Shown here in pieces: positions 1-64,000 of a stretch of 64,000 nucleotides of DNA. The notes under the pieces were generated by a model, which made no database searches, was not told the origin of the DNA, and was given only the letters and a program-made list of their open reading frames with translations. This stretch comes from Vermamoeba vermiformis (Eukaryota). Where the stretch lies: contig JBEWZL010000282.1 of NCBI GenBank assembly GCA_045837725.1, positions 434,001 through 498,000 of the forward strand, written 5' to 3'. The position numbers and the translations under genes are program-made. The stretch's first letter is position 1. Each line of letters opens with the position of its first letter.

Positions 1-757
1 ACAGCCTTCAGACAACTTGACAGCATATTCGCGTGGATCTACGCCACTATCAGCCCAGCCACCGACACCTGCGATGATAATTTGTTAATGGGCTGAACTC
101 GAATGAGTTTCAACGTGAAGTTCACGCGCTTTTTTGCATCCGATCGTATCCCAGATGCATAATTAATAGGGACATTGCCACAAAATGATAGCACGTACCA
201 TCGAATACACCGAGCACTGTCTTGTCTTTTGAGATAAAACACGCGTCTTCGCCGCCTTTGTGCGCTTTTTGCGGATGAGGAATTTGGAACTCAGCCGCTT
301 GCACAAATCCAGCACTTCCATGTTCAGTAGCTGATGTTTCACTCAATTCAACTCCAGTGCTTGGATCTTTTGGGGAATCTGCCAAGATAGAAATATTAAT
401 TAGTAATTCAAATTTGCTGCCCTCCGGTGATCAAAAATATTATTGGTAGTAAAATTTTTGTAACGGTTGGAATTTTGGATTAAACAGTGCAAAATTATTC
501 TGTGGATCAAGAGAAAAATATTAATTATTCGTCTTACTAGAATAATTTTGCCAAGCTAACCAAGCGAAGGCAACTGAGGTGGTCACGGCAATGCGATTTT
601 TAAAAATATTATTGCGTTGCATGACAGGAGTTTGCTTGATCCCACTAAATAAACCAGATTTCTTTGGTGAACTTCCAAAGGTTCGCTTGCTTGCTGCTTT
701 AGTGAAGAAGATGGTTCTATTTACGACTTGAGTATTCTTAATAAAGCTTCGCAACAT
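1..757 (-). CDS. PPTC7: PP2C-family protein phosphatase PTC7/PPTC7 homolog, multi-exon, truncated by the window edge; probable mitochondrial presequence
   Basis: Motif 'IPHPQKAHKGGEDACF...LGVFDG' matches the PTC7 N-terminal signature. The basic, Ser/Thr-rich N-terminus (MLRSFIKNTQ...) resembles a transit peptide. GT-AG introns are present. Confidence 0.8.
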
Positions 758-894
758 TGCTCTTTGTTGTGTTGCTCTATGAAGTCACTTGCAACACGAA
801 AAACAATTTTTTGCGATCTAATTTTAACGGCCTTGAGTCGATCTCCAGGAATCCATATTCAAGTTCTTGACTATATACAATATCTATACATTGT

Positions 895-1677
895 TTACAT
901 GACAATACATCGTCTGCGTTTTGAAGACTGTGGCGGATCCATTACATCAACCATCTGCCTTACTAGAGTCATATACGCTTCATTAGTCTCATTTTTATCC
1001 CTCGTAGATCCTTCAATGAAAGGAATGCCAAATTGTTTGGCTAGTTCTTCGGCTTGTTGTACCGTTACTTTACGTTCATCAACAAGATCGGATTTGGTTC
1101 CCCAAAGTACGAAACAAGCCTTTGTCACCTCCTTGCCTTCTTCAACAGCCTTTTTTCGAACTTTGTTAATCTCTTGTAGCTTCTCTTCTGCTGCTGTAAA
1201 GCTTTCTGGATCTGTGGTCGAGTACAAGACTAGAAAACCATGTGATTTTGTATAGATTATATTCGTCATTGCCTCAAATTCACTCTACACATTGAATCAG
1301 TTTAACCTATGGTACACTACGGATTTAGCTGAGCTCAGCACTCACTTTGCCTACATCCGCAACGTCGCAAAAATACTGCTTCTTTCCAATATTTACCAGA
1401 TTTCGAGGGCCTTCTGAAATCGTGCATTCATACTGCAAGCGGTTAATCTTCATTTGATAATTTAAAAAATTTAAATAGACTTACTTTTTCAATCACCACA
1501 TTGTTTATCCACATGACCTGGAAAATTTGACCATTAATTTGCTAAATATTTACCTTCATATAAAGTTAACTTCTAGAAAATTTACAACATTGAATTTTTG
1601 TTTCTCGATCCTACCCACGATGAGGTCTTTCCGACTTCTGGACCTCCAACGACAGCAATGCGGAAATTAGTCGTCAT
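895..1677 (-). CDS. Ras-superfamily small GTPase with CaaX box and divergent G-box residues
   Basis: Hand-spliced: MTTNFRIAVVGGPEVGKTS (P-loop) ... YECTISE ... CDVADVGK|SEFEAMTNII..GFLVLYS ... GTKSD ... C-terminal RRRCIVM (polybasic + CaaX). Confidence 0.85.
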
Positions 1678-1767
1678 TTGTGGTCTATACTATTAAGAGA
1701 AAGTACTAAACCCTCAAAAAGACCGTTAGTAGAATAAATATTTTATCCAAATTTAGTAATAGTACAA

Positions 1768-4436
1768 TTACAGTTCAGCTTCAATATCTTCGTTGCCGTC
1801 TGTTCTTAATAATTTCTTCAGTTCTTCGTTTTCTTTCGACAGAACATCCACACGTTCATTCAACTCTTTGACTTGCGACAAGAGTCGTTGAATCTGCTCT
1901 TCATTCGTTTCGTTAGAGTCGATCATAGACATGCCTATAGTTCCTCTCGTAGAAAACTGAGTGCCATTAGTAGTATTGGTCTTGTTGCTGCCCGAGCCAG
2001 ACATAAACTTCTTCGTGTAACTTCTGATGACGGCGTTCAATTGCGCCTCGTTCATTTGTTGCAACTCTTCCTCCGTGTATTTGAACAACAAGCTCACTTT
2101 AGGAATGAAGATAAGACCCAAGGAGACGTTGCCAACAAAAATGATCGCGCAGCACAGCACGGTGAATTTGACGACCACATCCGTGACGATGAATAGCACG
2201 GCCACAAATACTGCGGCAAAAGCGAAGTTATACACAGCGAGGGCAATGTAGCGTGCTTCGTTGTAGAGCGTCAAGCGCAATCGGCTAACGAGGACTGATA
2301 TCGCAATGCCAGCGAGAATGAGCAGGCCCTTTTAAACATCATTAGAACCGGAGAGCTAAAGCGCTATGAGACTTACGTTGTAGATCAGTAGTGCAATGCC
2401 AATGCCCATATGGAACGAGCAAAATGCATACTGCGAGACATCGCCGTCGAAGAAGACATATTCGGGAGGTTGCACCACTTGCGAGGCTATTAGCAGCACC
2501 CAATCACCAAGCAGCACTGCACCGACTCCGATAGCTACATCGCGATCAGAGTATTTGACGATTTGCAAAGACTTGTTCGCGAATAAAAGATAAATTCTTC
2601 CATTTTTGGCAAACAAGCTTCCGAAGAGCACGGCGAAACCCGACACGAGAAACCAAAGAAATACCGAGCAGCCAATGGACGTCTCCGTGATGAAGGCAAT
2701 TAGCGAACCAAAGATAAGCAGACCTCCGATGCACATGCTGATCAAGAAGGTTCCGCTGGCTGCTACGATGACCTTGGATCTAAACCTAAAAAAGTGGAAC
2801 ATTTTGGGTGGATGTCTCGGGTAATATTTTACAATGTTGGCTTACTTGACCAAGGTAACAATAAGGTAGAATACAGTAGCAGCGACGGATACACCTCCGA
2901 GCACGTACATCGCAATTGAAAGCGCGCTCGGGATCGGAACGAACTTGACTAATAAGGAAAGATTAAATTTACGATAAAAAAACTGGTGTAATATACCTGG
3001 TATGATCCAGTTCTGCCAAGTATCTTGATTCGCCTTCACCCACGAGCACGCTGCTTGCGAATAAGTCGTAGTATTGTCCAAAATATTTCTCATAATGCCC
3101 TGTTGAGCATCCGCGTCGTATCCGAATGCCTCGACTAAGAACGCAGACTCGCGCGAGTAGTCTGACAGATTCCACCACATTAGCTTGACAATGATGTCAG
3201 GCTTGTAAAGATGAGCTGAAAGTTAATTAAAGTAAATTAGTTCACAACTAAAAAAATCTGCAGCTATCTTTCTTGTCATAGATTACGTACTTCCATTGAG
3301 ATATGGGAATTTAATCTCCTCGAGATCGAAGATGAACTCGATTGGATGAGGGCTCCAGAAATGAAACAAAATAGGCAACCGATGGGTATACCGTTGAACA
3401 ACCAAATCGATCAATTCAGACTCGTTGTTCATGGCCACGATGTTCAAACTGAAGTTGAAGTAGGCAATAATGTCGTCTTCTACCGTTAGAAATACATCAT
3501 CCGCCAAGTAGAACGTGTTGTTGAAGTAAGCTGCCGCTTCGTCGCTGATGACTCCAAAAGCGACCTCGGGGAACACATCTAAGCAGTACCTGGGCACAAA
3601 CCATCCTGGCAACCAAAGATTAAAACTTGTGCTACTTCTCGTGCTAATTATTAATACGTATTCTCAAAAGTACAAAAAAGGCGCTTAAGAAATTGCAACT
3701 AAAAATAACTTCAGTTTATCGGCAGTAAATTTACGTTGCTATCTGAGACAGAGCTTCAATGCTTGTAAAAACTCGACAGCTATAATATTGCTTATCCGTA
3801 ATTAATATCATAACTGACTTCGAATCACTCCCAGATTTGTATAACTGTGTTCCGAACGGAAATTCCGAAATTTACTCGGATAATTTATAAATCGAGAAGT
3901 ATAAATTACCTCGTTGCCCGATTACCCCCAAAGGACCAGCATTGATGATGGACTTGTTCTCGAGGATAAAAGCCTTTTCATCTTCGACCGTGTCGGAAGG
4001 CCTAACGTTAAGCGTGTCAATAAATTGTTCCGCGGATTTTACATTATTTGTGGACACCTACCAGACTTCTAATGAGGCATGAGCAATACCCGCGCCTAGG
4101 AGTGGAAACTGTTCGTTTTGGTCGACTTCTACAAACTGAGTTGGCACGCCAACAACTTCTTCGAGCAAGATCTTCGCTACGTGAGTGTTGATAATCGATC
4201 CATACCAGCTGTTTTGTACTAGTACGAAAGAGGGGCGAAAGCTGTAGCCTAATCACGTCATAAGTATCGATGGAGAGTGTATACCAGATGAAAATGTCGT
4301 TACCTGCTGGCTGGGGCCAACCCAGACAATTCTCGTATTCATTGGAAATATTGGCGCGGATGAATGATGCTTGCGCTAAGAAACAGAGCAGACCCAAGGC
4401 AACAAATGCGTGCTTCAAGTTGATGAAGTTCTTCAT
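1768..4436 (-). CDS. Family C (GABA-B-like) 7TM receptor with an N-terminal OpuAC/ProX-type substrate-binding ectodomain and a C-terminal coiled coil
   Basis: Signal peptide MKNFINLKHAFVALGLLCFLAQA. Ectodomain motifs: NSWYGSIINTHVAKILLEEVVG..HASLEVW, GPLGVIGQRGWFVP, AACSWVKANQDTWQNW. 7tm_3 motifs: GFAVLFGSLFAKNGRI, YNEARYIALAVYN, IFIPK. Heptad-rich tail. Confidence 0.85.
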
Positions 4437-5225
4437 GGTGTTGTGCTCCACTCAAAACAGAAATTTTAAAATTTATCGAGTTCGCGTTTGAAAGCTGTTA
4501 ATTGCGCAAGGTGTGTTTAATTAAGCACAAGATTAAATTCAGCCGCAATTGGAATTCCAATCGCTCTATTAGATTGCAAACGTGCACTAAATGCACAAAC
4601 GTTTAAAATTATCGAGCGGGTGCTCCCTAAAGTCATAAAGTAAAGCAATCTAATATTAAATTTATATTAATAGGCGCAGCTAATATAATTTCGATGAATC
4701 GACATCTGCGTATAAAATTGTGACACTGCCGACTTACCGCAGCGGGTATACATCAAGGTATTTGTCGCTTTAACTATAATAACGTTGCCCTAACATTGTC
4801 GATAATTGAGTAGTCTTGTGATTGAGAAGTTAGCTACTGCATTAAGTGCGTTTCACTGAAAAAGGCTGGGTCTGCTCAGAAAGCGTCCTATTAGATCTGG
4901 AATTTAATCCATTAATACCGTTGCGAGCAAATAATAAGAAATGAAATATTTAATTAATACCTTGCAGGAAGAAAATGCCGGCAATTTTTAACATTAATTA
5001 ACCTAAAAATTAGCTCGAACTTCCGGCACGATTATCCCGCATATTAGGTTGCAAAATATTAAATGCATGTACTGATAATAGTGGATGAATTTTGGGCTCG
5101 GTGGATCGTGGGCTGTCCTCGTGTTCTGGTCATCAATTTCTGATTTTTATCGCAAAATATCGGAGAGCAAAACAAACGGGTCTTGCTGGTTGTTCTAAAT
5201 TAGCACCACTAGCATAGCTATCACG

Positions 5226-6891
5226 ATGGGCGATACATTACTAGACGAACAGCGCAGGATCTTAAAGCTCGGACAGGTTCTCAAAAATTTGAACCTTTCG
5301 CACTCCAGCAAGCGTCTTCTTGCTGACGAAGATACATCAGAGTTTGAAGAATTATTTTTCAGTACTCTCGAAGCCGTAAATAAGTTAAGCAAGTTCTTGT
5401 TGCTGCCAGAATGTCAGATTGACAAAGAAAATATTTTCAAAACAATCCAATTATTTTTGGAGCAGCAGCGTAAGGATCTAACGATGTATGTCATGCTATA
5501 TTTCATATGCTCACAAATTAATTTCAGAGATAACCGGAAATATTAAGGAAGATCTTGACGAGTTCACTCGTTACGTTGCTCTAGGTTCGCCAGTCTCACA
5601 TATTGCTCCCTATAAATTCTAAACCATCCTTCTATTAGATTCGGCCTTCTCTCAGCTGATGACTCTTCGTATATGCTTTTGGCAAGATCCTAATGTCAAG
5701 CGCAGCGTAAGACAGCCACCGTCCACTCATGGTATTTATCTAATATGACTTCAGCACGAGATATATTCCATTGGTCGCGTTCTTGAAATTGAAGAAAGTG
5801 AACCAATTAAGGTTCTCGAAAGTGCCACCAAGAAAGTGAGTCATAGTGTTTGTTGCTATTTAAGGACACATCAATTAATCAGTGTATTTTTTAGATCAAC
5901 GAGATGAAATCTTCATTGCCTGCACACTGCATTGAACCTATTCTCGGCACACCGATTTCAACTGATCGCCACGTAAGTCATGCATGTCGTCGTAAGAGCC
6001 GTCACTAAACATTAGCCTCCCAGACCAAATTCGATGAAATCAACACGCAGTTCAAAGAGGAATACGCTCGTTTGAAGTTGCGTTATGTCGAGAGCTTTGA
6101 TCGCAGCTTCAAAAGCATGATGGCAGGTGTCAGCAACAAACACGAGAAGTACCTGCATGTCAAACAGGAGCGAGCGCGCATTAAAATCGAGTCTTCATTC
6201 AGTCTGTGGGACACGTACAACGCGCGATGGGACCTTGTGACTGATTTGAGCCGCTGTGCCACACGACGTCGCACTAACGCTCGTGCTAAGGGCAAACTGA
6301 ACACTGGCGACCTGACCAGCAACACTAATGTGATTGGTGCATCGGAGAACTCCGTCAAGACACACGTTGAAAACATTCAGATCGAGGTACGTACCGCAAT
6401 CATCCAATTTCTGCCGCTAATAATGACCCGCTCAGCACGTCGTGACTAAAGCGCAAAAGAAGTACGCGAAGATGCAGCAAGCAAAACAAAAGAAAAGAGA
6501 TCAGAAGAAGCGCAGAAAATTGAAGGAATTAGGACTGCTCGACACTGAAGAGGAAAAGAAAGCTGATGCTGGTGAAGACAACGAAGAGGAAGATAACGAT
6601 AATGAAAACGAAGAAGAGGGCGATGAGGAGAATAAAGAGGGTGATCAAGAGCCACAAGAGCCGAAGAAAAAGAATAGAAACAAAAGCGAGAAGCAAGAAC
6701 GACGTCTGAAAAAGAAGAACAAAAAAGACGCTAAAACAACACCTGCGCCTGCGAATAACAATAACAACGCTGCTGGTACTCCTGCAGAAGGATCTACTGC
6801 CGCACCACTGACTAAAGCGGAGAAAAAGAAACAAAAATTCGTAGTAGTTGTTGGTGATGACGGTGGCGTGGATCTTGGCGAGAAAAACTAG
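5226..6891 (+). CDS. Uncharacterised multi-exon protein with a helical region and a Lys/Glu-rich low-complexity C-terminus
   Basis: Chain of open exons bounded by GT/AG. The last exon (~6437-6891) has K-rich NLS-like and acidic tracts, followed by AATAAA at ~6908. No family recognised. Confidence 0.6.
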
Positions 6892-7073
6892 GCAACCTTG
6901 TTAATAGAATAAAGTTTATTGTCACCTAGCTGAGATGCGTTGAAACTTTATCTGCTTGGGTTGTGTTAGTGCGAGATCGCGAGGCATTTTTGTGTTCATC
7001 ACGTTACCCCGAACACAAACGAACTATCGCGGTTGAAATGCAAAATATTGGTTAATTAAGAGATAAAAACATC

Positions 7074-8501
7074 ATGAATAAGCTGTTCTGTTGTTATTTG
7101 CTGACGCCAGTAAATCCGAAATGGCTCAATCACACATATATCGGCTTTACAAATAATCCAATACGAAGACTTCGTCAGCACAATCGAGAAGTAAAAGGAG
7201 GCGCGAAGAAAACGGCGAAGAAACTGCCATGGTAATTATCAAAAATATTTAATTATTTTTTGTGCTGGATCACGCCGTCGAATCATTTGTCAAATTCAAT
7301 TTTTTACCCCATATTTTACAAGCAATTTATAGACAATAAAATCAAAAAATTCATAACCGAAGATGAGTTTAGTGATTTTCACAACCAGATCTGCATAATT
7401 TAACTCTTGTTCAATAGGAATATGGTGCTGCTCGTGCACGGGTTCACAACTAAGCGTGCAGCACTGTATTTTGAATGGGCCTGGCAACGACCAAAGCTTG
7501 CGAGGCCGATGAAAGATATCATGCCTACCATCAAACGAGCTGGTCCTCAACATTTATTAAAAGCTAAAATAAGGTATTGTTGCGTATTATTACAGCTATT
7601 TTGCAATTTTCAATGGCGATTGCAGTCGGGAGACTTGGATCCAAAAAATATAATTGCTAACCGCCTTTTTTCAGACACATGTATGAGATGCTCAATGTGC
7701 CTCCGTGGTCCAGATTTCCATTAACCGTGCGGTGGTTGTCCAATAATTACCAGGAATTGAAGCAGGTAACCGACAACATACTACGCGATCAGCCAGAAAC
7801 TAACTCCTCTTTCGTAGAATTGCCCCGCCTTGCCAGCACATATGAAAGAAGAAACAGGCTCAGCAGAAGATTTGATGAAACATTACGTGGATGCAGGACC
7901 AGAGGAAGAAGAGGTCAATGAGGCTGAGGAGGATCTTGACGACGCTGAAGTTGAGAAATTAATGAATGAACTCGAACAAGACCCTCAAGTAATTGATCTA
8001 ACCGACGAGCGTATGTGATAGTTATAATAGTGCTAGTTAGGGCTGTTTACTAACGTTGTGGCAATATCACATTAGCGACGGTAGACACGTCCATTGAAGC
8101 GATCAATCGTGACATTGCAATTGCACGTGAGAATATTTACAAGTCGATTATACAACAGTGCACTATCTGTAACCAAGAAATAGATAAGGTACCTCGGTTG
8201 TATTGACTAGATCGAGCCGTGCTAATACAACTTTTCACAGGACAAGTGTGTCACGTGTCCCACAAAGAGCTGCACATTATCAGCACATTTATGTTGCCTC
8301 TCAGCAGAACTACTTAAAAAAGAACCAACGGATCTGATCCCGACCTCTGGCAGCTGTCCTCAGTGCACCAAACCTATCACTTGGCCGGAGGTCATTGCTC
8401 GCAAACGAAAGCGCGAGCCGAAGGACAAGGAAAATAACAAAGAGAATACGGACACCCCTCCTAAGAAGACTAAGAAGGCCTATAAGAAAATCAAAAAGTA
8501 A
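7074..8501 (+). CDS. SLX1: Structure-specific endonuclease subunit SLX1 (GIY-YIG domain + C-terminal RING-like Zn finger)
   Basis: CCYLL...[33 protein letters not shown]...[10 protein letters not shown]-terminal CxxC..C..C..AHLCCL...[11 protein letters not shown]. Confidence 0.92.
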
Positions 8502-8891
8502 CTCTTCTCAGCAGGATCTGTGGCGTTCCTTGGATGGGCAAGAAAAAAAATTGCAAGTAAGCCAAATGCTGTTAAGGCTAAGGTTTACCACTAACGTGAT
8601 GATATAATATCGAGTTTTCTTACGATTACTTGCAAGATCCGATCACCAATATTAATAAACAGCTCGACGATTCTACAAATAACAATCATTACTCTAAACC
8701 AACAAATAGGCTATATCAAACATTGCAGCGGACAATATTGCCATCACTATGGATTAGACTGATGTATTATTAAAACAGAACTCAAGGAGATCTACAGAAC
8801 ATGATCCAACATAACGCGACAAAAGACCATCTCTGCTGATTTTAACAGCGTAAAAATACTTCAACTCTGAGCAAAAAATCATTTCGTCGCA

Positions 8892-11142
8892 ATGTTTTCC
8901 CAAGTCCTGAAGGTTACAACAAATCGGATCGTATCTGCTTCAAAGCACGCTTCACCCGCAGCACAAATGTCAACATATACTTTTAACAAACATATTTCCC
9001 TGTGGCAAGGTACCAAGCCCAAGAAAGAGTATCCTCCCTTGGATGGCGACAAAAAATACGATGTAGCAAGTAAGTCTCTGCTGCGGAACACTTTTCTAAG
9101 GATCCAGATTGCGTTATGTTGCTCGAGCTTTTGGCACTAATATTATTTTTTAGTTATCGGAGCCGGTATTACTGGTTTGACCGCTGCTTATCTCTTAAAG
9201 AAAGAAGGTAAGGAAATTTGGATAATTTTGCGATATCGGATCTGACACAAGTTTTTAGGTCGTAGAGTCGCGGTATTAGAACGACATAAGATCGCATCTT
9301 GCACTAGCGGTGGCACTACCGGTACGCTTACTATCCCAACTAAGCTCCCTTAAATACCGATTTCCTAATTTGGTAATGTTGTCAGCTTACGCCACCAACC
9401 TTCACGATACTAGTTATGCGGATATTGAGAAAGATTTTGGCAAGGAAGGCTCGCACTTGATGCAGGAGGTAAGACCAACCCATACTTAACGGTATTATTT
9501 TTTCGCAATAATTTATAATTACTCCGCAGGCAATGACTGAAGGCATCAATATGATTGAAAAAATCTCCAAAGACTTGAAGATTGACAGCGAGTTCAGCCG
9601 CGAGACAGTCTACTTTTACACTGAGAACGAGAAGGACATTAAAGAATTGAAACAAGAACACGAGTACGGCAGCAGAGCTGGACTCAAGTGCGAGCTCATG
9701 GACTACGCGCCATTGCCCTTCAAGACTGTCGGTGCATTAAAAGTCCCTGACAATGTAAGCGCTTGAAACGATTTTTAGGACCTGTTTCTCACGATCTGTT
9801 TTAGGCACAAATTCACGCCACTAAATATCTGTATGGCATTGCCGAGTATGTTGACGGCGATGGTTCTCGCATCTACGAAGACACGAGAGTCATGAACTAC
9901 GAGGACGGTGAGCCTTGCACGGTCATCACTCCGCAAGGCAAGATCACGTGCAACTCTGTCATCGTTGCCACGCACACTCCCATTGGCGTGCACATCTTGC
10001 ATACGGCTGTGGCGCCTTATCGCAGCTACGTCATTGCTTGCAGAATTAAAGGAGACCTGCCCAAGGGCCTGTTCTGGGACACAGGTAAAAGAATCATTGT
10101 GACACATGTAAAGCAAGTCTCACTAACAATTTCTCACAGAGGATCCCTACCACTACATCCGCACAGCACCCTCACAAATGATGTACGACTCGCAGCATCA
10201 GCACATCGAGACTGGTCCTTTATTGATTGTCGTATGTTACTCAACTTTATTCTCCTCGGATCCAGACTCACTAATACTTTTTCATAGGGCGGTTGTGATC
10301 ACAAGACTGGCCATCCTAAGGGTTAGTATTTCATATTAACAAGTGTCCTGAATTCGAGCTAACATTGTTGCAGATGAAAATCAATGTTACGAAGATCTGA
10401 TCCGCTACACCAAAGAAAGATTCAACGTCGAAGAGATCGTGTACCGATGGTCCGCGCAATTGTACGAATCGGTTGACGGCATGCCTTACATTGGTCGCTC
10501 TCACTTGAGAAAGCACATCTACTTGGCCACCGGTTTCTTTGGTGACGGTATTTCATTGGGTTCCATCTCTGCCAAGTAAGCTACCGAATAATAGCAATAC
10601 TTGAGACTACGTGCTAACAGTTAACAGGATTATGTCTGATCTTGCAATGGGCCGTGAAAATCGTTACGCTGCTTTGTTCAACCCGACTCGCTTTAAGCCC
10701 CTGGCCTCAGCTTCTGACTTCATCAAAGAGGTAATCCATATTGTTTGTTTAAAGGAGCCCTCATCTAATGATAAATGCAGAACTTGGATGTGGCCAAAGA
10801 GTTCGCTGCAGGCTGGTTGCACAGCGATCATGTGGCACTCAATGACGTCAAGCCCGGCGAGGCCAAGATCGTGCAATCAGGTCTGCACAAGATTGCTGCC
10901 TATCGCGACATTGACGGCAAGTTGCACGCGTGTTCTGCTGTCTGTCCGCACATGAAGTCGATTGTCAAGTGGAATCCCGCTGAGTGTACCTGGGACTGCC
11001 CTTCACACGGTGCCAGATTCGACAAGGACGGTCACGTGCTCGAAGGCCCTGCTGTAAGTAACGTACTATTAAGTCTCTCATATATATATTAATGGTTCTG
11101 CAGCTCTGCGACTTGGAAGACATTGTCAAACAATCATCCTAA
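8892..11142 (+). CDS. YhfW-like FAD-dependent oxidoreductase with a C-terminal Rieske [2Fe-2S] domain; probable mitochondrial presequence; many introns
   Basis: VIGAGITGLTAAYLL (GxGxxG), IASCTSGGTT, VIVATHTP, YRWSAQ..DGMPYIG, ATGFFGDG; Rieske motifs CPHM and WDCPSHG. Confidence 0.9.
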
Positions 11143-11664
11143 ACTTTCCTATCGATCGTTCCATTTCAGAGAAAATCAAAATTTTTTTGTTAATAATAAA
11201 TCTTTGCTAGTACTAAATGCCAATTGCAATTCTTGGTGGCAAGGTTTTTGACGAAAAAGAACTTGTTCTTGTTCCAAAAATTTCTGAACAGGACTACGTC
11301 ACAAGATTAGCCGATTAATCCATAAATATGCCATATATTCAGCACTGAAACAAGTTTTGTAAGTGAGTACTGGATCGATCCAAGATTAAAAAAGTTGCAA
11401 CTTGGTTTTTCTTTCTTTTTCTCAACAAATTTTGATAATATTTAATAATTACATACTAAATATGATTATACTAAATAATGATCGTACTTATAATTTTCAT
11501 TCGGATCGCAGATGCAAGCAGAAAATTCATCTCGGGTTGAAGAGAGGCAACAGCCGAACAAAGCACCTCCCAGGTAAGAGTAACCGTTAGCAGTACCATT
11601 TAATTTAAATTGCGGCAATCTTGACCTTTTTGAATGTAATTTGTATGACAAAAGCTAAAGAATA

Positions 11665-14178
11665 ATGCCAACAGGTCTTGCCTTAAAGAACGCCGTCCTT
11701 TGGCAGAGGCCAACTCTCGAGTCAGTAATCAACCTCGAAACAAACGCGTCACCTTTCATTTCCCTCCCAGTACAAAAATTATACCCGCAAGTTAGTGCAA
11801 AATATTATGAAGCAATAGGCGTATTTACCGGGAATTGCACCGCTTCCTCTACCTCGGAGCTCTAAGTTTGCTATTTTTAGGATCGGATCCGGTTGTTCAA
11901 GTGCCCGGAAAACTACGAAAAATCTTAAGCGAATCACCAGACCAATTGCGGAATACGTTATTCAAATGCCTTGATATTATCGAACAGAGAAGCCAAGATA
12001 ATAAGCTTACACCAATCTTCGTCAATTTTCAGATCGGAACGACCGACGACTTCTTATTTTATTTTTGGACCAAGATCTGCAAAGACGGCGGAGAATCAGA
12101 GGAGCAACAAAATATCCTTCTCAAGCATTGGAGTCTACTTAATCCATGCCATATTGATCCTCAGAGTCCAGTTCTACCCGAGCAACCTTCTATTTTGGTA
12201 CTCCGTGCCTATGATAGTGTCGCTATTGACGAGGTCATCGCCGCAATGGGCAACACGAGGCACGTTCTGATGTTAGTTAGCAATCTCCAGGGGAGATTGG
12301 AACTTAACGGCTGGATCAATGGTGACAACAAAGATCGAGTGTACTTCATTAATTTCGCTCTCACTCACTTCGATTTTGAAGACAGAATGTAAGAGCAATG
12401 CGTATTATGTTGGACTGGCTTCTAATCCGATGTTTACCAACAGGTACTTGGACACCAGGGGACATGATGTTCCTCGGTGTCTGGCACAGACCGGCGGAAT
12501 TCCGCTAGCGATGCGCCAGTTGATGTACAAATACCCACTGGATACAATAGACGGCCTATTATATCAACACAGCTCCCACACAGTTCGTAACATTCTGCGC
12601 CAACTGTTTATAATGTACTGCAAGTGCTACACTGTCACCGCGGACTGGCAAGTCGATGGCATCTCTTATCTCGATATTGCGTTGACGGTGGGGCTGTTGT
12701 TGATCGATACAAAGACCAAACTGTTAGCCACGCCCGATGTCTCTTTTGCTTCCTTCGACAAAGATCAGAACGAGATCGCAACTCAGAAGTCATATCACAT
12801 TGTTTGGCCTGACCTCTTAAAGGCTAGGTACATGGCACTCAATCCAAGCGTTAAACGTCTCTATCCTGGTCCTGGTCTTACAGCGCCCGAACCGATGGAA
12901 TACTTCATATTGCAGAACTTGACGAATACGTTCATCGACTGCGAGATCACCTACGGAAGCAGATTCAATTTCTTTAGAACGTCTTACATCAAGCAGTGCT
13001 CCTTCTCCTCAGCACTGCCATTGATGCTTCCCAAGATCTTGGGTCCGAAAGAAAGCAAAAAGAATGTCGTATGGTCACGCCAAACTCCGCTTTCCGAAAT
13101 AGCAGCGATGATGCCTGATGACTTCTGGGAGCTCATTCAAACCGTTCCTGCTGGTCGAATGTTGACTTTCAGACCTCAATCGTGCAGCCCTGACATGATG
13201 GCTGTATTCCCAATGCCCCACGACAAGGGCACCATTTACAGAATACTCGCAGTTCAAGTTAAATCTGGCACAGAATCACACAATGACTTGGACTTGATTG
13301 ACGAGATAGCCAAGTGTCAATTGTTTGATGTTTCGAAGGACTTTGGCTTCCGACATATCGAATTCAAAGACCACCTGTTTCCATGTTCAGTCACCTTCGT
13401 TTTTGCTGCCATGAACTCATCTTCGCTGGTGACCTATTTGAAAGCTAATAACTTCTATCTCTCTAAAGAGGCAAGTCAATCAGCAGGCTACATTCGATGC
13501 ACGCACGAGTCGTGGAAAGTGCTGCCACCCAATGTAGAAGTCATCGTGCTGCTACAAGCAGGGCTCGTGCAACTCTTGGGGTGCGAGGAGAACTACGACT
13601 TTGTGAAAAACTACAAGCCCCACGAAGTTGCAGAAAGTGAAGGTAACCAGTAATATTCATTCAAACACGAAACTAAACCTGCTTATTCTAGCGGCTACGT
13701 TTTTGGATGAGATGAGTGACAACAGTCTTGAAACGCTCGCTGAGTCCCGTAAGTAACATTATTGCTTCACTAATGGGCTAACACAATCCCAGTTCGAAAG
13801 GACGTGCCACCGGGACTCGATGCGAATATGTTGCATGCAGGTCTGCGTGCGGCAGTGATAGAAGATATCAGCGAAAGTGACATGAACACTTTCTTCGAAA
13901 GGGTGGTGAAGACGTATAAAAAATTAAAGAGAGGCAACAAACCTATGCACAACTCAGAATCAATCGACTCAAACGAAAGTGAAACGACTGAAATTCCCTC
14001 GAAGAAACTACCCTCATCGAACAAACGCAAAGTTGAGGCCATAGTATCAGAAGAGGAAGAACAGCGTGCAAACAAGACAAGATGCCTGGAGTCCGAATCA
14101 ACGAGTGCAAATTCAGAGAACGACCCCAAGAAGTCCGATGCATTGGTGGAATTTGCAGATCTATTCGCGAAAGACTGA
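11665..14178 (+). CDS. Crinkler/RHS-like protein: degenerate NTPase-like region plus PD-(D/E)xK-like nuclease domain; 5' exon structure unresolved
   Basis: ORFs 11835 and 12319 are joined in phase by an intron at ~12390-12443. Motifs TGGIP and SCSPD...ILAVQVK (PD..QxK). Further introns link to the 13804-14178 exon. Confidence 0.5.
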
Positions 14179-14525
14179 AGTTGAGCTCGGCAAGATTTGC
14201 GTGGTCGTATTGTATTTAGTTGTAGAATTTGTTTTGTTTCGTTAGATTTAAATGATTATTTTTCTCGAGAAAGTCCTGTAATAATTCGTGCCGACAAATG
14301 CCGTTCAACGACTCTGGCCATTTACCTCAGGAACTACGGTTGGGGTAGGGCTCCCTACTGGGTGTCTGGTTTTTACGCACACGACGGGTCTTTCCAAGAA
14401 GAGCAATGATGGCTGTAGGTGTTTTCAAACAAGAGTGTCAACCTCAATCGATGTTAAAGCCTTGCACTGACACACCAAACATATCTATTTACATTGACTT
14501 ATTTACATTGTTTGCTGTCGCTAGT

Positions 14526-17500
14526 TCAATCATTCGTCAAGGCATTCCAAAAGTCCTCAAGATCATCGCCGTTAATACTACCACTTTCAAGTTGGTCCTC
14601 ATCGTCTCCTTCATTATTGTTGTTATCGTTCGGTTTATTCTCTTCGTTCTCGAGAGGCTCACGATCACTCCTATCTTCTTCGTCCTCAATAACAACTGTT
14701 TGTTTTTGCTCGTGCATTTTAACGTCGTTGTCATTGCTTGCATCCTCAATAATGATCTCAGGTCTATTAACATGTGACACCATCACCACGTCATCGTCAT
14801 CGTCAATAATGTTATTGTTGCTGCTCCTCTCGTTCGATGAAGGCTCATCTAACACTGCCTCCACATCACTGTCCGAGCTCTTCTCCTCGCCAAACAACTC
14901 GCTCTCGTTCAGCGCACTTTGCATCAAAATATCATCGTCGCTGTCACTGTCTTCGACTACTTGCATGCTGTTGTTCAACGAGTCCATGCTCTCGCGCAGA
15001 TCTGCTGCAGATGAGGGCTCGATGTAAATGTGAGTCCAGCCCTTGCGCTTTGCATTTTTTGACGCCCAACTAAATCAATATTAGACATGCACACCTAGTA
15101 GAATGAACAACACTTACACTTCCAGCATTCGCCCTTTGCCAGTGGTCGAGTTGAAGTTCGCCTCAGGCAACAAGGTCTCGATCATGTTGTACACGTACTC
15201 CATTGGCTTCTCACACCTCATGCCCTCAACGTCGTCTTTAGTCTCCAGCGAGGGGTATTCAACGACATCGGGGTTGCGTTGATGCCGAAGTTCCATATCT
15301 CCATGGCCCTGATAGCCGTGTTAGACCCGTCACACGTGACATTCTCCGTAGTCGACTTACCTTGCGGAACAGAAGCAAAGACAGCTTTGACTTGTTGAAG
15401 TACTCGCTCTCTTCCTCCATCATCTTGTTGTTCACGTGCTTCTTCATCCACATCAAGTTTTCAACGTACAAGAACTTCCATTTTTTCGCCAGTCGTATGA
15501 TCTGATGCAACAGTTACTATCAAGTGCTTCTTTGGACTCTTGTTAAACTTACATCGCTAATGAACTCCTTCTCGATCCACACGAACAGAAATCCTTTTGG
15601 AATCAGCGCGTTGCTGACCTTGATCCAAGTCTAGAATACGCGTCAGTTTGGACTAAATGAGGACCTTAAGCGCATCACTTACTTGCACATCATCAATGGT
15701 GACATAGCCCTTGCCGTACGTTTTGCCATCGTTCTCCTTTGGTCGCAATGGCGGGTCAAGTAACAAGGCAAAAAATGGTCCAGCAGACTCAACTTCATCC
15801 CACGCGATCTTCGGCAGTTTCGATGACGCGTAGTTGTAGCCTGTCACTTTGACACCCGACATGTCGCCCTCACTAACAACGTTAAAATGATGAAGTGGGT
15901 GATATAAACGACTTACCCTAAGTATGGCGTGATCATCCGAGGCCACTCTAAGCCCATTGGAGGCTTGGCAAGTCGGACCATGTCAGGCGGAGGTATTTTT
16001 CCGCTCTCCATCAAGTGCTGCAGCGTGTTCGTGCTGACACTCGATACGCCCGAGAAAAATCGTGACAAATCTTGTTGTTTCAATGATGACGGCGATACAA
16101 CTGGCGAACGTGTCTTGGTCGAGGCCACAGCTGCCCGCACAATAGCTCTATCCGCATGTATTGGCTTTCTGTTTGAGAGTCAGCTTAAAAATACTATGAA
16201 CTCGCGCAACGTACTTTGCTTTAGAAGGCTGTGTCGGGGTAGTTTTCTTTGACAGGGCGAAGAATCGATCGAGCGTTGGTGTGTTGCCGACAGGTGACAC
16301 AATCTTTCGCTTCTTGTTGCCTTGCTCGACAGGACTACGATTCATGTTGTTATCGGGTGTTAACTCGTCCTCGGCCTTTCTCTTCTTCGACCCACCGCTG
16401 CTTGGACTCACTTCAGACTCGCTCTTTTCGTTGTGACTGGACAAGTCCAAATTGTGGTACTCGCAAATCCATTGATTGATTTTGTTCTCTTCTTCTTTCG
16501 TCTCTTTAGTTTTCCACGAGCTCATTAAGCTGAGCTCATTCTATTCGAGGTTAAAAGTCTGCAAACCACCTGAACGTCACGATGCGTACCTCGGGTAACA
16601 AGACATTGTAAGACTTGGTCGGCTCTTCTACTTGGACCTCTTCGTCTTGATCTTTGTCGCTTTTAGGTACCTTGACGCTGTTGTCAACAATGACACCTTG
16701 CTTCAACAAACTCCTGAAGTAACTCGCACACTGATAGCCAACCCGATGAGGAATCGCCTTGCTAAAAACACCCCAATAGTTGCCGATCTGCGGAACTCGT
16801 TAAAATCGCGAGAAAATGGCCGAATGTTTTACGTACCGGCCAGTCATTGATTTTGAATTCAATGTACCGCTTCATCCACTGAGTATGCTCCTCAACAGTG
16901 AACTTTCCATTGTGCTGCAATACACCAAGGTCCGTAAATCTATAGTAATACGTGTTGGGATTCGTGTGGCGCAACTTCCAGGCTGTAATTTTGGCCTTTG
17001 ACCAGTCTTTCACTTGTTCCTCGGTGAAATTGTCTTCGCCGGATGATTTGTTTCCTTTCGCCAAAGCGCTTTTGTACTCTTCAATCGACCACTGTATAAA
17101 CTTTTCTCTGTCCTCTTCAGTGGCAATAGGAAACTCTCGCTGTACACGCGTTAATCATCTCACTTTAAACTAACTTTCTAACATGACGTACTTCCTTCGA
17201 GCGGATAGTCGGAACTGCGGCACCCGAAGAAGCTTTCGCCTCTGTTAAGCTGCCGCTGGAAGGCGTTTCTTTTTGTTTGATACGCTCACTACGAGCCCGA
17301 GACAAATCAGCGATGGAGAGCATGGGCGTTTGAGACGCCGTGTTCTTTAAAGCCTCTTTTGGTCGTGCTTTTGTTTCTTTGACTTCTTTCTTCTTCACTG
17401 GACTGTCAACTTCAAACGACGAATCAGAGCCAATGTTTAGCGGCACATCTTTCGAACCAAGATGTATCGTAGGTTTAGAGGGACCTGACTTTGCTTTTGC

Positions 17501-18901
17501 CTCCTGGGTTTGCTTAGCTTCGTCCTTATTTGGTGGTGTCTTCTTGGTCTCGGTCGCTGCTTCGAGTTTGCGCTTCACTTCTTTTGTTGCCTCGGCTTTG
17601 TTGACATCGTCCTTTTTAGCACTTTTATCCGCGGATTTGGCTGTAGACATTAACGACAACTTTGTGCTCTGAATGTAATTAGCAATGGCAATGAAATGAG
17701 ACGCGAGTCTTACCAATTTTGTGACAGGCTGTGATGTTGGCATAAAATCATCGTCACTATTGAGCGTTATAGCATTACTCTTATTGCCAAATAAGGACAG
17801 TGGCCGTGGCTTTTCCTCGTTTGTGGCCTTTGGCTTGGGTGGTTCTTGGGTCGGCTTCGTCGGTGAATCGAATGCGACCTGTAACAATCTTCTGTTGGCG
17901 ACGACACGTGGTGCTGACGACGGAATTGTCTGCTCCTTGTTGTTGTCCTTCGTAGCATCATCCGAAGGCTTACTCGTAGCCTCGCTGTCTTTACTTTGAG
18001 CCTCCTTTCTTTCCGTCGGCTCAGCTTCTTGTTTGGTTTTTGCTTTGTCCGTCGCTTTGCTTGGCTTCGATTGCCATGGCACATCTTCATCCGCAACTGT
18101 ATCTATCGGCTTCGTAGATTGTTTTGCTTGCGAAGTCGGTTGGGAACTTTGTTTAGGCTTCGCAGCTTGTTGACTACTTGAACCGGACGTGAAGCTAACT
18201 TGTGATTTGATTGGAGAATGCTTTTGCTTTGGACTTCGTAAAGGCGACGAGTCTATTTTTTCCACGCTATCCTGAGCCTTGTTTGAGGCACGAGAAGTGT
18301 TCGTTGGGGTGTCAAAGTCATCCTCACTGTCACTTTCCAAAATCTTCGCTTTCACCGTATCATCAAACTCGTCAAATGAATCAGAAGACATTGATTCGAT
18401 TTTACGCATTTTGATTGGTGACGAGGGCGGTGTTGACAGGAGTGGACGTGAGGGCTGAGACTTGGTTGGTGAACTAGACCACGAGCTATTTTGTGTTGAC
18501 ACTTCGTTCGGTTTTTCTTTAGTTATATTATTTGACTTTTCAATTTTTTGTTTCGTTTTGGAGGGCGTTGAGCTCTTTGATCCAGATGCAGGCGAATTAT
18601 TTTCGTTTACAATTTTCTTTAATTGAGGCTTCGCTGATTTCGATGAGGAAAATGAGAATTCGTAATCATTTGCTGTATGGTTGACTAAATCAATTTCGTC
18701 ATTTTCGAAATCCAAATTAAAAATCTTCTTCGGTGTTGTTGCGTGTCTGCTGCCACTATTACTCGCTGAATTATTGTTCTGTGTTGATTTTAAATTTGAA
18801 TTTGTTTTATTTGCCAATAAAGAAGAGAAAATGCTTGGTTTTGGCGAAGAGTTGATCCCAGATGGATTCGAACTCAGTGACAAACTAAGCCTTTTGCTCA
18901 T
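14526..18901 (-). CDS. Large protein: S/K/P-rich disordered N-terminus + Myb/SANT-like domain + MT-A70 family (AMT6/7, MTA9-like) methyltransferase domain + acidic tail
   Basis: All exons join in phase through canonical GT-AG introns. Myb-like: NPNTYYYRF..GKFTVEEH..WGVFSKAIPHRVGYQCASYFR. MT-A70: LLDPPL, GFLFVWIEK, YVENLMW, KSKLSLLLFRK, MELRHQRNPDVV, EKPMEYVYNMIETLLP, MLEVWA..RKGW. Confidence 0.85.
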
Positions 18902-19123
18902 TAATAATGTTTTTAATTCTACATAGGTTGTGCTCTTTCTGCGAGATTCGAATCGAAATTGTGCAATAAATTCGCAGAACGAGGTTTGAATTTTGCGCGG
19001 GCTTGTCGCGCGATTAAATACAACTTAGTGCACGAGAGTAGTACGAAGGCCAGGTACCAATTTATTTCGTAAACCAAAAAAATTGGGATGTCAGTTCGGT
19101 GTGCAAGCGAATTATCGTACAAA

Positions 19124-21341
19124 TTAGATCTTCTCACGATCGACGCGATCTTCAGCGAAGGAAACAGTGGTAGGTTTATCCTTCGTTATCACGTCGATGG
19201 CTTCCTCGAAGAACTCCTTGAAGTTGAGCTGATGGTCTACACCGCCAGAGATTAACGGCCACCTGAATTTGATCTGCACGGGCTGCAACTTGTTCGATGT
19301 GTGCTCGCAATGCCGACTCGACAACATGCTTATGTCGACAGTGGTCGACTATATTATGGAAGAGACGTTGAAGTACAATTAGTCTCTGTTGAGAGAGCGT
19401 CAGCACACATCCACGACGCTGGTGGAGAATGCAGAGCCCTTAATAGGTACACGCAACTTGGGTCCTCTCTACAAAAATAATTTGGTCAGTTTTGCACGTG
19501 GGTTAAAATTAGCTTGACGGAATTATCCACCCCCGAATTTAAAATGGATTTTGCGTGGGCAATTTGGAAGTTTAATCCTTACCACTTCACGATTCATTGC
19601 TTCTAATCGTTGCCTGAACTCTTCTACTTCTTTGTCAAGTGCTGCAAGTTGCTCCGGATCCAGTTCTTCATCGTCTTCGAGCTCAAGATCACCAGCTTCA
19701 GCCATCTTAGAATCGTCGCTATCACCAGCAGACATTGCTGACCGTGACTCTTTTAAGTGTACACTGCGTGCACTGTTGGTACTATCAATGCTGTGAGCAC
19801 TGTCAAGAGCTGAATCTCGGCTCATGCTCAGATCAGAACCGCCGCTTCGCTGCAACAACTCCAATTGTTTAAACTTCATCTTAGATCTATCCTTCGCCTG
19901 TTCGGTGGCTTCTTTGGTCAAGACTTTTTGAGTTGGAGAAATACTGCCAGAGTTGCTCAACTTGATCGAAGTTGGCGGTGAACTCTCTGAGGCACTTTGA
20001 GAATCGGTAGACCCACGCAAAGGATCGTCGTTCTTGGTTTTATCCTTCTTGTTTTTGTTCTTTTTCTTCTTGTTGGATTTCTTTGGTGCGGATTTGTTTC
20101 CGGCTGGAGACTCACCAATAAACTCAAGCAGTTCATCAAGGGAACGGTTATCTACAACATAATGTATCAATATTGGTCCTCAATTAATGCATAAACGGTG
20201 CAGAGGAGCTTGGTTGAAGCTCTAAGACCGGTACAGTCGCGTGGATTTACCTTCCGCTGGCTGTTGTGGAGCAGCCTCCTTGCTGCCCTCTAATTGTGGT
20301 TGCTCTTCCTTTTTCTTTACAATCTTTCGGTGCAATCGATATCTAACTCCTAAATACAGCAACGCTTCGTCAGATCAAATCCAAAAATGGATTGGAAAAT
20401 TCGGTAATTCGAAATTGATTACACGTACCTAAAACACCCGAAAACCAATCGCTGTTGTTTATGATAGACTCTCTGATTTCCTCTCGGCTCTTGCCAGAGA
20501 CGTGTGTTGCAATTGCTTTTGAGGTCAAGTTAACCAAGCTCTTAATGTCCAAATAATAAGACGCCTAGTAAATAGGGGAGATCAGTCTAAAGTTTCTCCG
20601 AAGAGAGATTCACTGTGCGTATCAAACCGCGCAATGAATAACATAAACAAATTATTTCTCATTTTGCTAGAAATTTTGTCGATTATTGGAAACCAAATAA
20701 TTAAAATTTCTTATCGATCTGGCTTTGGCAAGAAAAGAGCGCGACCGCCATCTGCTGGTGTCGACAGCACGATTGATTTTATAAGAAAGATGCGTAAAAA
20801 ATGCGTATTGTCGCATTACTTGGTAAGATTGCGAAATGGATTGGTTCGTTAAATCTATTTCGAATTTTTACCGATAGTTGAACGGTCTGATATCGGGCAC
20901 AGTAGGCTGTGTAATAATAAATATACTTACGGAAGCAAGTTCGCATAATAATGTCTGGTCTACTTGGACAAACTTCGCATCCCACGTTTTGCGATCCTTT
21001 TCGTTGATGCTTGAATCCGCGTGGTATTTACAATAATCAAAGACTCTGCCAAGTGTAGCTGATTTAACATCGTGTAGTAATATAATTGCTTCGTCGTCTG
21101 TCTTTTTTAACAACGTTGCTAGCACGCGCCCTTCCTTTTTTAATATTACATGATCTTCCTCGATCGAAAATTGTCCACCCAGTGCATTTTTGAAGGCTCT
21201 TTTACCACTTCCTCGTAATAAATTCTTGACTGTCGTGCACATATTTACAATCTCCTCGCTGATTTCAAAGTGAGCTCCCTCGCAGCTTTGGATTTTGACA
21301 ATTTGTTTGCCAATACTCGCTGGTTCGTCTATAGGATTCAT
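19124..21341 (-). CDS. SKP1-like protein with a long C-terminal extension (resembles plant ASK20/21 type II SKP1)
   Basis: SKP1 POZ and dimerisation motifs: VKSATLGRVFDYCKYH, WDAKFVQVDQTLLCELAS|ASYYLDIKSLVNLT..GKSREEIR. The extension carries RSLDELLEFI and ALDKEVEEFRQRL. Confidence 0.8.
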
Positions 21342-21512
21342 ATTGGCAGTAAAAATATATATGGATGCTACTGTGTTCTAAAATAGTTTACAAAATGATC
21401 ACTGGCTGGATTTTTCGTACGCCCGCAATTTTGCCTGCCAAAAATTCCCTAAATTATTCGGGAAGGTCAAAACCGCGGAGGACAGCTCTGGCTCTCTTCT
21501 ATTTAACCTAAA

Positions 21513-24500
21513 ATGTCCAAGAAGTACACTACTGCCGAAGAAGTGTGGGACAAGCACGAGAATAAGTTGCTCGTGTACGGTAGGTATCGCGGGTAACAAT
21601 TCGAAATCTGATCAATCGAAATTACTAAACCAAGGCGCCCTTGTGTGATCGTTCGTTCACGTATTAATATTATCATCTTAGTCATCGAGGCTGCTAATCT
21701 CTTCGGTGGTGGTAAGTGCTGCGGAACGTGAAATTAGGTTCGAACAAAAGATCTCACCGTAATTTTAGGCAAATATGACGTTTATGCCAAGGTCATGGTT
21801 GGCAAAAAGACTATTGGCAAAACCAAGGTCGCTAAAAAAACAGCTAATCCAACAGTAAGTCAATTTAATTCTCCAACTGCCGCCTGTATTACCAAATATT
21901 TCCGTGCTAACAAATATTTTAATATAGTGGAACGAGTTGGTTTTTGGAGCGTAAGTATTTAGCGTCCTAATTTTTATTGGCTTGAAATGGAATTGCCTGA
22001 TCGTTTCGATACTTTACGTTCGCTATAATAGCTGCTTAATTTTATTCACTTTCGGCAACAAAAGCACCTATATGGGCGAATTTGATGAAGTGGTGCCTTT
22101 TCAAGTTTCCTAATGTTACCTTTCTTAGCGACGTGGATGCGTCCGAGTACTTGTCGATAGAGCTTCACCAAGATGCTTCTTTTAGTGCAGTCTGCCTTGG
22201 TCAAGCCGTTCTATATCAATTACAAACGTTGTCGCCTCAAGACGAGGTCATCGAGCGCTGGGTTGACTTGAAGCCTCGCTCGGGTAAAAAGGATCAAGTC
22301 AGCGGCAAAGTTCATCTGCGCATCTATTATTCGACTGTAAAGGTATGAAATACATGCAATATCTAAACTTTATACATAAACTAACTCCGTTTAGGAAACA
22401 CGATCAATGATGGACAAGAATCAACTTGAAACTGAAGATGTATATATGTACAATTATTACAAGCACTTGTTTAAGACAGGAGACTTGATTTCATTCAGCG
22501 GTGTCGGCATCACAGCCTCCGCAACAAAAATTATTACCAACGCGCCGTTCAGTCATTCTGGTGTCATTTTGAGACTCCCGAATAGGTACCGACGAACATA
22601 GTTTATGGTTTTGCCTGTTATTCATATTCTATTGTAGATTCACTCAAGAGCCCGAGTTATATGTATTAGAATCTACGAAGAATATCGACGGCTTTATAGA
22701 TCCATTCACAGAGGAAAGCGATTACGGTGTCAACATTTTTAGATTGTACGAGCGCCTGCATCAGTTCCACGGTGTTTCTGTAAGTTTCGAGTTCCCGTGT
22801 GTTTACTTAGCTAATAATATTAGATATGGTGGAGTCCTCTCCGTTTCGCCGTCGACGAACGCGTGTACCTTCAGACCATCGAGTGGTTGTGGGGTATCTA
22901 CAAACTGAACAAGAATTTGAATTTGAAAGAAAATCAGAAGTTAGCTCGTGACGTTGATCAGAGGGACTTGCTTCGAGCTTTCGGACCTGCATATGACTTC
23001 TTGGTGAAAAAGTTTGGCCTTGGCGGCAAGACTGCCTTTGACTTCTGCGAGATGGCATCTTGTGACTTGGTGACCCGTTTCGTCGTGTAAGTCTTTGCAT
23101 TTATACCTAGACGTCCCTAACATGATGTAGTCGTATGGGGCTGTTAAATCCTGAAGGAGTGGTGTCCGTACCTTCGCCATTGGATATAGTCAACTTCGGT
23201 TGCTACACCCGCCCTGTCTTAATTCGCGTCAAGAAAAAGTACTTCACTCCCGCCATGCTGCCGCCAGAACACCAGCCCAACATGCCATTGGAGCTATCGC
23301 AGCTAGATCAAGGGCCTAATGCACCTATTTCACCTATGGCCATTCAACCTCAGTCACAATGGATGCCCAACGTTAATAGATTCAAAGATCAGGAATTGGC
23401 GTCGAGAAACAAAGAAGAGGATCCTGACAGTCTGCTTGATTTGTCTGACGAAAATTTGCTGTCAATTATGAAGACTGGAGCGAAGGTAAGCGCCGTGCAT
23501 GATGTTAGCGACGGAAAGCACAACTAACTTTGAATTCAGGTTATGTATTTCCGAAAAAACAAGCCTCCCCAGCACAAGCGATTGTGGCTAAGTGAAGATG
23601 AATCAGAGCTCTGGTGCGGCAAATATTTGTACGTTACCCTTCAAGATGTGGAGGAGGTTCGTTTGGGCCAAAATACGCACGTGTTCGACAAGCACAAGAA
23701 GCTCGCCAATAATTTGGACAAGTGGTCATTTTCAGTTATGTTCGGCAAGCGTGGCAAATATGGTACGTTGTTGAAAGGCTCGACTTCGACCAATAATCTA
23801 ACGAAACTTCAGGACGCAACAACAACTCAATGGATATTACGATGATGACGGAGACTGAATGGCGCTATTGGACTGCTGGTTTGAAGATGCTCGTGCAACG
23901 ACAAAAGTCTCCGGAGATATTGTAAGAACTCGTAGTGTCTTCTCAATAATTGCGCGTCCTAATCGTTTTAATAGCTTCGTCCAACAAGCCTATTCTCGTT
24001 TGAGGAAACCTCGTTTGACTTTGAATCAAACAATTGCACTGTTGGAAGAAATCAACTTCAAAGCTCCTAAAGAGTTGATTAGAATCAAGTTCGAGGTAAG
24101 CGATTCGACTATTGACTTTGGTTTAAATATTAATATTAATCCTTGGCTCTATAGAAAGTCGATGATAACGACAACGGCTTTTTGGAGTTTGACGAGTTCC
24201 TTCAATTGTTGGCCAAGCTAAAGAAGCGACGCGAGATCAAAGTGTTGTTCAACAAGTACAGCGGAGGCAACAAGTACATGTCGCCGCACGAGCTGTTAGA
24301 GTTCTTGCACAAAGAGCAGCGTGATATGCATTACAACCAAGAGAACATTCACAACCTCATCAACCAGTTTGCTCATTCCACCGCCACTGTTCGCAAAGGT
24401 TGGAACTTGGAGGACTTCGAATACTACCTGACTGGCCCACTCAACAACACTTTAGTGGTCAAAACTGACCCGAATGAGGTACGTGCACCCTTCAGTCAAG

Positions 24501-26172
24501 AAACCTAACTAATGCTCACTGTCTAGGATATGGACCAACCGTTGTCGCACTACTGGATTTCTAGCTCGCACAACACGTACTTAGAGGCTGGTCAATTGCG
24601 CGGAAAGTCTTCAATCGAGGCTTACATTTACGTGCTGAAACAAGGTTGCCGCTGTATTGAATGTAAGTCTCCTCGTTAGTGCTCGTTCTCGTTTCTTATC
24701 ATTGTACAGTGGACACTTGGGACGGCGACGATGGCCAGCCTATTGTTTATCACGGTCACACCATTGTCTCTAAGATTAAGTTCGAAGAGGCCATCAAAGC
24801 CATCAGCACATACGGCTTTTATGCGTAAGTGGCAAACAGTTCCCGTTGTTCATGCTAACGTGTTTGCAGCTCTACTTATCCAATCGTTCTTTCAATTGAA
24901 AACCATTGCTCAACTGCCCAGCAAACCGAAATGGCCAAGATTATGCGTAATTACTTCGGAGACGCTTTGTTGTTGCCCGAGCACCGTCATATTACGGACA
25001 CTGACGCAAATCTGCCTTCTCCCAAGTTCTTGAAGGAGCGCATCATCGTCAAGGGCAAAATGTCCGTTGGAGTTGATAAACAGATGCCGGGAACTTTCAA
25101 AAAGCCTCTCGCGGCCTCTGATATCCCGGGCGATCCAGGCAGCCCTCTCGAAATGGCTCCTGACCGAAACGTGTTAGTTCGTTCAACACCCTCCAAGAAG
25201 GAAAAGATTTCCGAAGAGCTGTCAAAGGTCATCTTCTTGAAGACTCTGGGCTTTAAGGGCTTCAAGGTTGCCATGGAGCGAAAGCAACGTGTTTGGGAAA
25301 TGTGCTCTTTTAGCGGTACGTTATCTTTTCCTGCTCGTGATTGCCATTCGCTAACTCTACGTGTTTACAGAGGACAAGGCTGTTGCTTTGGCCAAGAAAC
25401 AGCCCGATGAGTTCATCGAGTACAACGCGAAGTACGTGTCGCGTATTTACCCTCGTGGTGTTCGATTCGACTCGTCCAACTACGACCCGTTGATTCACTT
25501 CTTTGTCGGCAGTCAATTTGTGAGTAAAGCTACTATCATAATACTCAAAGCTAATGACTCGACTAGGTTGCGTTGAACTGGCAAACACCTGGTTTCGAAG
25601 TGTGGACCTACGAAGCGTTCTTCAATCGCTATGCCATTCTCCAGCCGCTGAGCGATATCCATCCTACACTTCACGTCAACTATCCTAACTCTGGCTACGT
25701 CTTGAAGCCGCAACACTTGCGCACCCCTGGTGCACCCATTGTCAACAGATACAAGACCCTGACAGTGCGTGTGTTCAGTGCCCGTCAGTTGCCCAAGACT
25801 GGCTTGGACGTGATCGATCCATATATTGAGATACACTTGCGCGGCATGAAGGACTTGCATATGGTGAAGACGCAAGTTGAAAAGAACAACGGCTATTGCC
25901 CTGAATGGGACGAGACCTTCGAGTTCAACATCACCGAGTCCAGCACTGCTTGCTTGTATTTTAGTAAGTCTTAGATGGTTTTGCATCTCACATTAGTGAT
26001 ATTAACGACATATCTTCTAGTTGTCCTCGATGCCCATGGCAGCAAGAGATTAGCGCACTATTCAGTCATGGTCGAGTCGATCCGCTCTGGTTACCGTGTG
26101 GTCCCATTGCGCGACGATAATGGCAAGTTCATTCCATTTGCTAATGTATTCTGCCATTTCCAATTGGTGTAA
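21513..26172 (+). CDS. Phosphoinositide-specific phospholipase C with extra N-terminal C2 and permuted NlpC/P60-like domains (C2-NlpC/P60-PH-EF-X-Y-C2)
   Basis: X box: SSHNTYL, GCRCIE, DTWDG, VYHGHT, SIENHC. Y box: SRIYPRG..DSSNYDP, VALNWQT. C-terminal C2: [19 protein letters not shown]-terminal C2: [22 protein letters not shown]. Confidence 0.88.
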
Positions 26173-26572
26173 ATTAATAATAGTATTATTTTGTGTTTCG
26201 TACATCTGCTTACCAGATCCAATTAATTAAAATTTGTTTCTGGTTTGAAATAAAGTCTTTTAAGTAGTATTTATGTCAATAATATTGCGCAATGTGACAG
26301 CAAATGTTACCAATAAAATTTCGCGCCCGAATTTTAAACCGTTGTTGTCTCGCGACAACCGGCAACAATTTAAATTTAATTTGTGCAAATAATAGCACAC
26401 GAGGTTAGTGCCCAGAGCCTTTTAAAGTTATTATTTTATGAAGCGTAAAGCGCAAACTCAACCTGTTTCCCGACGAAAGAGAGTAAGTTTGGCGATAATT
26501 AAATTTTAGCTTTAACGAACTGGAAACTAATAACTATTTTAATAGCAAAAAACAAGCATTGATTTATTAGAC

Positions 26573-27759
26573 ATGGCTGACAAGGAAATTGACGAAGAAT
26601 TACCTGAATTGCCGGACATCACCACAATTATTGGCGAGATCAAGGAGAATGTAGCGGGCCTTCCTACTGATATGTGGAAATTAATATTTGGTTTTATGAC
26701 CGAGAATTTGGATCGTTTCCCCGTTCCACTGGCGATCCAACTAATAATGCTGAAAAATACTTCAAAAGGACTTCATTCAATGGTAAAGAAGTTCTTAGAA
26801 CTAACTCCGCGAGATAATCCCGGCAGACTTACCGCCATGGACTTCTACTGTAGTAAAGGCTATTTAGAATGCGTCAAATATGCGCACGGATGTGGCTTTC
26901 CCTGGCACCAAGGTTGTTGCAGTTGGGCTGCTTCTTACGGCCACTTAGACGTACTGAAATATCTGCACGAGAACGGATGTAAGGCATTAAACTAGCGTCA
27001 CACACAGTAATCTAAAACGACTTTTGTTAAACAGGTGAATGGAATGAGCAAGTTGGTGTTGAGGCGGCAGGTTTTGGGCACTTAGAAGTGTTGAAATACG
27101 TTCACGAACAGGGACTACCATTCCAAAAGTACCGTTGCACTGAGGTCGCAGCATTCGGAGGGCATTTGGAGTGCTTGAAATACCTGCACGAGAATGGAGG
27201 TACGTTCGAATGCTATCCTTGAAGCCAAATCTTACGTCATATTACAGCGGAATGGGATCACTATACAGCTGGTGAAGCAGCTAAGGGCGGTAATTTACAC
27301 TGCTTGAAGTACATTGTCGAACAGGGTGGACCGTGGGACTATCGGGTGGCATCGTGGGCAGCGGCAAAGGGTCATTTGGACCTGCTCAAATGGGCGCATG
27401 AAAATGGATGTGACTGGGAAGGTGACGCGTGCACTGAAGCAGCGATGAATAATCACTTTGAGTGCTTGAAATATTTGATCGAGAACGGTTGTCATATGAG
27501 CTTTGCAGTGGCCATGTACGCCGCTGCTAATGGCAATATGGAGATGCTCAAGTACGCATTGGACAACAACTGCGAGAAGGACCCAAGCACGTGTACAAGG
27601 GCCGCGAGAAATGGGCACCTCGAGTGTTTGAAGTACGCGAGGAGCAGGGGCGTGCCGTGGGAGGAAAACACGTTCATTGAAGCACACGACAACAAACAAG
27701 AAGCTGTGCTCGAGTACTTGCGCGCTAATGGATGTCCGAAGCCACCAGGATTGGAATAG
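26573..27759 (+). CDS. Ankyrin-repeat protein of the 'GHLExLKYLHENGCPW' type with an F-box-like N-terminus
   Basis: Repeated AAxxGHL(D/E)xLKYxHENGCxW units. N-terminal GLPTDMWKLIFGF. Two introns. Confidence 0.85.
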
Positions 27760-27800
27760 TGCTATTTATATTATATATTATAGGTCCAAAAGTCACTGCC

Positions 27801-29582
27801 TTACTGGTCTGTTGATGGTGCCTTTGGCTTTTTGAAAATTAAATTGAAGTGTTGCTTATGTTTTTCTTTGATCTGTGCCAATGTATCAAAGTCCATATTG
27901 TTCGTAGTAGACGTGAGATTGATTTTAGAGTGAAGTCCTTTGACAATTCGCGGTTCCAACCACGCATCCAAACCGTCCAAAGAATGAATTGTTAGCTTAG
28001 TACAGTGTTCCATATTCAAATTTCTAATAGAATCTGAGTACGCCAACACGGCTTGCATTGATCTGTCGGTTAATTGGTTGCAGAATCCAACGTCAAACTT
28101 GACCAATTTGTTGCATTTTTTGGCGATATTTTCGACGCCTTCATCGCTAATATTAGGACAAAGCTAGCGAATACGATATTAATATATGGTTAAGAAGAGT
28201 AAGATTTTTTAACGTACTTGTAGATTCAATCTGATGATGTCGGAACAATTTTCAGTGAGCAGATCCAATGTGTGGTTAGTGACGTTAACTTGACTAGCGT
28301 CAAAGTACTTCAATTTCAACACTTGCAATAATGAATCGACACCAACGTGCGTAAAGCTAAAAATAGGAACTATAAGATCTCGATCTAGATTCGGGATCAA
28401 AATAGAGAGCGCTTACTTATCAACAAAGCTTATATTCAGGTCTGTAATCGCAGTGCATGCTTTCAGAGCCTCTAATGACTTGTTCGTTAATTGTTTGCAC
28501 GCAGTGACATCCAGTTGAACCAGATCCGTCAATTTGGAAATGCCTTCGATAAAGCCTTCATCGGTGATTGCTGTTTCGCGAATGGACAAAGACTAACGTA
28601 CATGGTTAATAATTATAATTCGTATCCACGAATGGTTATATTAAAGATGAAATGTAACGGAGAAGATCGTGGATGTACTTACGGTTAATTTGGTACAGTA
28701 TTTGCCAAGTGTAGTCATTGCATCGTTTCCTCTAACTCCAGTCATAGTTAAGTCCAATGATGTCAAGTTGGTGAGTTTAGGAGCCAATTGCTCCAAGCAC
28801 TTGTTTGTAAATCCGCTACACGTTCGTACATCCAAGTGCTCCAAGCTTTCAGTCTTCAAATTCGTAGCCAATATAGTAAATTCTATTTATATATTAGTAA
28901 TTGTATTATACATCGATATTTACGCTTACTTTCTTCGTTTATATTCCAAGATCCCATCAAAGATAATGATTTTAGCTTTGTTAAGTTTTTGCCGATAGAA
29001 ATCCAATTTTCATTCGTCGTATTATTCAATGCACTCAAGTTCAAGCTCGTTAAGTTGGGCAAAGAGGCAAAAGGATCATTATTTACAAAGCTAAAGACGA
29101 ATGTTAGGCGGATGTGATCTTGAAGAGGTTTAGATTAAGAGTAAATGGTTCAAAAGGAATATATATTGTGAAATTACATACCTATAATCACTGTTGCCCA
29201 AATTCAAGACTTCTAATTGAGTTTGTTGTTGTAAAAATGAATTCAATCGTTGTCGATAGACATTTTGGCAGCTTGATAAATCCAACACTCGTAATTGGGA
29301 AGTAAAGTCTTTGAATAATAATTCTAAAATTTTCCCTGCTCGCTTGGCACGTCGCATAGTGAAGTTGCGGATGTACTTCAAACAAGATTCGTTTGATCGC
29401 AAAATATCTTCGCCATAATTCGTTGATTCAGGATGTAAAATTTCCACATTTTTCCACAAGGCCTCTTCTTGATATAAGTGACGGAAATAAGTGCTTGTCA
29501 TGCTCAGACACGTACGATCTTTCCACGAGAAATATTTTGTGACCATCAGCCACACGTCTAATGGTAACTCTGTAATAGACAT
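27801..29582 (-). CDS. F-box/leucine-rich-repeat protein (FBXL-like)
   Basis: F-box ITELPLDVWLMVTKYFSWKDRTCLSMTS; cysteine-containing LRRs (LRVLDLSSCQN, LEHLDVRTCSG, FDVGFCNQLTD). Confidence 0.85.
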
Positions 29583-30474
29583 TGTTGTATTGTGTCTTAT
29601 CTACATTAATATCATTCAATATTTTGTTGCTGCTCGCGTTGAGTTATTTAGGAGCCGGATTCTGACAAATTTCGCTTGTGACGTCATGGTTCCGCGGAAG
29701 ATGACGCGTCAATATGCCGCGTAAAATTGATAAATCAACAACATAATAACGCTACGACTCATTGCAGAGATCGTGGTCGTGGTCTCTACAGAAAGAATAA
29801 AAAAAAAGATTGTCAGTTTGCTCTAATTGTTTGACCAATTCAGCTCCACGAAAGAACCTCAAAATAATTTTATGGCGGTATAGTCTGTGCTAATTGACAA
29901 GGCACTGTTTGTTTAGAGTAAGTAGTAGTGTTAACAAATTACAATCGACGTTCTGCAGCTTCAAATTAAATTAAATTATCATTCAAATAATTCACGTACA
30001 TATTAATAATAGCGAAAATGATGGCAGTTCATAATCGCTTTGATATTTTTATTTTAAGAAAATCTTTTTGTGAGATCCTGACTCATTTGTTTAGTTTGGG
30101 CCACCTAAACTCCACTCGGCAACATATTAAATGCTACAATATTAATTTAATGCCGTAGAGCTGCAAATAGTGCAACAAACAAAAATGAAAAGATTACCTG
30201 CCTGATCCGTGTTCGGTAGACAAATTACAGCACGTGTTGCGTACACACGAGACTGAATCACATGCGAGTGTCACAAGGAGGTCCGCATTGACCCGTGTTA
30301 ATCCCTGCAACACTCGCTTGGGGTCAATGCGGACCTTTGGAGCTATTTCCGACGTCTCAAACTCGCGCTGATTGGTCAGTTCTGTTGACCAGGGCACTGC
30401 GCCATAAATAGCTAAGACATCCTCGAGCTCATTGTATCAAATATCTTGCATTAGAAGCCAGATCCACACCTAAA

Positions 30475-33229
30475 ATGAGCATTAAAACTACGACGCTTGG
30501 TTTGCCCCGCATTGGCGCTGAACGAGAATTGAAATGGGCGCAAGAGAAGTACTGGCGCAATGAAATTACGCAAGAAGAGCTGCTTAATGTTGCAAAAACT
30601 ATTCGACATGCTAACTGGACCGAGCAACAAAAGAACAAAATCAGCTGGATCCCATCCAATGATTTCTCGTTCTACGACCAAGTCCTCGATACTTCTGTAT
30701 TGTTTGGTGTAGTGCCTGATAGATACAAAGATCTATTAAATGACGTAAGTGTTTCTAATTTGCGCAATCCCGTGACTAATCCGTTGAGATGCAGCGTGTT
30801 GTGACAGATGCACAAGGCTTGCCTAGCTTCCCTTTGACCGCGTACTTTGCCTTGGCTCGAGGAGACGCCACTCACACTGCCATGGAAATGACTAAATGGT
30901 TCGACACTAATTACCATTACATTGTGCCCGAGTTCAACTTGGACACCACCGTGTTCCGTGTGAACGACAACAAAATCTTTGCGCACTTCTTGGAGGCCAA
31001 GAACGAGCTGGGCATTGTCACCAAGCCCGTGCTGTTGGGTCCTTTGACTTACCTCGCATTGGGCAAGTTGAAATCTACCGAAGAGCATGCCCACGACAGC
31101 TCTTGTTCGCACGCTCAACAACAACCGTCTGACAACGAGAAAGATACTAGTAAGTCCAATATGATTATTATGACACGAGTTAGTACTAACACGTCACATT
31201 AGTCTTGCAACTGTTGCCCAAATTGATCCCAGTCTACGAAGAAATCTTCACAAAGTTGAAGACTCTCGGCGCTGAATGGATTCAAATCGACGAGCCTCTT
31301 TTGGCTTGCGATCTCACTGATAAGCAAAAACGAGAGTACGTCAACACTTACGCTGCATTTAAAGAGAAGAATTTTGGAGGTCTCAAAGTGTTCTTGGCCA
31401 CGTACTTTGAAGGTAAAATAAGCGCAGCATTTGATTAACTGTCACACTCTAATTATCGTCCTTAGGATTGCTGGACAATTTGGATCTCGCGGTCAATCTC
31501 CCCGTCGATGTGTTGCACATTGACGCCGTCGCGTGCCCTGAACAAGTGTCACAAGTCGTGACAGCTGTCAAGCCAAAGTTCAACTTGAAATTGTCCCTCG
31601 GTCTCGTTGAAGGCAGAAACATCTGGCGCACTAACCTATCGAACGCTATTCAAGTGGCTACTGCTGTTGTCAAAGAGCTTGGATCTGAACGCGTTGTCAT
31701 TGGCACCTCGTGTTCATTGCTCCATTCACCCGTAACTTTGGCAAAAGGTCCGTACCGTACTTAATCACGCAATATCTTCAATGCTAATGCACTTATAGAG
31801 ACCAAACTCGATGCTGAAATTCGCAGCTGGCTAGCTTTTGCCTACGAAAAGATCGAGGAAGTCAAAATCATCGCTCAAGCGCTCAATGAAGGCTTGCCGA
31901 GTGTCCAACAAGAGCTCGATGACAACACTAAGGCTTTGAACAACAAAGCAGCCTCGTCGAGGATTCATAACAGTGCCGTGAAGACCCGATTGGATAACGT
32001 GACCGAGGAGCAACACAACCGCAAGAGCCCGTACACCGTGAGAAAGCCTGTGCAGCAAAAAGAATTGAACTTGCCTTTGTTCCCCACCACGACCATTGGT
32101 TCGTTCCCTCAAACAGCGCAAGTCCGCAAGTTCCGCAGTGACTTCAAGACGAAGAAGATCAGCGAAGAGCAGTACGAACAGTTCTTGAAGCAAGAGATCA
32201 TCAGCGTCATCAAGTTGCAAGAGGAGCTGGACATTGATGTGCCAGTGCACGGCGAGTTCGAGCGAAACGACATGGTCGAGTACTTTGGCGAGCACTTGAA
32301 CGGGTATGCATAGAACATGGCGTGAATATCAACGAAGACTAACGGTTGTGACATTTCAGGTACACATTCACTGTCAATGGCTGGGTGCAGAGCTATGGCT
32401 CGCGATGTGTCAAGCCGCCAGTGATCTTTGGCGATGTGTACCGCACTCAGCCCATCACTGTCAAGTGGTCTGCATTCGCGCAACAACAGACCTCGCGACC
32501 TGTCAAAGGCATGTTGACCGGACCTGTCACCATGTTGCAGTGGTCATTTGTCAGAAACGATCAGCCTCGTTCGAGAACTTGTCAACAACTAGCCTTGGCT
32601 ATTCGTGATGAGGTCGCTGACTTGGAAAAGAACGGAATTAAGGTATTACCATATAAGGCAATAAACGTGACACGTGTCTAATCCTGTTCGCTTAGGTCAT
32701 TCAAATTGACGAGCCTGCCTTGCGCGAAGGGTTGCCATTGAGATCTAGCAAGAGAGCTGCGTACCTGCAGTGGGCTGTCAACTCGTTCAAACTCTCCGCG
32801 GCTGTCGTGCAGGACCAGACCCAAATCCACACGCACATGTGCTACGCTGAGTTCAACGACGTAAGTAAAATTGATATCTGTCTTAGTAGTAATATGTTTG
32901 TGGTGTTTTAGATCTTTGACTCAATTGCTGCGCTCGACGCGGATGTGATCTCGATCGAAGCGTCTCGATCTGAAATGGAGCTGCTGAATGCGTTCAAGCA
33001 ATACAAATACCCTAATGATATTGGCCCTGGTCTTTGGGACATTCATTCGCCGCGTGTGCCGTCTCAAGCTGAGATGGAATTGCTCGCTAAGAAAGTTTTG
33101 CAGTTCGTACCGAAAGAACAAGTTTGGATCAACCCCGATTGTGGCTTGAAGACGCGAGGATGGGAAGAGACTATTCAATCATTGAAGAACCTTGTTGCTG
33201 TTGCTAAAGTAGTGCGAGCACAGCAATAA
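30475..33229 (+). CDS. metE: Cobalamin-independent methionine synthase (5-methyltetrahydropteroyltriglutamate-homocysteine methyltransferase)
   Basis: [86 protein letters not shown]. Confidence 0.97.
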
Positions 33230-33555
33230 TGAACTTGAATGAATAACTTACTAATAATGCAATAAAAAACACCTTTAAAAAGTGCCGACGTGTCAGATTT
33301 TAATATCTGCTCAGTCAAGGAATAAGGTACTTAAAATCGAGGAGTAAACAATAACAGAAGTAGTTGTAGAGTTCAATTTAAAGGCCGGATCGAAAAAGCT
33401 AACAATTAATCTTTGGATCTAACATCTCTGGCCTCTTAGGCGCTTGCAAGCATAATAACTTTTGCCTAGCGAATAACTTGACATCATTTTGCTTCCATTT
33501 TGTGTTGCTAAGCCAGACTAGTTGAGTTGAGGTCTTTTTATCCTGTTACTCGAAG

Positions 33556-35483
33556 ATGGCGACAACAGCTCAAACACCTGAGCTTAGTCTCACTTTGCCT
33601 GAGCTGCCATATGATATATTACTTCGAATAAATTCATTTTGTGGCGTGCGAGATGTATGCCAGCTGAGTTCCACGAACAAATTCATGATCCACTTCACGC
33701 ATCAAATTGTTTGGAAGCAATTATCAAAAGAAAAATTTGGAAAATATATTAACAAGAATATAACAAACGTGAAGACTTATAATTGGTTGAAATTCTTCAA
33801 GCAAAGGTAATAAGACTTTTAAACAATATTATTTTGAATCTGTAAGATAATTATTAGTCACTACATGTCGAATATCTATTCTCTTATACTCGCAAAATAT
33901 TTTAATATTATTATATATGTTAAATTTATTGTGATAGATACCTACTTTCGAAGTACAACAATTTATTGACGCTGGTCCGGGATCTGAAAGAAGAAGATGA
34001 GTGTAAGCATCATAAATAGAGAATACGGCATATTAAATATGTCATTTTATTATTGCAAATAATAACGGGTGTAATTTTAGTCAAACTCCGCGCGGCTTTG
34101 GATGCAGCCCGAACTTATCCCGCCGAGCAAGGTACGCGCTTTTTAATTCCTGTAAAATTATTATATGTAATGCTAATGCTTGCCTAGTCGATGAATTCTA
34201 CGCATTTTTAGACGCCATGTTGTATCACCTCGAACAAGATTATAGTCTCCAACGCACACTCTCACCCGCATTACGCGACAAAATTATTGACGGTATGATA
34301 GGACTATGAAGTGCATATTAATATCGTCTATATCATAATATATCAAAATCTATTGATTGGTATGCGGATCTGACGTCACAAATTTAATTCTAGATTTTTT
34401 GTACATTACGCGCAAACGCAGATCCCGACAAAAAAATCGCGAAGTGAGTGACGCACTTAATTGGCTGCGACCTGAGATTAGAGAGGCGAATACATCCATG
34501 TCGGTCACTGACATGTTCAAGATGGGCAGTACGTGTTGGATCTAACCAGTCAGTTTTCATGAACGAGAACTAACGCTAGCGATCTATTTTTAGCTTGTTA
34601 CGCGATATTTGCCATCACAGCCGTGTTCCCCTTGACACATCCAACAGTGATGGCTCTAGTCATGGCACTCCTGGCCCTCGTCATCACGAGTGACAAGTTC
34701 ATGTTCACGGCAATCTTTGCACTAATTTCAGGCGTAAGATATTTTCGATTACAATATTTCCTTATTTGGTAAAATTGACGTATTTATTTGCAGACGGCAT
34801 TTAATCACACGGTGTACTGGGACGGAGGACTAGGGGCCTTAATTAGTTTCATATTAATGTTGCCAAGTTTCTTCTTTTCCACGCTGCAGATCCGCTACGC
34901 AATTCCATATTTAATCGGCCTTGGTGGCAATCTACTCTTAAGTACGTCTCTTTTTATTACCATATTAGGCAAGTACTCATCAGCGCACAGAGGGCCAAAC
35001 AACCACGTGGCGGTTCACGGACGCAGTGTGGCCGAGTTTGATGGCTGTCGCGGCTGGTCCCGTGGCGGTGATTGCAACCGAAGAGTTGATCATGTTGATG
35101 TGGACCTACATTTTGTCGTACATTCCGCTGCTGCGCGGTCAAGTGATCAGCACGGCACTGTGGTTCGACAGGCGCTGGAAGAAGATGGACCCGTCGTGGC
35201 TGGTCACGCTGGGCTGGACGCAACAGACCACTGTTGCCATGGCTAAAAATAGGTGGCGATTGCATTCATTCAAGTACGTCTCATCTTATACTCTCTTTAC
35301 GTTAGCAATTCATTATAGTCTCATAGTATCAGTATTAGTTATTATTATGTTTCTAACGAGGTTTTTTCACCGAGCAGATCCACCACAAATACGAGCGACA
35401 AAGGTGTGATAGCATTAGGTCTCGCGATTGGTCTGTGCATTGCAGTGTTCATTACAAGTCTCGTGAAGATTTGGATCAAGTGA
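33556..35483 (+). CDS. F-box protein with a multi-pass membrane C-terminal half
   Basis: F-box LPELPYDILLRINSFCGVRDVCQLSSTNK...IVWKQL. Later exons encode several hydrophobic helices and end ...GLCIAVFITSLVKIWIK*. Confidence 0.65.
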
Positions 35484-35598
35484 CATGTCCATATACACCA
35501 ATAATAGAGGATCTTTTTGTGTTTTTAATTCGCGTTGTTTTTTTTTTATTCTTCCATTTTTTCATTACTATTATTAGTAATATTATCACTACTAATGT

Positions 35599-37771
35599 TC
35601 ATATTATTATTACTCGTATTATTACTGTTAATATTAGCATTGTTGTATCGGTCTTGCAAAAATTTTCTCGTGCTGGGAACTTTTGGTTTTCGCTGCAAGA
35701 CGTACAAGACGCACTTGTAGCCACCGACATCGCACTAGTAATAGGACATTAGTGTTAATAATAATATGACACTATGATCAACGATATGCGCGTACCATTC
35801 TGTGGTGCAACACTTCCCAGTAAATGTGATTTTCAAACAGTCGTTCCATCAACTTGCGTTCTAATGTGATCAACACGCTCTAACAAATTATAGGATATAA
35901 GTCGCATAACAATTTATAATAGTATAATAATAATAATATTGATATATATTTTTTCAAATATTAATGTGAGAATAAATGTGGTTTTACTTCTGATATACTA
36001 AGAAGTATAATATTATTATAATGACACAAATTTCAGCTTCGAATGTAAATTTAAGTCGAGTCAAAGGAACCGAATCGAAATTTCACGGTGTCAAACATAA
36101 ATAGTAGTATTACTATTACTAACGCAGCGTATTCATCACTTACAATGCCGCCAGGTTTAATCACGCGCGCACTTTCCTCGAAATATCGCGGGTACAATTT
36201 CTGATTTTCTCTGTTGCTGCCGTGGCGCCGACCTGAAAACAAACATTTTTCACAATAAGCATCATAAACAATACTAATACTATATTATTATAATATTAGT
36301 ATTACCGAATGGCAGGTCGCAAATGAATATGTCCGCAGAATTAGATCGCATGGGAATTCTCGTCGCGTCCCAATTGACGCACGTGATGTTGTTGTGTTTG
36401 CCGAACTGTGCGATGTGAATGGCCGCTTTGTTGCAGCTCTCGGTGTCGTACTCGCCGCTAATGTACACGGCATCGCCCCACACTGAACTAGCTTCTAACG
36501 GAATTGACGCCACACCGCCCATCGGATCCTACATCCGAAAAAAAAATTAAAAATTTAATTTTTTTTTTTGAGTATAGGGATTGATATTAATATATATGAC
36601 TGGTGTTACTTACCACTACGATATCGCCAGATTTTATATTAGCAATGCGCGCCATAATGTAAGCCATTGAAGCCATCAAGACTGTTTTGGCATTTTCAGA
36701 TCTGTTTCGCACACCTTGTCTGTCCTCACTAATATATAGGCATAGCATTAGTATTATATATATAATAGTAGTATATTAATGCCCGTACGTCAAGCATATT
36801 CCAGCCCAGCCCTGCGAGTCTCTCATTTCCATGTAGATCTCCATATCGTAACCTTTCATTTTCGCTACAATAACGAGAAATAATTAGTACTCATATGATA
36901 TATATATTAATAATATACTATAGTACTATAGTACATACGTTTCCAATTAAATATGTCGTTGCAATTGGCGCCAAAAGTCGCAGCGGCATCCATCGAAGTA
37001 ATTTTGTGGCCTTCGCCTGTACGCTCGCAAGTGACTCTATAAGAGCATATTAGTATTGATAGAGGGGTATTGTATATATATTTAATACCTGAATAACAAT
37101 TTATCGTTGGCTGTGGCTGGATCTGGCTTGTCTTGATTAAAAAGTTGCCACATCTCGAAAGCGGCGGTCTATTTGTTGAATTAGCGCTAATATCGATACT
37201 ATACTATGCATATTATATTACCCATGGCACATTATAAGGAATTTGCTCGACTTGTTTGAGTTGTTGTTCGCGTACTGGCGGATCTACGACCCAATGGTGG
37301 ATGTAGGCATACAATCTGCGTGTCTGGAGGTTAGATATCATATATGAATATGATTATATGTACCGATTAACTGAACGCAATGTTTTGAGGAGTTCTTGTG
37401 GCGGGGACGTTGATAAAAATTTAATAGCACCAAATCCGATCCATTCTAATTTTAAATTTTTGCATTTCTGTATTAATTCTTCTTGCACGTACTATATACG
37501 AATAATATTAGTCGGTTTTCAAAATAAAAATAAAAATAATTCAACGGATCTGTCAATAAAAATAAAACTAAACTTTAAAATCGGTATTTTAATACTTATA
37601 TGCTTATTATACGTATAATATAATATACTGAGTATTATTAGACTATTTTCTTACGTCTTCTAAGCCACCAGGCACTCCGGCAAGGTAGATCCACTCTTTT
37701 TGCAACGGCTCACTAGAATTCGAGGTTGAAGTTGTTTTATCGTTATTAACAGTAGTATTATTATTCTCCAT
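35599..37771 (-). CDS. THUMP-domain RNA m2G methyltransferase (THUMPD2/THUMPD3-like); 3' end approximate
   Basis: RVTCERTG..H..SMDAAATFG (THUMP); MAYIMARIANIKSGDIVV|DPMGGVASIPLE; WDATRIP; DLPFGRRHG; RVIKPGG. Confidence 0.8.
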
Positions 37772-38199
37772 TGGTACTATATTTAACGTAAAATAAATAA
37801 AATAAAATAAACTAAAGTTGATTCAAAATTTCAGGACTTGATCGGCAAAAAAAACAGGCGAACAGGCACACCGAGATTTCAAATTCATAATAAGTGTCCT
37901 AAACTACAATTAAAATTAAATGACGGTCGTCGATAGGCTCAAGCGTCAAGTAATCGAACTTTACCAAACAAATCTGACTAAAAATTGACTTTTGATTATT
38001 CAGCATTCGTCAGCAATGCTTTTCGTATGTCGATTACGTATCTAAATATAGTTCGTACTTCTAGAAGGTATGCCCATGTGATGTCTCGCTTTTTCAAGTA
38101 TTTTGATTTTCGGTCAATCACGCGCATAAAAAGATTTTGGCTTACAGTGATCTTTTTAAGGCTCAATAACTACAACACTAGTTCAGTCTATTATACACA

Positions 38200-39311
38200 A
38201 TGGTTAAGATCGCTATTATTGGTGGAGGAAACGTTGGTTCTACTCTCGGCAAAGTTTTCGCGACTAAAGCAGGCCACACCGTGATCTACGCTTCTCGCGA
38301 TCCTACAGCTGAGAAAGTGAAGCAAGTCGTTGCTGCTACTCCTAACAGTTCGGCTGAAACTATCGAAAAAGCTGTAAAGGAAGCTGATGTAAGTAACCTG
38401 ATCAAACGAAAAATCTTTTTTGCAATTTCAGCCGGCTAAATACGATCCAAATTGACAAATCATAGGCAATATATATCTGGCTAAATTGGCGATCATGATT
38501 AATCCTGATTCATCAAAATATATTTTAATTCCTAAAATGTAATTTTGCCGGATGTACCTGCTAACTCGGTTGTTCTCAATTAGGTTCTCGTTCTGACCAT
38601 CCCTTGGGAAGGTGTCGAAGAAACTGCTAAGAAATTAGTTGAAATCGGCATTGGCAACAAGATTTTGATCGATGCTACCAACCCGATCGGTCCTGGCATT
38701 ACTCCCGCCTTGCCCAACACTACTAGCGGCGGTAAGTATACTACTAATATACAATAGTAATTATATTTGAGCTAATCATTGATTTTTCTGCATTAGCTGA
38801 GGAATTAGCAAAGTGGCTTGAAAGGTAAAGTCTGAATCTGCTCAATTAGCATGATCGTCAATTAAATATGGATCGATACTAATTATACTAATTATATATA
38901 GGCACTGGTCGCGTGGTTAAGGCTTTTAACTCGTTCAACTACGGATTTATGGCTGATCCTAATGTTAATGGCGTTAAAACTGATTTGCTTATTGCTGGAG
39001 ACGATGCTGAAGGTACTCATAATACTAACAATACTATATATGACTCGATGACTAACATTTACTCCTCTAGCCAAACAATTTGTCATAGATTTGGGCAAGA
39101 AAACTGGATTTGAATCCGTTGATGTGTAAGTAGTGACTAAAAATGACCTATTAATATTAAATATGAATGTATATGCTAATGACGAATTATTAGTGGTAAA
39201 TTGACTCAAGCGCGTCACACTGAAAATATTGCATTGTTTTTCGTTCAAAACTCGTTCATGGGTGTTCAATGGGGTCCTAAATGGATCGTCAAGATTCATC
39301 GTCGCGATTAA
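38200..39311 (+). CDS. NADP oxidoreductase, F420-dependent NADP reductase-like (COG2085) dinucleotide-binding protein
   Basis: MVKIAIIGGGNVGSTLG, ADVLVLTIPW, KILIDATNP, VVKAFNS, LIAGDD, GFESVD. Confidence 0.85.
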
Positions 39312-39615
39312 ATGGATCCATATTAAACTGTCCGTATAATCACCACAATAAATCAATCTAATTTGTACTTGCTGATCCAACTTGATTTTAATTCAATTAA
39401 TCTTAAAACTCAGATTAACCGTGGTGTATGATATAATATCATAGATGTAGTTATATAAGGCCTGAGGACTTTATTACTTTAAGTACTAGTACTTTTCCGA
39501 AAGAATTTCTCGCATAAAATTTAAGCGGGTCAAAAAAGGATCGCGCTACGGCGTGCAACGGTTCAACAAAGTAGCAAAGAGTGCACCATAAGAGATCTAT
39601 TGTGTATTTATAATA

Positions 39616-42484
39616 ATGAGATCTTTTATCGCTGTTGTAGCCGTGCTGCTGGCGGTTTGCTGTTTCAATTCCGCGGAGGCTTTCAAAAGAAATACCGTAG
39701 CAAATCTGAAACTTGAAGATACTGGTAATTATCCTTAAATCACGAATATTATAGTAGTTTATAAATAATTAGATTAAGTGCACTTAGATATTATGAATGT
39801 TTCAAAGACATTTCTCGATCGTTGATAAAATGTCAATTATAATATTAAAAATTATTAGTTTACGCTTTTTACGAGCAAATTTAATTAATCGGATAATTAA
39901 CAAATTGATCAGATTCATTTTCAATAATATTCATCGTGTTTTCTGGATCTAGTCCGAAATCTGATCTTAGTTGACTAATGACCGTTTAATATAGCCACTC
40001 TATCAACATGCACTGAATGCATGCTCATTGCAGACCCTATTTTGTTCTTGCTCGAACAGAATCAAACTGCTCCTATGATCGAGCAAGGCATTGAGAAGTT
40101 CTGCGGTCTTTTGCCCTCTTTTATGCAAACCAAGGTAAATTTTCATACGGGTGTATATTTAGTATATGTGTAACACGCATAGTTAGCGTTTAATTTGTTT
40201 TCAGAAGATCCGATACTTATTTTTTTCTGAAGTGCTTCCAACTCGCCAAGGATGTAGTTATCTTCCTTCCTAAGCTTCTTTATTGGGATAAGTTTGAAGA
40301 TTACGATGCTAAGGCTATTTGCACCATGTTTAACCTCTGCGACTCACCGGTACGTAAGATCCGATCCGTTACACGGACTTCAATAACCTTAATTATCTTT
40401 CTTATTGCGCACTACGCATCATATACAATGTTATTAACATATTTATGCTGCTTAGTGCTGTGTAAGCAAAGCTCCTGAGCAGATCCACATTGCCGTCACC
40501 GGCGACGCAACTCAAATGGTTGTTACTTGGTGCGTACGAATACAATACGCATCCTCTTTATATTGTACTCATATTATATATTAATATAGGGTCTCATCTG
40601 AGAATGTAGATGCTACAGTCCAATTCGGCGTGAGCAGCACTAGCTTGACCAAGAGCGTTCAGGCCAATACTCACGTACGTTAGTTACAATATTTTAGCGC
40701 ATTTATAATGATTTGGGCAGTAAAGTAACTTATTAATGTTAATTATAATAGACTTACAAGAACGGAGGCTGGCGCGGGTACATCCACGACGCTATTTTGA
40801 ATGATTTGCAGCCATTTACGACGTATTATTATCGCGTTGGTGGCAGCAATTACGGTACGATATTAATACCATCACGGTAGTCCGATATTTATTAATTTTA
40901 CTGCTATTTTTTTAGGCTGGAGTCAGATCTACTCGTTCCAAACGTTCACTAATGATTTCAACTCGTATGCCAATCTTGAACACTCGTTCTTGTTGATTGG
41001 TGACATGGGTGCTGATCCTGAGGCCCCTGACACCATTGCGCGATTGAAGACTATTGGTACGATCCCGTTATTATTCACCAAGAAATTCCTCGAATTAATT
41101 TACTGTTTTTACAGCCACGTCTCACACTGCTAACTTATTGATCCACAACGGCGATATTTCTTACGCGTAAGAAGTGACTTTTACACGAGACCACTAGTCA
41201 CATTTGTTAACGACAATTTTAGCGATGGAATTCAAAGCCGAATGGATCTGTTCATGCGCAACATGCAAGATGTCACCGCTAACTTGCCTTATATGGTAAG
41301 AGTACTCAATGAGTAATTCTAAGAATAAAATATTAACCAAAAGTCCGTAGGTCACCCCGGGCAATCACGAAGTCGGCATTACGACCATATTCAACGACTC
41401 GACCTTTGAGCACAGATTTTTGATGCCGCTTGACGAGAACAAAGCCACGCTGTTCAGCAAACGTGCGTTGATGCCGTTCAGAAACACGAGATTTGAGAAA
41501 CATTACGGCGTGTCCACTGCTGAGTCGGGCGAGTTGTTTTCAAACTTCTTTTACAGCTTTGACTACGGCTTGTTCCACTTTATTGGCATGGACACTGAGA
41601 GCGAGTTCGACATTCCTCTCGTCACCGCGTAAGCAATGATGCATTTATTGCCTAATTAGGAAATAATTTTTAACGTCCATTTTTCTTCCTGTAGCAAGCA
41701 ACGCGCGTGGTTGATTAACGACTTGATCAAGGCCAATCAAAACAGACAACAACACCCGTGGATTGTCGTGTACGGTCATCGTCCTTTGTACTGCTCGAAC
41801 CCTGGTACGTCCCACTGATATTACAATGACACGTGTCAAACTCTATCACGAGTTGCAAAAATCATCAGTGACACGTGTCAAAAAGTTTCAATATCTATGG
41901 CCGTTGGCACTTTTCATGCGGTTCGAATTAGACACGTGAAAAATACTTTGGTGACACGTGTCAAAGTATTAACCTAAGTGTCGCCGTAGGTCTGGACTGC
42001 ACTGACTTCGGCGAGTACTTGCGCTTGGAGCTCGAAGACATCTTCAACAAGTACCAGGTCGACATGGTTTTCGCTGGTCACAAGCACAGCTACGAACGAT
42101 TTTATCAAGTGCGCAACAACCAGTTCATTTCCAACAACTACAATCAACCGACGTAAGTCACGTGCTCGTGTGACACTTGCCAAATATAGTAACGATATTA
42201 ATATGACTTTAATATAGCACTCCTGTCTACATTACCAACGGTGCTGGTGGCAACAGAGAGAACTTCCAGCCGTTCATTGAAAACTATCCTCCGTTCTCTG
42301 CCGTTAGATTAAGAGAGTGGGGTAAGTATAGTTATAAGTCTTATATTAAATAAGTATCTAATATAACATGTTTTCAGGCTACAACTGGTGCTCGGCCTCG
42401 AACAGCACTGTGTTGCAATGCAACTTTTTCCGTTCTTCAGACAACGCTATGCACGATAGCATCACTATTGTTAAGAACCATTAA
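39616..42484 (+). CDS. Secreted purple acid phosphatase (ACP7-like) with an N-terminal saposin-B-like domain
   Basis: Signal peptide; saposin Cys pattern CTEC...FCGLLP..|C...AICTMFNLC; PEQIHIA; metallophosphoesterase motifs GDMG, GDISY, GNHE, GHRP, GHKHSYER. Confidence 0.88.
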
Positions 42485-42582
42485 GGTTATAGTTGTTAAT
42501 TATATTAAAGAATAGGTTTGCTATTAGAGCTCTCATCAACGTGTGTCAGATCCGATCCAAAAAAACAATTCTTCAACTTTTA

Positions 42583-44439
42583 TTAGCATCGAGAGAAAAA
42601 TTCTTCGGCGTCATAAGGCACGAGGAACGGGAAATTTTGAATTCTAACGTCAGGGAACGCGTTCTTGAGTAAGTACTTCATGCCAGTCGCTGACTTGATC
42701 CAACGAATTTCGTTCCTAGAAAACATGCCAATTTCATCATTTTCGTACCAGAATCGATCAGCATTGCGAGAACGCTTGAACTGATCGGCTATTATCTCGG
42801 CAGTAGTCGGACCAACTGCCCCGATGTACTTGTCCTCTGCCAACAGCCCTACGTACGCGTCAACTTTTTCCACGAACTGATAGACATCGCGCAGCTTGGA
42901 GGCTAGAGTGGAGTTGGAGGTGATGAGCGAGAAGCAGGCCAAAGTGTCTGGCTCAGTGGCGTTGAGATCACGACGGGAGCAGTGAGGATGCGCGGTGATG
43001 TCTTTGACGCCGAATGTTCTGTAAGCAGCACGAACTCGGACATAAGGCGCCAAGCCGTTCAATCTGCCGCGCATAATGTTGACTGCAATCACGTCGAATG
43101 GCACGCGAATAATGTTGCGCATGGAGTCGTCGAACAAAATGTCAACTTCATTCGACTTTTCAAACGAGAGGCCGTGCACGACGTACGCAGGATTTTCAAC
43201 CCAAGCCATGAGATCGACACCACTCGTCGTACCACCGTTTTGTCCAGCTGCACTGCGTTGATTGCGGAATGGTTGGTCTGGATAAGGTGCATTGTTGCAT
43301 CGGTCTTTGAAGGGCAGAATGTTGATCAGCGCACTGTGGCCGAATCTAAATGCAGCAGTGGAGAACAACACATTGGTGGTCGGATCTTCGTCTTCATTGT
43401 AGCCGCGGTACGGACCAATACGACGATAGTGCACGCCAAGCACGGTGGGCAAGTACTCATCGTAGACCACGTGCTGGTAGATTGCTGTGATCCACGCACG
43501 CGCTGTTTGGAAGATCTGCTCGTCGGACCAGTGCGGATATTGTGCACGCAGCTCGGCGGCTTTGAGATTGTGGTTGCGCAAGAACATGCCGTGAATGGTG
43601 ATCAGACCCAAGTTCTCGTTCACGCGTGGATCACCAGCAGAAAAACACTCGTTGTCAGGCTGATTGAGATCGACTACTCTGCTAGTGTTGACGCCAGTGT
43701 CAGACACGAGTGGCAGCCAGTTGAGGAAGGTGGATGTGAGCACTGGTTGACCGGTGATAGTCGTGTTTACTGCGATGTAGTCGCGGGTCTTGAGCTTGCC
43801 ATCAGCGAATGTACGAAGGGCATCAGAGTGTTCTTTGCTGAGGCCGTAGACTTGACTCAGATCCAGGTAAGAAGTAGCGTCGTTGGTCACTTGAAAAACG
43901 CCATTGACGACTTGGCCTAATGTTCTGAGCGTGCGGATGCGATATTTGCGCGAAGGTACTGGCACTGTTGGAGGCAAAGGATCGTTGGGCTCAATGATTG
44001 GAATAATTACGGCATCCGTGTCTGAATCTGGCAAAGAAAAAACGGCATCCGACGTTTCATTACGTTTGTTGATGCCCATATCGTGGGCAATCCATTGGCC
44101 GAAGTAAGTCCACAAAAGGCTGAGTCCAATGTGGTTTTGACCTACAGTTGTAGTTCCACCATTCATGAGTGCATTTGACAGGACACGTTCGTTAGGCAGT
44201 TGGGGACTGCGGATCGGAGTGACGCCATCAGATTCATAATGATAGCCTTCGGGACCTCGGCGAAACAATGAATCAACTTGTCCTAGTGTTGGATTCGCGA
44301 GGTTGTTGCATGATCCATCAAAAGAGCGCCAAATTGAGGTGCAAGCCGGATCTTCATTAATTGATAGCACCAAAACAGCATTAATTAACAAAATAATAGC
44401 ACATAGGCCGATTTTATTCAGCCTTAAAAGCGACAACAT
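42583..44439 (-). CDS. Secreted heme peroxidase (peroxidase-cyclooxygenase superfamily), intronless
   Basis: RSFDGSCNNL, GQWIAHD (distal His), AGDPRVNEN, AAFRFGHS (proximal His), IMRGR, DRFWYEN; hydrophobic signal peptide. ATG at 44439. Confidence 0.93.
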   Translation of the reverse strand: MLSLLRLNKIGLCAIILLINAVLVLSINEDPACTSIWRSFDGSCNNLANPTLGQVDSLFRRGPEGYHYESDGVTPIRSPQLPNERVLSNALMNGGTTTVGQNHIGLSLLWTYFGQWIAHDMGINKRNETSDAVFSLPDSDTDAVIIPIIEPNDPLPPTVPVPSRKYRIRTLRTLGQVVNGVFQVTNDATSYLDLSQVYGLSKEHSDALRTFADGKLKTRDYIAVNTTITGQPVLTSTFLNWLPLVSDTGVNTSRVVDLNQPDNECFSAGDPRVNENLGLITIHGMFLRNHNLKAAELRAQYPHWSDEQIFQTARAWITAIYQHVVYDEYLPTVLGVHYRRIGPYRGYNEDEDPTTNVLFSTAAFRFGHSALINILPFKDRCNNAPYPDQPFRNQRSAAGQNGGTTSGVDLMAWVENPAYVVHGLSFEKSNEVDILFDDSMRNIIRVPFDVIAVNIMRGRLNGLAPYVRVRAAYRTFGVKDITAHPHCSRRDLNATEPDTLACFSLITSNSTLASKLRDVYQFVEKVDAYVGLLAEDKYIGAVGPTTAEIIADQFKRSRNADRFWYENDEIGMFSRNEIRWIKSATGMKYLLKNAFPDVRIQNFPFLVPYDAEEFFSRC

Positions 44440-44770
44440 TGTAAGTGCTTGTCGATCCAAATGGATTTGATGAAAGAATTGGGTGGCGTTGCAAAAACCC
44501 TTTTATTTGTTTCTAACCACAAGATTTTGTTTGTGGGACAGCGGAATAACTGTTGTACCGTTCACTGAATTAGAGGTTGTTTAGTGCTGTCAGATCTTGA
44601 TAGCACACAACCGAAGAAGAGTATACTTTAAGCACACAATTGTTGCCATATTACCGTACCAACGGCATAATTCAGCAGAACGTAAAGTATTGCAAGTATT
44701 TTGACGCCTGTCACAGATCCGTCAAAAAACTAAACTTGAATTTAAACATGCCCACCCAAAACCCACATTT

Positions 44771-45032
44771 ATTTCATTTGTTTGTTTAAAGGACGACCTT
44801 ACTCGGATGCGTATCATTGACACTTCTCGTTTGAAAAGGTCAAAGCAAACGCAACGCATTCTCGTTGTTTTCACCCAGAGCTGGAACGCATTGTTGGATA
44901 CAAGTAAAGGTCGCTGCACTCTGAGTGAGCTGAATACGTTGCACGCACCTGATTGGGTGAATGGAATCGAGTGCTAATTACTCTTTTATTGCTTAAATAC
45001 GGGATTTTTCTTGTGGGACGAAATTGCACGTT
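44771..45032. repeat. Copy 1 of a ~260-bp duplicated non-coding element with strong base-pairing potential
   Basis: Near-identical to 46446-46703 by direct reading. Confidence 0.9.
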
Positions 45033-45143
45033 GTTTCGCGGGCACCGAAAAAATTAAGAATGAACCGTCAATTATGGACATTGGCTGCCTATCATTATTG
45101 CCTTATCTTTGATAACATAAATAGAGGCTTGGGCGTGTAAAGA

Positions 45144-46254
45144 ATGGATTATTTTGATTTTTACAGTTTATTGCCCGAACTTCAAATTCAAGTCATCAAA
45201 TGCCTCGATATTCAAACTTTAGGACGATTTATACAAACACATCGACATGCTGAAAACGGCGTTCCTAAAATTGCATGGAAAAGAAGAATAAACGAGCTTG
45301 ATCCCACGATCTGGTCTCAGTTATCGAAATGGACGCGGAAAGGCGATTTAAAATTATTATGTGCTATTGTGCGCGATGGATCAGTACGTAGCATCCGAAG
45401 TAATTTCAAAAAAATTATTTTATTTTATTAGAGTTGGTGTGGCTGTCCTGTTGGCTCGGATAGACTAGACAAAAATAACTTCCCTCTAAAGCTACTCGAT
45501 TTTTTGCTTTATTTACAAAAGATATTCCCGTCTGTGCCAGCTCAAAACGCATTTTTGTGCTATTTATTGACCTACGCTAAGCACGGTTCGGTTTCCCCTC
45601 TTCGCTTTAACAAGAAGTAAGCTATTAAATATATATTAACAATATATATTAATGAGGTATTAGTATTGGCATGAAGTACGGCGATGTCTTCATAACGCAC
45701 CGAAGAATTCTTGGCTGGCTTAGATCCAATGCCCCGTTTATAAAAACTGGCATTTTATTTCGGTAAGCAAGTATTAAATATACAAAAGCAATCTAATTAT
45801 AGTATTAAGAGTCTTTTTGCATCAATTTGCTCGCGTTACTTATTGCTGGAGTGTCAAATGGAAAATGGATCCGCTGTTCATCAACAACCGAGAGGCCTTT
45901 TCAAATGACTATATTAAATTATACGACCAAGACTCAAAGTTGATCGAGTTTCATCCAGTCATGAGACACCGAATGACTAATCACAGAAGAAACAATTTGA
46001 GAATCAAAAGTGGTACACTTAAAATCGATAATGCCAAAACAAAGTTCTATTCAATCGAACAAATCCGAAAAAACAAATTCAAAATTGTATTGGACGGACA
46101 AGAACTCTCGCCGTATGATTTGTATTATTTCTTCGATAATTTGTACACGTACAAGAAGTACGATCTGTGTCAGCGGCAGACGCACGTACCTCCTGTTATT
46201 TACAAGTGGCTTATGGCCAAGCAAGATAGATCACACGACTCTTTTTGGCCTTAA
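45144..46254 (+). CDS. F-box-like protein, paralog A of a tandem pair
   Basis: FYSLLPELQIQVIKCLDIQTLGRF (F-box-like); 4 exons; homologous to the gene at 46790. Confidence 0.7.
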
Positions 46255-46445
46255 AATAAACGCCTTTTGCTCGTTCGTTTGACATCCGAGTTCGTCCAAC
46301 AGACTTTAAAGTGCAAAATTACAACTAATTGTTAATTGAGAATTAATTTTACAACCTCTAAACAGTTAAATATTGAAAATATTTGACTCCTGTCGCATCC
46401 GTCAATTTTTGTGAATTAACAGCCCCACCCCATACCCGTAGATTC

Positions 46446-46703
46446 ATTTCATTTGTTTTTTAAAGGACGACCTTACTCGGATGCGTATCATTGACACTTC
46501 TCGTTTGAGAAGGTCAAAGTAAACGCAACGCATTCTCGTTGTTTTCACTCAGAGCTGGAACGCATTGTTGGTACAAGTAAAGGTCGCTGCACTCTGAGTG
46601 AGTGAATACGTTGCACGCACCTGATTGGGTGACTTGAATCGAGTGCTAATTGCTCTTTTATTGCTGGATTCGCAGATTTTTCTTGTGGGACGAAATTGCA
46701 CGT
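46446..46703. repeat. Copy 2 of the ~260-bp duplicated non-coding element
   Basis: Near-identical to 44771-45032. Confidence 0.9.
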
Positions 46704-46789
46704 TAGCAAAAAGGTAAGAAAAATCGGAACGGCCACAAAAAATGCATATTTTATTCATCTTTCGTATATATCCAATAGTACTATTCAAT

Positions 46790-49700
46790 ATGACGAGCAC
46801 AAATACTGCAGATTATTTCGATTTTGACAACTTGGTGCCTGAACTTCGAATAGAAGTCATTAAGTATCTTGATATTCAAACTTTAGGACGGTTCATACAA
46901 ACAAATCGAAGTGCTGCCGGTCATATTTCAAAAGACGATTGGAAAAGAAAAATACACGAGCTAGATCCGACGATCTGGCCTAAATTATCGAAAAGAACGC
47001 GAAAAGGCGATCCAAAATTATTGTGTGCTATTGTACGCGAGGGTTTGGTAAGCTTTTATCGATTTAAATCATTTCCGAGGTAGTACTAACTCAGAGAGAA
47101 GACCTGGTGCAATTGCCATTCCAATTTATACACTCAACGAAGCTTCCCTCTAAAGTGGCTAGATTATCTGTTGAATTTACAGAAGACTTTTCCGTCTGTT
47201 CCTGCACAAAACGCATTTTTGTGCTTTTTGTTAACCTACGCGAAACATGGCTCGGGTCATTTTGGTCGTTTAAATAAGAAGTAGGCAAATATCGCTTCAT
47301 ATATCGCTTACGCATCCTATTAACCTTAATTACTAGTATTGGCATGAAATGTGGCGATGTTTTTTTGAGTCACCGGAGAATTCTTGAGTTTTTGCGTTCA
47401 AATCGACCTTTCAGAAAAACTTCCTTCCTTGATAGGTAAGTTATAATACACTAGATAACGCCTAGCTAATTTTGATCCGAAGAATGTTTTTACATCAGTT
47501 TGCTCGCGTCACTTATTGCTGGAGCGTCAAGTGGAAAATGGATCCGCTGTTCATCAACAACCGAGAGGCCTTTTCAAGTGACTATATTAAACTATACGAC
47601 CAGGACTCAAAGTTGATCGAGTTTCATCCAGTCATGAGACACCGAGTAACGAAGTACTACGGAAGAAGAAACAATTTAATAAGAAATATTGGACCACTTA
47701 AAATCGATAATGCCAAAACGAAGTTCTATTCAATCGAACAAATCAGAAAAAACAAATTCAAAATTATATTGGACGGTGCTGAATTCACCAGAGGAAAAAA
47801 ATCAGGGCGTTTTGCAAGCGTTGTTTTGACCAACACTTCTTGCACGCGCTATTTTCCCTTTGATTTACAACGCCTGGCGTTACGAAAAAAATAAAAACGG
47901 TTAACTTTAAAACAACGCCGTTATTTATTGTACCACAACGCTACTAAGCTCCGTTCCGTTCCGTCGTTCCGTTCTGTTCCTTCCGTCGGCCACGCGACTA
48001 TTTTTTCTGCAGAAGAAAATGTAAAGTTAGTACTCAATCCGGTAAATTTTTTTTTGCACTTACCGCCGGGCGACCACGCTTTGACGTTTCTTTTTTGTGA
48101 GTCACCTCCTGAAGAAGAAAATATAAGAAAACTGTATTACTTACTCTTTCGTTTTTTGCTTGCCTTCGTGGTCTTCTTGTTCGTTTTGGTGCCTCTCGAA
48201 TACTAGAGGCTTGAATCGCGCTGTGTAATTGGTCAGTGCATGATTGCCAGGAAGCTGTGAATATTGCACGTCTTCAATCGTGCAAAGTGATTTTTGTCCT
48301 TTTTCACAGAGCTTTTTGCATCGACGCCATGCCTAACAAAAAATAACAGAACTGAGTGATTACTGCTAAAGGAATTCTCTTGAACAAAGAAATACCGAAA
48401 CCTTGGCTTTGCCAGCTTCATTTGGAGTGCTCTCGAGGAAGAATCCAATCAAGAGATCTTTGCCTTCTTCAGTCTTGAAATAGTCGCCGATGCATGAGCG
48501 TTGGTTGTGGACCCCAGGAAGTTCCAAGCAGCATCAAGAGACTCAATTTGAGTGCCTCGTATTATGAGCCTAAAGAGAAAGAGAGAAAAAGAAAGAGACG
48601 GATTCGCTACGTGCCGCGAGACGTTTTTAATCCTGTCATCATCGAAATGAAATTGCCTTTGCCATCCGTTATTTTCCATGATTGAGATCCAGACTGTTCA
48701 CCAACACCCGATCAAGAAGATAGAGCTCTTCATATCGCTTCAAAGAAAAGAAATCCTGAGCTACCCAATCGTCATCCTCGCTGGAATTGCCGCCGCTTCT
48801 TTGCGGATTTTCTGAGCTCAAAAGGCAAAGCAAAAGAACCGTAAACACTAATCTGCAATTCTGAGTAAGGGAACAAAACGAACAAACCCCCAGCGTATTC
48901 TATTTTTAAAAAAAAAAAACCAATAAAAAAAAAAAAAAATCGCCGACTACAAAAAAAAGTATGCCACCTTTAACAAAAGCCAGGCACAGAAGCCGTCACG
49001 AGAGAGCGCATCCGCGGCGAACCAGACAGCATTGAAAATTTCTTTAGGGGAGGTCCTCACCTGAAGATCAACCAGTCACGGACAGATGGCGAAAGAAGGA
49101 ACAGGCAATCTACGAGCGTCATCTCACGCGGGAATAGCGACACTCGGAGGAAAGCCGCGTAACGGACGAACAGTTTTACAAGGAAGAAATAATTCGTATA
49201 TTAACATGGTTATAGAATAATAATGAGGATTGTTATGGTATACTCACCCAAGTCAACGAGATCGAGGTGTCAATCGCCACACAAACATTAGCAGGAACGT
49301 CAAAAGAATCGAGATTGGTCAAGCTCCTCGTCATTACACCACTAAGAGAAGTGAACGCCATTCCAAATTTGAAAAAAAGAACCTTTCAGGAGTTGAAACA
49401 ATCCACGCGGATCTACGCATTCGATGAACAACCTATTCAACAAGTATTAACCAAGTTAAAGGATTACAAAAATAAGGAATACGTATATATAGTATAATTA
49501 GAAGGAAAGAATCCGAAACATTGTTTGTTGATCGGATTTAGTTGATTTAAAAAATAAATTTTATTAGAAACAATTATTTACAACGAAATATACAATAAAA
49601 GTGGTAATATATGCGTAAATATATTATATTTACCATTTAATTAATTGTTGATATCGTCAGTTGTTTGCACGCGAAAACGAATAACTTGAATCTGCTATAA

Positions 49701-50611
49701 CAGTCGAAATAAATACACAGCCACGTTTGAGTGCTTTAAAATTAACAAAAATATATATTATGTGATATCGCGTGGTTGTTTGTGTTCGTTGGTATTGAAA
49801 AATAGGTCGGTCCAAAAAACACTTGCAAACTCGAACTACACAACACTACAACAAGTCAATAGTACGTAGTGTTTGTTTTTATGTCATTATATGTTGTATC
49901 TCATCCGATTTTATTCTTAATTCAATGATCGAAGGGAGGATGTGCGATCGACAAACACGATCTCTTACCAGTATTTCTCGAATTTCGAAAAAACAGCATG
50001 ATCACGTAAGAATAACTATATTTAATGCACTTACTGGCCGTAAAATTCAATTAACCGCGACCTTGATCGAGATTGGGCCACGAAACAAAATTTCATCAGC
50101 AATAATTTATTTTATTAATATAACATTGTCGTCATCATTTATATAATGCAAATAGCATATATTTATAAAAATATTTATTTTTAAAATCGTTCGACGGGAG
50201 ATCGCGCGATGAGCCGCATGTGACATCCTCTCTCGAAATCAATCGAATCTAAACCATACCCATTCGCTTCTTGAATACATAAATATACTTTTCCCTCAAT
50301 ACGACCCCTATAATCCCCCGCGTCTCCGATCTGAAATCCGGTGTTTTCGTGCCCCAACGCCGTTTTTTCCTTTTTTTGCGTTACAATAATCAAAACAACG
50401 CCAAAAATCGACCTACAACGCCGGTTTATTGGTCAAAACGCCCTTTTTTTTTCCTGTAGTGTTAACGCCGAACGAATTGTATTATTTCTTTGATTACGCG
50501 TGTATCGACTGGAACCATCCGTTCTGTAACCGTGCTTCTGCTATGCCCATAGCCATCAAAAATTGGCTGTTAGAAAAACGAGACAGATCTGTGCAGAACG
50601 GCGGTTGGTAA
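46790..50611 (+). pseudogene. F-box-like protein paralog B, last exon interrupted by a CACTA-like element
   Basis: Removing 47786-50461 and one TT copy restores ...LDGAELTPNELYYFFD..., which aligns with paralog A ...LDGQELSPYDLYYFFD. Confidence 0.8.
47786..50461. mobile_element. Non-autonomous CACTA/EnSpm (CMC)-like DNA transposon, 2676 bp, 2-bp TSD (TT)
   Basis: Left end CACCAGAGGAAAAAAATCAGGGCGTTTTG; right end reverse-complement CACTACAGGAAAAAAAAAGGGCGTTTTG. TT at 47784-47785 and 50462-50463. Subterminal CAACG/ACAACGCC repeats. No transposase recognised. Confidence 0.85.
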
Positions 50612-50763
50612 CAATAAAGATCTTATTTAAGACAGATCAAATGACTACGAATAAAGAGGAGTGCTTCAAATTGTATTTGTATTGACGATTTAAATTACTC
50701 CGCATCGCCACGCAGATTTCTGAAACACTCCTTCCGGTGGTTCATTCTATTTCCACGAAAGAG

Positions 50764-53625
50764 ATGAGCACGAGAAAGAGAGCCTTAGAGGATGGTGACA
50801 ACGAGCAGCAAGCCAAACGGCAAAAACTAGAGCATAATGAAGTGACTACTGTGCATCCATTCGAATTGGCAGAGCTTGTGGAGGCGATCGTAGCACATCT
50901 GCTTTCAATTTCGCCTTTGTCAATTTTAAATTTAATGTGCTCCTCAAAAAGGTGAGTAATACGATTATATATAACAATTAAACGCACTGCGATAATATTT
51001 AAAAATAAACTATATAAAATCTTATTTCTTGTAACTTTCAGACTGCGAGATGTGGTGCTTGCCAAGTCTTTGTGGCTTCGTCAAGGCTTCAAACAACTCT
51101 ACGACATGGCTTCAAATGATTTTCTTCCCGCAGAATATCTTCGTGCAGTTTTGGGTCAACTGGAGCTCGATCGACTGAAACAACAAGAATTGCGGTGGGG
51201 CCAAGCGTCCCTATTTCTAAAGGTCGATAAATATGTGACAAATGAAGAAACGTAAGATTATAGTCGTAATGTCCTTAAACTAACCATTGTTGTTTAGTAC
51301 TGGCCTTCTTGAGTGCAAATTCGATCTGGTCCACGAAGAAAGACGCAGATATGATACACGGCGGTTAAATTCAGCAGAATATTTAGCAGATCGATGTCTT
51401 ACAGATGAGGCACACAGAGTGTTGTTGAACATCATGGCAAGATTAGTTAACAAATTTATCACGATCCAACAGTTGATCGAGTTTATCGAGATCTCAGAGG
51501 AAGATATTCTAAAAAAACGTAAGTATTATAGACTCTTATATATATACATATATATCTGATTGTTGTATTCTAGAAAAACAAGATTTGCACGAGATTTTAT
51601 ATGTACCTGCAGCGGAATACGAAGAAGTTGAGGCCACTTCATTCAACGAATACTTGCAAGCAGAAGCACTGTATTATCCAGAAATGGAAATGTAAGCAAT
51701 AAGAATATTCATACGACTACGACAAAGTTTTTAATAATAATTTTTATAATTCAGTGGTCCAGCCAAGTTTTACCCAGTGATGATGATCGATGGTGTGTAC
51801 AGCACGGTGCTCTATCGTGAGGAAGATTTTCCGTCGACAGAACTCAATTTCCGAATTTGGAAACGGTTCATGGACGAGCATCGATCGATTTTGATCTTTG
51901 ATGGCATGTTCGAAGTAGCAAATGTAGCCGCCGAAGCACACAACCCCTATATCAAAGTAGCTTATTAATCCATAATAATAATAATAATATAATATTAATT
52001 ATTTTTCACAGTTTAATTCGCAAAAGAATTTGATCGAAGAATGCGGCTTTTTGAACGTAGATCCAAACGAAAGCGGAGTTAGAAATACCACAAGATGCGG
52101 AATTTTTGAAATTCATCGAATTTCCTTTTAAGAAAGAGGAATGTTTTGAGCTGGCTGGGGATATCACGTCACTACTATTTGGCGACTACGTAGAGCATTT
52201 CTTGGTTGAGCGAATGAAACCACCGCACAAGTACTTCAAAAACGTCAAATTTAGAAGAACTCAAAGCGACATTGATTTTGAAACGAATTTATGCAAAGTT
52301 CACTCGGATCCAGCGAACATCTTCTTCGAGTCGGTATTGCCTTATTTGGTAAACGATCCGAAATCCTTCCTGACATTCTTCCGCACTTGCAAAAGGTAAA
52401 TTGGTGCTCGAGCTGTAGACAGCACAACTTAAACTAACTTCAATGTTCTATTTTTAGCTTCCGAAAGCTACGGAATGAGAAAGATGTTTGGAAAAGACTT
52501 GGCTTTGTGCACTTTGCGGAGTGGCACTACGACTACGAAGGTGTTAAAATTCTTCAAACTAGTCACATCAGACGCATCTTGCGCGCGATAAGAAGAGATT
52601 TTGTTCATGAAAAAGTATTGCAGCTAAACTCTGACATGCAGTGTGTCAATCACATTTCAAATTTATCGCAGGAAACTGTCTTGTAAGTGTTACTTTGAAG
52701 CACTAAGAATGACATACTAACTACTACAGGCAAATGGAGAACAAATTATTTGACCCGACAAAAGACGAGGCGTTTGTAGCAATTCATGGCGTGAGATTTC
52801 AAGAGTATTTAGCCAACAGAAAACTCACTGAAGAGGCCGCACAGATGTTGATGTGGCTGAAAAGAAAAATTGCTGTCGAACTTGTTAGTGTCGAAGATTT
52901 GATTGGCTTCATTGAACTAGAGAAAGATCAACCTTGTAAGTAATTTCCCCCTTTCTTATCTTCTTATATGTGCCTTATCTTATTCTATTATTGTTAGTGG
53001 GCATTACAGAAATGGTTACTAAAGTGGATGTGACAGTGCCACAAGCAGAAGAGCAGCACGAGTACTTGGTCAGCCTTTTGCGTGGTTTGTGGTGCGAGTA
53101 AGTTTTTCTGAATATTAATAACGTACTTTCAACTCACGGAATTAATCAGGGAGGATTGGGACTTTGACGTGTTGTTGCAGACCCAACACACCTTCACGTC
53201 CAATTCTCACGTGGAAATAGACTCGGATGCAGTGCAAATCAGCATTACTGTGAACAAAGTGTTTGTTGGCGAGGATCGATCGATAGTGTTCATTCAGTCC
53301 TATTGCGGATTAATGAGCATTGTCAGCGAAGAAGATTTTTACATCAAAGTACGCGAAATATTATGTTATTTGATCGTCATATTAACTTTTTATATTCTAG
53401 TATGACAAAAGCAAGAATTTGATTGAAGAGTGTGGCACGCTGTCAACTTTCAGAGCGATGAATTGTCCGAATGAAATTGATCAGCACACTGTTATTTGCA
53501 TGATGTTAGAGAAGCCTGGACAGCCTGTGGGCTTCACCGAAGACATGTTAATGCGGCGTGAAATAATATGGCAAGCACCATTGCCCGAGTACCACTTCAA
53601 GAACATCAAGTTCAAGAAGGATTGA
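50764..53625 (+). CDS. Multi-exon protein made of two tandem homologous modules, each starting with an F-box-like segment
   Basis: AEYLADRCLTDEA..LIEFIE vs QEYLANRKLTEEA..LIGFIE; KNLIEECG in both halves; PHKYFKNVKF vs PEYHFKNIKF. NLS-like N-terminus. Confidence 0.65.
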
Positions 53626-53708
53626 ACGAGATCTGGTGCACATAAAGCACTCGATGGAGAACGATAAATACACAGTTTCGCGACTATTTACAATACATAG
53701 ACACAGTA

Positions 53709-55509
53709 TTATACATGGTTATCATTGGAAGAGTCAGCAGGCAACGTACTGCTTGGCCGAGAGACCTCGTTGGACACGGATCCTTTGGGCGATGTTTTGT
53801 TGGACAGGCGACTGTTTGGTAACTCAAATGCTAATATATTGGCCATGGACGCGGCGTTGATCGCAGTGAATAGAGAGTACCATACAGCCATATAATCTAA
53901 GTGGAAAAAGTTAGTCGGATCTGGCGGGCTAACAATGGATCTACTTACTGATTGGTGCGTAAGCAAAGCCTGTCGCAAATAGTGCTGCGAACAAAACGAA
54001 CAATATTAAGAACCCTGCGCATACTAACATTCTTATAGTAGTCTAAACAATAGACCGTTAGTTTTGATGGCAGATCGGATAAATTTGTACCTTTTTCAAC
54101 GCAACTGTTTTGCCGATATTTTTACTCTCGTTCATGCGCCGAAGTAACTTAACGCCAGTAATTAAATGGAACACAACAATAGCCACTGATACCGCAATGT
54201 ACAGTACCGCTAAAAAAAGACAATTAGATCCGTACATTCAATTTTCATGAAAAATAGTACCAGTCACAAATTGCAAGTGATCGACTGTCGTCCAACTTCT
54301 TAGAAATAATTGCAGTAATTGCACGGCAATTAATGTGGCTGAAAGTACGAAGAACGGAATTTTCATCCGGATGATGAACGGATGTACAATGATTGAAGAC
54401 GTCGTCATCATTTCGTGCCAGTATAATATGATCAATATGAAGGACGATAATGCGAATGGCATCGATAGGCGCGTAAAGGCTACTGAGACTTGTTCTGAGT
54501 AAATAAAATTCGCGCAAAGCGGATCGATGATGTGCAACAGCCGAACTGCGGGTAGAACGATTAATATTGGATTATTATATGCTATGGTACTATTCTCATG
54601 TACTTACGAGTATTAGAGAATAATTCGATCGACAGAACAAAAATGGCGATGGATGCGGTGCAGCCTCCATAAAACATAGAGAAATCTCGCAACTTCCAAA
54701 TCGCTAAGCCGATGTGCAGCCTGCTGGATATAGTCCCAAGAACACTATAACAAAATATTAAGCATAATTGGCAATTTTAAAGCGAAATTTCTGATTCTGA
54801 AATTTACCTGTCCAGATGTAGTAACCAGCCCCATAGTAGGTATCATCCCAAGGGTTAGGCGCGTCTATAATATGATTTAATATGATTTTAATTGTTATGA
54901 AGCTGATATTTACGTCATCTTACCGCTTGGCAAAAATGTTACGGATGCAATCTGGTTGGTGTAAAAGAGCGGCAAGAAGATCTTTGCTTCTGGTATAGCC
55001 ATCTCGAATACTGATATATTAATCTTTTTAAGGTTCTCTTTATCGTTCCATCGCCATTTCAAGTAGCCTCCCACATCTGGCGTTAAGTTTTAAGTTATTG
55101 CAAGAATTTCGAATAGGCCAAACAGAATCTGATTCGACTTACAGTATGTCGGAGATACATATAATGCTCCTATGGCACCCTTATTTTGCGCGTCAAGAAT
55201 AAGTTCGTCAACGGCAAGTGGATTTCGGATGATAAAAATTTTGTTTTGAACATCATCCGTCTTATTTGTTATTTCCGCAGTAATGGCATAATTTATGCGT
55301 GTTCCAATGCCGCCTATAATTAGAATTTAGCCGCAGTTTCAACAAAAATTGCAAAAAATAATGTACTTACCAACGTACAAAATTTCAATGCTTTCAAGCG
55401 GGATTATGGTGCCATTTTTCATTCGAATAATAAGTTGTGCTTGTGTTGTATTGATTGTCAATAACAAAACTATAATTGTGAGCCAAAAAGGCCAACTCCT
55501 CAAGATCAT
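53709..55509 (-). CDS. Signal peptide + PA-like ectodomain + multi-pass (about 7TM) membrane protein; apparent frameshift near 54710
   Basis: MILRSWPFWLTIIVLLL; DAQNKGAIGALYV (PA-like); PNPW followed by TM helices (LRLLHIIDP, ILIILYWHEM). In-frame TAG at 54704-54706 after splicing. Confidence 0.6.
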
Positions 55510-56570
55510 TTCTTGGCTTGTGGATGTGCTGCGCTTGTTGTGTTGTAAGCTGCTTGCCGAAATGTCTAAAAAGATTGGCACAGGGATAATTGACTGGTCA
55601 AATCAATCTCCGGTTTGGACAAAAAAGGAAATCAGATTTTTTAAAGTGGATTTGATCCCGCGACAGGGGTATTTTTACCTTTCGTTCCAGAATCGCACAC
55701 TGTAGTAAGCTCGATAATATGATTAACTCGGATAATATGAGCCTATTTAAGCATTTTATTGCTCTTGGATCTCGACAATTTTTGTTTTGCTTCTTGCGTG
55801 CTTGGCGTTTTGAAATTTACTCCACGCTAATTATAGTATAAGAAGATTATATTTAGATATTGATTAATTGCATATAAATCCTTTTTTGTACACTTACTGT
55901 AGCCAACAGATCGGATTATTTGAGCAGTACCGAATAAAATTGCGCCAAGAAGAGCCGCGTAAGAAAAATAAAGCATATATCGCTTAGCTTGCGCGCCAAA
56001 TATAACAATAGAGTCACCTAGTCTATAATCAAAGGTATTAGCTGTAAGTTTTCGATCGCGTAAGTTTGGATGTGAGCTCAGAAATAATTATTTTAAATTA
56101 ATAATACTAACCTATTAATGCTAGTTGCTAGGATCTTCGCGGCATCAACAACTGACTCGTTAATTTTTTTAAGGGATGCACCAGGCGTGTCAATTTGATT
56201 TAATCCTTCTACAGCTGCATCCAAAAATCTTTTGGCAATATTTTACGTGAATATATTTTATATTAATTATAGGAGTGCTAGACTTACGATTTGCTGCCGT
56301 CTATAATATATCGTAATAATTAAAATACGACCGCAGATCTGGATCTTTTTTTCCTTACGTACCTGCTGCAGCGCTTGTCTTGGCTTTTAAAGAATTCATA
56401 TTATTCTATACAATAATAATTTTAAAATTAAGCTGATGTTGGTAGCACACAGCTTCAGTGTCAAACAAAATCATTTTTAGCACTTTTCTGGAAATTTGTA
56501 CTTTTAAAACTACAACTAATCTACACAACTAGCACTAGCTCACTGACGGATCACAAGCCCTTGGACTCTA

Positions 56571-59500
56571 TCACGTGATAATGTTCATACTCGGAGGCAG
56601 AGTACTGGATGACACGGGACAGAAGTTAAGTGCCACGCTGTCCGTGCACGTGGCCTTGATGTAGACAGGCGAGTTGGAGCCGTCAATGCCCCACACTGTC
56701 ACACCGTCGCGCGTGTATGGCGGCACGCCAGACCGCGTCTCGTAGTTCTTGACATTGACGTACAAGTACTGACCACTGAAGTAGAACGAGAACGGCGTGT
56801 TGATCAGCGCAGTCATGTTCAGCACTTGGACGTACGATCCCTTGTGACCGAAATAGCGGTCTTGATAGGTAATGTTGAACGTCGTGCCCGCAGGATAACT
56901 CAGCACAAAATAGGCCTGAGCATTGGGAGGCACACGAGTAGGCATAAAGCTCCAGCTCTTGGGTGCTCCGTTATTCGGGAACTGAACGAACCAACCTTCG
57001 CCGCTAATGCCCGTGGCGGCACTTTGACCGTACGTGAAGTTTGTGGTCGTTGTTGGACGGCCACACAGAGTGAACGAGCCCATTACATCACCACTCGCAC
57101 CGGTGTAGTTTGCCACGGAGATACCTACATTGATAATTTCACGGCCCTAAACGATGATAAGTCAGTTTAATATTGCCAATAAGACTCATGTGTTGTTCTT
57201 ACGGGTTTTCTGGGACAGATCCAGGTGCGCCAGTTCCAGTCGTAGTGACAATCATCACCTCCGTTCCAAATGCCAGCCCAGCTGCCAATAATACCACCGC
57301 CACTAACGCCAGTAACTGAACCGTCCCAGTCTTCAATGTTCGAAGACATGCGTGCAAAGCCCGTGTCACTTTGAACTCTGACGGCGTCATCACAGTCTAT
57401 GAGGGTACATTTGAACATTAGTCCTTAGTACTAGTGAGACTTACCATCAAAGTGAAGGCCACTGACAGCTGAAATTCCTTGATTGAGCGACTGATCGACG
57501 TTGTTCAAGACACTCAAACAGTTCGTGTTCTGATTGATGCTGACACTGTTCACGAATCTCGTGTCATTCTTGTACCCGACGAAGGTCACATTGGACAGAA
57601 TGGCCACACTCCATTGATCGTACTATCTCAACGTTAGTAAGTTAAACAACAAATTAAGTGTGACTTACGAATTGGAAGCCTTGTGAGCCTTGAGGTTGAC
57701 CATAGATGTTCGTCTTGGGATAGCCCAACGGATTCTTCGTGATACCAAAGACTGAGTCCTTGCCGAGAGCTGGACCGAAGAGTGTTGCACCACGACCGAC
57801 ATCCCATGACTAGAAGCATCGTTAGTGACACGTGTCAAACATGTCAAAAGTGTTATCGTTACCTCGGAGTTTCGGAACTCGACGGAGTTACCCCAATGAT
57901 TTGTACCTTGACCACACAACCACGCCTTGAAGTTGGTGATGTTCAGCGCTGTATCGACGATCTTGCCATCGACCCACTTGCGGGCATTTCTGTTGTCAGC
58001 ACCTTGGGTGCGGCCTCCGTTGTAAGTCAGCACGTCATTGCTATCGTACCACAATACTACAAAGAGGTTAACTACATTGTATATAACCTTATTGGCTTAG
58101 TCACGTACGTCCTCCCGAATAGAGACAGCCACCAAAGATCGAGAAGTAGTATCCGGAGGAATGTGCTGTGTTGCCGTCGAACTGAAGTGCTGCTTTGTCC
58201 TTTGGTGCAATGGGCATGTACATGCCTTTGAACTCGCCTGTGGGGACCTTGAAGTGCGGCAGAATGATGCCAGACCATCCTCCTGACGCGGCATTGCCTC
58301 GCACGAAGTTCCACATGTTCGAGATGTAGAAACCTGCTGCTGCCGAGTCAGCGGGCAAGATTCCTGTAAAACCGATTAGCTATTGATTACAATATCGATG
58401 TTCGGCGTACTGTCAGGTGTGGCCGGTAAGTTGGCCATGAACTGACTTCCGCTAGTCGCGAAGTCACCAATGTACGCCACACGAGAGGCAAGATTGAACG
58501 AGATTGTGTTGTTCTCTTCGACGCCCTGTGTTTGTGTTAGTTAAGAGCTAATGACACTAAATGTTGAGCATCTTACGTCTTCGAGGTAGTAGCAGTGACC
58601 ATGTGTTCTGAACGCGACATTGCGCGACACCAACATCTCATGTGTGCCGTGAACTGTAATGCAGCGGAAGTAGCTGTCGTGCACACTGTTGTCTGTAGCA
58701 TACGAAGTCGAGGAGATGTTCATCAAGTGGAAATGAATCTAAAAGATACAGTGTCAAAAATGATGACACGTGTCAAAGTGTCATTATATTCAAACTTACA
58801 GGATATCGTCCAAGCATGTTGAACTGACCCATTCTGTTCGTTTCAATGCCCGAAACTCGGCCTTCACCCATCATCATCAGGTGACCGCCGAACATTTCCG
58901 TGTCAGAGGCTTCATCGCCACTCAGCTGAATGCGACGAGACAGCAAGCCAACTTCGGTCTGATACTCCGCTCCTGCATGATGATAGAAGCGAATGCGACT
59001 CGTGAACTGAACAACATTATCTTGGACTGCTCGCACCGTGAGGACTTCATTCATGTCGTAGAAGTCGTCGTACATGAACGATGTGACCAATAACACTTGT
59101 TGACCTGCCTCCCAGTTGACATTTTGTTGCAAGAACAAGCGATCAGAGCCAGGCATTGCTGGTGCTGCGAGACGACTCCACGAAGGATTGAATTGTTTGC
59201 CTGTGATAGAGCGTCAGTCGCATCACAGCCTTAAAATAGCTGCGTAGGACGTACCGTGAAGTTCAACTACACTGCCTTTGTACGCAACAATGCCTTTGCC
59301 TTCAGTTGGAGTTGAGGCCTTGTCACCGAAGAATGTCAACTTGATGTTCGAGTACAAACGACACGTTGATGAGCCCATTCTGATTTCAATGTTAGCCACT
59401 CGTACTATGATTCTGTCTTACAACTGGTTGTTACCTTATAGCACCATAGACCCAGATAGTTCCGATGTTCAGTTCAATCGGTGCATCTGCAAAGATAAGC

Positions 59501-61940
59501 TCGCTGCCAGCTGGAACTGTGATCTCTTTGTAGGGAAGGACGTTGCTGAAGGAACACGGGGTCACTAGAACTCGGGTGTTTGGAGGAAGCGTCACTGATG
59601 AGCCTGGAGCTGGTATTTGATTGTTTGCTGCAAAAAAGACAAACATTAGTAAGTTGCATCAACGACAAATGGCTAGAAGCTCTTACACCAAGTTGAGGGG
59701 TCTTCCCACTTCTTGAGTCCATCTTGAAGATGAGGACAGTCTGTGCGAGGATTGGGATCGACACCATTCGGCATCAAAGGAATGTACGCGGCTCTGAACA
59801 CTTCATTCGAGTACATCGTTGGCTTGGTGAAGGGCTGCTCGACCAGCTCGAAAGTGATGTCTTTGTAGAAGAACATTCCTGCCCCACCGAAGCTCCCTTG
59901 AATGGCAAAGAAAGCACGTGACGCGAGATTAGGAGGAGAGAACGTGTAAGTGTAACTGGCCCATTCCGTGGTGATGCCATTGGGTGCAAGGTTGTCTGAC
60001 GCAACGACGAAGGACGAACCAGAAGGAGCTGTAGTTTGTGTGTAGTTGCCTGGAGGATACTTGCGGCTCTCAGTGTCGGTCTGTGTGGCGTCAAAGATCT
60101 TAAACACACGAACGGTAACATCGGCAGTGGTGTTGACATTTTCATTCTTTGGATCTTGTTTGATTGAGAAGCTAATCTTGTACGTGCGATCTGGATGAAG
60201 AGAGAACGGCAGCAAATACCCAGAATTCAATAGAAGCGCGAATGGGTTCGCTGAGTACTTGGGCTTGTACAATGTGATGCCGTTGTCCGTGCGATTGACT
60301 TTTAAAGTGACCGCACCCATTGTAATGCCAATGAATGCTGTCTCGTCGTCGTACTTCTGCACGTAGTTTGGATACGATGATTGAGGATCGAATGATGCCA
60401 TTGGTGGGGTGAAATCAACAGTTGCAAAGTCAGTGCAAGTGGCCGTCGGAACATCAAAACGAACAGTCACTGTAGTCTTGGCCTTGAGTGTCATTGAGCC
60501 TGAAGTGCCATCGCCGCACACTCCGCTCTTCGTTTGAGCTGCGTCTGATGTGACTGAGCAGTTGGATGGAAGTTCGACTGAATCTCCGAATGAGATGTCA
60601 AACGTTCCTGAAAGCCCATAGCCCTATCATATAGTTGTTAATAAAGACTTACATTCTATTAGCGCTCATGTGCTTGAAGACTTACGTCAACAAAAGACAA
60701 GAACACGCTGCTTTGAGAGCTTGTGACACTTGTCTGAATCTCACTGCCGACACTTATCTTCTCCAACACAACAGAGGACGATGTGGACACAGACAACGAT
60801 GAGCCTACACTCAACAAGCTCATGCCCACAACACCACCGTTGTCTGACTTGATGTTGAGTGACAGATCCCCAGCTGAAAGAAGACCAGAGGTCGATGTGA
60901 TGCTTCCTTCGTCCAGTTCGACTAGCACCACGTTGAAGTGATAGCCAGCAGGATAGCTTAAGATGACCTGAGGGCATTGTTAGTACGGCCACAATGTCAT
61001 ATGCAAGCGAGACATACCTCCAGTTCAAGATTATCGGATTGTGCAAAGATAACGGAGATAAGTCCTAATAAACAGTTATTATTATACTAGGTCTTAGTAT
61101 GCCTTCAAAGTTACTTACCGAAGATCGCAGCAACCAATAGACCAGTTTTGCGTCGAGAACCGAAAGTTGACAGAAGCAAGGCTGTAGGGACAAGGCTCGC
61201 GAGAATAAAAGAGATTTGGTTCGAATGACCTCTGCTGATACCGCTAGAGGATACCTGAATATCAATTGTATGTTAGAAACAATTAGGGTGTGATTTAAAT
61301 AGCCTATTTACAACGTAGCGAGTGTGAACCAAACGAAGAAAAAAATTGATCAAATCCGAATCTGGTTCGGAAAGAAAAAACAAGCTCTGAGCGACATTAA
61401 TGCTTATATATATGTTATAAATGCATCTTTGGCTTGTAATCATAGCGCAAAAGTTTACGGAGAAGCGAGTGTGAGCACCACACAGATTTTCTGTCACAAA
61501 TTCGAACTCGAAATTACAAAATCGAAATCAAACACCTCGTAAATATATTTGTAATACTCTCCAATTACGCATTCTATTAATTAAAGGAAAACAAACCGGC
61601 TGGGTTCTTACCTTCAAGTAGATCTCGCCGTTGGAGCCGTACGACACTATTTCATCCAACGATACGCGTGTATTTGAGTTAATAGTTAATTTAGGTGAAC
61701 TAACGTCTGCCTGTTGCGTCTTGAAATTAGCCTGTAGAAAAAACAAAATTAATTACCGCATCCACGTTACTCAATCAACGAGAATAAATCAATCTGCATC
61801 GTTATAATACTAACCTTGATGGAAGAAAATAAACGGAGGTTATTATCCACGTTGATGTCGCCGACGAAGTCTGCCGCGACAACAAGCGAACAGCACAGAG
61901 CAACGAGCACTCCGAATAGTACTCTGTTTAGCTGCGCCAT
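56571..61940 (-). CDS. G8-domain / parallel beta-helix secreted protein (dictyostelid comF-like, fibrocystin/TMEM2-related)
   Basis: KWEDPSTW (G8 start), AEYQTEVGLLSRRI, FGGHLM, MGQFNMLGRYP|IHFH, YFRCITVHGTH, GHCYYLEDG, DSAAAGFYISN. Exons join in phase up to the ATG at 61940. Confidence 0.85.
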
Positions 61941-62505
61941 GTCGATGAATAATCTGCTTGTTGACCGTAGCAGCAAATTGTTGAAATTGAAGTGGCCCAA
62001 TTGTTTGGCCACTTTTACGTCACAAAAGCACGTGGCAATTCACAACTCCTTTTGCTGCAACCAACCGCGAGATCAAAATATTTCCTGCAGAGAGTAACTG
62101 TTACAAAATTATATTAAGTGCTTCTCGCTTTTACTAGCAATTAAAATTCGCTAATTAATTTTCAAAGTAGATTTACCGCATAATAAAAAAAAAAATTGTT
62201 GCCACAAGAGATGCTGTTATCTTTTTTTTTTGCATTAATGCCTCTTTCATATTCCAAAGTACTTTTGTATAATGTCTATAGCTACGCACAGCGTCCTTCA
62301 GCTTCAAATATAAAATTATTTAATTACACACTGGACGATTCGAGGTATCATTCAATCATGTCTTATAGCCGTATGAAATGATAAGTAGGGCGACGGAGAA
62401 GTGATCGAAAGAAAGAACGAACTAAAACCGCCAAAAAACTTGGTTCCCGCCCAAAATTAATTTCACTTTTTTAATTTTCAGCAACGCGTCAACACAAACA
62501 ATCAA

Positions 62506-62619
62506 ATGTCATCGGCTCCAAAAAGAAAATATAGTACTAGCCTCGATGATAGTGTTCCCAAGGCCAAAAAAGCAAAGATAGACGAGGACAATAGGCAAAT
62601 CTGCGCTTCCCGCATTCAA
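62506..62619 (+). pseudogene. 5' fragment of a host gene (MSSAPKRKYSTSLDDSVPKAKKAKIDEDN...) interrupted by an LTR retrotransposon
   Basis: ATG in caaATG context, NLS-like peptide; the frame runs directly into the LTR TGTAATG at 62620. Confidence 0.5.
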
Positions 62620-64000
62620 TGTAATGATGTACTCATACAATAAACGTGAGAACGTCAGCGTGTCAGGTGCGTGGTTAAGCCACGGTAAATCCCGACTTAA
62701 CGGAAACCTGGCGGGTATAAAAACCCTGCCAATCTCTTTCCGTCCTGACCTTCTTCACACCCACTACGAGCACTACATTACATTGGTGCGCCTCGCCGGT
62801 GTTAGAAGTTTTATTTATTTACATAACGTTTTAAATACATCGCCTGATCTTCGCATCTACAATGAGCGAACTGACCTCCCCAGCGAGAAACACTCGCTCA
62901 CGCTCCGCTCAAGGTGGTAACACTCAACAAGAACCGCCCACACGTCAACAGGGCAAGAGTAAACGCAAGACACCAGTTTCCGAGCCAGATCCCCATGCTA
63001 CTGACAGCGGATCAACTGCAAACGGATCGTCCTCAGTGGCAACACCACCGTCAACGCCAACACGACAAGGAGACCCAAGCAACACTGCCCAAGGGAACCA
63101 AACGCGTGTCGAGGAAACGGCCACAATTCAGAATATTCCTAATTTGGAAAATTCCGCTGGTTCGCAGACCGCTGCGGGAGTGAGTTCACCTCCTCCCCAA
63201 GGGTCTCAAACTTCGTCTGGCACGTCTGTGGGGTCTTCTACTGATTCTGTTAACGTTACTAGTGTTCGTAATACTGGTGGCAGTAGCGTTAACCGATCAG
63301 CGGAACAATCAACCTCGGATCGGCAAGCTGGAACGACCCAAGGTGTTGTGATTCCCCAGTACCCCACGCCACCTAGTCATAACAATAGTCAAAACGACGA
63401 TATGAACAAGGCTTACGACCGCGCGCGTAGATCCGTTACCGAGAGATTTTCACGAGAGACAGCAGATCCTGAAGCGTGGCTCAATTTTATGAGATGGACT
63501 GCGTCTACTAACAAACTCGATCATGAGGCGCGGAAAAAGCTCATCTGGGAGTGTCTCTCCGAGAGCATCCAAAAGATCTACTCCGTCGCTCATGAGGTCC
63601 GTAAAAGCTCTTACGATAACATAGTCGAATGGTTCGAAGAGTCTTTCGTTGTTAAACGTAGTACTGTCGAAATCATGCGCAATATCGAAGAGTTGACTTG
63701 GGATCACGAGCACGTGCCCTTTTCGAGATTTTTGATTGACTTCGTTTCTGCCATGGGCCCGTTAGCGAATAATGACTTTCGTCAACGTATGTGGTTACTG
63801 CAAGGCAAACTGCCCGGTTACTTGGGTCAGATGTGCCAAGCGGAATTCTCACGATTTACGTGTTTTGCTGACATGACGTCTTGGGTAAATTCGCATGAAA
63901 ACTTCAAGTTATATGCAGCCCTGACGCCATTGAAGCCCGCTAACAACAATAATCAACCTGTTAATGCTGTGAGCGACACGTTGCAAAACGTGCAGACTGG
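62620..64000 (+). mobile_element. LTR retrotransposon (probably Ty3/gypsy-like), 5' portion: 163-bp LTR, PBS and gag
   Basis: LTR 62620-62782 bounded by TGTAATG...CATTACA, with internal AATAAA and TATAAAA. PBS TGGTGCGCCTCGCCGG at 62784-62799. Confidence 0.85.
62862..64000 (+). CDS. gag: Gag-like ORF, intronless, open to the window end (absent from the ORF track)
   Basis: MSELTSPARNTRS... is a S/T/P-rich N-terminus, followed by a capsid-like helical region (RFSRETADPEAWLNFM, YDNIVEWFEESF, LLQGKLPGYL). No stop codon before 64000. Confidence 0.75.
   Translation, partial: MSELTSPARNTRSRSAQGGNTQQEPPTRQQGKSKRKTPVSEPDPHATDSGSTANGSSSVATPPSTPTRQGDPSNTAQGNQTRVEETATIQNIPNLENSAGSQTAAGVSSPPPQGSQTSSGTSVGSSTDSVNVTSVRNTGGSSVNRSAEQSTSDRQAGTTQGVVIPQYPTPPSHNNSQNDDMNKAYDRARRSVTERFSRETADPEAWLNFMRWTASTNKLDHEARKKLIWECLSESIQKIYSVAHEVRKSSYDNIVEWFEESFVVKRSTVEIMRNIEELTWDHEHVPFSRFLIDFVSAMGPLANNDFRQRMWLLQGKLPGYLGQMCQAEFSRFTCFADMTSWVNSHENFKLYAALTPLKPANNNNQPVNAVSDTLQNVQT

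What the first reader, a model, noticed from the sequence alone, without database searches (positions are those of the whole stretch)
14526..18901. One gene fuses a Myb/SANT-like DNA-binding domain to an AMT6/7 (MTA9)-type MT-A70 domain: candidate self-targeting 6mA DNA-methyltransferase subunit
Seen: ORF-track fragments 17165-18901, 16762-17064, 16148-16525, 15913-16140, 15653-15946, 15259-15510, 15114-15296 and 14526-14987 join in phase via canonical GT-AG introns into one protein. Its order is a long S/K/P-rich disordered region, a Myb-like domain (~16690-17000; YYYRF..GKFT.EEH..WGVFSKAIPHRVGYQC), an NLS-rich linker, an MT-A70 domain and an acidic tail. The catalytic-position motif is DPPL (15746-15757) rather than DPPW, and the domain carries the ELRHQR..YVY.MIETLLP signature. 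Established: in ciliates, symmetric ApT 6mA is written by the MTA1c complex (catalytic MTA1/AMT1, non-catalytic MTA9/AMT6/7, and separate HTH proteins p1/p2). Inference: this is an AMT6/7-like scaffold carrying its own DNA- or chromatin-binding module. That would imply a 6mA system in this protist with a subunit architecture I do not recognise; the Myb-like domain does not look like ciliate p1/p2. Keeping D-P-P leaves open some residual SAM binding or catalysis.
Basis: partly seen in the sequence, partly recalled or inferred. Interest (0 to 1): 0.85.

Follow-up and report, generated by a model that had tools for sequence, protein, structure and literature searches.

The report
Myb-like domain fused to AMT6/7 methyltransferase subunit
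This is one real eukaryotic gene that joins a Myb/SANT-like module to the probably non-catalytic partner subunit (AMT6/7, also called MTA9) of the enzyme that writes DNA adenine methylation, but the same fusion already sits uncharacterised in public databases for many amoebae and early-diverging fungi.

Summary
On the minus strand, 18901..14526, eleven exons join in frame through ten GT-AG introns of 44-52 nt into a protein of 1295 aa. Spliced contigs and RNA reads from close relatives show seven of the ten junctions directly. An eighth shows as loose read ends, and a ninth is bridged by collinear homology.

The C-terminal domain is MT-A70 of the AMT6/7 (MTA9) type. It carries ELRHQR and MIETLLP, and family profiles hit solved MTA9/AMT7 chains at about 1e-38, against about 1e-18 for MTA1/AMT1. 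The motif at 15757..15746 is DPPL.

The N-terminal module of about 165 aa is conserved. A homologue folds with high confidence, and its core is a Myb/SANT-type three-helix unit (best Z 6.0). Sequence support for "Myb" is indirect.

The architecture is not peculiar to this genome. At least 54 database proteins carry both domains. They come from Acanthamoeba, Balamuthia, Endostelium, Mortierellomycotina, Mucorales, Umbelopsis and Dimargaritales. Of these, 50 keep DPPW, so the window's DPPL is the exception.

I found no paper describing the fusion, but figures and supplements were not visible. AMT1, p1 and 6mA itself could not be checked because no genome is held. The finding is real but not unique, and of moderate interest.

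The parts
14526..18901 (-). Whole coding region: 11 exons, 10 introns, 1295 aa (1310 aa if the 45-nt intron is retained)
   Evidence: In-frame splice model; junction evidence from relatives' RNA
17714..18901 (-). Exon 1a: start codon and S/K/P-rich, low-complexity N-terminal region (aa 1-396)
   Evidence: Contigs of X1 cover about 17520-18646. The start codon itself is inferred.
17669..17713 (-).
   Evidence: Joint 17668/17714 with CT..AC ends in one X1 contig, depth 4; GTAAGA donor
17192..17668 (-). Exon 1b (aa 397-555), basic low-complexity region
   Evidence: Its join to exon 2 (intron 17191..17140) is in silico only.
16837..17139 (-). Exon 2 (aa 556-656): first half of the conserved N-module
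   Evidence: Six-frame HMM hit to the N-module profile, E 4.8e-35; alignments A3 and A4
16590..16787 (-). Exon 3 (aa 657-722): second and third helices of the Myb-like core
   Evidence: HMM E 4.8e-23; weak c-Myb match, E 0.0068; joints on both sides seen
16451..17040 (-). Conserved N-module (aa 589-752, introns included in the span)
   Evidence: 209.5 bits to profile A3; 16 of 20 near-invariant positions kept
16686..16908 (-). Myb/SANT-like three-helix core (aa 633-690), split by the intron 16836..16788
   Evidence: A homologue's model matches Myb and SANT structures, Z up to 6.0; PF00249 passes in related modules
16215..16540 (-). Exon 4: end of the N-module, then a basic linker with two KKRK motifs (16387..16376, 16315..16304)
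   Evidence: joints 16540/16590 and 16168/16215
15917..16168 (-). Exon 5: linker, then the start of the family-conserved region before the MT-A70 core
   Evidence: Family alignments start at aa 888-892 inside this exon
15015..15987 (-). MT-A70 domain of AMT6/7 (MTA9) type (aa 892-1133, introns included in the span)
   Evidence: 210.5 bits to profile A2; A2 and A5 hit MTA9/AMT7 far better than MTA1
15746..15757 (-). DPPL in the place of the catalytic DPPW motif
   Evidence: Read; column survey
15276..15293 (-). ELRHQR loop
   Evidence: Aligns to residues 376-381 of Tetrahymena MTA9 chain 7yi8_A. E376, R378 and H379 are reported as p1 contacts (PMC12485025, section 9).
14526..15014 (-). Acidic C-terminal tail (net charge -43) and stop codon
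   Evidence: RNA reads of relatives cover 14783 upward

Best explanation
A single gene encodes a long form of the AMT6/7 (MTA9) subunit of the eukaryotic AMT1-type DNA N6-adenine methyltransferase complex.

Shown:
- One spliced reading frame joins, in order, a disordered basic N-terminus, a conserved ~165-aa module with a Myb/SANT-type three-helix core, a basic linker with two KKRK motifs, an MT-A70 domain of MTA9 type, and an acidic tail.
- The same two-domain architecture is conserved in Amoebozoa and early-diverging fungi.

Inferred:
- Like ciliate MTA9/AMT7, the protein pairs with a catalytic AMT1. Because the aromatic residue of DPPW is replaced (DPPL), it probably does not transfer methyl groups itself.
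- Its ELRH loop, which in Tetrahymena MTA9 touches the DNA-clamping N-terminal region of p1, is kept.
- The N-module adds a DNA or nucleosome contact in cis, tethering or orienting the writer on chromatin.
For: One gene:
- Searches give the in-frame model.
- One search shows seven junctions directly and one more as loose ends.
- Searches give collinear homology across exons 5-10.
- Fused relatives align from model residue ~580 through ~1130. One of them is an Endostelium zonatum ORF bearing a Trinity-style transcript name in EukProt.

MTA9 type:
- Exon 9 alone hits 5 PDB sequences, all MTA9/AMT7-type, at E 3e-6 to 5e-5.
- Profile A2 scores MTA9/AMT7 at 3e-38 to 1e-33, MTA1/AMT1 at 6e-19 to 7e-17, METTL3 at ~7e-10 and METTL14 at ~5e-7 or worse.
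- The fused-family profile A5 gives the same order.
- PF05063 passes its cutoff in 5 of 5 fused homologues tested.

N-module:
- It scores 209.5 bits to A3 and keeps 16 of 20 near-invariant positions.
- The AlphaFold2 model of a homologue has pLDDT of 90 or more over 146 residues.
- The best structural matches are Myb/SANT units: SNAPC4 Z 6.0 (rmsd 1.5 A over 53 residues), RADIALIS 5.9, CoREST 5.4, c-Myb R2 4.9.
- PF00249 passes in 3 related modules, over the same stretch.
- The two nearest Atlas clusters (0.91 and 0.90) carry PF00249 in 77% and 72% of members.

Established roles of MTA9 and p1 come from PMC12485025 sections 7 and 9 and from passages of PMC12695648.
Against: - No AMT1, p1 or 6mA data exist for this organism. 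No genome is held, and only this gene in the window matches either profile.
- Pfam finds nothing in any single exon.
- Among 7 N-module sequences, only 1 reaches even a sub-threshold Myb score (19.8 bits against a cutoff of 24.4).
- N-module profiles hit no Myb chain significantly in the PDB (WER E 0.61).
- Foldseek gave no match at E 0.001 or better. Z of about 6 is within the range the tool calls common for small helical units.
- Exon 8 alone weakly prefers MTA1-type chains (E 0.036-0.25) over MTA9 (E 1.3-1.4). None of these is significant.
- 50 of 54 fused relatives keep an intact DPPW, so 'non-catalytic' may not hold for the subfamily. It rests here on one residue.
- The trees do not place the window's MT-A70 domain with the other fused proteins, and their backbone is unresolved.
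- The exon 1 to exon 2 join has no read support.
Confidence: 0.65

Rival explanations
1. The protein is itself an active DNA adenine methyltransferase. The N-module would aim it at its targets, with no need for AMT1 as the catalyst.
For: D-P-P is kept. 50 of 54 fused relatives have the full DPPW, whereas ciliate MTA9 has unrelated residues in that place.
Against: The window has L where the motif [DNSH]PP[YFW] needs an aromatic residue (motif as quoted in PMC7145601). The whole family groups with MTA9/AMT7, which binds neither SAM nor SAH in solved structures (PMC12485025 section 7).
Confidence: 0.1
2. The subunit role is the same, but the N-module is a SANT-type protein or histone-tail binder, or a docking site for other subunits, rather than a DNA-binding Myb.
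For: - CoREST SANT2 (Z 5.4), MiDAC and ZZZ3 units score about as well as DNA-binding Myb repeats.
- The whole module is slightly acidic (net -3, pI 6.0), although its core is basic.
- Relatives of the module sit in U-box and BAH proteins. The precomputed Pfam listing also shows PHD (P0225) and HMG-box (P0268) partners.
Against: The three-helix core is basic (net +4, pI 9.5). Most of the top structural matches are DNA-binding Myb repeats.
Confidence: 0.25
3. These are two adjacent genes (a Myb protein and an MT-A70 protein) wrongly joined.
For: The junction 15916..15873 and the join of exon 1 to exon 2 are not seen in reads. Some Mucorales records hold the N-module alone, at 275-312 aa.
Against: - Exon 5 is spliced to exon 4 in a relative's contig, and it already contains the family-conserved region that continues into exon 6.
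- 54 database proteins have both domains.
- The two stand-alone Mucorales records inspected end inside the linker, as truncated models would.
Confidence: 0.04
4. It is an RNA m6A partner of METTL14 type.
For: It shares the MT-A70 fold and has a degenerate catalytic motif.
Against: METTL14 chains score about 1e-6 against about 1e-38 for MTA9. At E 0.01 or better, the fused-family profile lists no METTL14 chain at all.
Confidence: 0.02

Closest known systems
Tetrahymena AMT7 / MTA9 (PDB 7yi8_A, 9o6k_A, 9u92_B) and the related chain 8xyl_B
   Same: Same MT-A70 subfamily. They share ELRHQR and the MIETLLP block, and they are the top PDB matches for both family profiles. The three residues reported to contact p1 are kept.
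   Different: The ciliate proteins have no D-P-P. Their N-terminal region is largely disordered, with two short helices (PMC12485025 section 7). They carry a large insertion that splits the alignment in two, and they have no Myb-like module. The window's protein is about three times longer.
Acanthamoeba protein P0205 (1011 aa; its 90% cluster holds 'MT-A70 protein' ELR12528.1 of A. castellanii, 440 aa) and Balamuthia mandrillaris 'Myb-like domain-containing protein' P0211 (1203 aa)
   Same: Same order of N-module, linker and MT-A70. P0205 is 50% identical in the N-module and 36% in the MT-A70 part. In P0211 the two domains sit at almost the same residue numbers as in the window's protein.
   Different: Both keep DPPW. 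Overall identity is only about 31-36%. The window's MT-A70 domain does not group with them in either tree.
Long Mta9-like proteins of early-diverging fungi (Mortierellomycotina, Mucorales, Umbelopsis, Calcarisporiella, Bifiguratus, Dimargaritales)
   Same: Same two-domain architecture and the same conserved blocks in both domains. They lie in a lineage where Mta1, Mta9 and P1 are shown to interact and to be essential (PMC12019607, passages).
   Different: They form their own clade, have DPPW, are 27-34% identical overall, and lack the ~550-aa N-terminal low-complexity region.
Ciliate p1/p2 (AMTP1/2) and fungal P1
   Same: These are small helical DNA-binding units of Myb or homeobox type that work with the AMT1-MTA9 pair. 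The p1 N-terminal region is a seven-helix domain of about 150 aa that clamps DNA (PMC12485025 section 9).
   Different: They are separate polypeptides. No sequence match to the solved p1/p2 chains appeared in three profile searches, and none appeared in the structural lists. That is inconclusive, not a proof of difference.
Myb + U-box and Myb + BAH proteins (for example P0219, P0221, P0257)
   Same: They share the first ~110-125 residues of the N-module at E of about 1e-35 to 1e-40, and they pass Pfam PF00249 over that stretch.
   Different: They have no MT-A70 domain, and they lack the last ~30 residues of the module, which only the MT-A70 fusions have.

Membership tests
AMT6/7 (MTA9) clade of MT-A70 | Has an MT-A70 domain (PF05063) | tested here: met
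   The spliced model scores 210.5 bits to family profile A2 (script). PF05063 passes its cutoff in 5 of 5 fused homologues. Single exons alone give no Pfam hit. The spliced protein could not be given to Pfam.
AMT6/7 (MTA9) clade of MT-A70 | Closer to MTA9/AMT7 than to AMT1, METTL3, METTL14 or METTL4 | tested here: met
   Exon 9: 5 of 5 PDB hits are MTA9/AMT7-type. Profiles A2 and A5 score MTA9 at about 1e-38 to 1e-29, MTA1 at about 1e-19 to 1e-15, and METTL3/14 much weaker. Exon 8 alone is inconclusive and leans to MTA1. No labelled phylogeny was possible, and no METTL4 chain appeared in these lists.
AMT6/7 (MTA9) clade of MT-A70 | Catalytic motif [DNSH]PP[YFW] is lost | tested here: met
   DPPL at 15757..15746: the aromatic residue is replaced, and D-P-P is kept. 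The motif definition is from PMC7145601.
AMT6/7 (MTA9) clade of MT-A70 | Forms a heterodimer with AMT1 and co-occurs with AMT1 and p1/p2 | not testable with these tools
   No genome is held for the window. No second MT-A70 gene lies in the 64 kb.
AMT6/7 (MTA9) clade of MT-A70 | Does not bind SAM | not tested
   Would need a structure or a binding assay. The spliced protein could not be folded here.
Myb/SANT (PF00249-type three-helix domain) | Passes the Pfam Myb_DNA-binding model | tested here: inconclusive
   Window exons: no hit, because the domain is split by an intron. N-modules of fused homologues: 1 of 7 matches, at 19.8 bits below the 24.4 cutoff. Related modules in P0219, P0221 and P0257 pass at 26.4, 25.7 and 24.5 bits over the homologous stretch.
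Myb/SANT (PF00249-type three-helix domain) | Three-helix fold like solved Myb/SANT units | tested here: met
   Tested on homologue P0207, not on the window's own protein. pLDDT is 90 or more for 146 residues. Top matches are SNAPC4, RADIALIS, CoREST SANT, Reb1 and c-Myb, Z 4.9-6.0. The Z values are modest, and Foldseek gave nothing at E 0.001 or better.
Myb/SANT (PF00249-type three-helix domain) | Binds DNA (Myb) or histone tails (SANT) | not testable with these tools
   Only charge could be computed: core net +4, whole module net -3.
p1/p2 (AMTP1/2) DNA-binding subunits of MTA1c | Sequence or fold likeness to solved ciliate p1/p2 | tested here: inconclusive
   No p1/p2 chain appeared in profile searches or in the rows shown by the fold searches. 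Lists are capped, and divergent relatives can be missed.
METTL14 | Best match among MT-A70 subfamilies | tested here: not met
   METTL14 chains score about 5e-7 to 1e-5 with A2 and are absent at E 0.01 or better with A5, far below MTA9.

The most novel reading that the evidence does not exclude
The Myb/SANT-AMT6/7 fusion may be an old, possibly Amorphea-wide, form of the 6mA writer's partner subunit. In this form the DNA or chromatin contact that ciliates delegate to separate p1/p2 proteins is built into the partner. Most members keep DPPW and so might still be catalytically competent. The window's protein would then be a lineage in which that second active site has decayed to DPPL. Such a built-in reader could be the missing link between the AMT1 complex and H3K4me3-marked nucleosome linkers.
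Probability: 0.25. Interest if true: 0.65.

Novelty: new variant of a known kind. Interest (0 to 1): 0.42.

Why it matters
How the AMT1 complex finds its sites, the ApT positions in linkers just downstream of active promoters, is an open question. The 2025 survey of 6mA across eukaryotes defines MT-A70 domain architectures with two Pfam models only, MT-A70 and ZZ (legend of Extended Data Fig. 1d, PMC12695648). It also says the link to H3K4me3 'would require intermediate proteins' (same call).

A conserved Myb/SANT-like module on the AMT6/7 partner in Amoebozoa and early-diverging fungi is a concrete, testable candidate for part of that targeting. Its host groups include Acanthamoeba and Mucorales, where 6mA can be studied experimentally.

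The intact DPPW in most fused members also questions the blanket view that AMT6/7 proteins are inactive. For this particular window the gain is smaller. It is one more member of that group. Its DPPL is unique among the 51 fused proteins with a readable motif, and it has an unusually long disordered N-terminus.

Tried and rejected
- Pfam on each of the ten exon translations found no family.
- The window's own genome is not held, so AMT1, p1/p2 and paralogues could not be sought.
- A word-based protein search with exon 2, longer proteins only, found none.
- The sequencing-run search listed no RNA holder. Only runs of relatives were available.
- Exon 6 (the DPPL exon) against the PDB gave only a chance hit, E 2.1. 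Exon 2 against the PDB gave nothing meaningful.
- The first mixed alignment of exons with homologues (A1) misplaced the short exons and was dropped.
- The profile of the wide alignment A4 against the PDB was too diluted to be useful.
- No p1/p2 chain appeared in any sequence or fold list. This is an absence only.
- Complex prediction of the N-module against the MT-A70 part of P0205 gave 'no answer', score 0.00, and the controls were not run. It is no evidence either way.
- The idea that the stand-alone 275-312 aa Mucorales proteins are fungal P1 was rejected. The two I inspected (P0203, P0171) end inside the linker of the fused form, and they lack asparagines at positions 106 and 110 of their own numbering. 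It is not clear whose numbering the paper uses.
- Trees could not say whether the fusion arose once. The backbone is unresolved. The AU test does not reject one clade of all 22 N-module-bearing rows, p = 0.223.
- Earlier findings of this scan: two look-ups returned nothing.
- Beh et al. 2019 (PMC6570567) is not held.


Full report

Candidate donors of the form GTA[AC]G lie at the end of each fragment, each followed 44-52 nt later by an AG. Joining them from the first ATG of the long ORF (18901) gives an open frame of 1310 codons ending at the TGA at 14528-14526. For the fourth intron, two acceptors keep the frame open and one does not.

No RNA run of the organism itself was listed. Laying three RNA-seq runs and one set of contigs from close relatives (90-97% identical) on 14300-19100 gave direct junction evidence:
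- Contigs of X1 skip exactly 16788-16836, 16541-16589, 16169-16214, 15631-15682 and 15502-15552, each with CT..AC ends on the plus strand.
- RNA reads of X9, X10 and X11 skip 15070-15117 (7, 5 and 32 reads).
- Loose read ends at 15360 and 16837 carry the sequence of the next exon (26 of 30 and 27 of 30 letters, compared by eye).
- A joint 15495/15551 with four letters in between (5 and 6 reads) is most simply the 15502-15552 intron seen through mismatches. That is an inference.

Two junctions have no read support. One is 17191..17140, which ties the long low-complexity first exon to the rest. The other is 15916..15873. Homology bridges the second: BLASTP alignments of the spliced model to family members begin at residue 888-892, inside exon 5, and run without a break to about 1129. 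Exon 5 is in turn spliced to exon 4 in a relative's contig. The final model has 11 exons and 1295 aa.

DPPL lies at 15757..15746 and ELRHQR at 15293..15276. There are two KKRK motifs in the linker, the tail has net charge -43, and the first 555 residues are 71% S/T/P/K/E/D/Q/N.

**2. The C-terminal domain**

I therefore worked through relatives.

Exon 9 alone finds five PDB sequences, all of them MTA9, AMT7 or the related chain 8xyl_B, at E 3e-6 to 5e-5. The alignment runs through ELRHQR and the MIETLLP block. The same exon drew six proteins from the large protein collection, four of them with PF05063, including an Ichthyophonus hoferi protein from EukProt.

A profile of four of these (A2) was searched against the PDB:

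| PDB family | E-value |
|---|---|
| MTA9/AMT7 | 2.8e-38 to 1e-33 |
| MTA1/AMT1 | 6e-19 to 7e-17 |
| METTL3 | about 7e-10 and weaker |
| METTL14 | about 5e-7 to 1e-5 |

The spliced model scores 210.5 bits against A2 in a script. A profile of twelve fused proteins (A5) gives the same order.

One result points the other way. Exon 8 alone scores slightly better with MTA1-type chains (E 0.036-0.25) than with MTA9 (E 1.3-1.4). Neither is significant, and ciliate MTA9 has a large insertion there.

I could not build a tree with labelled AMT1 or METTL references, because none could be fetched. Subfamily assignment therefore rests on these rankings and on the shared motifs.

**3. The catalytic motif**

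In ciliate MTA9, the place of DPPW is occupied by unrelated residues. I aligned 202 stored family members to A2 and read the four motif columns:

| Group | n | Motif counts |
|---|---|---|
| With the N-module | 54 | DPPW 50, DPSW 1, gap 3 |
| Without it | 148 | DPPL 31, DPPW 24, gap 20, NPPW 11, the rest scattered |

The window's protein is therefore the only N-module-bearing member with DPPL. It shares that variant with many short-type proteins, including the Ichthyophonus one. Loss of the aromatic residue argues against catalysis (motif definition from PMC7145601). That a single variant recurs so often suggests D-P-P is kept for a reason. Neither point was tested.

**4. The N-terminal module**

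An exhaustive profile search with A2 found 2030 proteins at E 0.001 or better, and the best 150 were stored. Five of them align with the model from about residue 580 right through the MT-A70 domain. They come from Calcarisporiella, Dimargaris, Dispira, Podila and Cunninghamella (names). A MAFFT alignment shows a conserved block of about 155 residues upstream of the MT-A70 domain in all six sequences.

A profile of that block plus the window's exons 2 and 3 (A3) found 246 longer proteins, of which 120 were listed. In a script, 54 stored database proteins carry both the N-module and the MT-A70 domain in that order. Names place them in two groups:
- Early-diverging fungi: many Mortierellomycotina; Mucorales (Cunninghamella, Thamnidium, Rhizopus stolonifer, Apophysomyces, Absidia); Umbelopsis; Bifiguratus; and Dimargaritales (including Tieghemiomyces).
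- Amoebozoa: Balamuthia mandrillaris; Endostelium zonatum (an ORF with a Trinity-style transcript name in EukProt); and an Acanthamoeba protein, P0205. The 90% cluster of P0205 holds the truncated 440-aa 'MT-A70 protein' ELR12528.1 of A. castellanii.

The window's best overall match is P0205, at 50% identity in the N-module and 36% in the MT-A70 part. The window keeps 16 of the 20 near-invariant positions of the module.

Two of the Mucorales records that hold the module alone (275-312 aa) were inspected. Both end inside what is linker in the fused form, so they look like truncated gene models.

**5. Is the module Myb-like?**

Sequence evidence is indirect:
- Only 1 of 7 A3 members gives even a sub-threshold PF00249 score.
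- The A3 profile reaches WER only at E 0.61.
- Exon 3 alone reaches c-Myb at E 0.0068.
- However, the first ~110-125 residues of the module recur at E of about 1e-35 to 1e-40 in proteins without MT-A70. These carry U-box or BAH domains, or PHD or HMG-box domains in the precomputed listing.
- Three of these pass the Pfam Myb model over exactly the homologous stretch: 26.4, 25.7 and 24.5 bits against a cutoff of 24.4.
- UniRef already names several fused proteins 'Myb-like domain-containing protein'.

Structural evidence comes from a homologue. An AlphaFold2 model of the Luapelamoeba protein P0207, built with a 66-row alignment, is confident over residues 28-180 (146 residues at pLDDT 90 or more). 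It shows three short helices, a three-helix unit, a beta hairpin and a long final helix.
- Foldseek finds nothing at E 0.001 or better, but its top rows are CDC5L, Trichomonas Myb2/3 and WER.
- VIA-align against 48,161 representative chains puts the SNAPC4 Myb repeat first (Z 6.0, rmsd 1.5 A over 53 residues). RADIALIS (5.9), CoREST SANT2 (5.4), Reb1 (5.1) and c-Myb R2 (4.9) follow. The second look at Foldseek's own list agrees.
- These Z values are modest, and the tool warns that such values are common for helical units.
- The two nearest Atlas clusters (scores 0.91 and 0.90) carry PF00249 in 77% and 72% of their members.

Together this supports a Myb/SANT-type core inside a larger conserved module. 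It does not decide between DNA binding and protein or histone binding. The core is basic (net +4) and the whole module slightly acidic (net -3).

**6. How it most likely works**

Established: in ciliates the writer is AMT1/MTA1 paired with non-catalytic AMT7/MTA9. DNA lies on the dimer surface and is clamped by the N-terminal helical domain of p1. SAM binds MTA1 only (PMC12485025, abstract and sections 7 and 9).

That paper reports that the p1 clamp touches MTA9 at E376, R378 and H379. In the alignment these are the E, R and H of ELRHQR, which the window's protein keeps. This assumes the paper numbers MTA9 as chain 7yi8_A does.

Inferred: the window's protein is the AMT1 partner. It offers the same loop to a DNA clamp and adds its own Myb/SANT-like module and basic linker as a further DNA or nucleosome contact. 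Whether the module replaces or supplements a separate P1 cannot be said, and a fold of the two parts together gave no answer (see Tried and rejected).

AMT6/7 co-occurs with AMT1 and p1/p2 across eukaryotes (PMC12695648, passages). In Rhizopus, Mta1, Mta9 and P1 interact and are essential, and Mta9 is duplicated in Mucoromycota (PMC12019607, passages). The long fused form may be one of those paralogues, but I could not check the accessions.

**7. Evolution**

A FastTree of 138 domain rows places the fungal fused proteins in one group and Acanthamoeba with Balamuthia in another. The window falls beside a 310-aa fragment, two short-type rows and Endostelium.

An IQ-TREE quick tree of 71 rows leaves the backbone unresolved (support 35) and puts the window among short-type rows. 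For that tree I kept all 22 fused rows and 4 chosen truncated rows. I then drew 45 of the 74 short-type rows at random, which left 38 other truncated rows out.

An AU test does not reject a single clade of all 22 N-module-bearing rows (p = 0.223). One old fusion with losses, or several fusions, both remain possible.

**8. Novelty**

The fusion is common in public sequence collections, but I found no description of it.
- Five full-text searches returned no paper that describes a Myb or SANT domain on AMT6/7 or MTA9.
- I read matching passages (find mode) in PMC12019607, PMC12695648, PMC4738411, PMC7145601, PMC13297926 and PMC11258239, plus the abstract and sections 7 and 9 of PMC12485025.
- PMC4738411 mentions only ZZ and CCCH fusions for the MT-A70 clade.
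- The PMC12695648 legend names only the MT-A70 and ZZ Pfam models.
- Figures and supplements were not visible, and Beh et al. 2019 is not held, so a prior depiction cannot be excluded.

I rate the finding a new variant of a known kind at the level of the protein family. This window is one member of it, distinguished by DPPL and a very long disordered N-terminus.

**9. Verdict**

The claim of an unrecognised, organism-specific architecture is not supported. Interest is moderate.

Noticed in passing
window 17669-17713 (-): An in-frame 45-nt GT-AG intron lies inside the long first ORF. It is spliced out in one contig of a relative. Retaining it would also keep the frame open, so both forms may exist.
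   Followed up: partly
window 42583-44502 (-): An uninterrupted 639-aa ORF matches Pfam An_peroxidase (animal haem peroxidase) at E 6.5e-109 over nearly the full profile. It is unusual here for having no intron over 1.9 kb. A 337-aa ORF lies antisense to it (42907-43920 +).
   Followed up: no
window 12277-13653 (+), 59673-60623 (-), 62835-63998 (+): Three long ORFs (458, 316 and 388 aa, the last running off the window) have no Pfam family at E 0.001 or better.
   Followed up: no
related proteins P0219, P0239, P0255, P0257 (not in the window): The first ~115 residues of the N-module recur in a widespread family of ~500-600-aa proteins that end in a U-box. Members include a Gigaspora and a Piromyces protein. 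A different cluster of ~495-aa proteins with the module (P0258) holds an Ostreococcus member. One 593-aa form was seen on up to 186 metagenome contigs. Their function is unknown to me.
   Followed up: partly
related proteins P0013 and P0098 (not in the window): Two AMT6/7-like proteins have other fusions: a C-terminal poly(ADP-ribose) glycohydrolase (P0013, 1043 aa) and, in a Durusdinium record, an N-terminal WD40/WDR26 part (P0098, 1215 aa). Either could be a gene-model merger.
   Followed up: no
related proteins P0203, P0171 and five other Mucorales records: These N-module-only proteins of 275-312 aa come from Mucorales species whose relatives have the fused gene. The two inspected stop inside the linker, which suggests split or truncated gene models in those annotations.
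   Followed up: partly

Follow-up and report, generated by a model that had tools for sequence, protein, structure and literature searches.

A 12-bp palindrome, TGACACGTGTCA, was found in 2,793 perfect copies in the 43.3 Mb of the Vermamoeba vermiformis genome, compared with 4 copies of its reversed control. Our preferred reading, which we hold tentatively, is that it is the commonest form of a site for a TALE homeodomain dimer that would organise the chromatin of gene bodies and pericentromeres. The counts, positions and conservation of the sites were observed directly, and their binding and function are proposed from the sequence.

The Motif Fits Two Independent Half-Sites

The abundance of the word was higher than chance, as the original prediction had held. 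In 464 kb, 53 copies were observed, and Markov models of orders 1–5 and of order 6 gave expectations of 0.05–1.4 and 4.2, respectively, which ruled out a Markov background as the cause of this frequency through order 6. The order-7 expectation rose to 22, because that order already includes the 8-mers of the motif itself. In the window (the whole stretch of 64 kb that was analyzed), 17 matches with up to two mismatches were counted, compared with 2.89 ± 1.63 obtained by shuffling.

The true motif is TGACA-S-S-TGTCA, which is broader than the CG-centred palindrome. The 3,977 sites of the genome were distributed among CG, CC/GG and GC centres in the proportion 2793:1060:124, and the last two classes had only 1 and 5 copies in their controls. 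Two independent TGACA(C>G) half-sites, with C following TGACA in 84% of them (p(C) = 0.836), fit these counts (expectation 2777:1093:108; chi2 3.6, p 0.058). The 2-bp spacer was found in 49 intronic TGACA pairs, while every other spacer up to 25 gave at most 4; in 864 kb, spacers other than 2 bp accounted for 9 of 133. No longer palindrome arms were found around the motif, and no nucleosome-scale periodicity was seen, either of the sites or of CpG. The suggestion that the word guides methylation through its CpG was weakened, because the central CG is changeable, being altered in 1,184 of the 3,977 sites (~30%). In the literature covered, chiefly openly accessible papers, no description of this element was found. 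The exact 12-bp word turns up in literature on Ebola virus.

Judged from its sequence, the motif is laid out like the sites of the TALE homeodomains MEIS, PKNOX and TGIF and unlike a G-box, as inverted TGACA half-sites with a 2-bp G/C spacer. The MEIS3 motif is given as TGACAGGTGTCA in the accessible text of PMC5449588, and that of PMC6158717 describes TGIF1 on TGACAGCTGTCA, where a pair of monomers occupies the opposite half-sites through an ArgArgArg helix. Both words are present here, in 1,060 and 124 copies. Matching homeodomains, which such a system needs, are also encoded: a profile search gave 10 Homeobox_KN matches in the genome, the helix WFINARRR occurs in four homeodomains (L057, L062, L063, and L064), and L056 reads WFTNARRR, the nearest solved structures being PKNOX1, MEIS and TGIF. 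The binder is probably a TALE homeodomain, but proteins of another fold might also recognise this word. TGACAG is the half-site preferred by animal TALE dimers, whereas TGACAC prevails here, and the sites of this genome further differ from MEIS/PKNOX/TGIF sites in their number (~4,000), in their restriction to gene bodies, their exclusion from promoters and their presence within codons, and in their concentration near putative centromeres.

Copies in the Window and Their Host Genes

The features of the window are given below, the motif sites without strand.

31559..31570, GC-centred form of the motif, TGACAGCTGTCA, within an exon predicted for metE, absent from the original prediction
32668..32679, 11/12 palindrome copy in predicted metE intron 32643-32695
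40021..42484, plus strand, purple acid phosphatase gene with 12 predicted introns (Metallophos_C and PAP structure matches, RNA reads; start codon uncertain)
41805..41989, plus strand, purple acid phosphatase intron of 185 bp with GT..AG ends and three perfect copies (RNA and gene model)
41827..41838, perfect palindrome that lies 1.8 kb from the predicted start codon, 22 nt inside intron 41805-41989
41869..41880, perfect palindrome, copy 2 of the same intron
41931..41938, incomplete copy with one full half-site, GACACGTG, same intron
41952..41963, perfect palindrome in the same intron, 26 nt upstream of its 3' splice site
42157..42182, 10/12 palindrome variant together with GTCACGTG, the second motif of gene bodies (bHLH-type), in predicted intron 42153-42217
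56571..61940, minus strand, G8/CEMIP-like beta-helix gene with 16 predicted introns
57826..57837, G8 gene, perfect copy inside predicted intron 57810-57862, at a distance of 4.1 kb from the start and, in the sense direction, immediately 5' of the CTAAC branch point
58764..58775, G8 gene, perfect copy inside predicted intron 58739-58799, flanked by extra half-sites and at a distance of 3.2 kb from the start

The five perfect copies reported previously, the 11/12 copy and the partial copy were recovered by direct match, and their assignment to an acid phosphatase (here a purple acid phosphatase), a G8 gene (here a G8/CEMIP-domain gene) and metE was upheld. Predicted introns also contain the looser variants of positions 10100, 15330, and 42157/42171, as had been stated. 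The ~185-bp acid phosphatase intron was backed by spliced RNA reads from a diverged strain with the same label (joint 41803/41989; runs X21, X23, and X24). Reads stacked at 41931-41965 with unlike flanks derive from other loci and were excluded from the evidence. Exon and intron calls come from a self-trained gene model that was checked with RNA for one gene. The two G8 introns, over which no RNA reads fell, and the metE intron are predictions of this model.

Sites Occupy Gene Bodies and Are Excluded From Gene Starts

According to the predicted gene models of 864 kb, 65 of 87 perfect copies were intronic, 17 exonic and 5 intergenic, and at least two of the 22 non-intronic copies resemble missed introns by eye. 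The earlier statement that the word recurs only inside introns therefore failed, also in the window, where the variant at 31559 lies in a predicted exon. Introns hold most copies because most of the room is there, and the rule is gene bodies past about +600 bp. Exonic copies were far above the 0.19 expected and the maximum of 2 reached in 100 synonymous shuffles of the same 864 kb, and the peptides TRV, HVT, DHV, and HV were over-represented only past +700 bp.

A clear exclusion was observed at the 5' side of genes: a site was carried by 5 of 682 introns within the first ~600 bp and by 73 of 974 introns located farther away (p 2e-12). This exclusion tracked distance and not intron rank, none of the 148 third-or-later introns inside 600 bp having a site, and it persisted in GC-rich introns (3/114 vs. 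48/283) and both inside and outside GC-rich domains. No site of the broad motif set was present past +600 bp in 55 of 168 long genes (about a third); therefore, the putative mark is not required by every gene. The influence of a nearby promoter was also examined at gene 3' ends, where CACGTG occurred at 0.45 per kb in tandem and 1.06 per kb in convergent arrangement, and the palindrome itself 5 vs. 5 times.

Conservation in Orthologous Introns and Scans of Other Sequences

Two orthologous gene pairs, both selected for the presence of the motif in the relative, were compared, and their intronic sites (5 of 5) were kept in introns that had otherwise diverged. Conserved columns amounted to 57 of 60 in the motif (58 by eye) and 30 of 84 in the rest of the introns, and CG was swapped for CC at two orthologous sites. 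The sharp consensus, the independence of the half-sites, this conservation and the strand symmetry of the motif supported the part of the original prediction that proposed a site for a dimeric DNA-binding factor or a chromatin signal.

Additionally, a scan of metagenomes for paired copies gave at least 120 loci, of which 120 were clustered and 10 examined closely. Among the matches listed, the intronic layout was limited to L213 and the final 400 bp of L171, a contig that looks chimeric. The other metagenome loci listed were plant-type repeats, bacterial operators or satellites by their appearance and were dropped, and the dense contigs inspected from the 119 loci of a viral scan were bacteriophage-like and unrelated.

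Sites Are Concentrated Around a One-per-Contig Repeat

A central repeat was detected in at least 93 matches on at least 48 contigs (which are not proven chromosomes), with a within-contig spread never above 1.9 kb; the candidates scored were 40 of 75 and 40 of 109. Its loci are gene-free and repeat-rich, have inverted-repeat ends, and show a CpG o/e of 0.35–0.49 at four loci and 0.68 at a fifth. Other CpG-depleted stretches, without the central repeat, are present in C84 and C202. From these sequence features, the repeat looks like a candidate centromere with one locus per contig. In Acanthamoeba, precise centromere positions are still needed according to the accessible text of a chromosome-scale study (PMC9528979).

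Within 30 kb of the central repeat, perfect sites reached 18.4 per 100 kb vs. 7.3 beyond, and weak sites 12.8 vs. 1.3, that is, a 2.5- to 10-fold enrichment inside a sharply bounded ±30 kb GC-rich domain. The weak:perfect ratio was 33:51 near the repeat and 7:41 away from it (p 0.003). The density of the companion bHLH-type motif RTCACGTG was raised ~11-fold in the 30 kb next to the putative centromeres (GTCACGTG, 87 vs. 8 per 100 kb). RTCACGTG, GC and GC3 share with the palindrome both gradients, along the gene and around the central repeat, and a common non-selective cause (recombination or repair) could lie behind them.

Proposed Function and Alternative Explanations

In the mechanism that we propose, TGACASSTGTCA would be a double-stranded DNA site read by a protein through two inverted TGACA(C/G) half-sites, the reader most likely being a MEIS/PKNOX/TGIF-type TALE homeodomain bound in two copies. 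The ~4,000 sites, spread in gene bodies from ~+600 bp, would not be promoter elements and would act as a sequence-encoded chromatin mark of gene bodies, kept in introns where possible and, in exons, by means of synonymous and even amino-acid choice. The bound factor would recruit a co-repressor or structural activity that stops gene bodies from acting as promoters and separates them from the promoter-proximal zone; therefore, sites would be selected against near gene starts and be most needed beside the centromere. We infer both this recruited activity and the centromere identity of the central repeats. A wider proposal, in which gene bodies and a sharply limited pericentromere of ±30 kb round single-locus, transposon-derived centromeres would be marked by TALE and bHLH sites together, is possible although on the doubtful side; such a pericentromere code might position cohesin or shield the flanking genes from centromeric methylation.

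A molecular drive in the style of HIP1 is unlikely, but keeps a real chance. Biased repair or gene conversion would make or restore sites wherever the protein binds, recombination would erode promoter sites, and the density would mirror low recombination (gene bodies, pericentromeres) with little function. The excess of perfect copies over all single-mismatch variants together (2,311 genome-wide) would fit such a drive, as would the invasion of codons and peptides, the gradients followed by GC, GC3 and the second motif, and the weak-to-perfect ratio raised near the central repeat. The HIP model is a methylation-dependent mismatch-repair ratchet in the accessible text of PMC4390886; here, however, the central CpG is dispensable, CpG-to-TpG decay products of the palindrome are scarce (2 of 81 variants), no CpG decay was seen at the sites and the gene-body CpG o/e is ~1. 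The C5-methyltransferases (7 PF00145 matches at four loci) resemble DNMT1, a chromodomain DNMT and DNMT2 when typed by eye, and not long-site enzymes. A sequence-specific binder would be needed all the same.

The identity offered by the original prediction, an extended E-box/G-box bound by a bHLH or bZIP dimer, was not favoured and has a small chance of being correct. CACGTG is the most frequent centre, 5 HLH matches exist in the genome, the CAC/CAG half-sites follow the same arithmetic, and the HES5 motif, given as GACACGTGCC in the accessible part of its source, counts for this identity. Nevertheless, the CACGTG/ACGT core is broken in ~30% of the sites; the commonest variants alter CG, and orthologous sites exchange CG for CC. 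Class-B variants are usually CATGTG and CACGCG, besides an HES-like TGGCAC half and a plant-like TGCCAC half. These were few among the 81 single-mismatch sites (2, 4, 5, and 4, respectively), and TGCCACGTGGCA was found in none. TGACA half-sites also occur as direct repeats with a 3-nt spacer and no E-box (13 in introns), and the genome has another E-box family, flanked by GT/AT/AG, that tends not to be paired with the GA half.

Still less probable is a set of ordinary enhancers or silencers inside introns, each serving its own gene within one regulon (encystment, for instance) and pushed into genes by a compact genome. A regulon would suit the conservation of the sites, their clustering by gene (overdispersion) and the role of TALE proteins as developmental regulators elsewhere; against it, site density increases with the length of the gene past +600 bp and follows chromosomal position, and the usual places of a regulon, first introns and promoters, are the emptiest. 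The function of the host genes, a check raised in the original prediction, looks like mixed housekeeping when judged from the predicted proteins.

An element acting at the RNA level, such as a splicing enhancer, a branch point or a hairpin, is very improbable, even though the motif includes TGAC and is the sole branch-point-like word in 21 of 78 motif introns (72 have such a word counting the motif, 51 without it). The motif keeps no fixed distance to the splice sites (3-175 nt for the donor and 1-151 nt for the acceptor), the asymmetric variant favours neither strand (introns, 7 vs. 9; exons, 9 vs. 5), the hairpin reaches merely -2.1 kcal/mol, and the motif is also found deep in exons. The remnant or footprint of an introner or tiny mobile element, which paired copies within repeat families of other organisms in metagenomes might recall, is largely refuted, as the 78 motif introns have no common flanks (the ten blast lines shown span 12-14 nt) and an ordinary length (56.5 vs. 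56 nt), target duplications of 4 and 5 bp were absent from all 87 copies (2-bp, 10 vs. 5.4 expected; 3-bp, 3 vs. 1.4 expected), the motif stays while flanks diverge in orthologous introns, copies lie within codons, and three long gene-free stretches with the central repeat contain no palindrome.

Comparison With Known Systems

Bacterial DNA uptake sequences are abundant short words in which perfect copies dominate and coding DNA is included. The same likenesses hold for cyanobacterial HIP1, hundreds-fold above expectation (PMC4390886, accessible text). Unlike HIP1, the word described here is eukaryotic, has 12 bp with a free centre, depends strongly on position along genes and chromosomes, and shows no evident cognate long-site methyltransferase among the PF00145 matches typed by eye. 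The ctenophore CTEP1/2 GC-rich loop-anchor motifs and the placozoan Mutator-derived motifs are also lineage-specific and often intronic, with an architectural role proposed, but, in the accessible text (PMC12221973), they occupy promoters and enhancers and are zinc-finger-bound or derived from transposon ends, whereas this palindrome avoids promoters and has no transposon signature.

The Cbf1/CDEI consensus is RTCACRTG, and the budding-yeast pericentromere served as the comparison for domain size. The enrichment of the companion RTCACGTG near putative centromeres is like that of the budding-yeast Cbf1/CDEI E-box (PMC9371891, accessible text), although the sites here are dispersed through the flanking genes instead of being one site in the centromere, and the palindrome itself is not a Cbf1-type E-box. 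Furthermore, the 6mA/H3K4me3 zone that follows the TSS in Acanthamoeba and other protists, under ~1 kb downstream of the gene start in the accessible text of PMC12695648, resembles the motif-free zone in size and would be the complement of the motif territory.

Gene-body and pericentromeric chromatin are usually thought to be set by transcription and the kinetochore, and not by thousands of DNA words. A conserved word that is excluded from promoters, bends codon and amino-acid choice and is graded about one locus per contig would, if the wider proposal of TALE and bHLH marks is true, represent a code for gene bodies and pericentromeres that is directed by sequence. Some 50 or more centromere positions would also be revealed, in a lineage where they are possibly unmapped. 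With a short list of candidate binders, the function of the sites, selection vs. drive and the location of the centromeres become testable.

Abundance and Gene-Body Placement of the Palindrome

The perfect, 11/12 and looser copies of the 12-bp palindrome (inverted TGACA arms around a CG centre) that had been noted in the window were all recovered:

41827-41838, 41869-41880 and 41952-41963: perfect copies, purple acid phosphatase gene
57826-57837 and 58764-58775: perfect copies, G8/CEMIP-domain gene
32668-32679: 11/12 copy, metE
about 10100, 15329 and 42157: looser variants

At up to two mismatches, the window held 17 matches, compared with 2.89 ± 1.63 after shuffling. The phosphatase intron at 41805-41989 and the adjacent introns were spliced out in RNA reads of a strain with the same label, about 10-15% diverged. 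An intronless animal-type haem peroxidase gene (42583-44502, minus strand), lacking the palindrome, showed the highest RNA-read coverage of any gene. A local tandem duplication is suggested in the AT-rich, palindrome-free stretch 45141-47894 by a pair of similar F-box-like open frames and a pair of similar frames downstream, spaced by about 1.6 kb.

In the 43.3-Mb, 309-contig eukaryotic assembly, presumably of a free-living amoebozoan, the perfect palindrome was counted 2,793 times, compared with 4 for the reversed word and about 2 expected from base composition. Allowing one mismatch gave 5,104 matches (82 for the control), so perfect copies exceeded all single variants combined. The proposal that the copy number is beyond chance was borne out in 464 kb, where the palindrome was the commonest 12-mer below poly-A, with 53 copies against 0.05-1.4 under Markov orders 1-5. 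Words of the RGATCY type (CAGATCTG, CGGATCTG) and TTCATGAA were likewise over-represented in sampled introns and exons; RGATCY reached 703 in coding DNA versus 421 by synonymous shuffling and did not avoid gene starts.

Placement was analyzed in 864 kb from six contigs, a non-random sample (10 copies per 100 kb versus 6.4 genome-wide), using a simple gene model that was trained with the palindrome masked and recovered the GT..AG introns that RNA reads support in the phosphatase gene. The claim of exclusively intronic copies was too strong: 65 of 87 lay in introns, 17 in exons and 5 between genes, and two or more of the 22 copies called outside introns resembled introns that the model had missed. 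Densities per 100 kb were 49 in introns, 3.4 in exons and 2.1 in intergenic DNA. The exonic copies are not due to chance, since within-gene synonymous shuffles gave only 0.19 (maximum 2 in 100 shuffles), and ACA CGT GTC were the exact codons in 19/54 sampled Thr-Arg-Val stretches. Four peptides, TRV (42 vs 20), HVT (30 vs 11), DHV (31 vs 9) and HV (257 vs 168), were in excess past +700 bp, and none of them was ahead of +500 bp; the HV-type excess belongs mainly to the wider CACGTG family.

The palindrome occurred in 5/682 introns starting no more than 600 bp from the start codon versus 73/974 deeper ones (p 2e-12). This avoidance tracked distance to the start codon, not intron rank, and persisted among GC-rich introns. 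Past +600 bp, every gene-length class had about 24-35 copies per 100 kb, but genes varied more than expected by chance, and 55/168 long genes lacked any site of the broad motif set. The predicted genes of the sample showed a 5'-AT-rich gradient: across their first 600-800 bp, GC3 climbed from 0.49 to 0.60 and the GC content of introns from 0.30 to 0.36.

Chromosomal Gradient Around a Central Repeat

Copy listings showed the weak variants (altered centres) concentrated in a single stretch per contig. At the centre of four such stretches lay a CpG-depleted locus of 1.5-3.8 kb with few genes or none, bearing a common repeat family with inverted-repeat ends. Scoring the best 40 candidates per search, this repeat was found on at least 48 contigs, always at one spot of up to 1.9 kb, and at the contig start in five.

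Locations of the central repeat in the assembly
C282: 365.5-369.3 kb
C145: 240.6-243.5 kb
C184: 118.7-121.1 kb
C3: 445.8-447.2 kb
C84: 513.2-514.9 kb
At least 43 further contigs: one place each

Positions forecast from motif clusters were matched on contigs C8 and C12; those for C11, C13 and C30 fell outside the best 40 scored candidates. A new 20-kb stretch around the C84 repeat was motif-rich with 50-56% GC, compared with motif-poor, 40% GC DNA at C84:200-300 kb. GC was 49-51% up to 30 kb from the repeat and 40-45% beyond, and the corresponding densities per 100 kb were 18.4 vs 7.3 for perfect sites, 12.8 vs 1.3 for weak sites and 87 vs 8 for GTCACGTG. Among listed sites on repeat-bearing contigs, 34/43 CC and 15/26 GC sites lay within 30 kb of a located repeat. 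The window (C282:434001-498000) lies on the arm, 67-131 kb from the C282 repeat. Being single on each contig, gene-free, repeat-rich and CpG-depleted, these loci are candidate centromeres, and the GC-rich gene domains flanking them by ±30 kb candidate pericentromeres. Other strongly CpG-depleted stretches (o/e 0.12-0.3; C84:201-203 and 270-271 kb, C202:118-119 and 147-149 kb) did not match the repeat and are probably methylated transposons.

The main rival to the gene-body role favoured below is a drive in which promoter recombination erodes sites, pericentromeres are cold and a HIP1-like ratchet, as described in the excerpt of PMC4390886, is the source. GC, GC3 and a second motif follow both gradients together with the palindrome, as expected under such erosion; we consider this explanation rather unlikely.

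Candidate Binding Protein

The only common variant was an altered centre. Centres CG, CC/GG and GC numbered 2793:1060:124 genome-wide, near the 2777:1093:108 predicted if both TGACA(C/G) half-sites vary independently at p(C) = 0.836. CpG-to-TpG decay products were only 2 of the 81 single variants in the 864-kb sample, and E-box or G-box types 2-5 each. Nearly all inverted TGACA pairs had a 2-bp spacer, and additional half-sites lay close by as direct repeats.

The word resembles a known TALE homeodomain site. Minor palindrome variants are identical to the MEIS3 site TGACAGGTGTCA (excerpt of PMC5449588) and to the TGIF1 site TGACAGCTGTCA, which two monomers bind through an ArgArgArg helix (excerpt of PMC6158717). 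The assembly had ten Homeobox_KN matches, four with a WFINARRR helix and one with WFTNARRR, whose closest structures were PKNOX1, MEIS and TGIF. The palindrome would work like a TALE site, although its half-sites prefer C over G, one feature at odds with TALE-site membership; it is best called TALE-like, with a predicted binder. Two TALE homeobox genes (L058/L065, C263:147.0-148.6 kb) stood head to head with about 120 bp between them. Their recognition helices differ (WFINARQR and WYANARTR), an intron of one holds the palindrome, and the arrangement resembles divergent homeodomain pairs at mating loci.

A bHLH/bZIP binder, as originally suggested, fits less well and is improbable. The five bHLH matches of the assembly better suit the second gene-body motif, CACGTG flanked by GT, AT or AG, whose halves pair among themselves and avoid the GA half. 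This motif (GTCACGTGAC, 650 copies vs 84 for the control; window copy 42157-42164) likewise avoids promoters, is about 11-fold denser near the central repeat and resembles the yeast CDEI word. Less probable again is an ordinary regulon, which also fits less well. An RNA-level role fits poorly by comparison and is very improbable; within introns, neither fixed position nor strand preference was found.

Conservation of the Intronic Sites

Paired palindromes were present at 120 or more metagenome loci (at least), two of which, among the matches listed, had an intronic layout. Each had one ortholog in the assembly (92% and 79% amino-acid identity), and 5/5 intronic sites lay at the same place in both orthologs. 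Matching columns were 57/60 in the motif (58 by eye, one being gap placement) versus 30/84 in the other intron columns; third codon positions matched at 61/96, and two of the five sites showed a CG/CC swap. As the pairs were picked because the relative carried the palindrome, only its presence in the assembly counts as a test, against a background of about 5% of introns (78/1,656).

A transposon footprint, the tiny mobile element originally proposed, fails and is scarcely credible, because shared flanks and target duplications were looked for around the copies without any being found and host-intron length was normal. Unrelated to this genome, TTTGACACGTGTCAAA recurred at a spacing of about 1-1.5 kb on tailed-phage-like IMG/VR contigs (L336, L338, L243-L246, L270-L273, L290-L294, L306-L311). 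Many of these copies lie where two genes meet, and they may serve as repressor or stoperator-like sites.

Proposed Role in Gene Bodies

The palindrome is a conserved, strand-symmetric, two-half-site word that is confined to gene bodies and follows a density gradient around a single locus on each contig. No description of this genome-wide deployment was found in the literature searched, whose coverage was incomplete. The nearest functional analogues, none identical, are HIP1 and, from excerpts of the sources, the ctenophore loop-anchor motif (PMC12221973) and yeast Cbf1/CDEI (PMC9371891). The palindrome-free 5' zone is about the size of the post-TSS H3K4me3/6mA zone that the excerpt of PMC12695648 describes in Acanthamoeba and other protists.

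Predicted proteins, typed by eye, included a C5-methyltransferase apparently preceded by several chromodomains (L354, C11:560-563 kb) and DNMT1-like and DNMT2-like genes (L352 on C124 and L355 on C232).

TGIF-type proteins recruit deacetylase co-repressors. A TALE dimer would bind the palindrome and act on chromatin instead of a promoter. We tentatively favour a binder that would keep gene bodies promoter-incompetent or anchor a structural factor; such a protein would do harm near gene starts and be of use beside centromeres.
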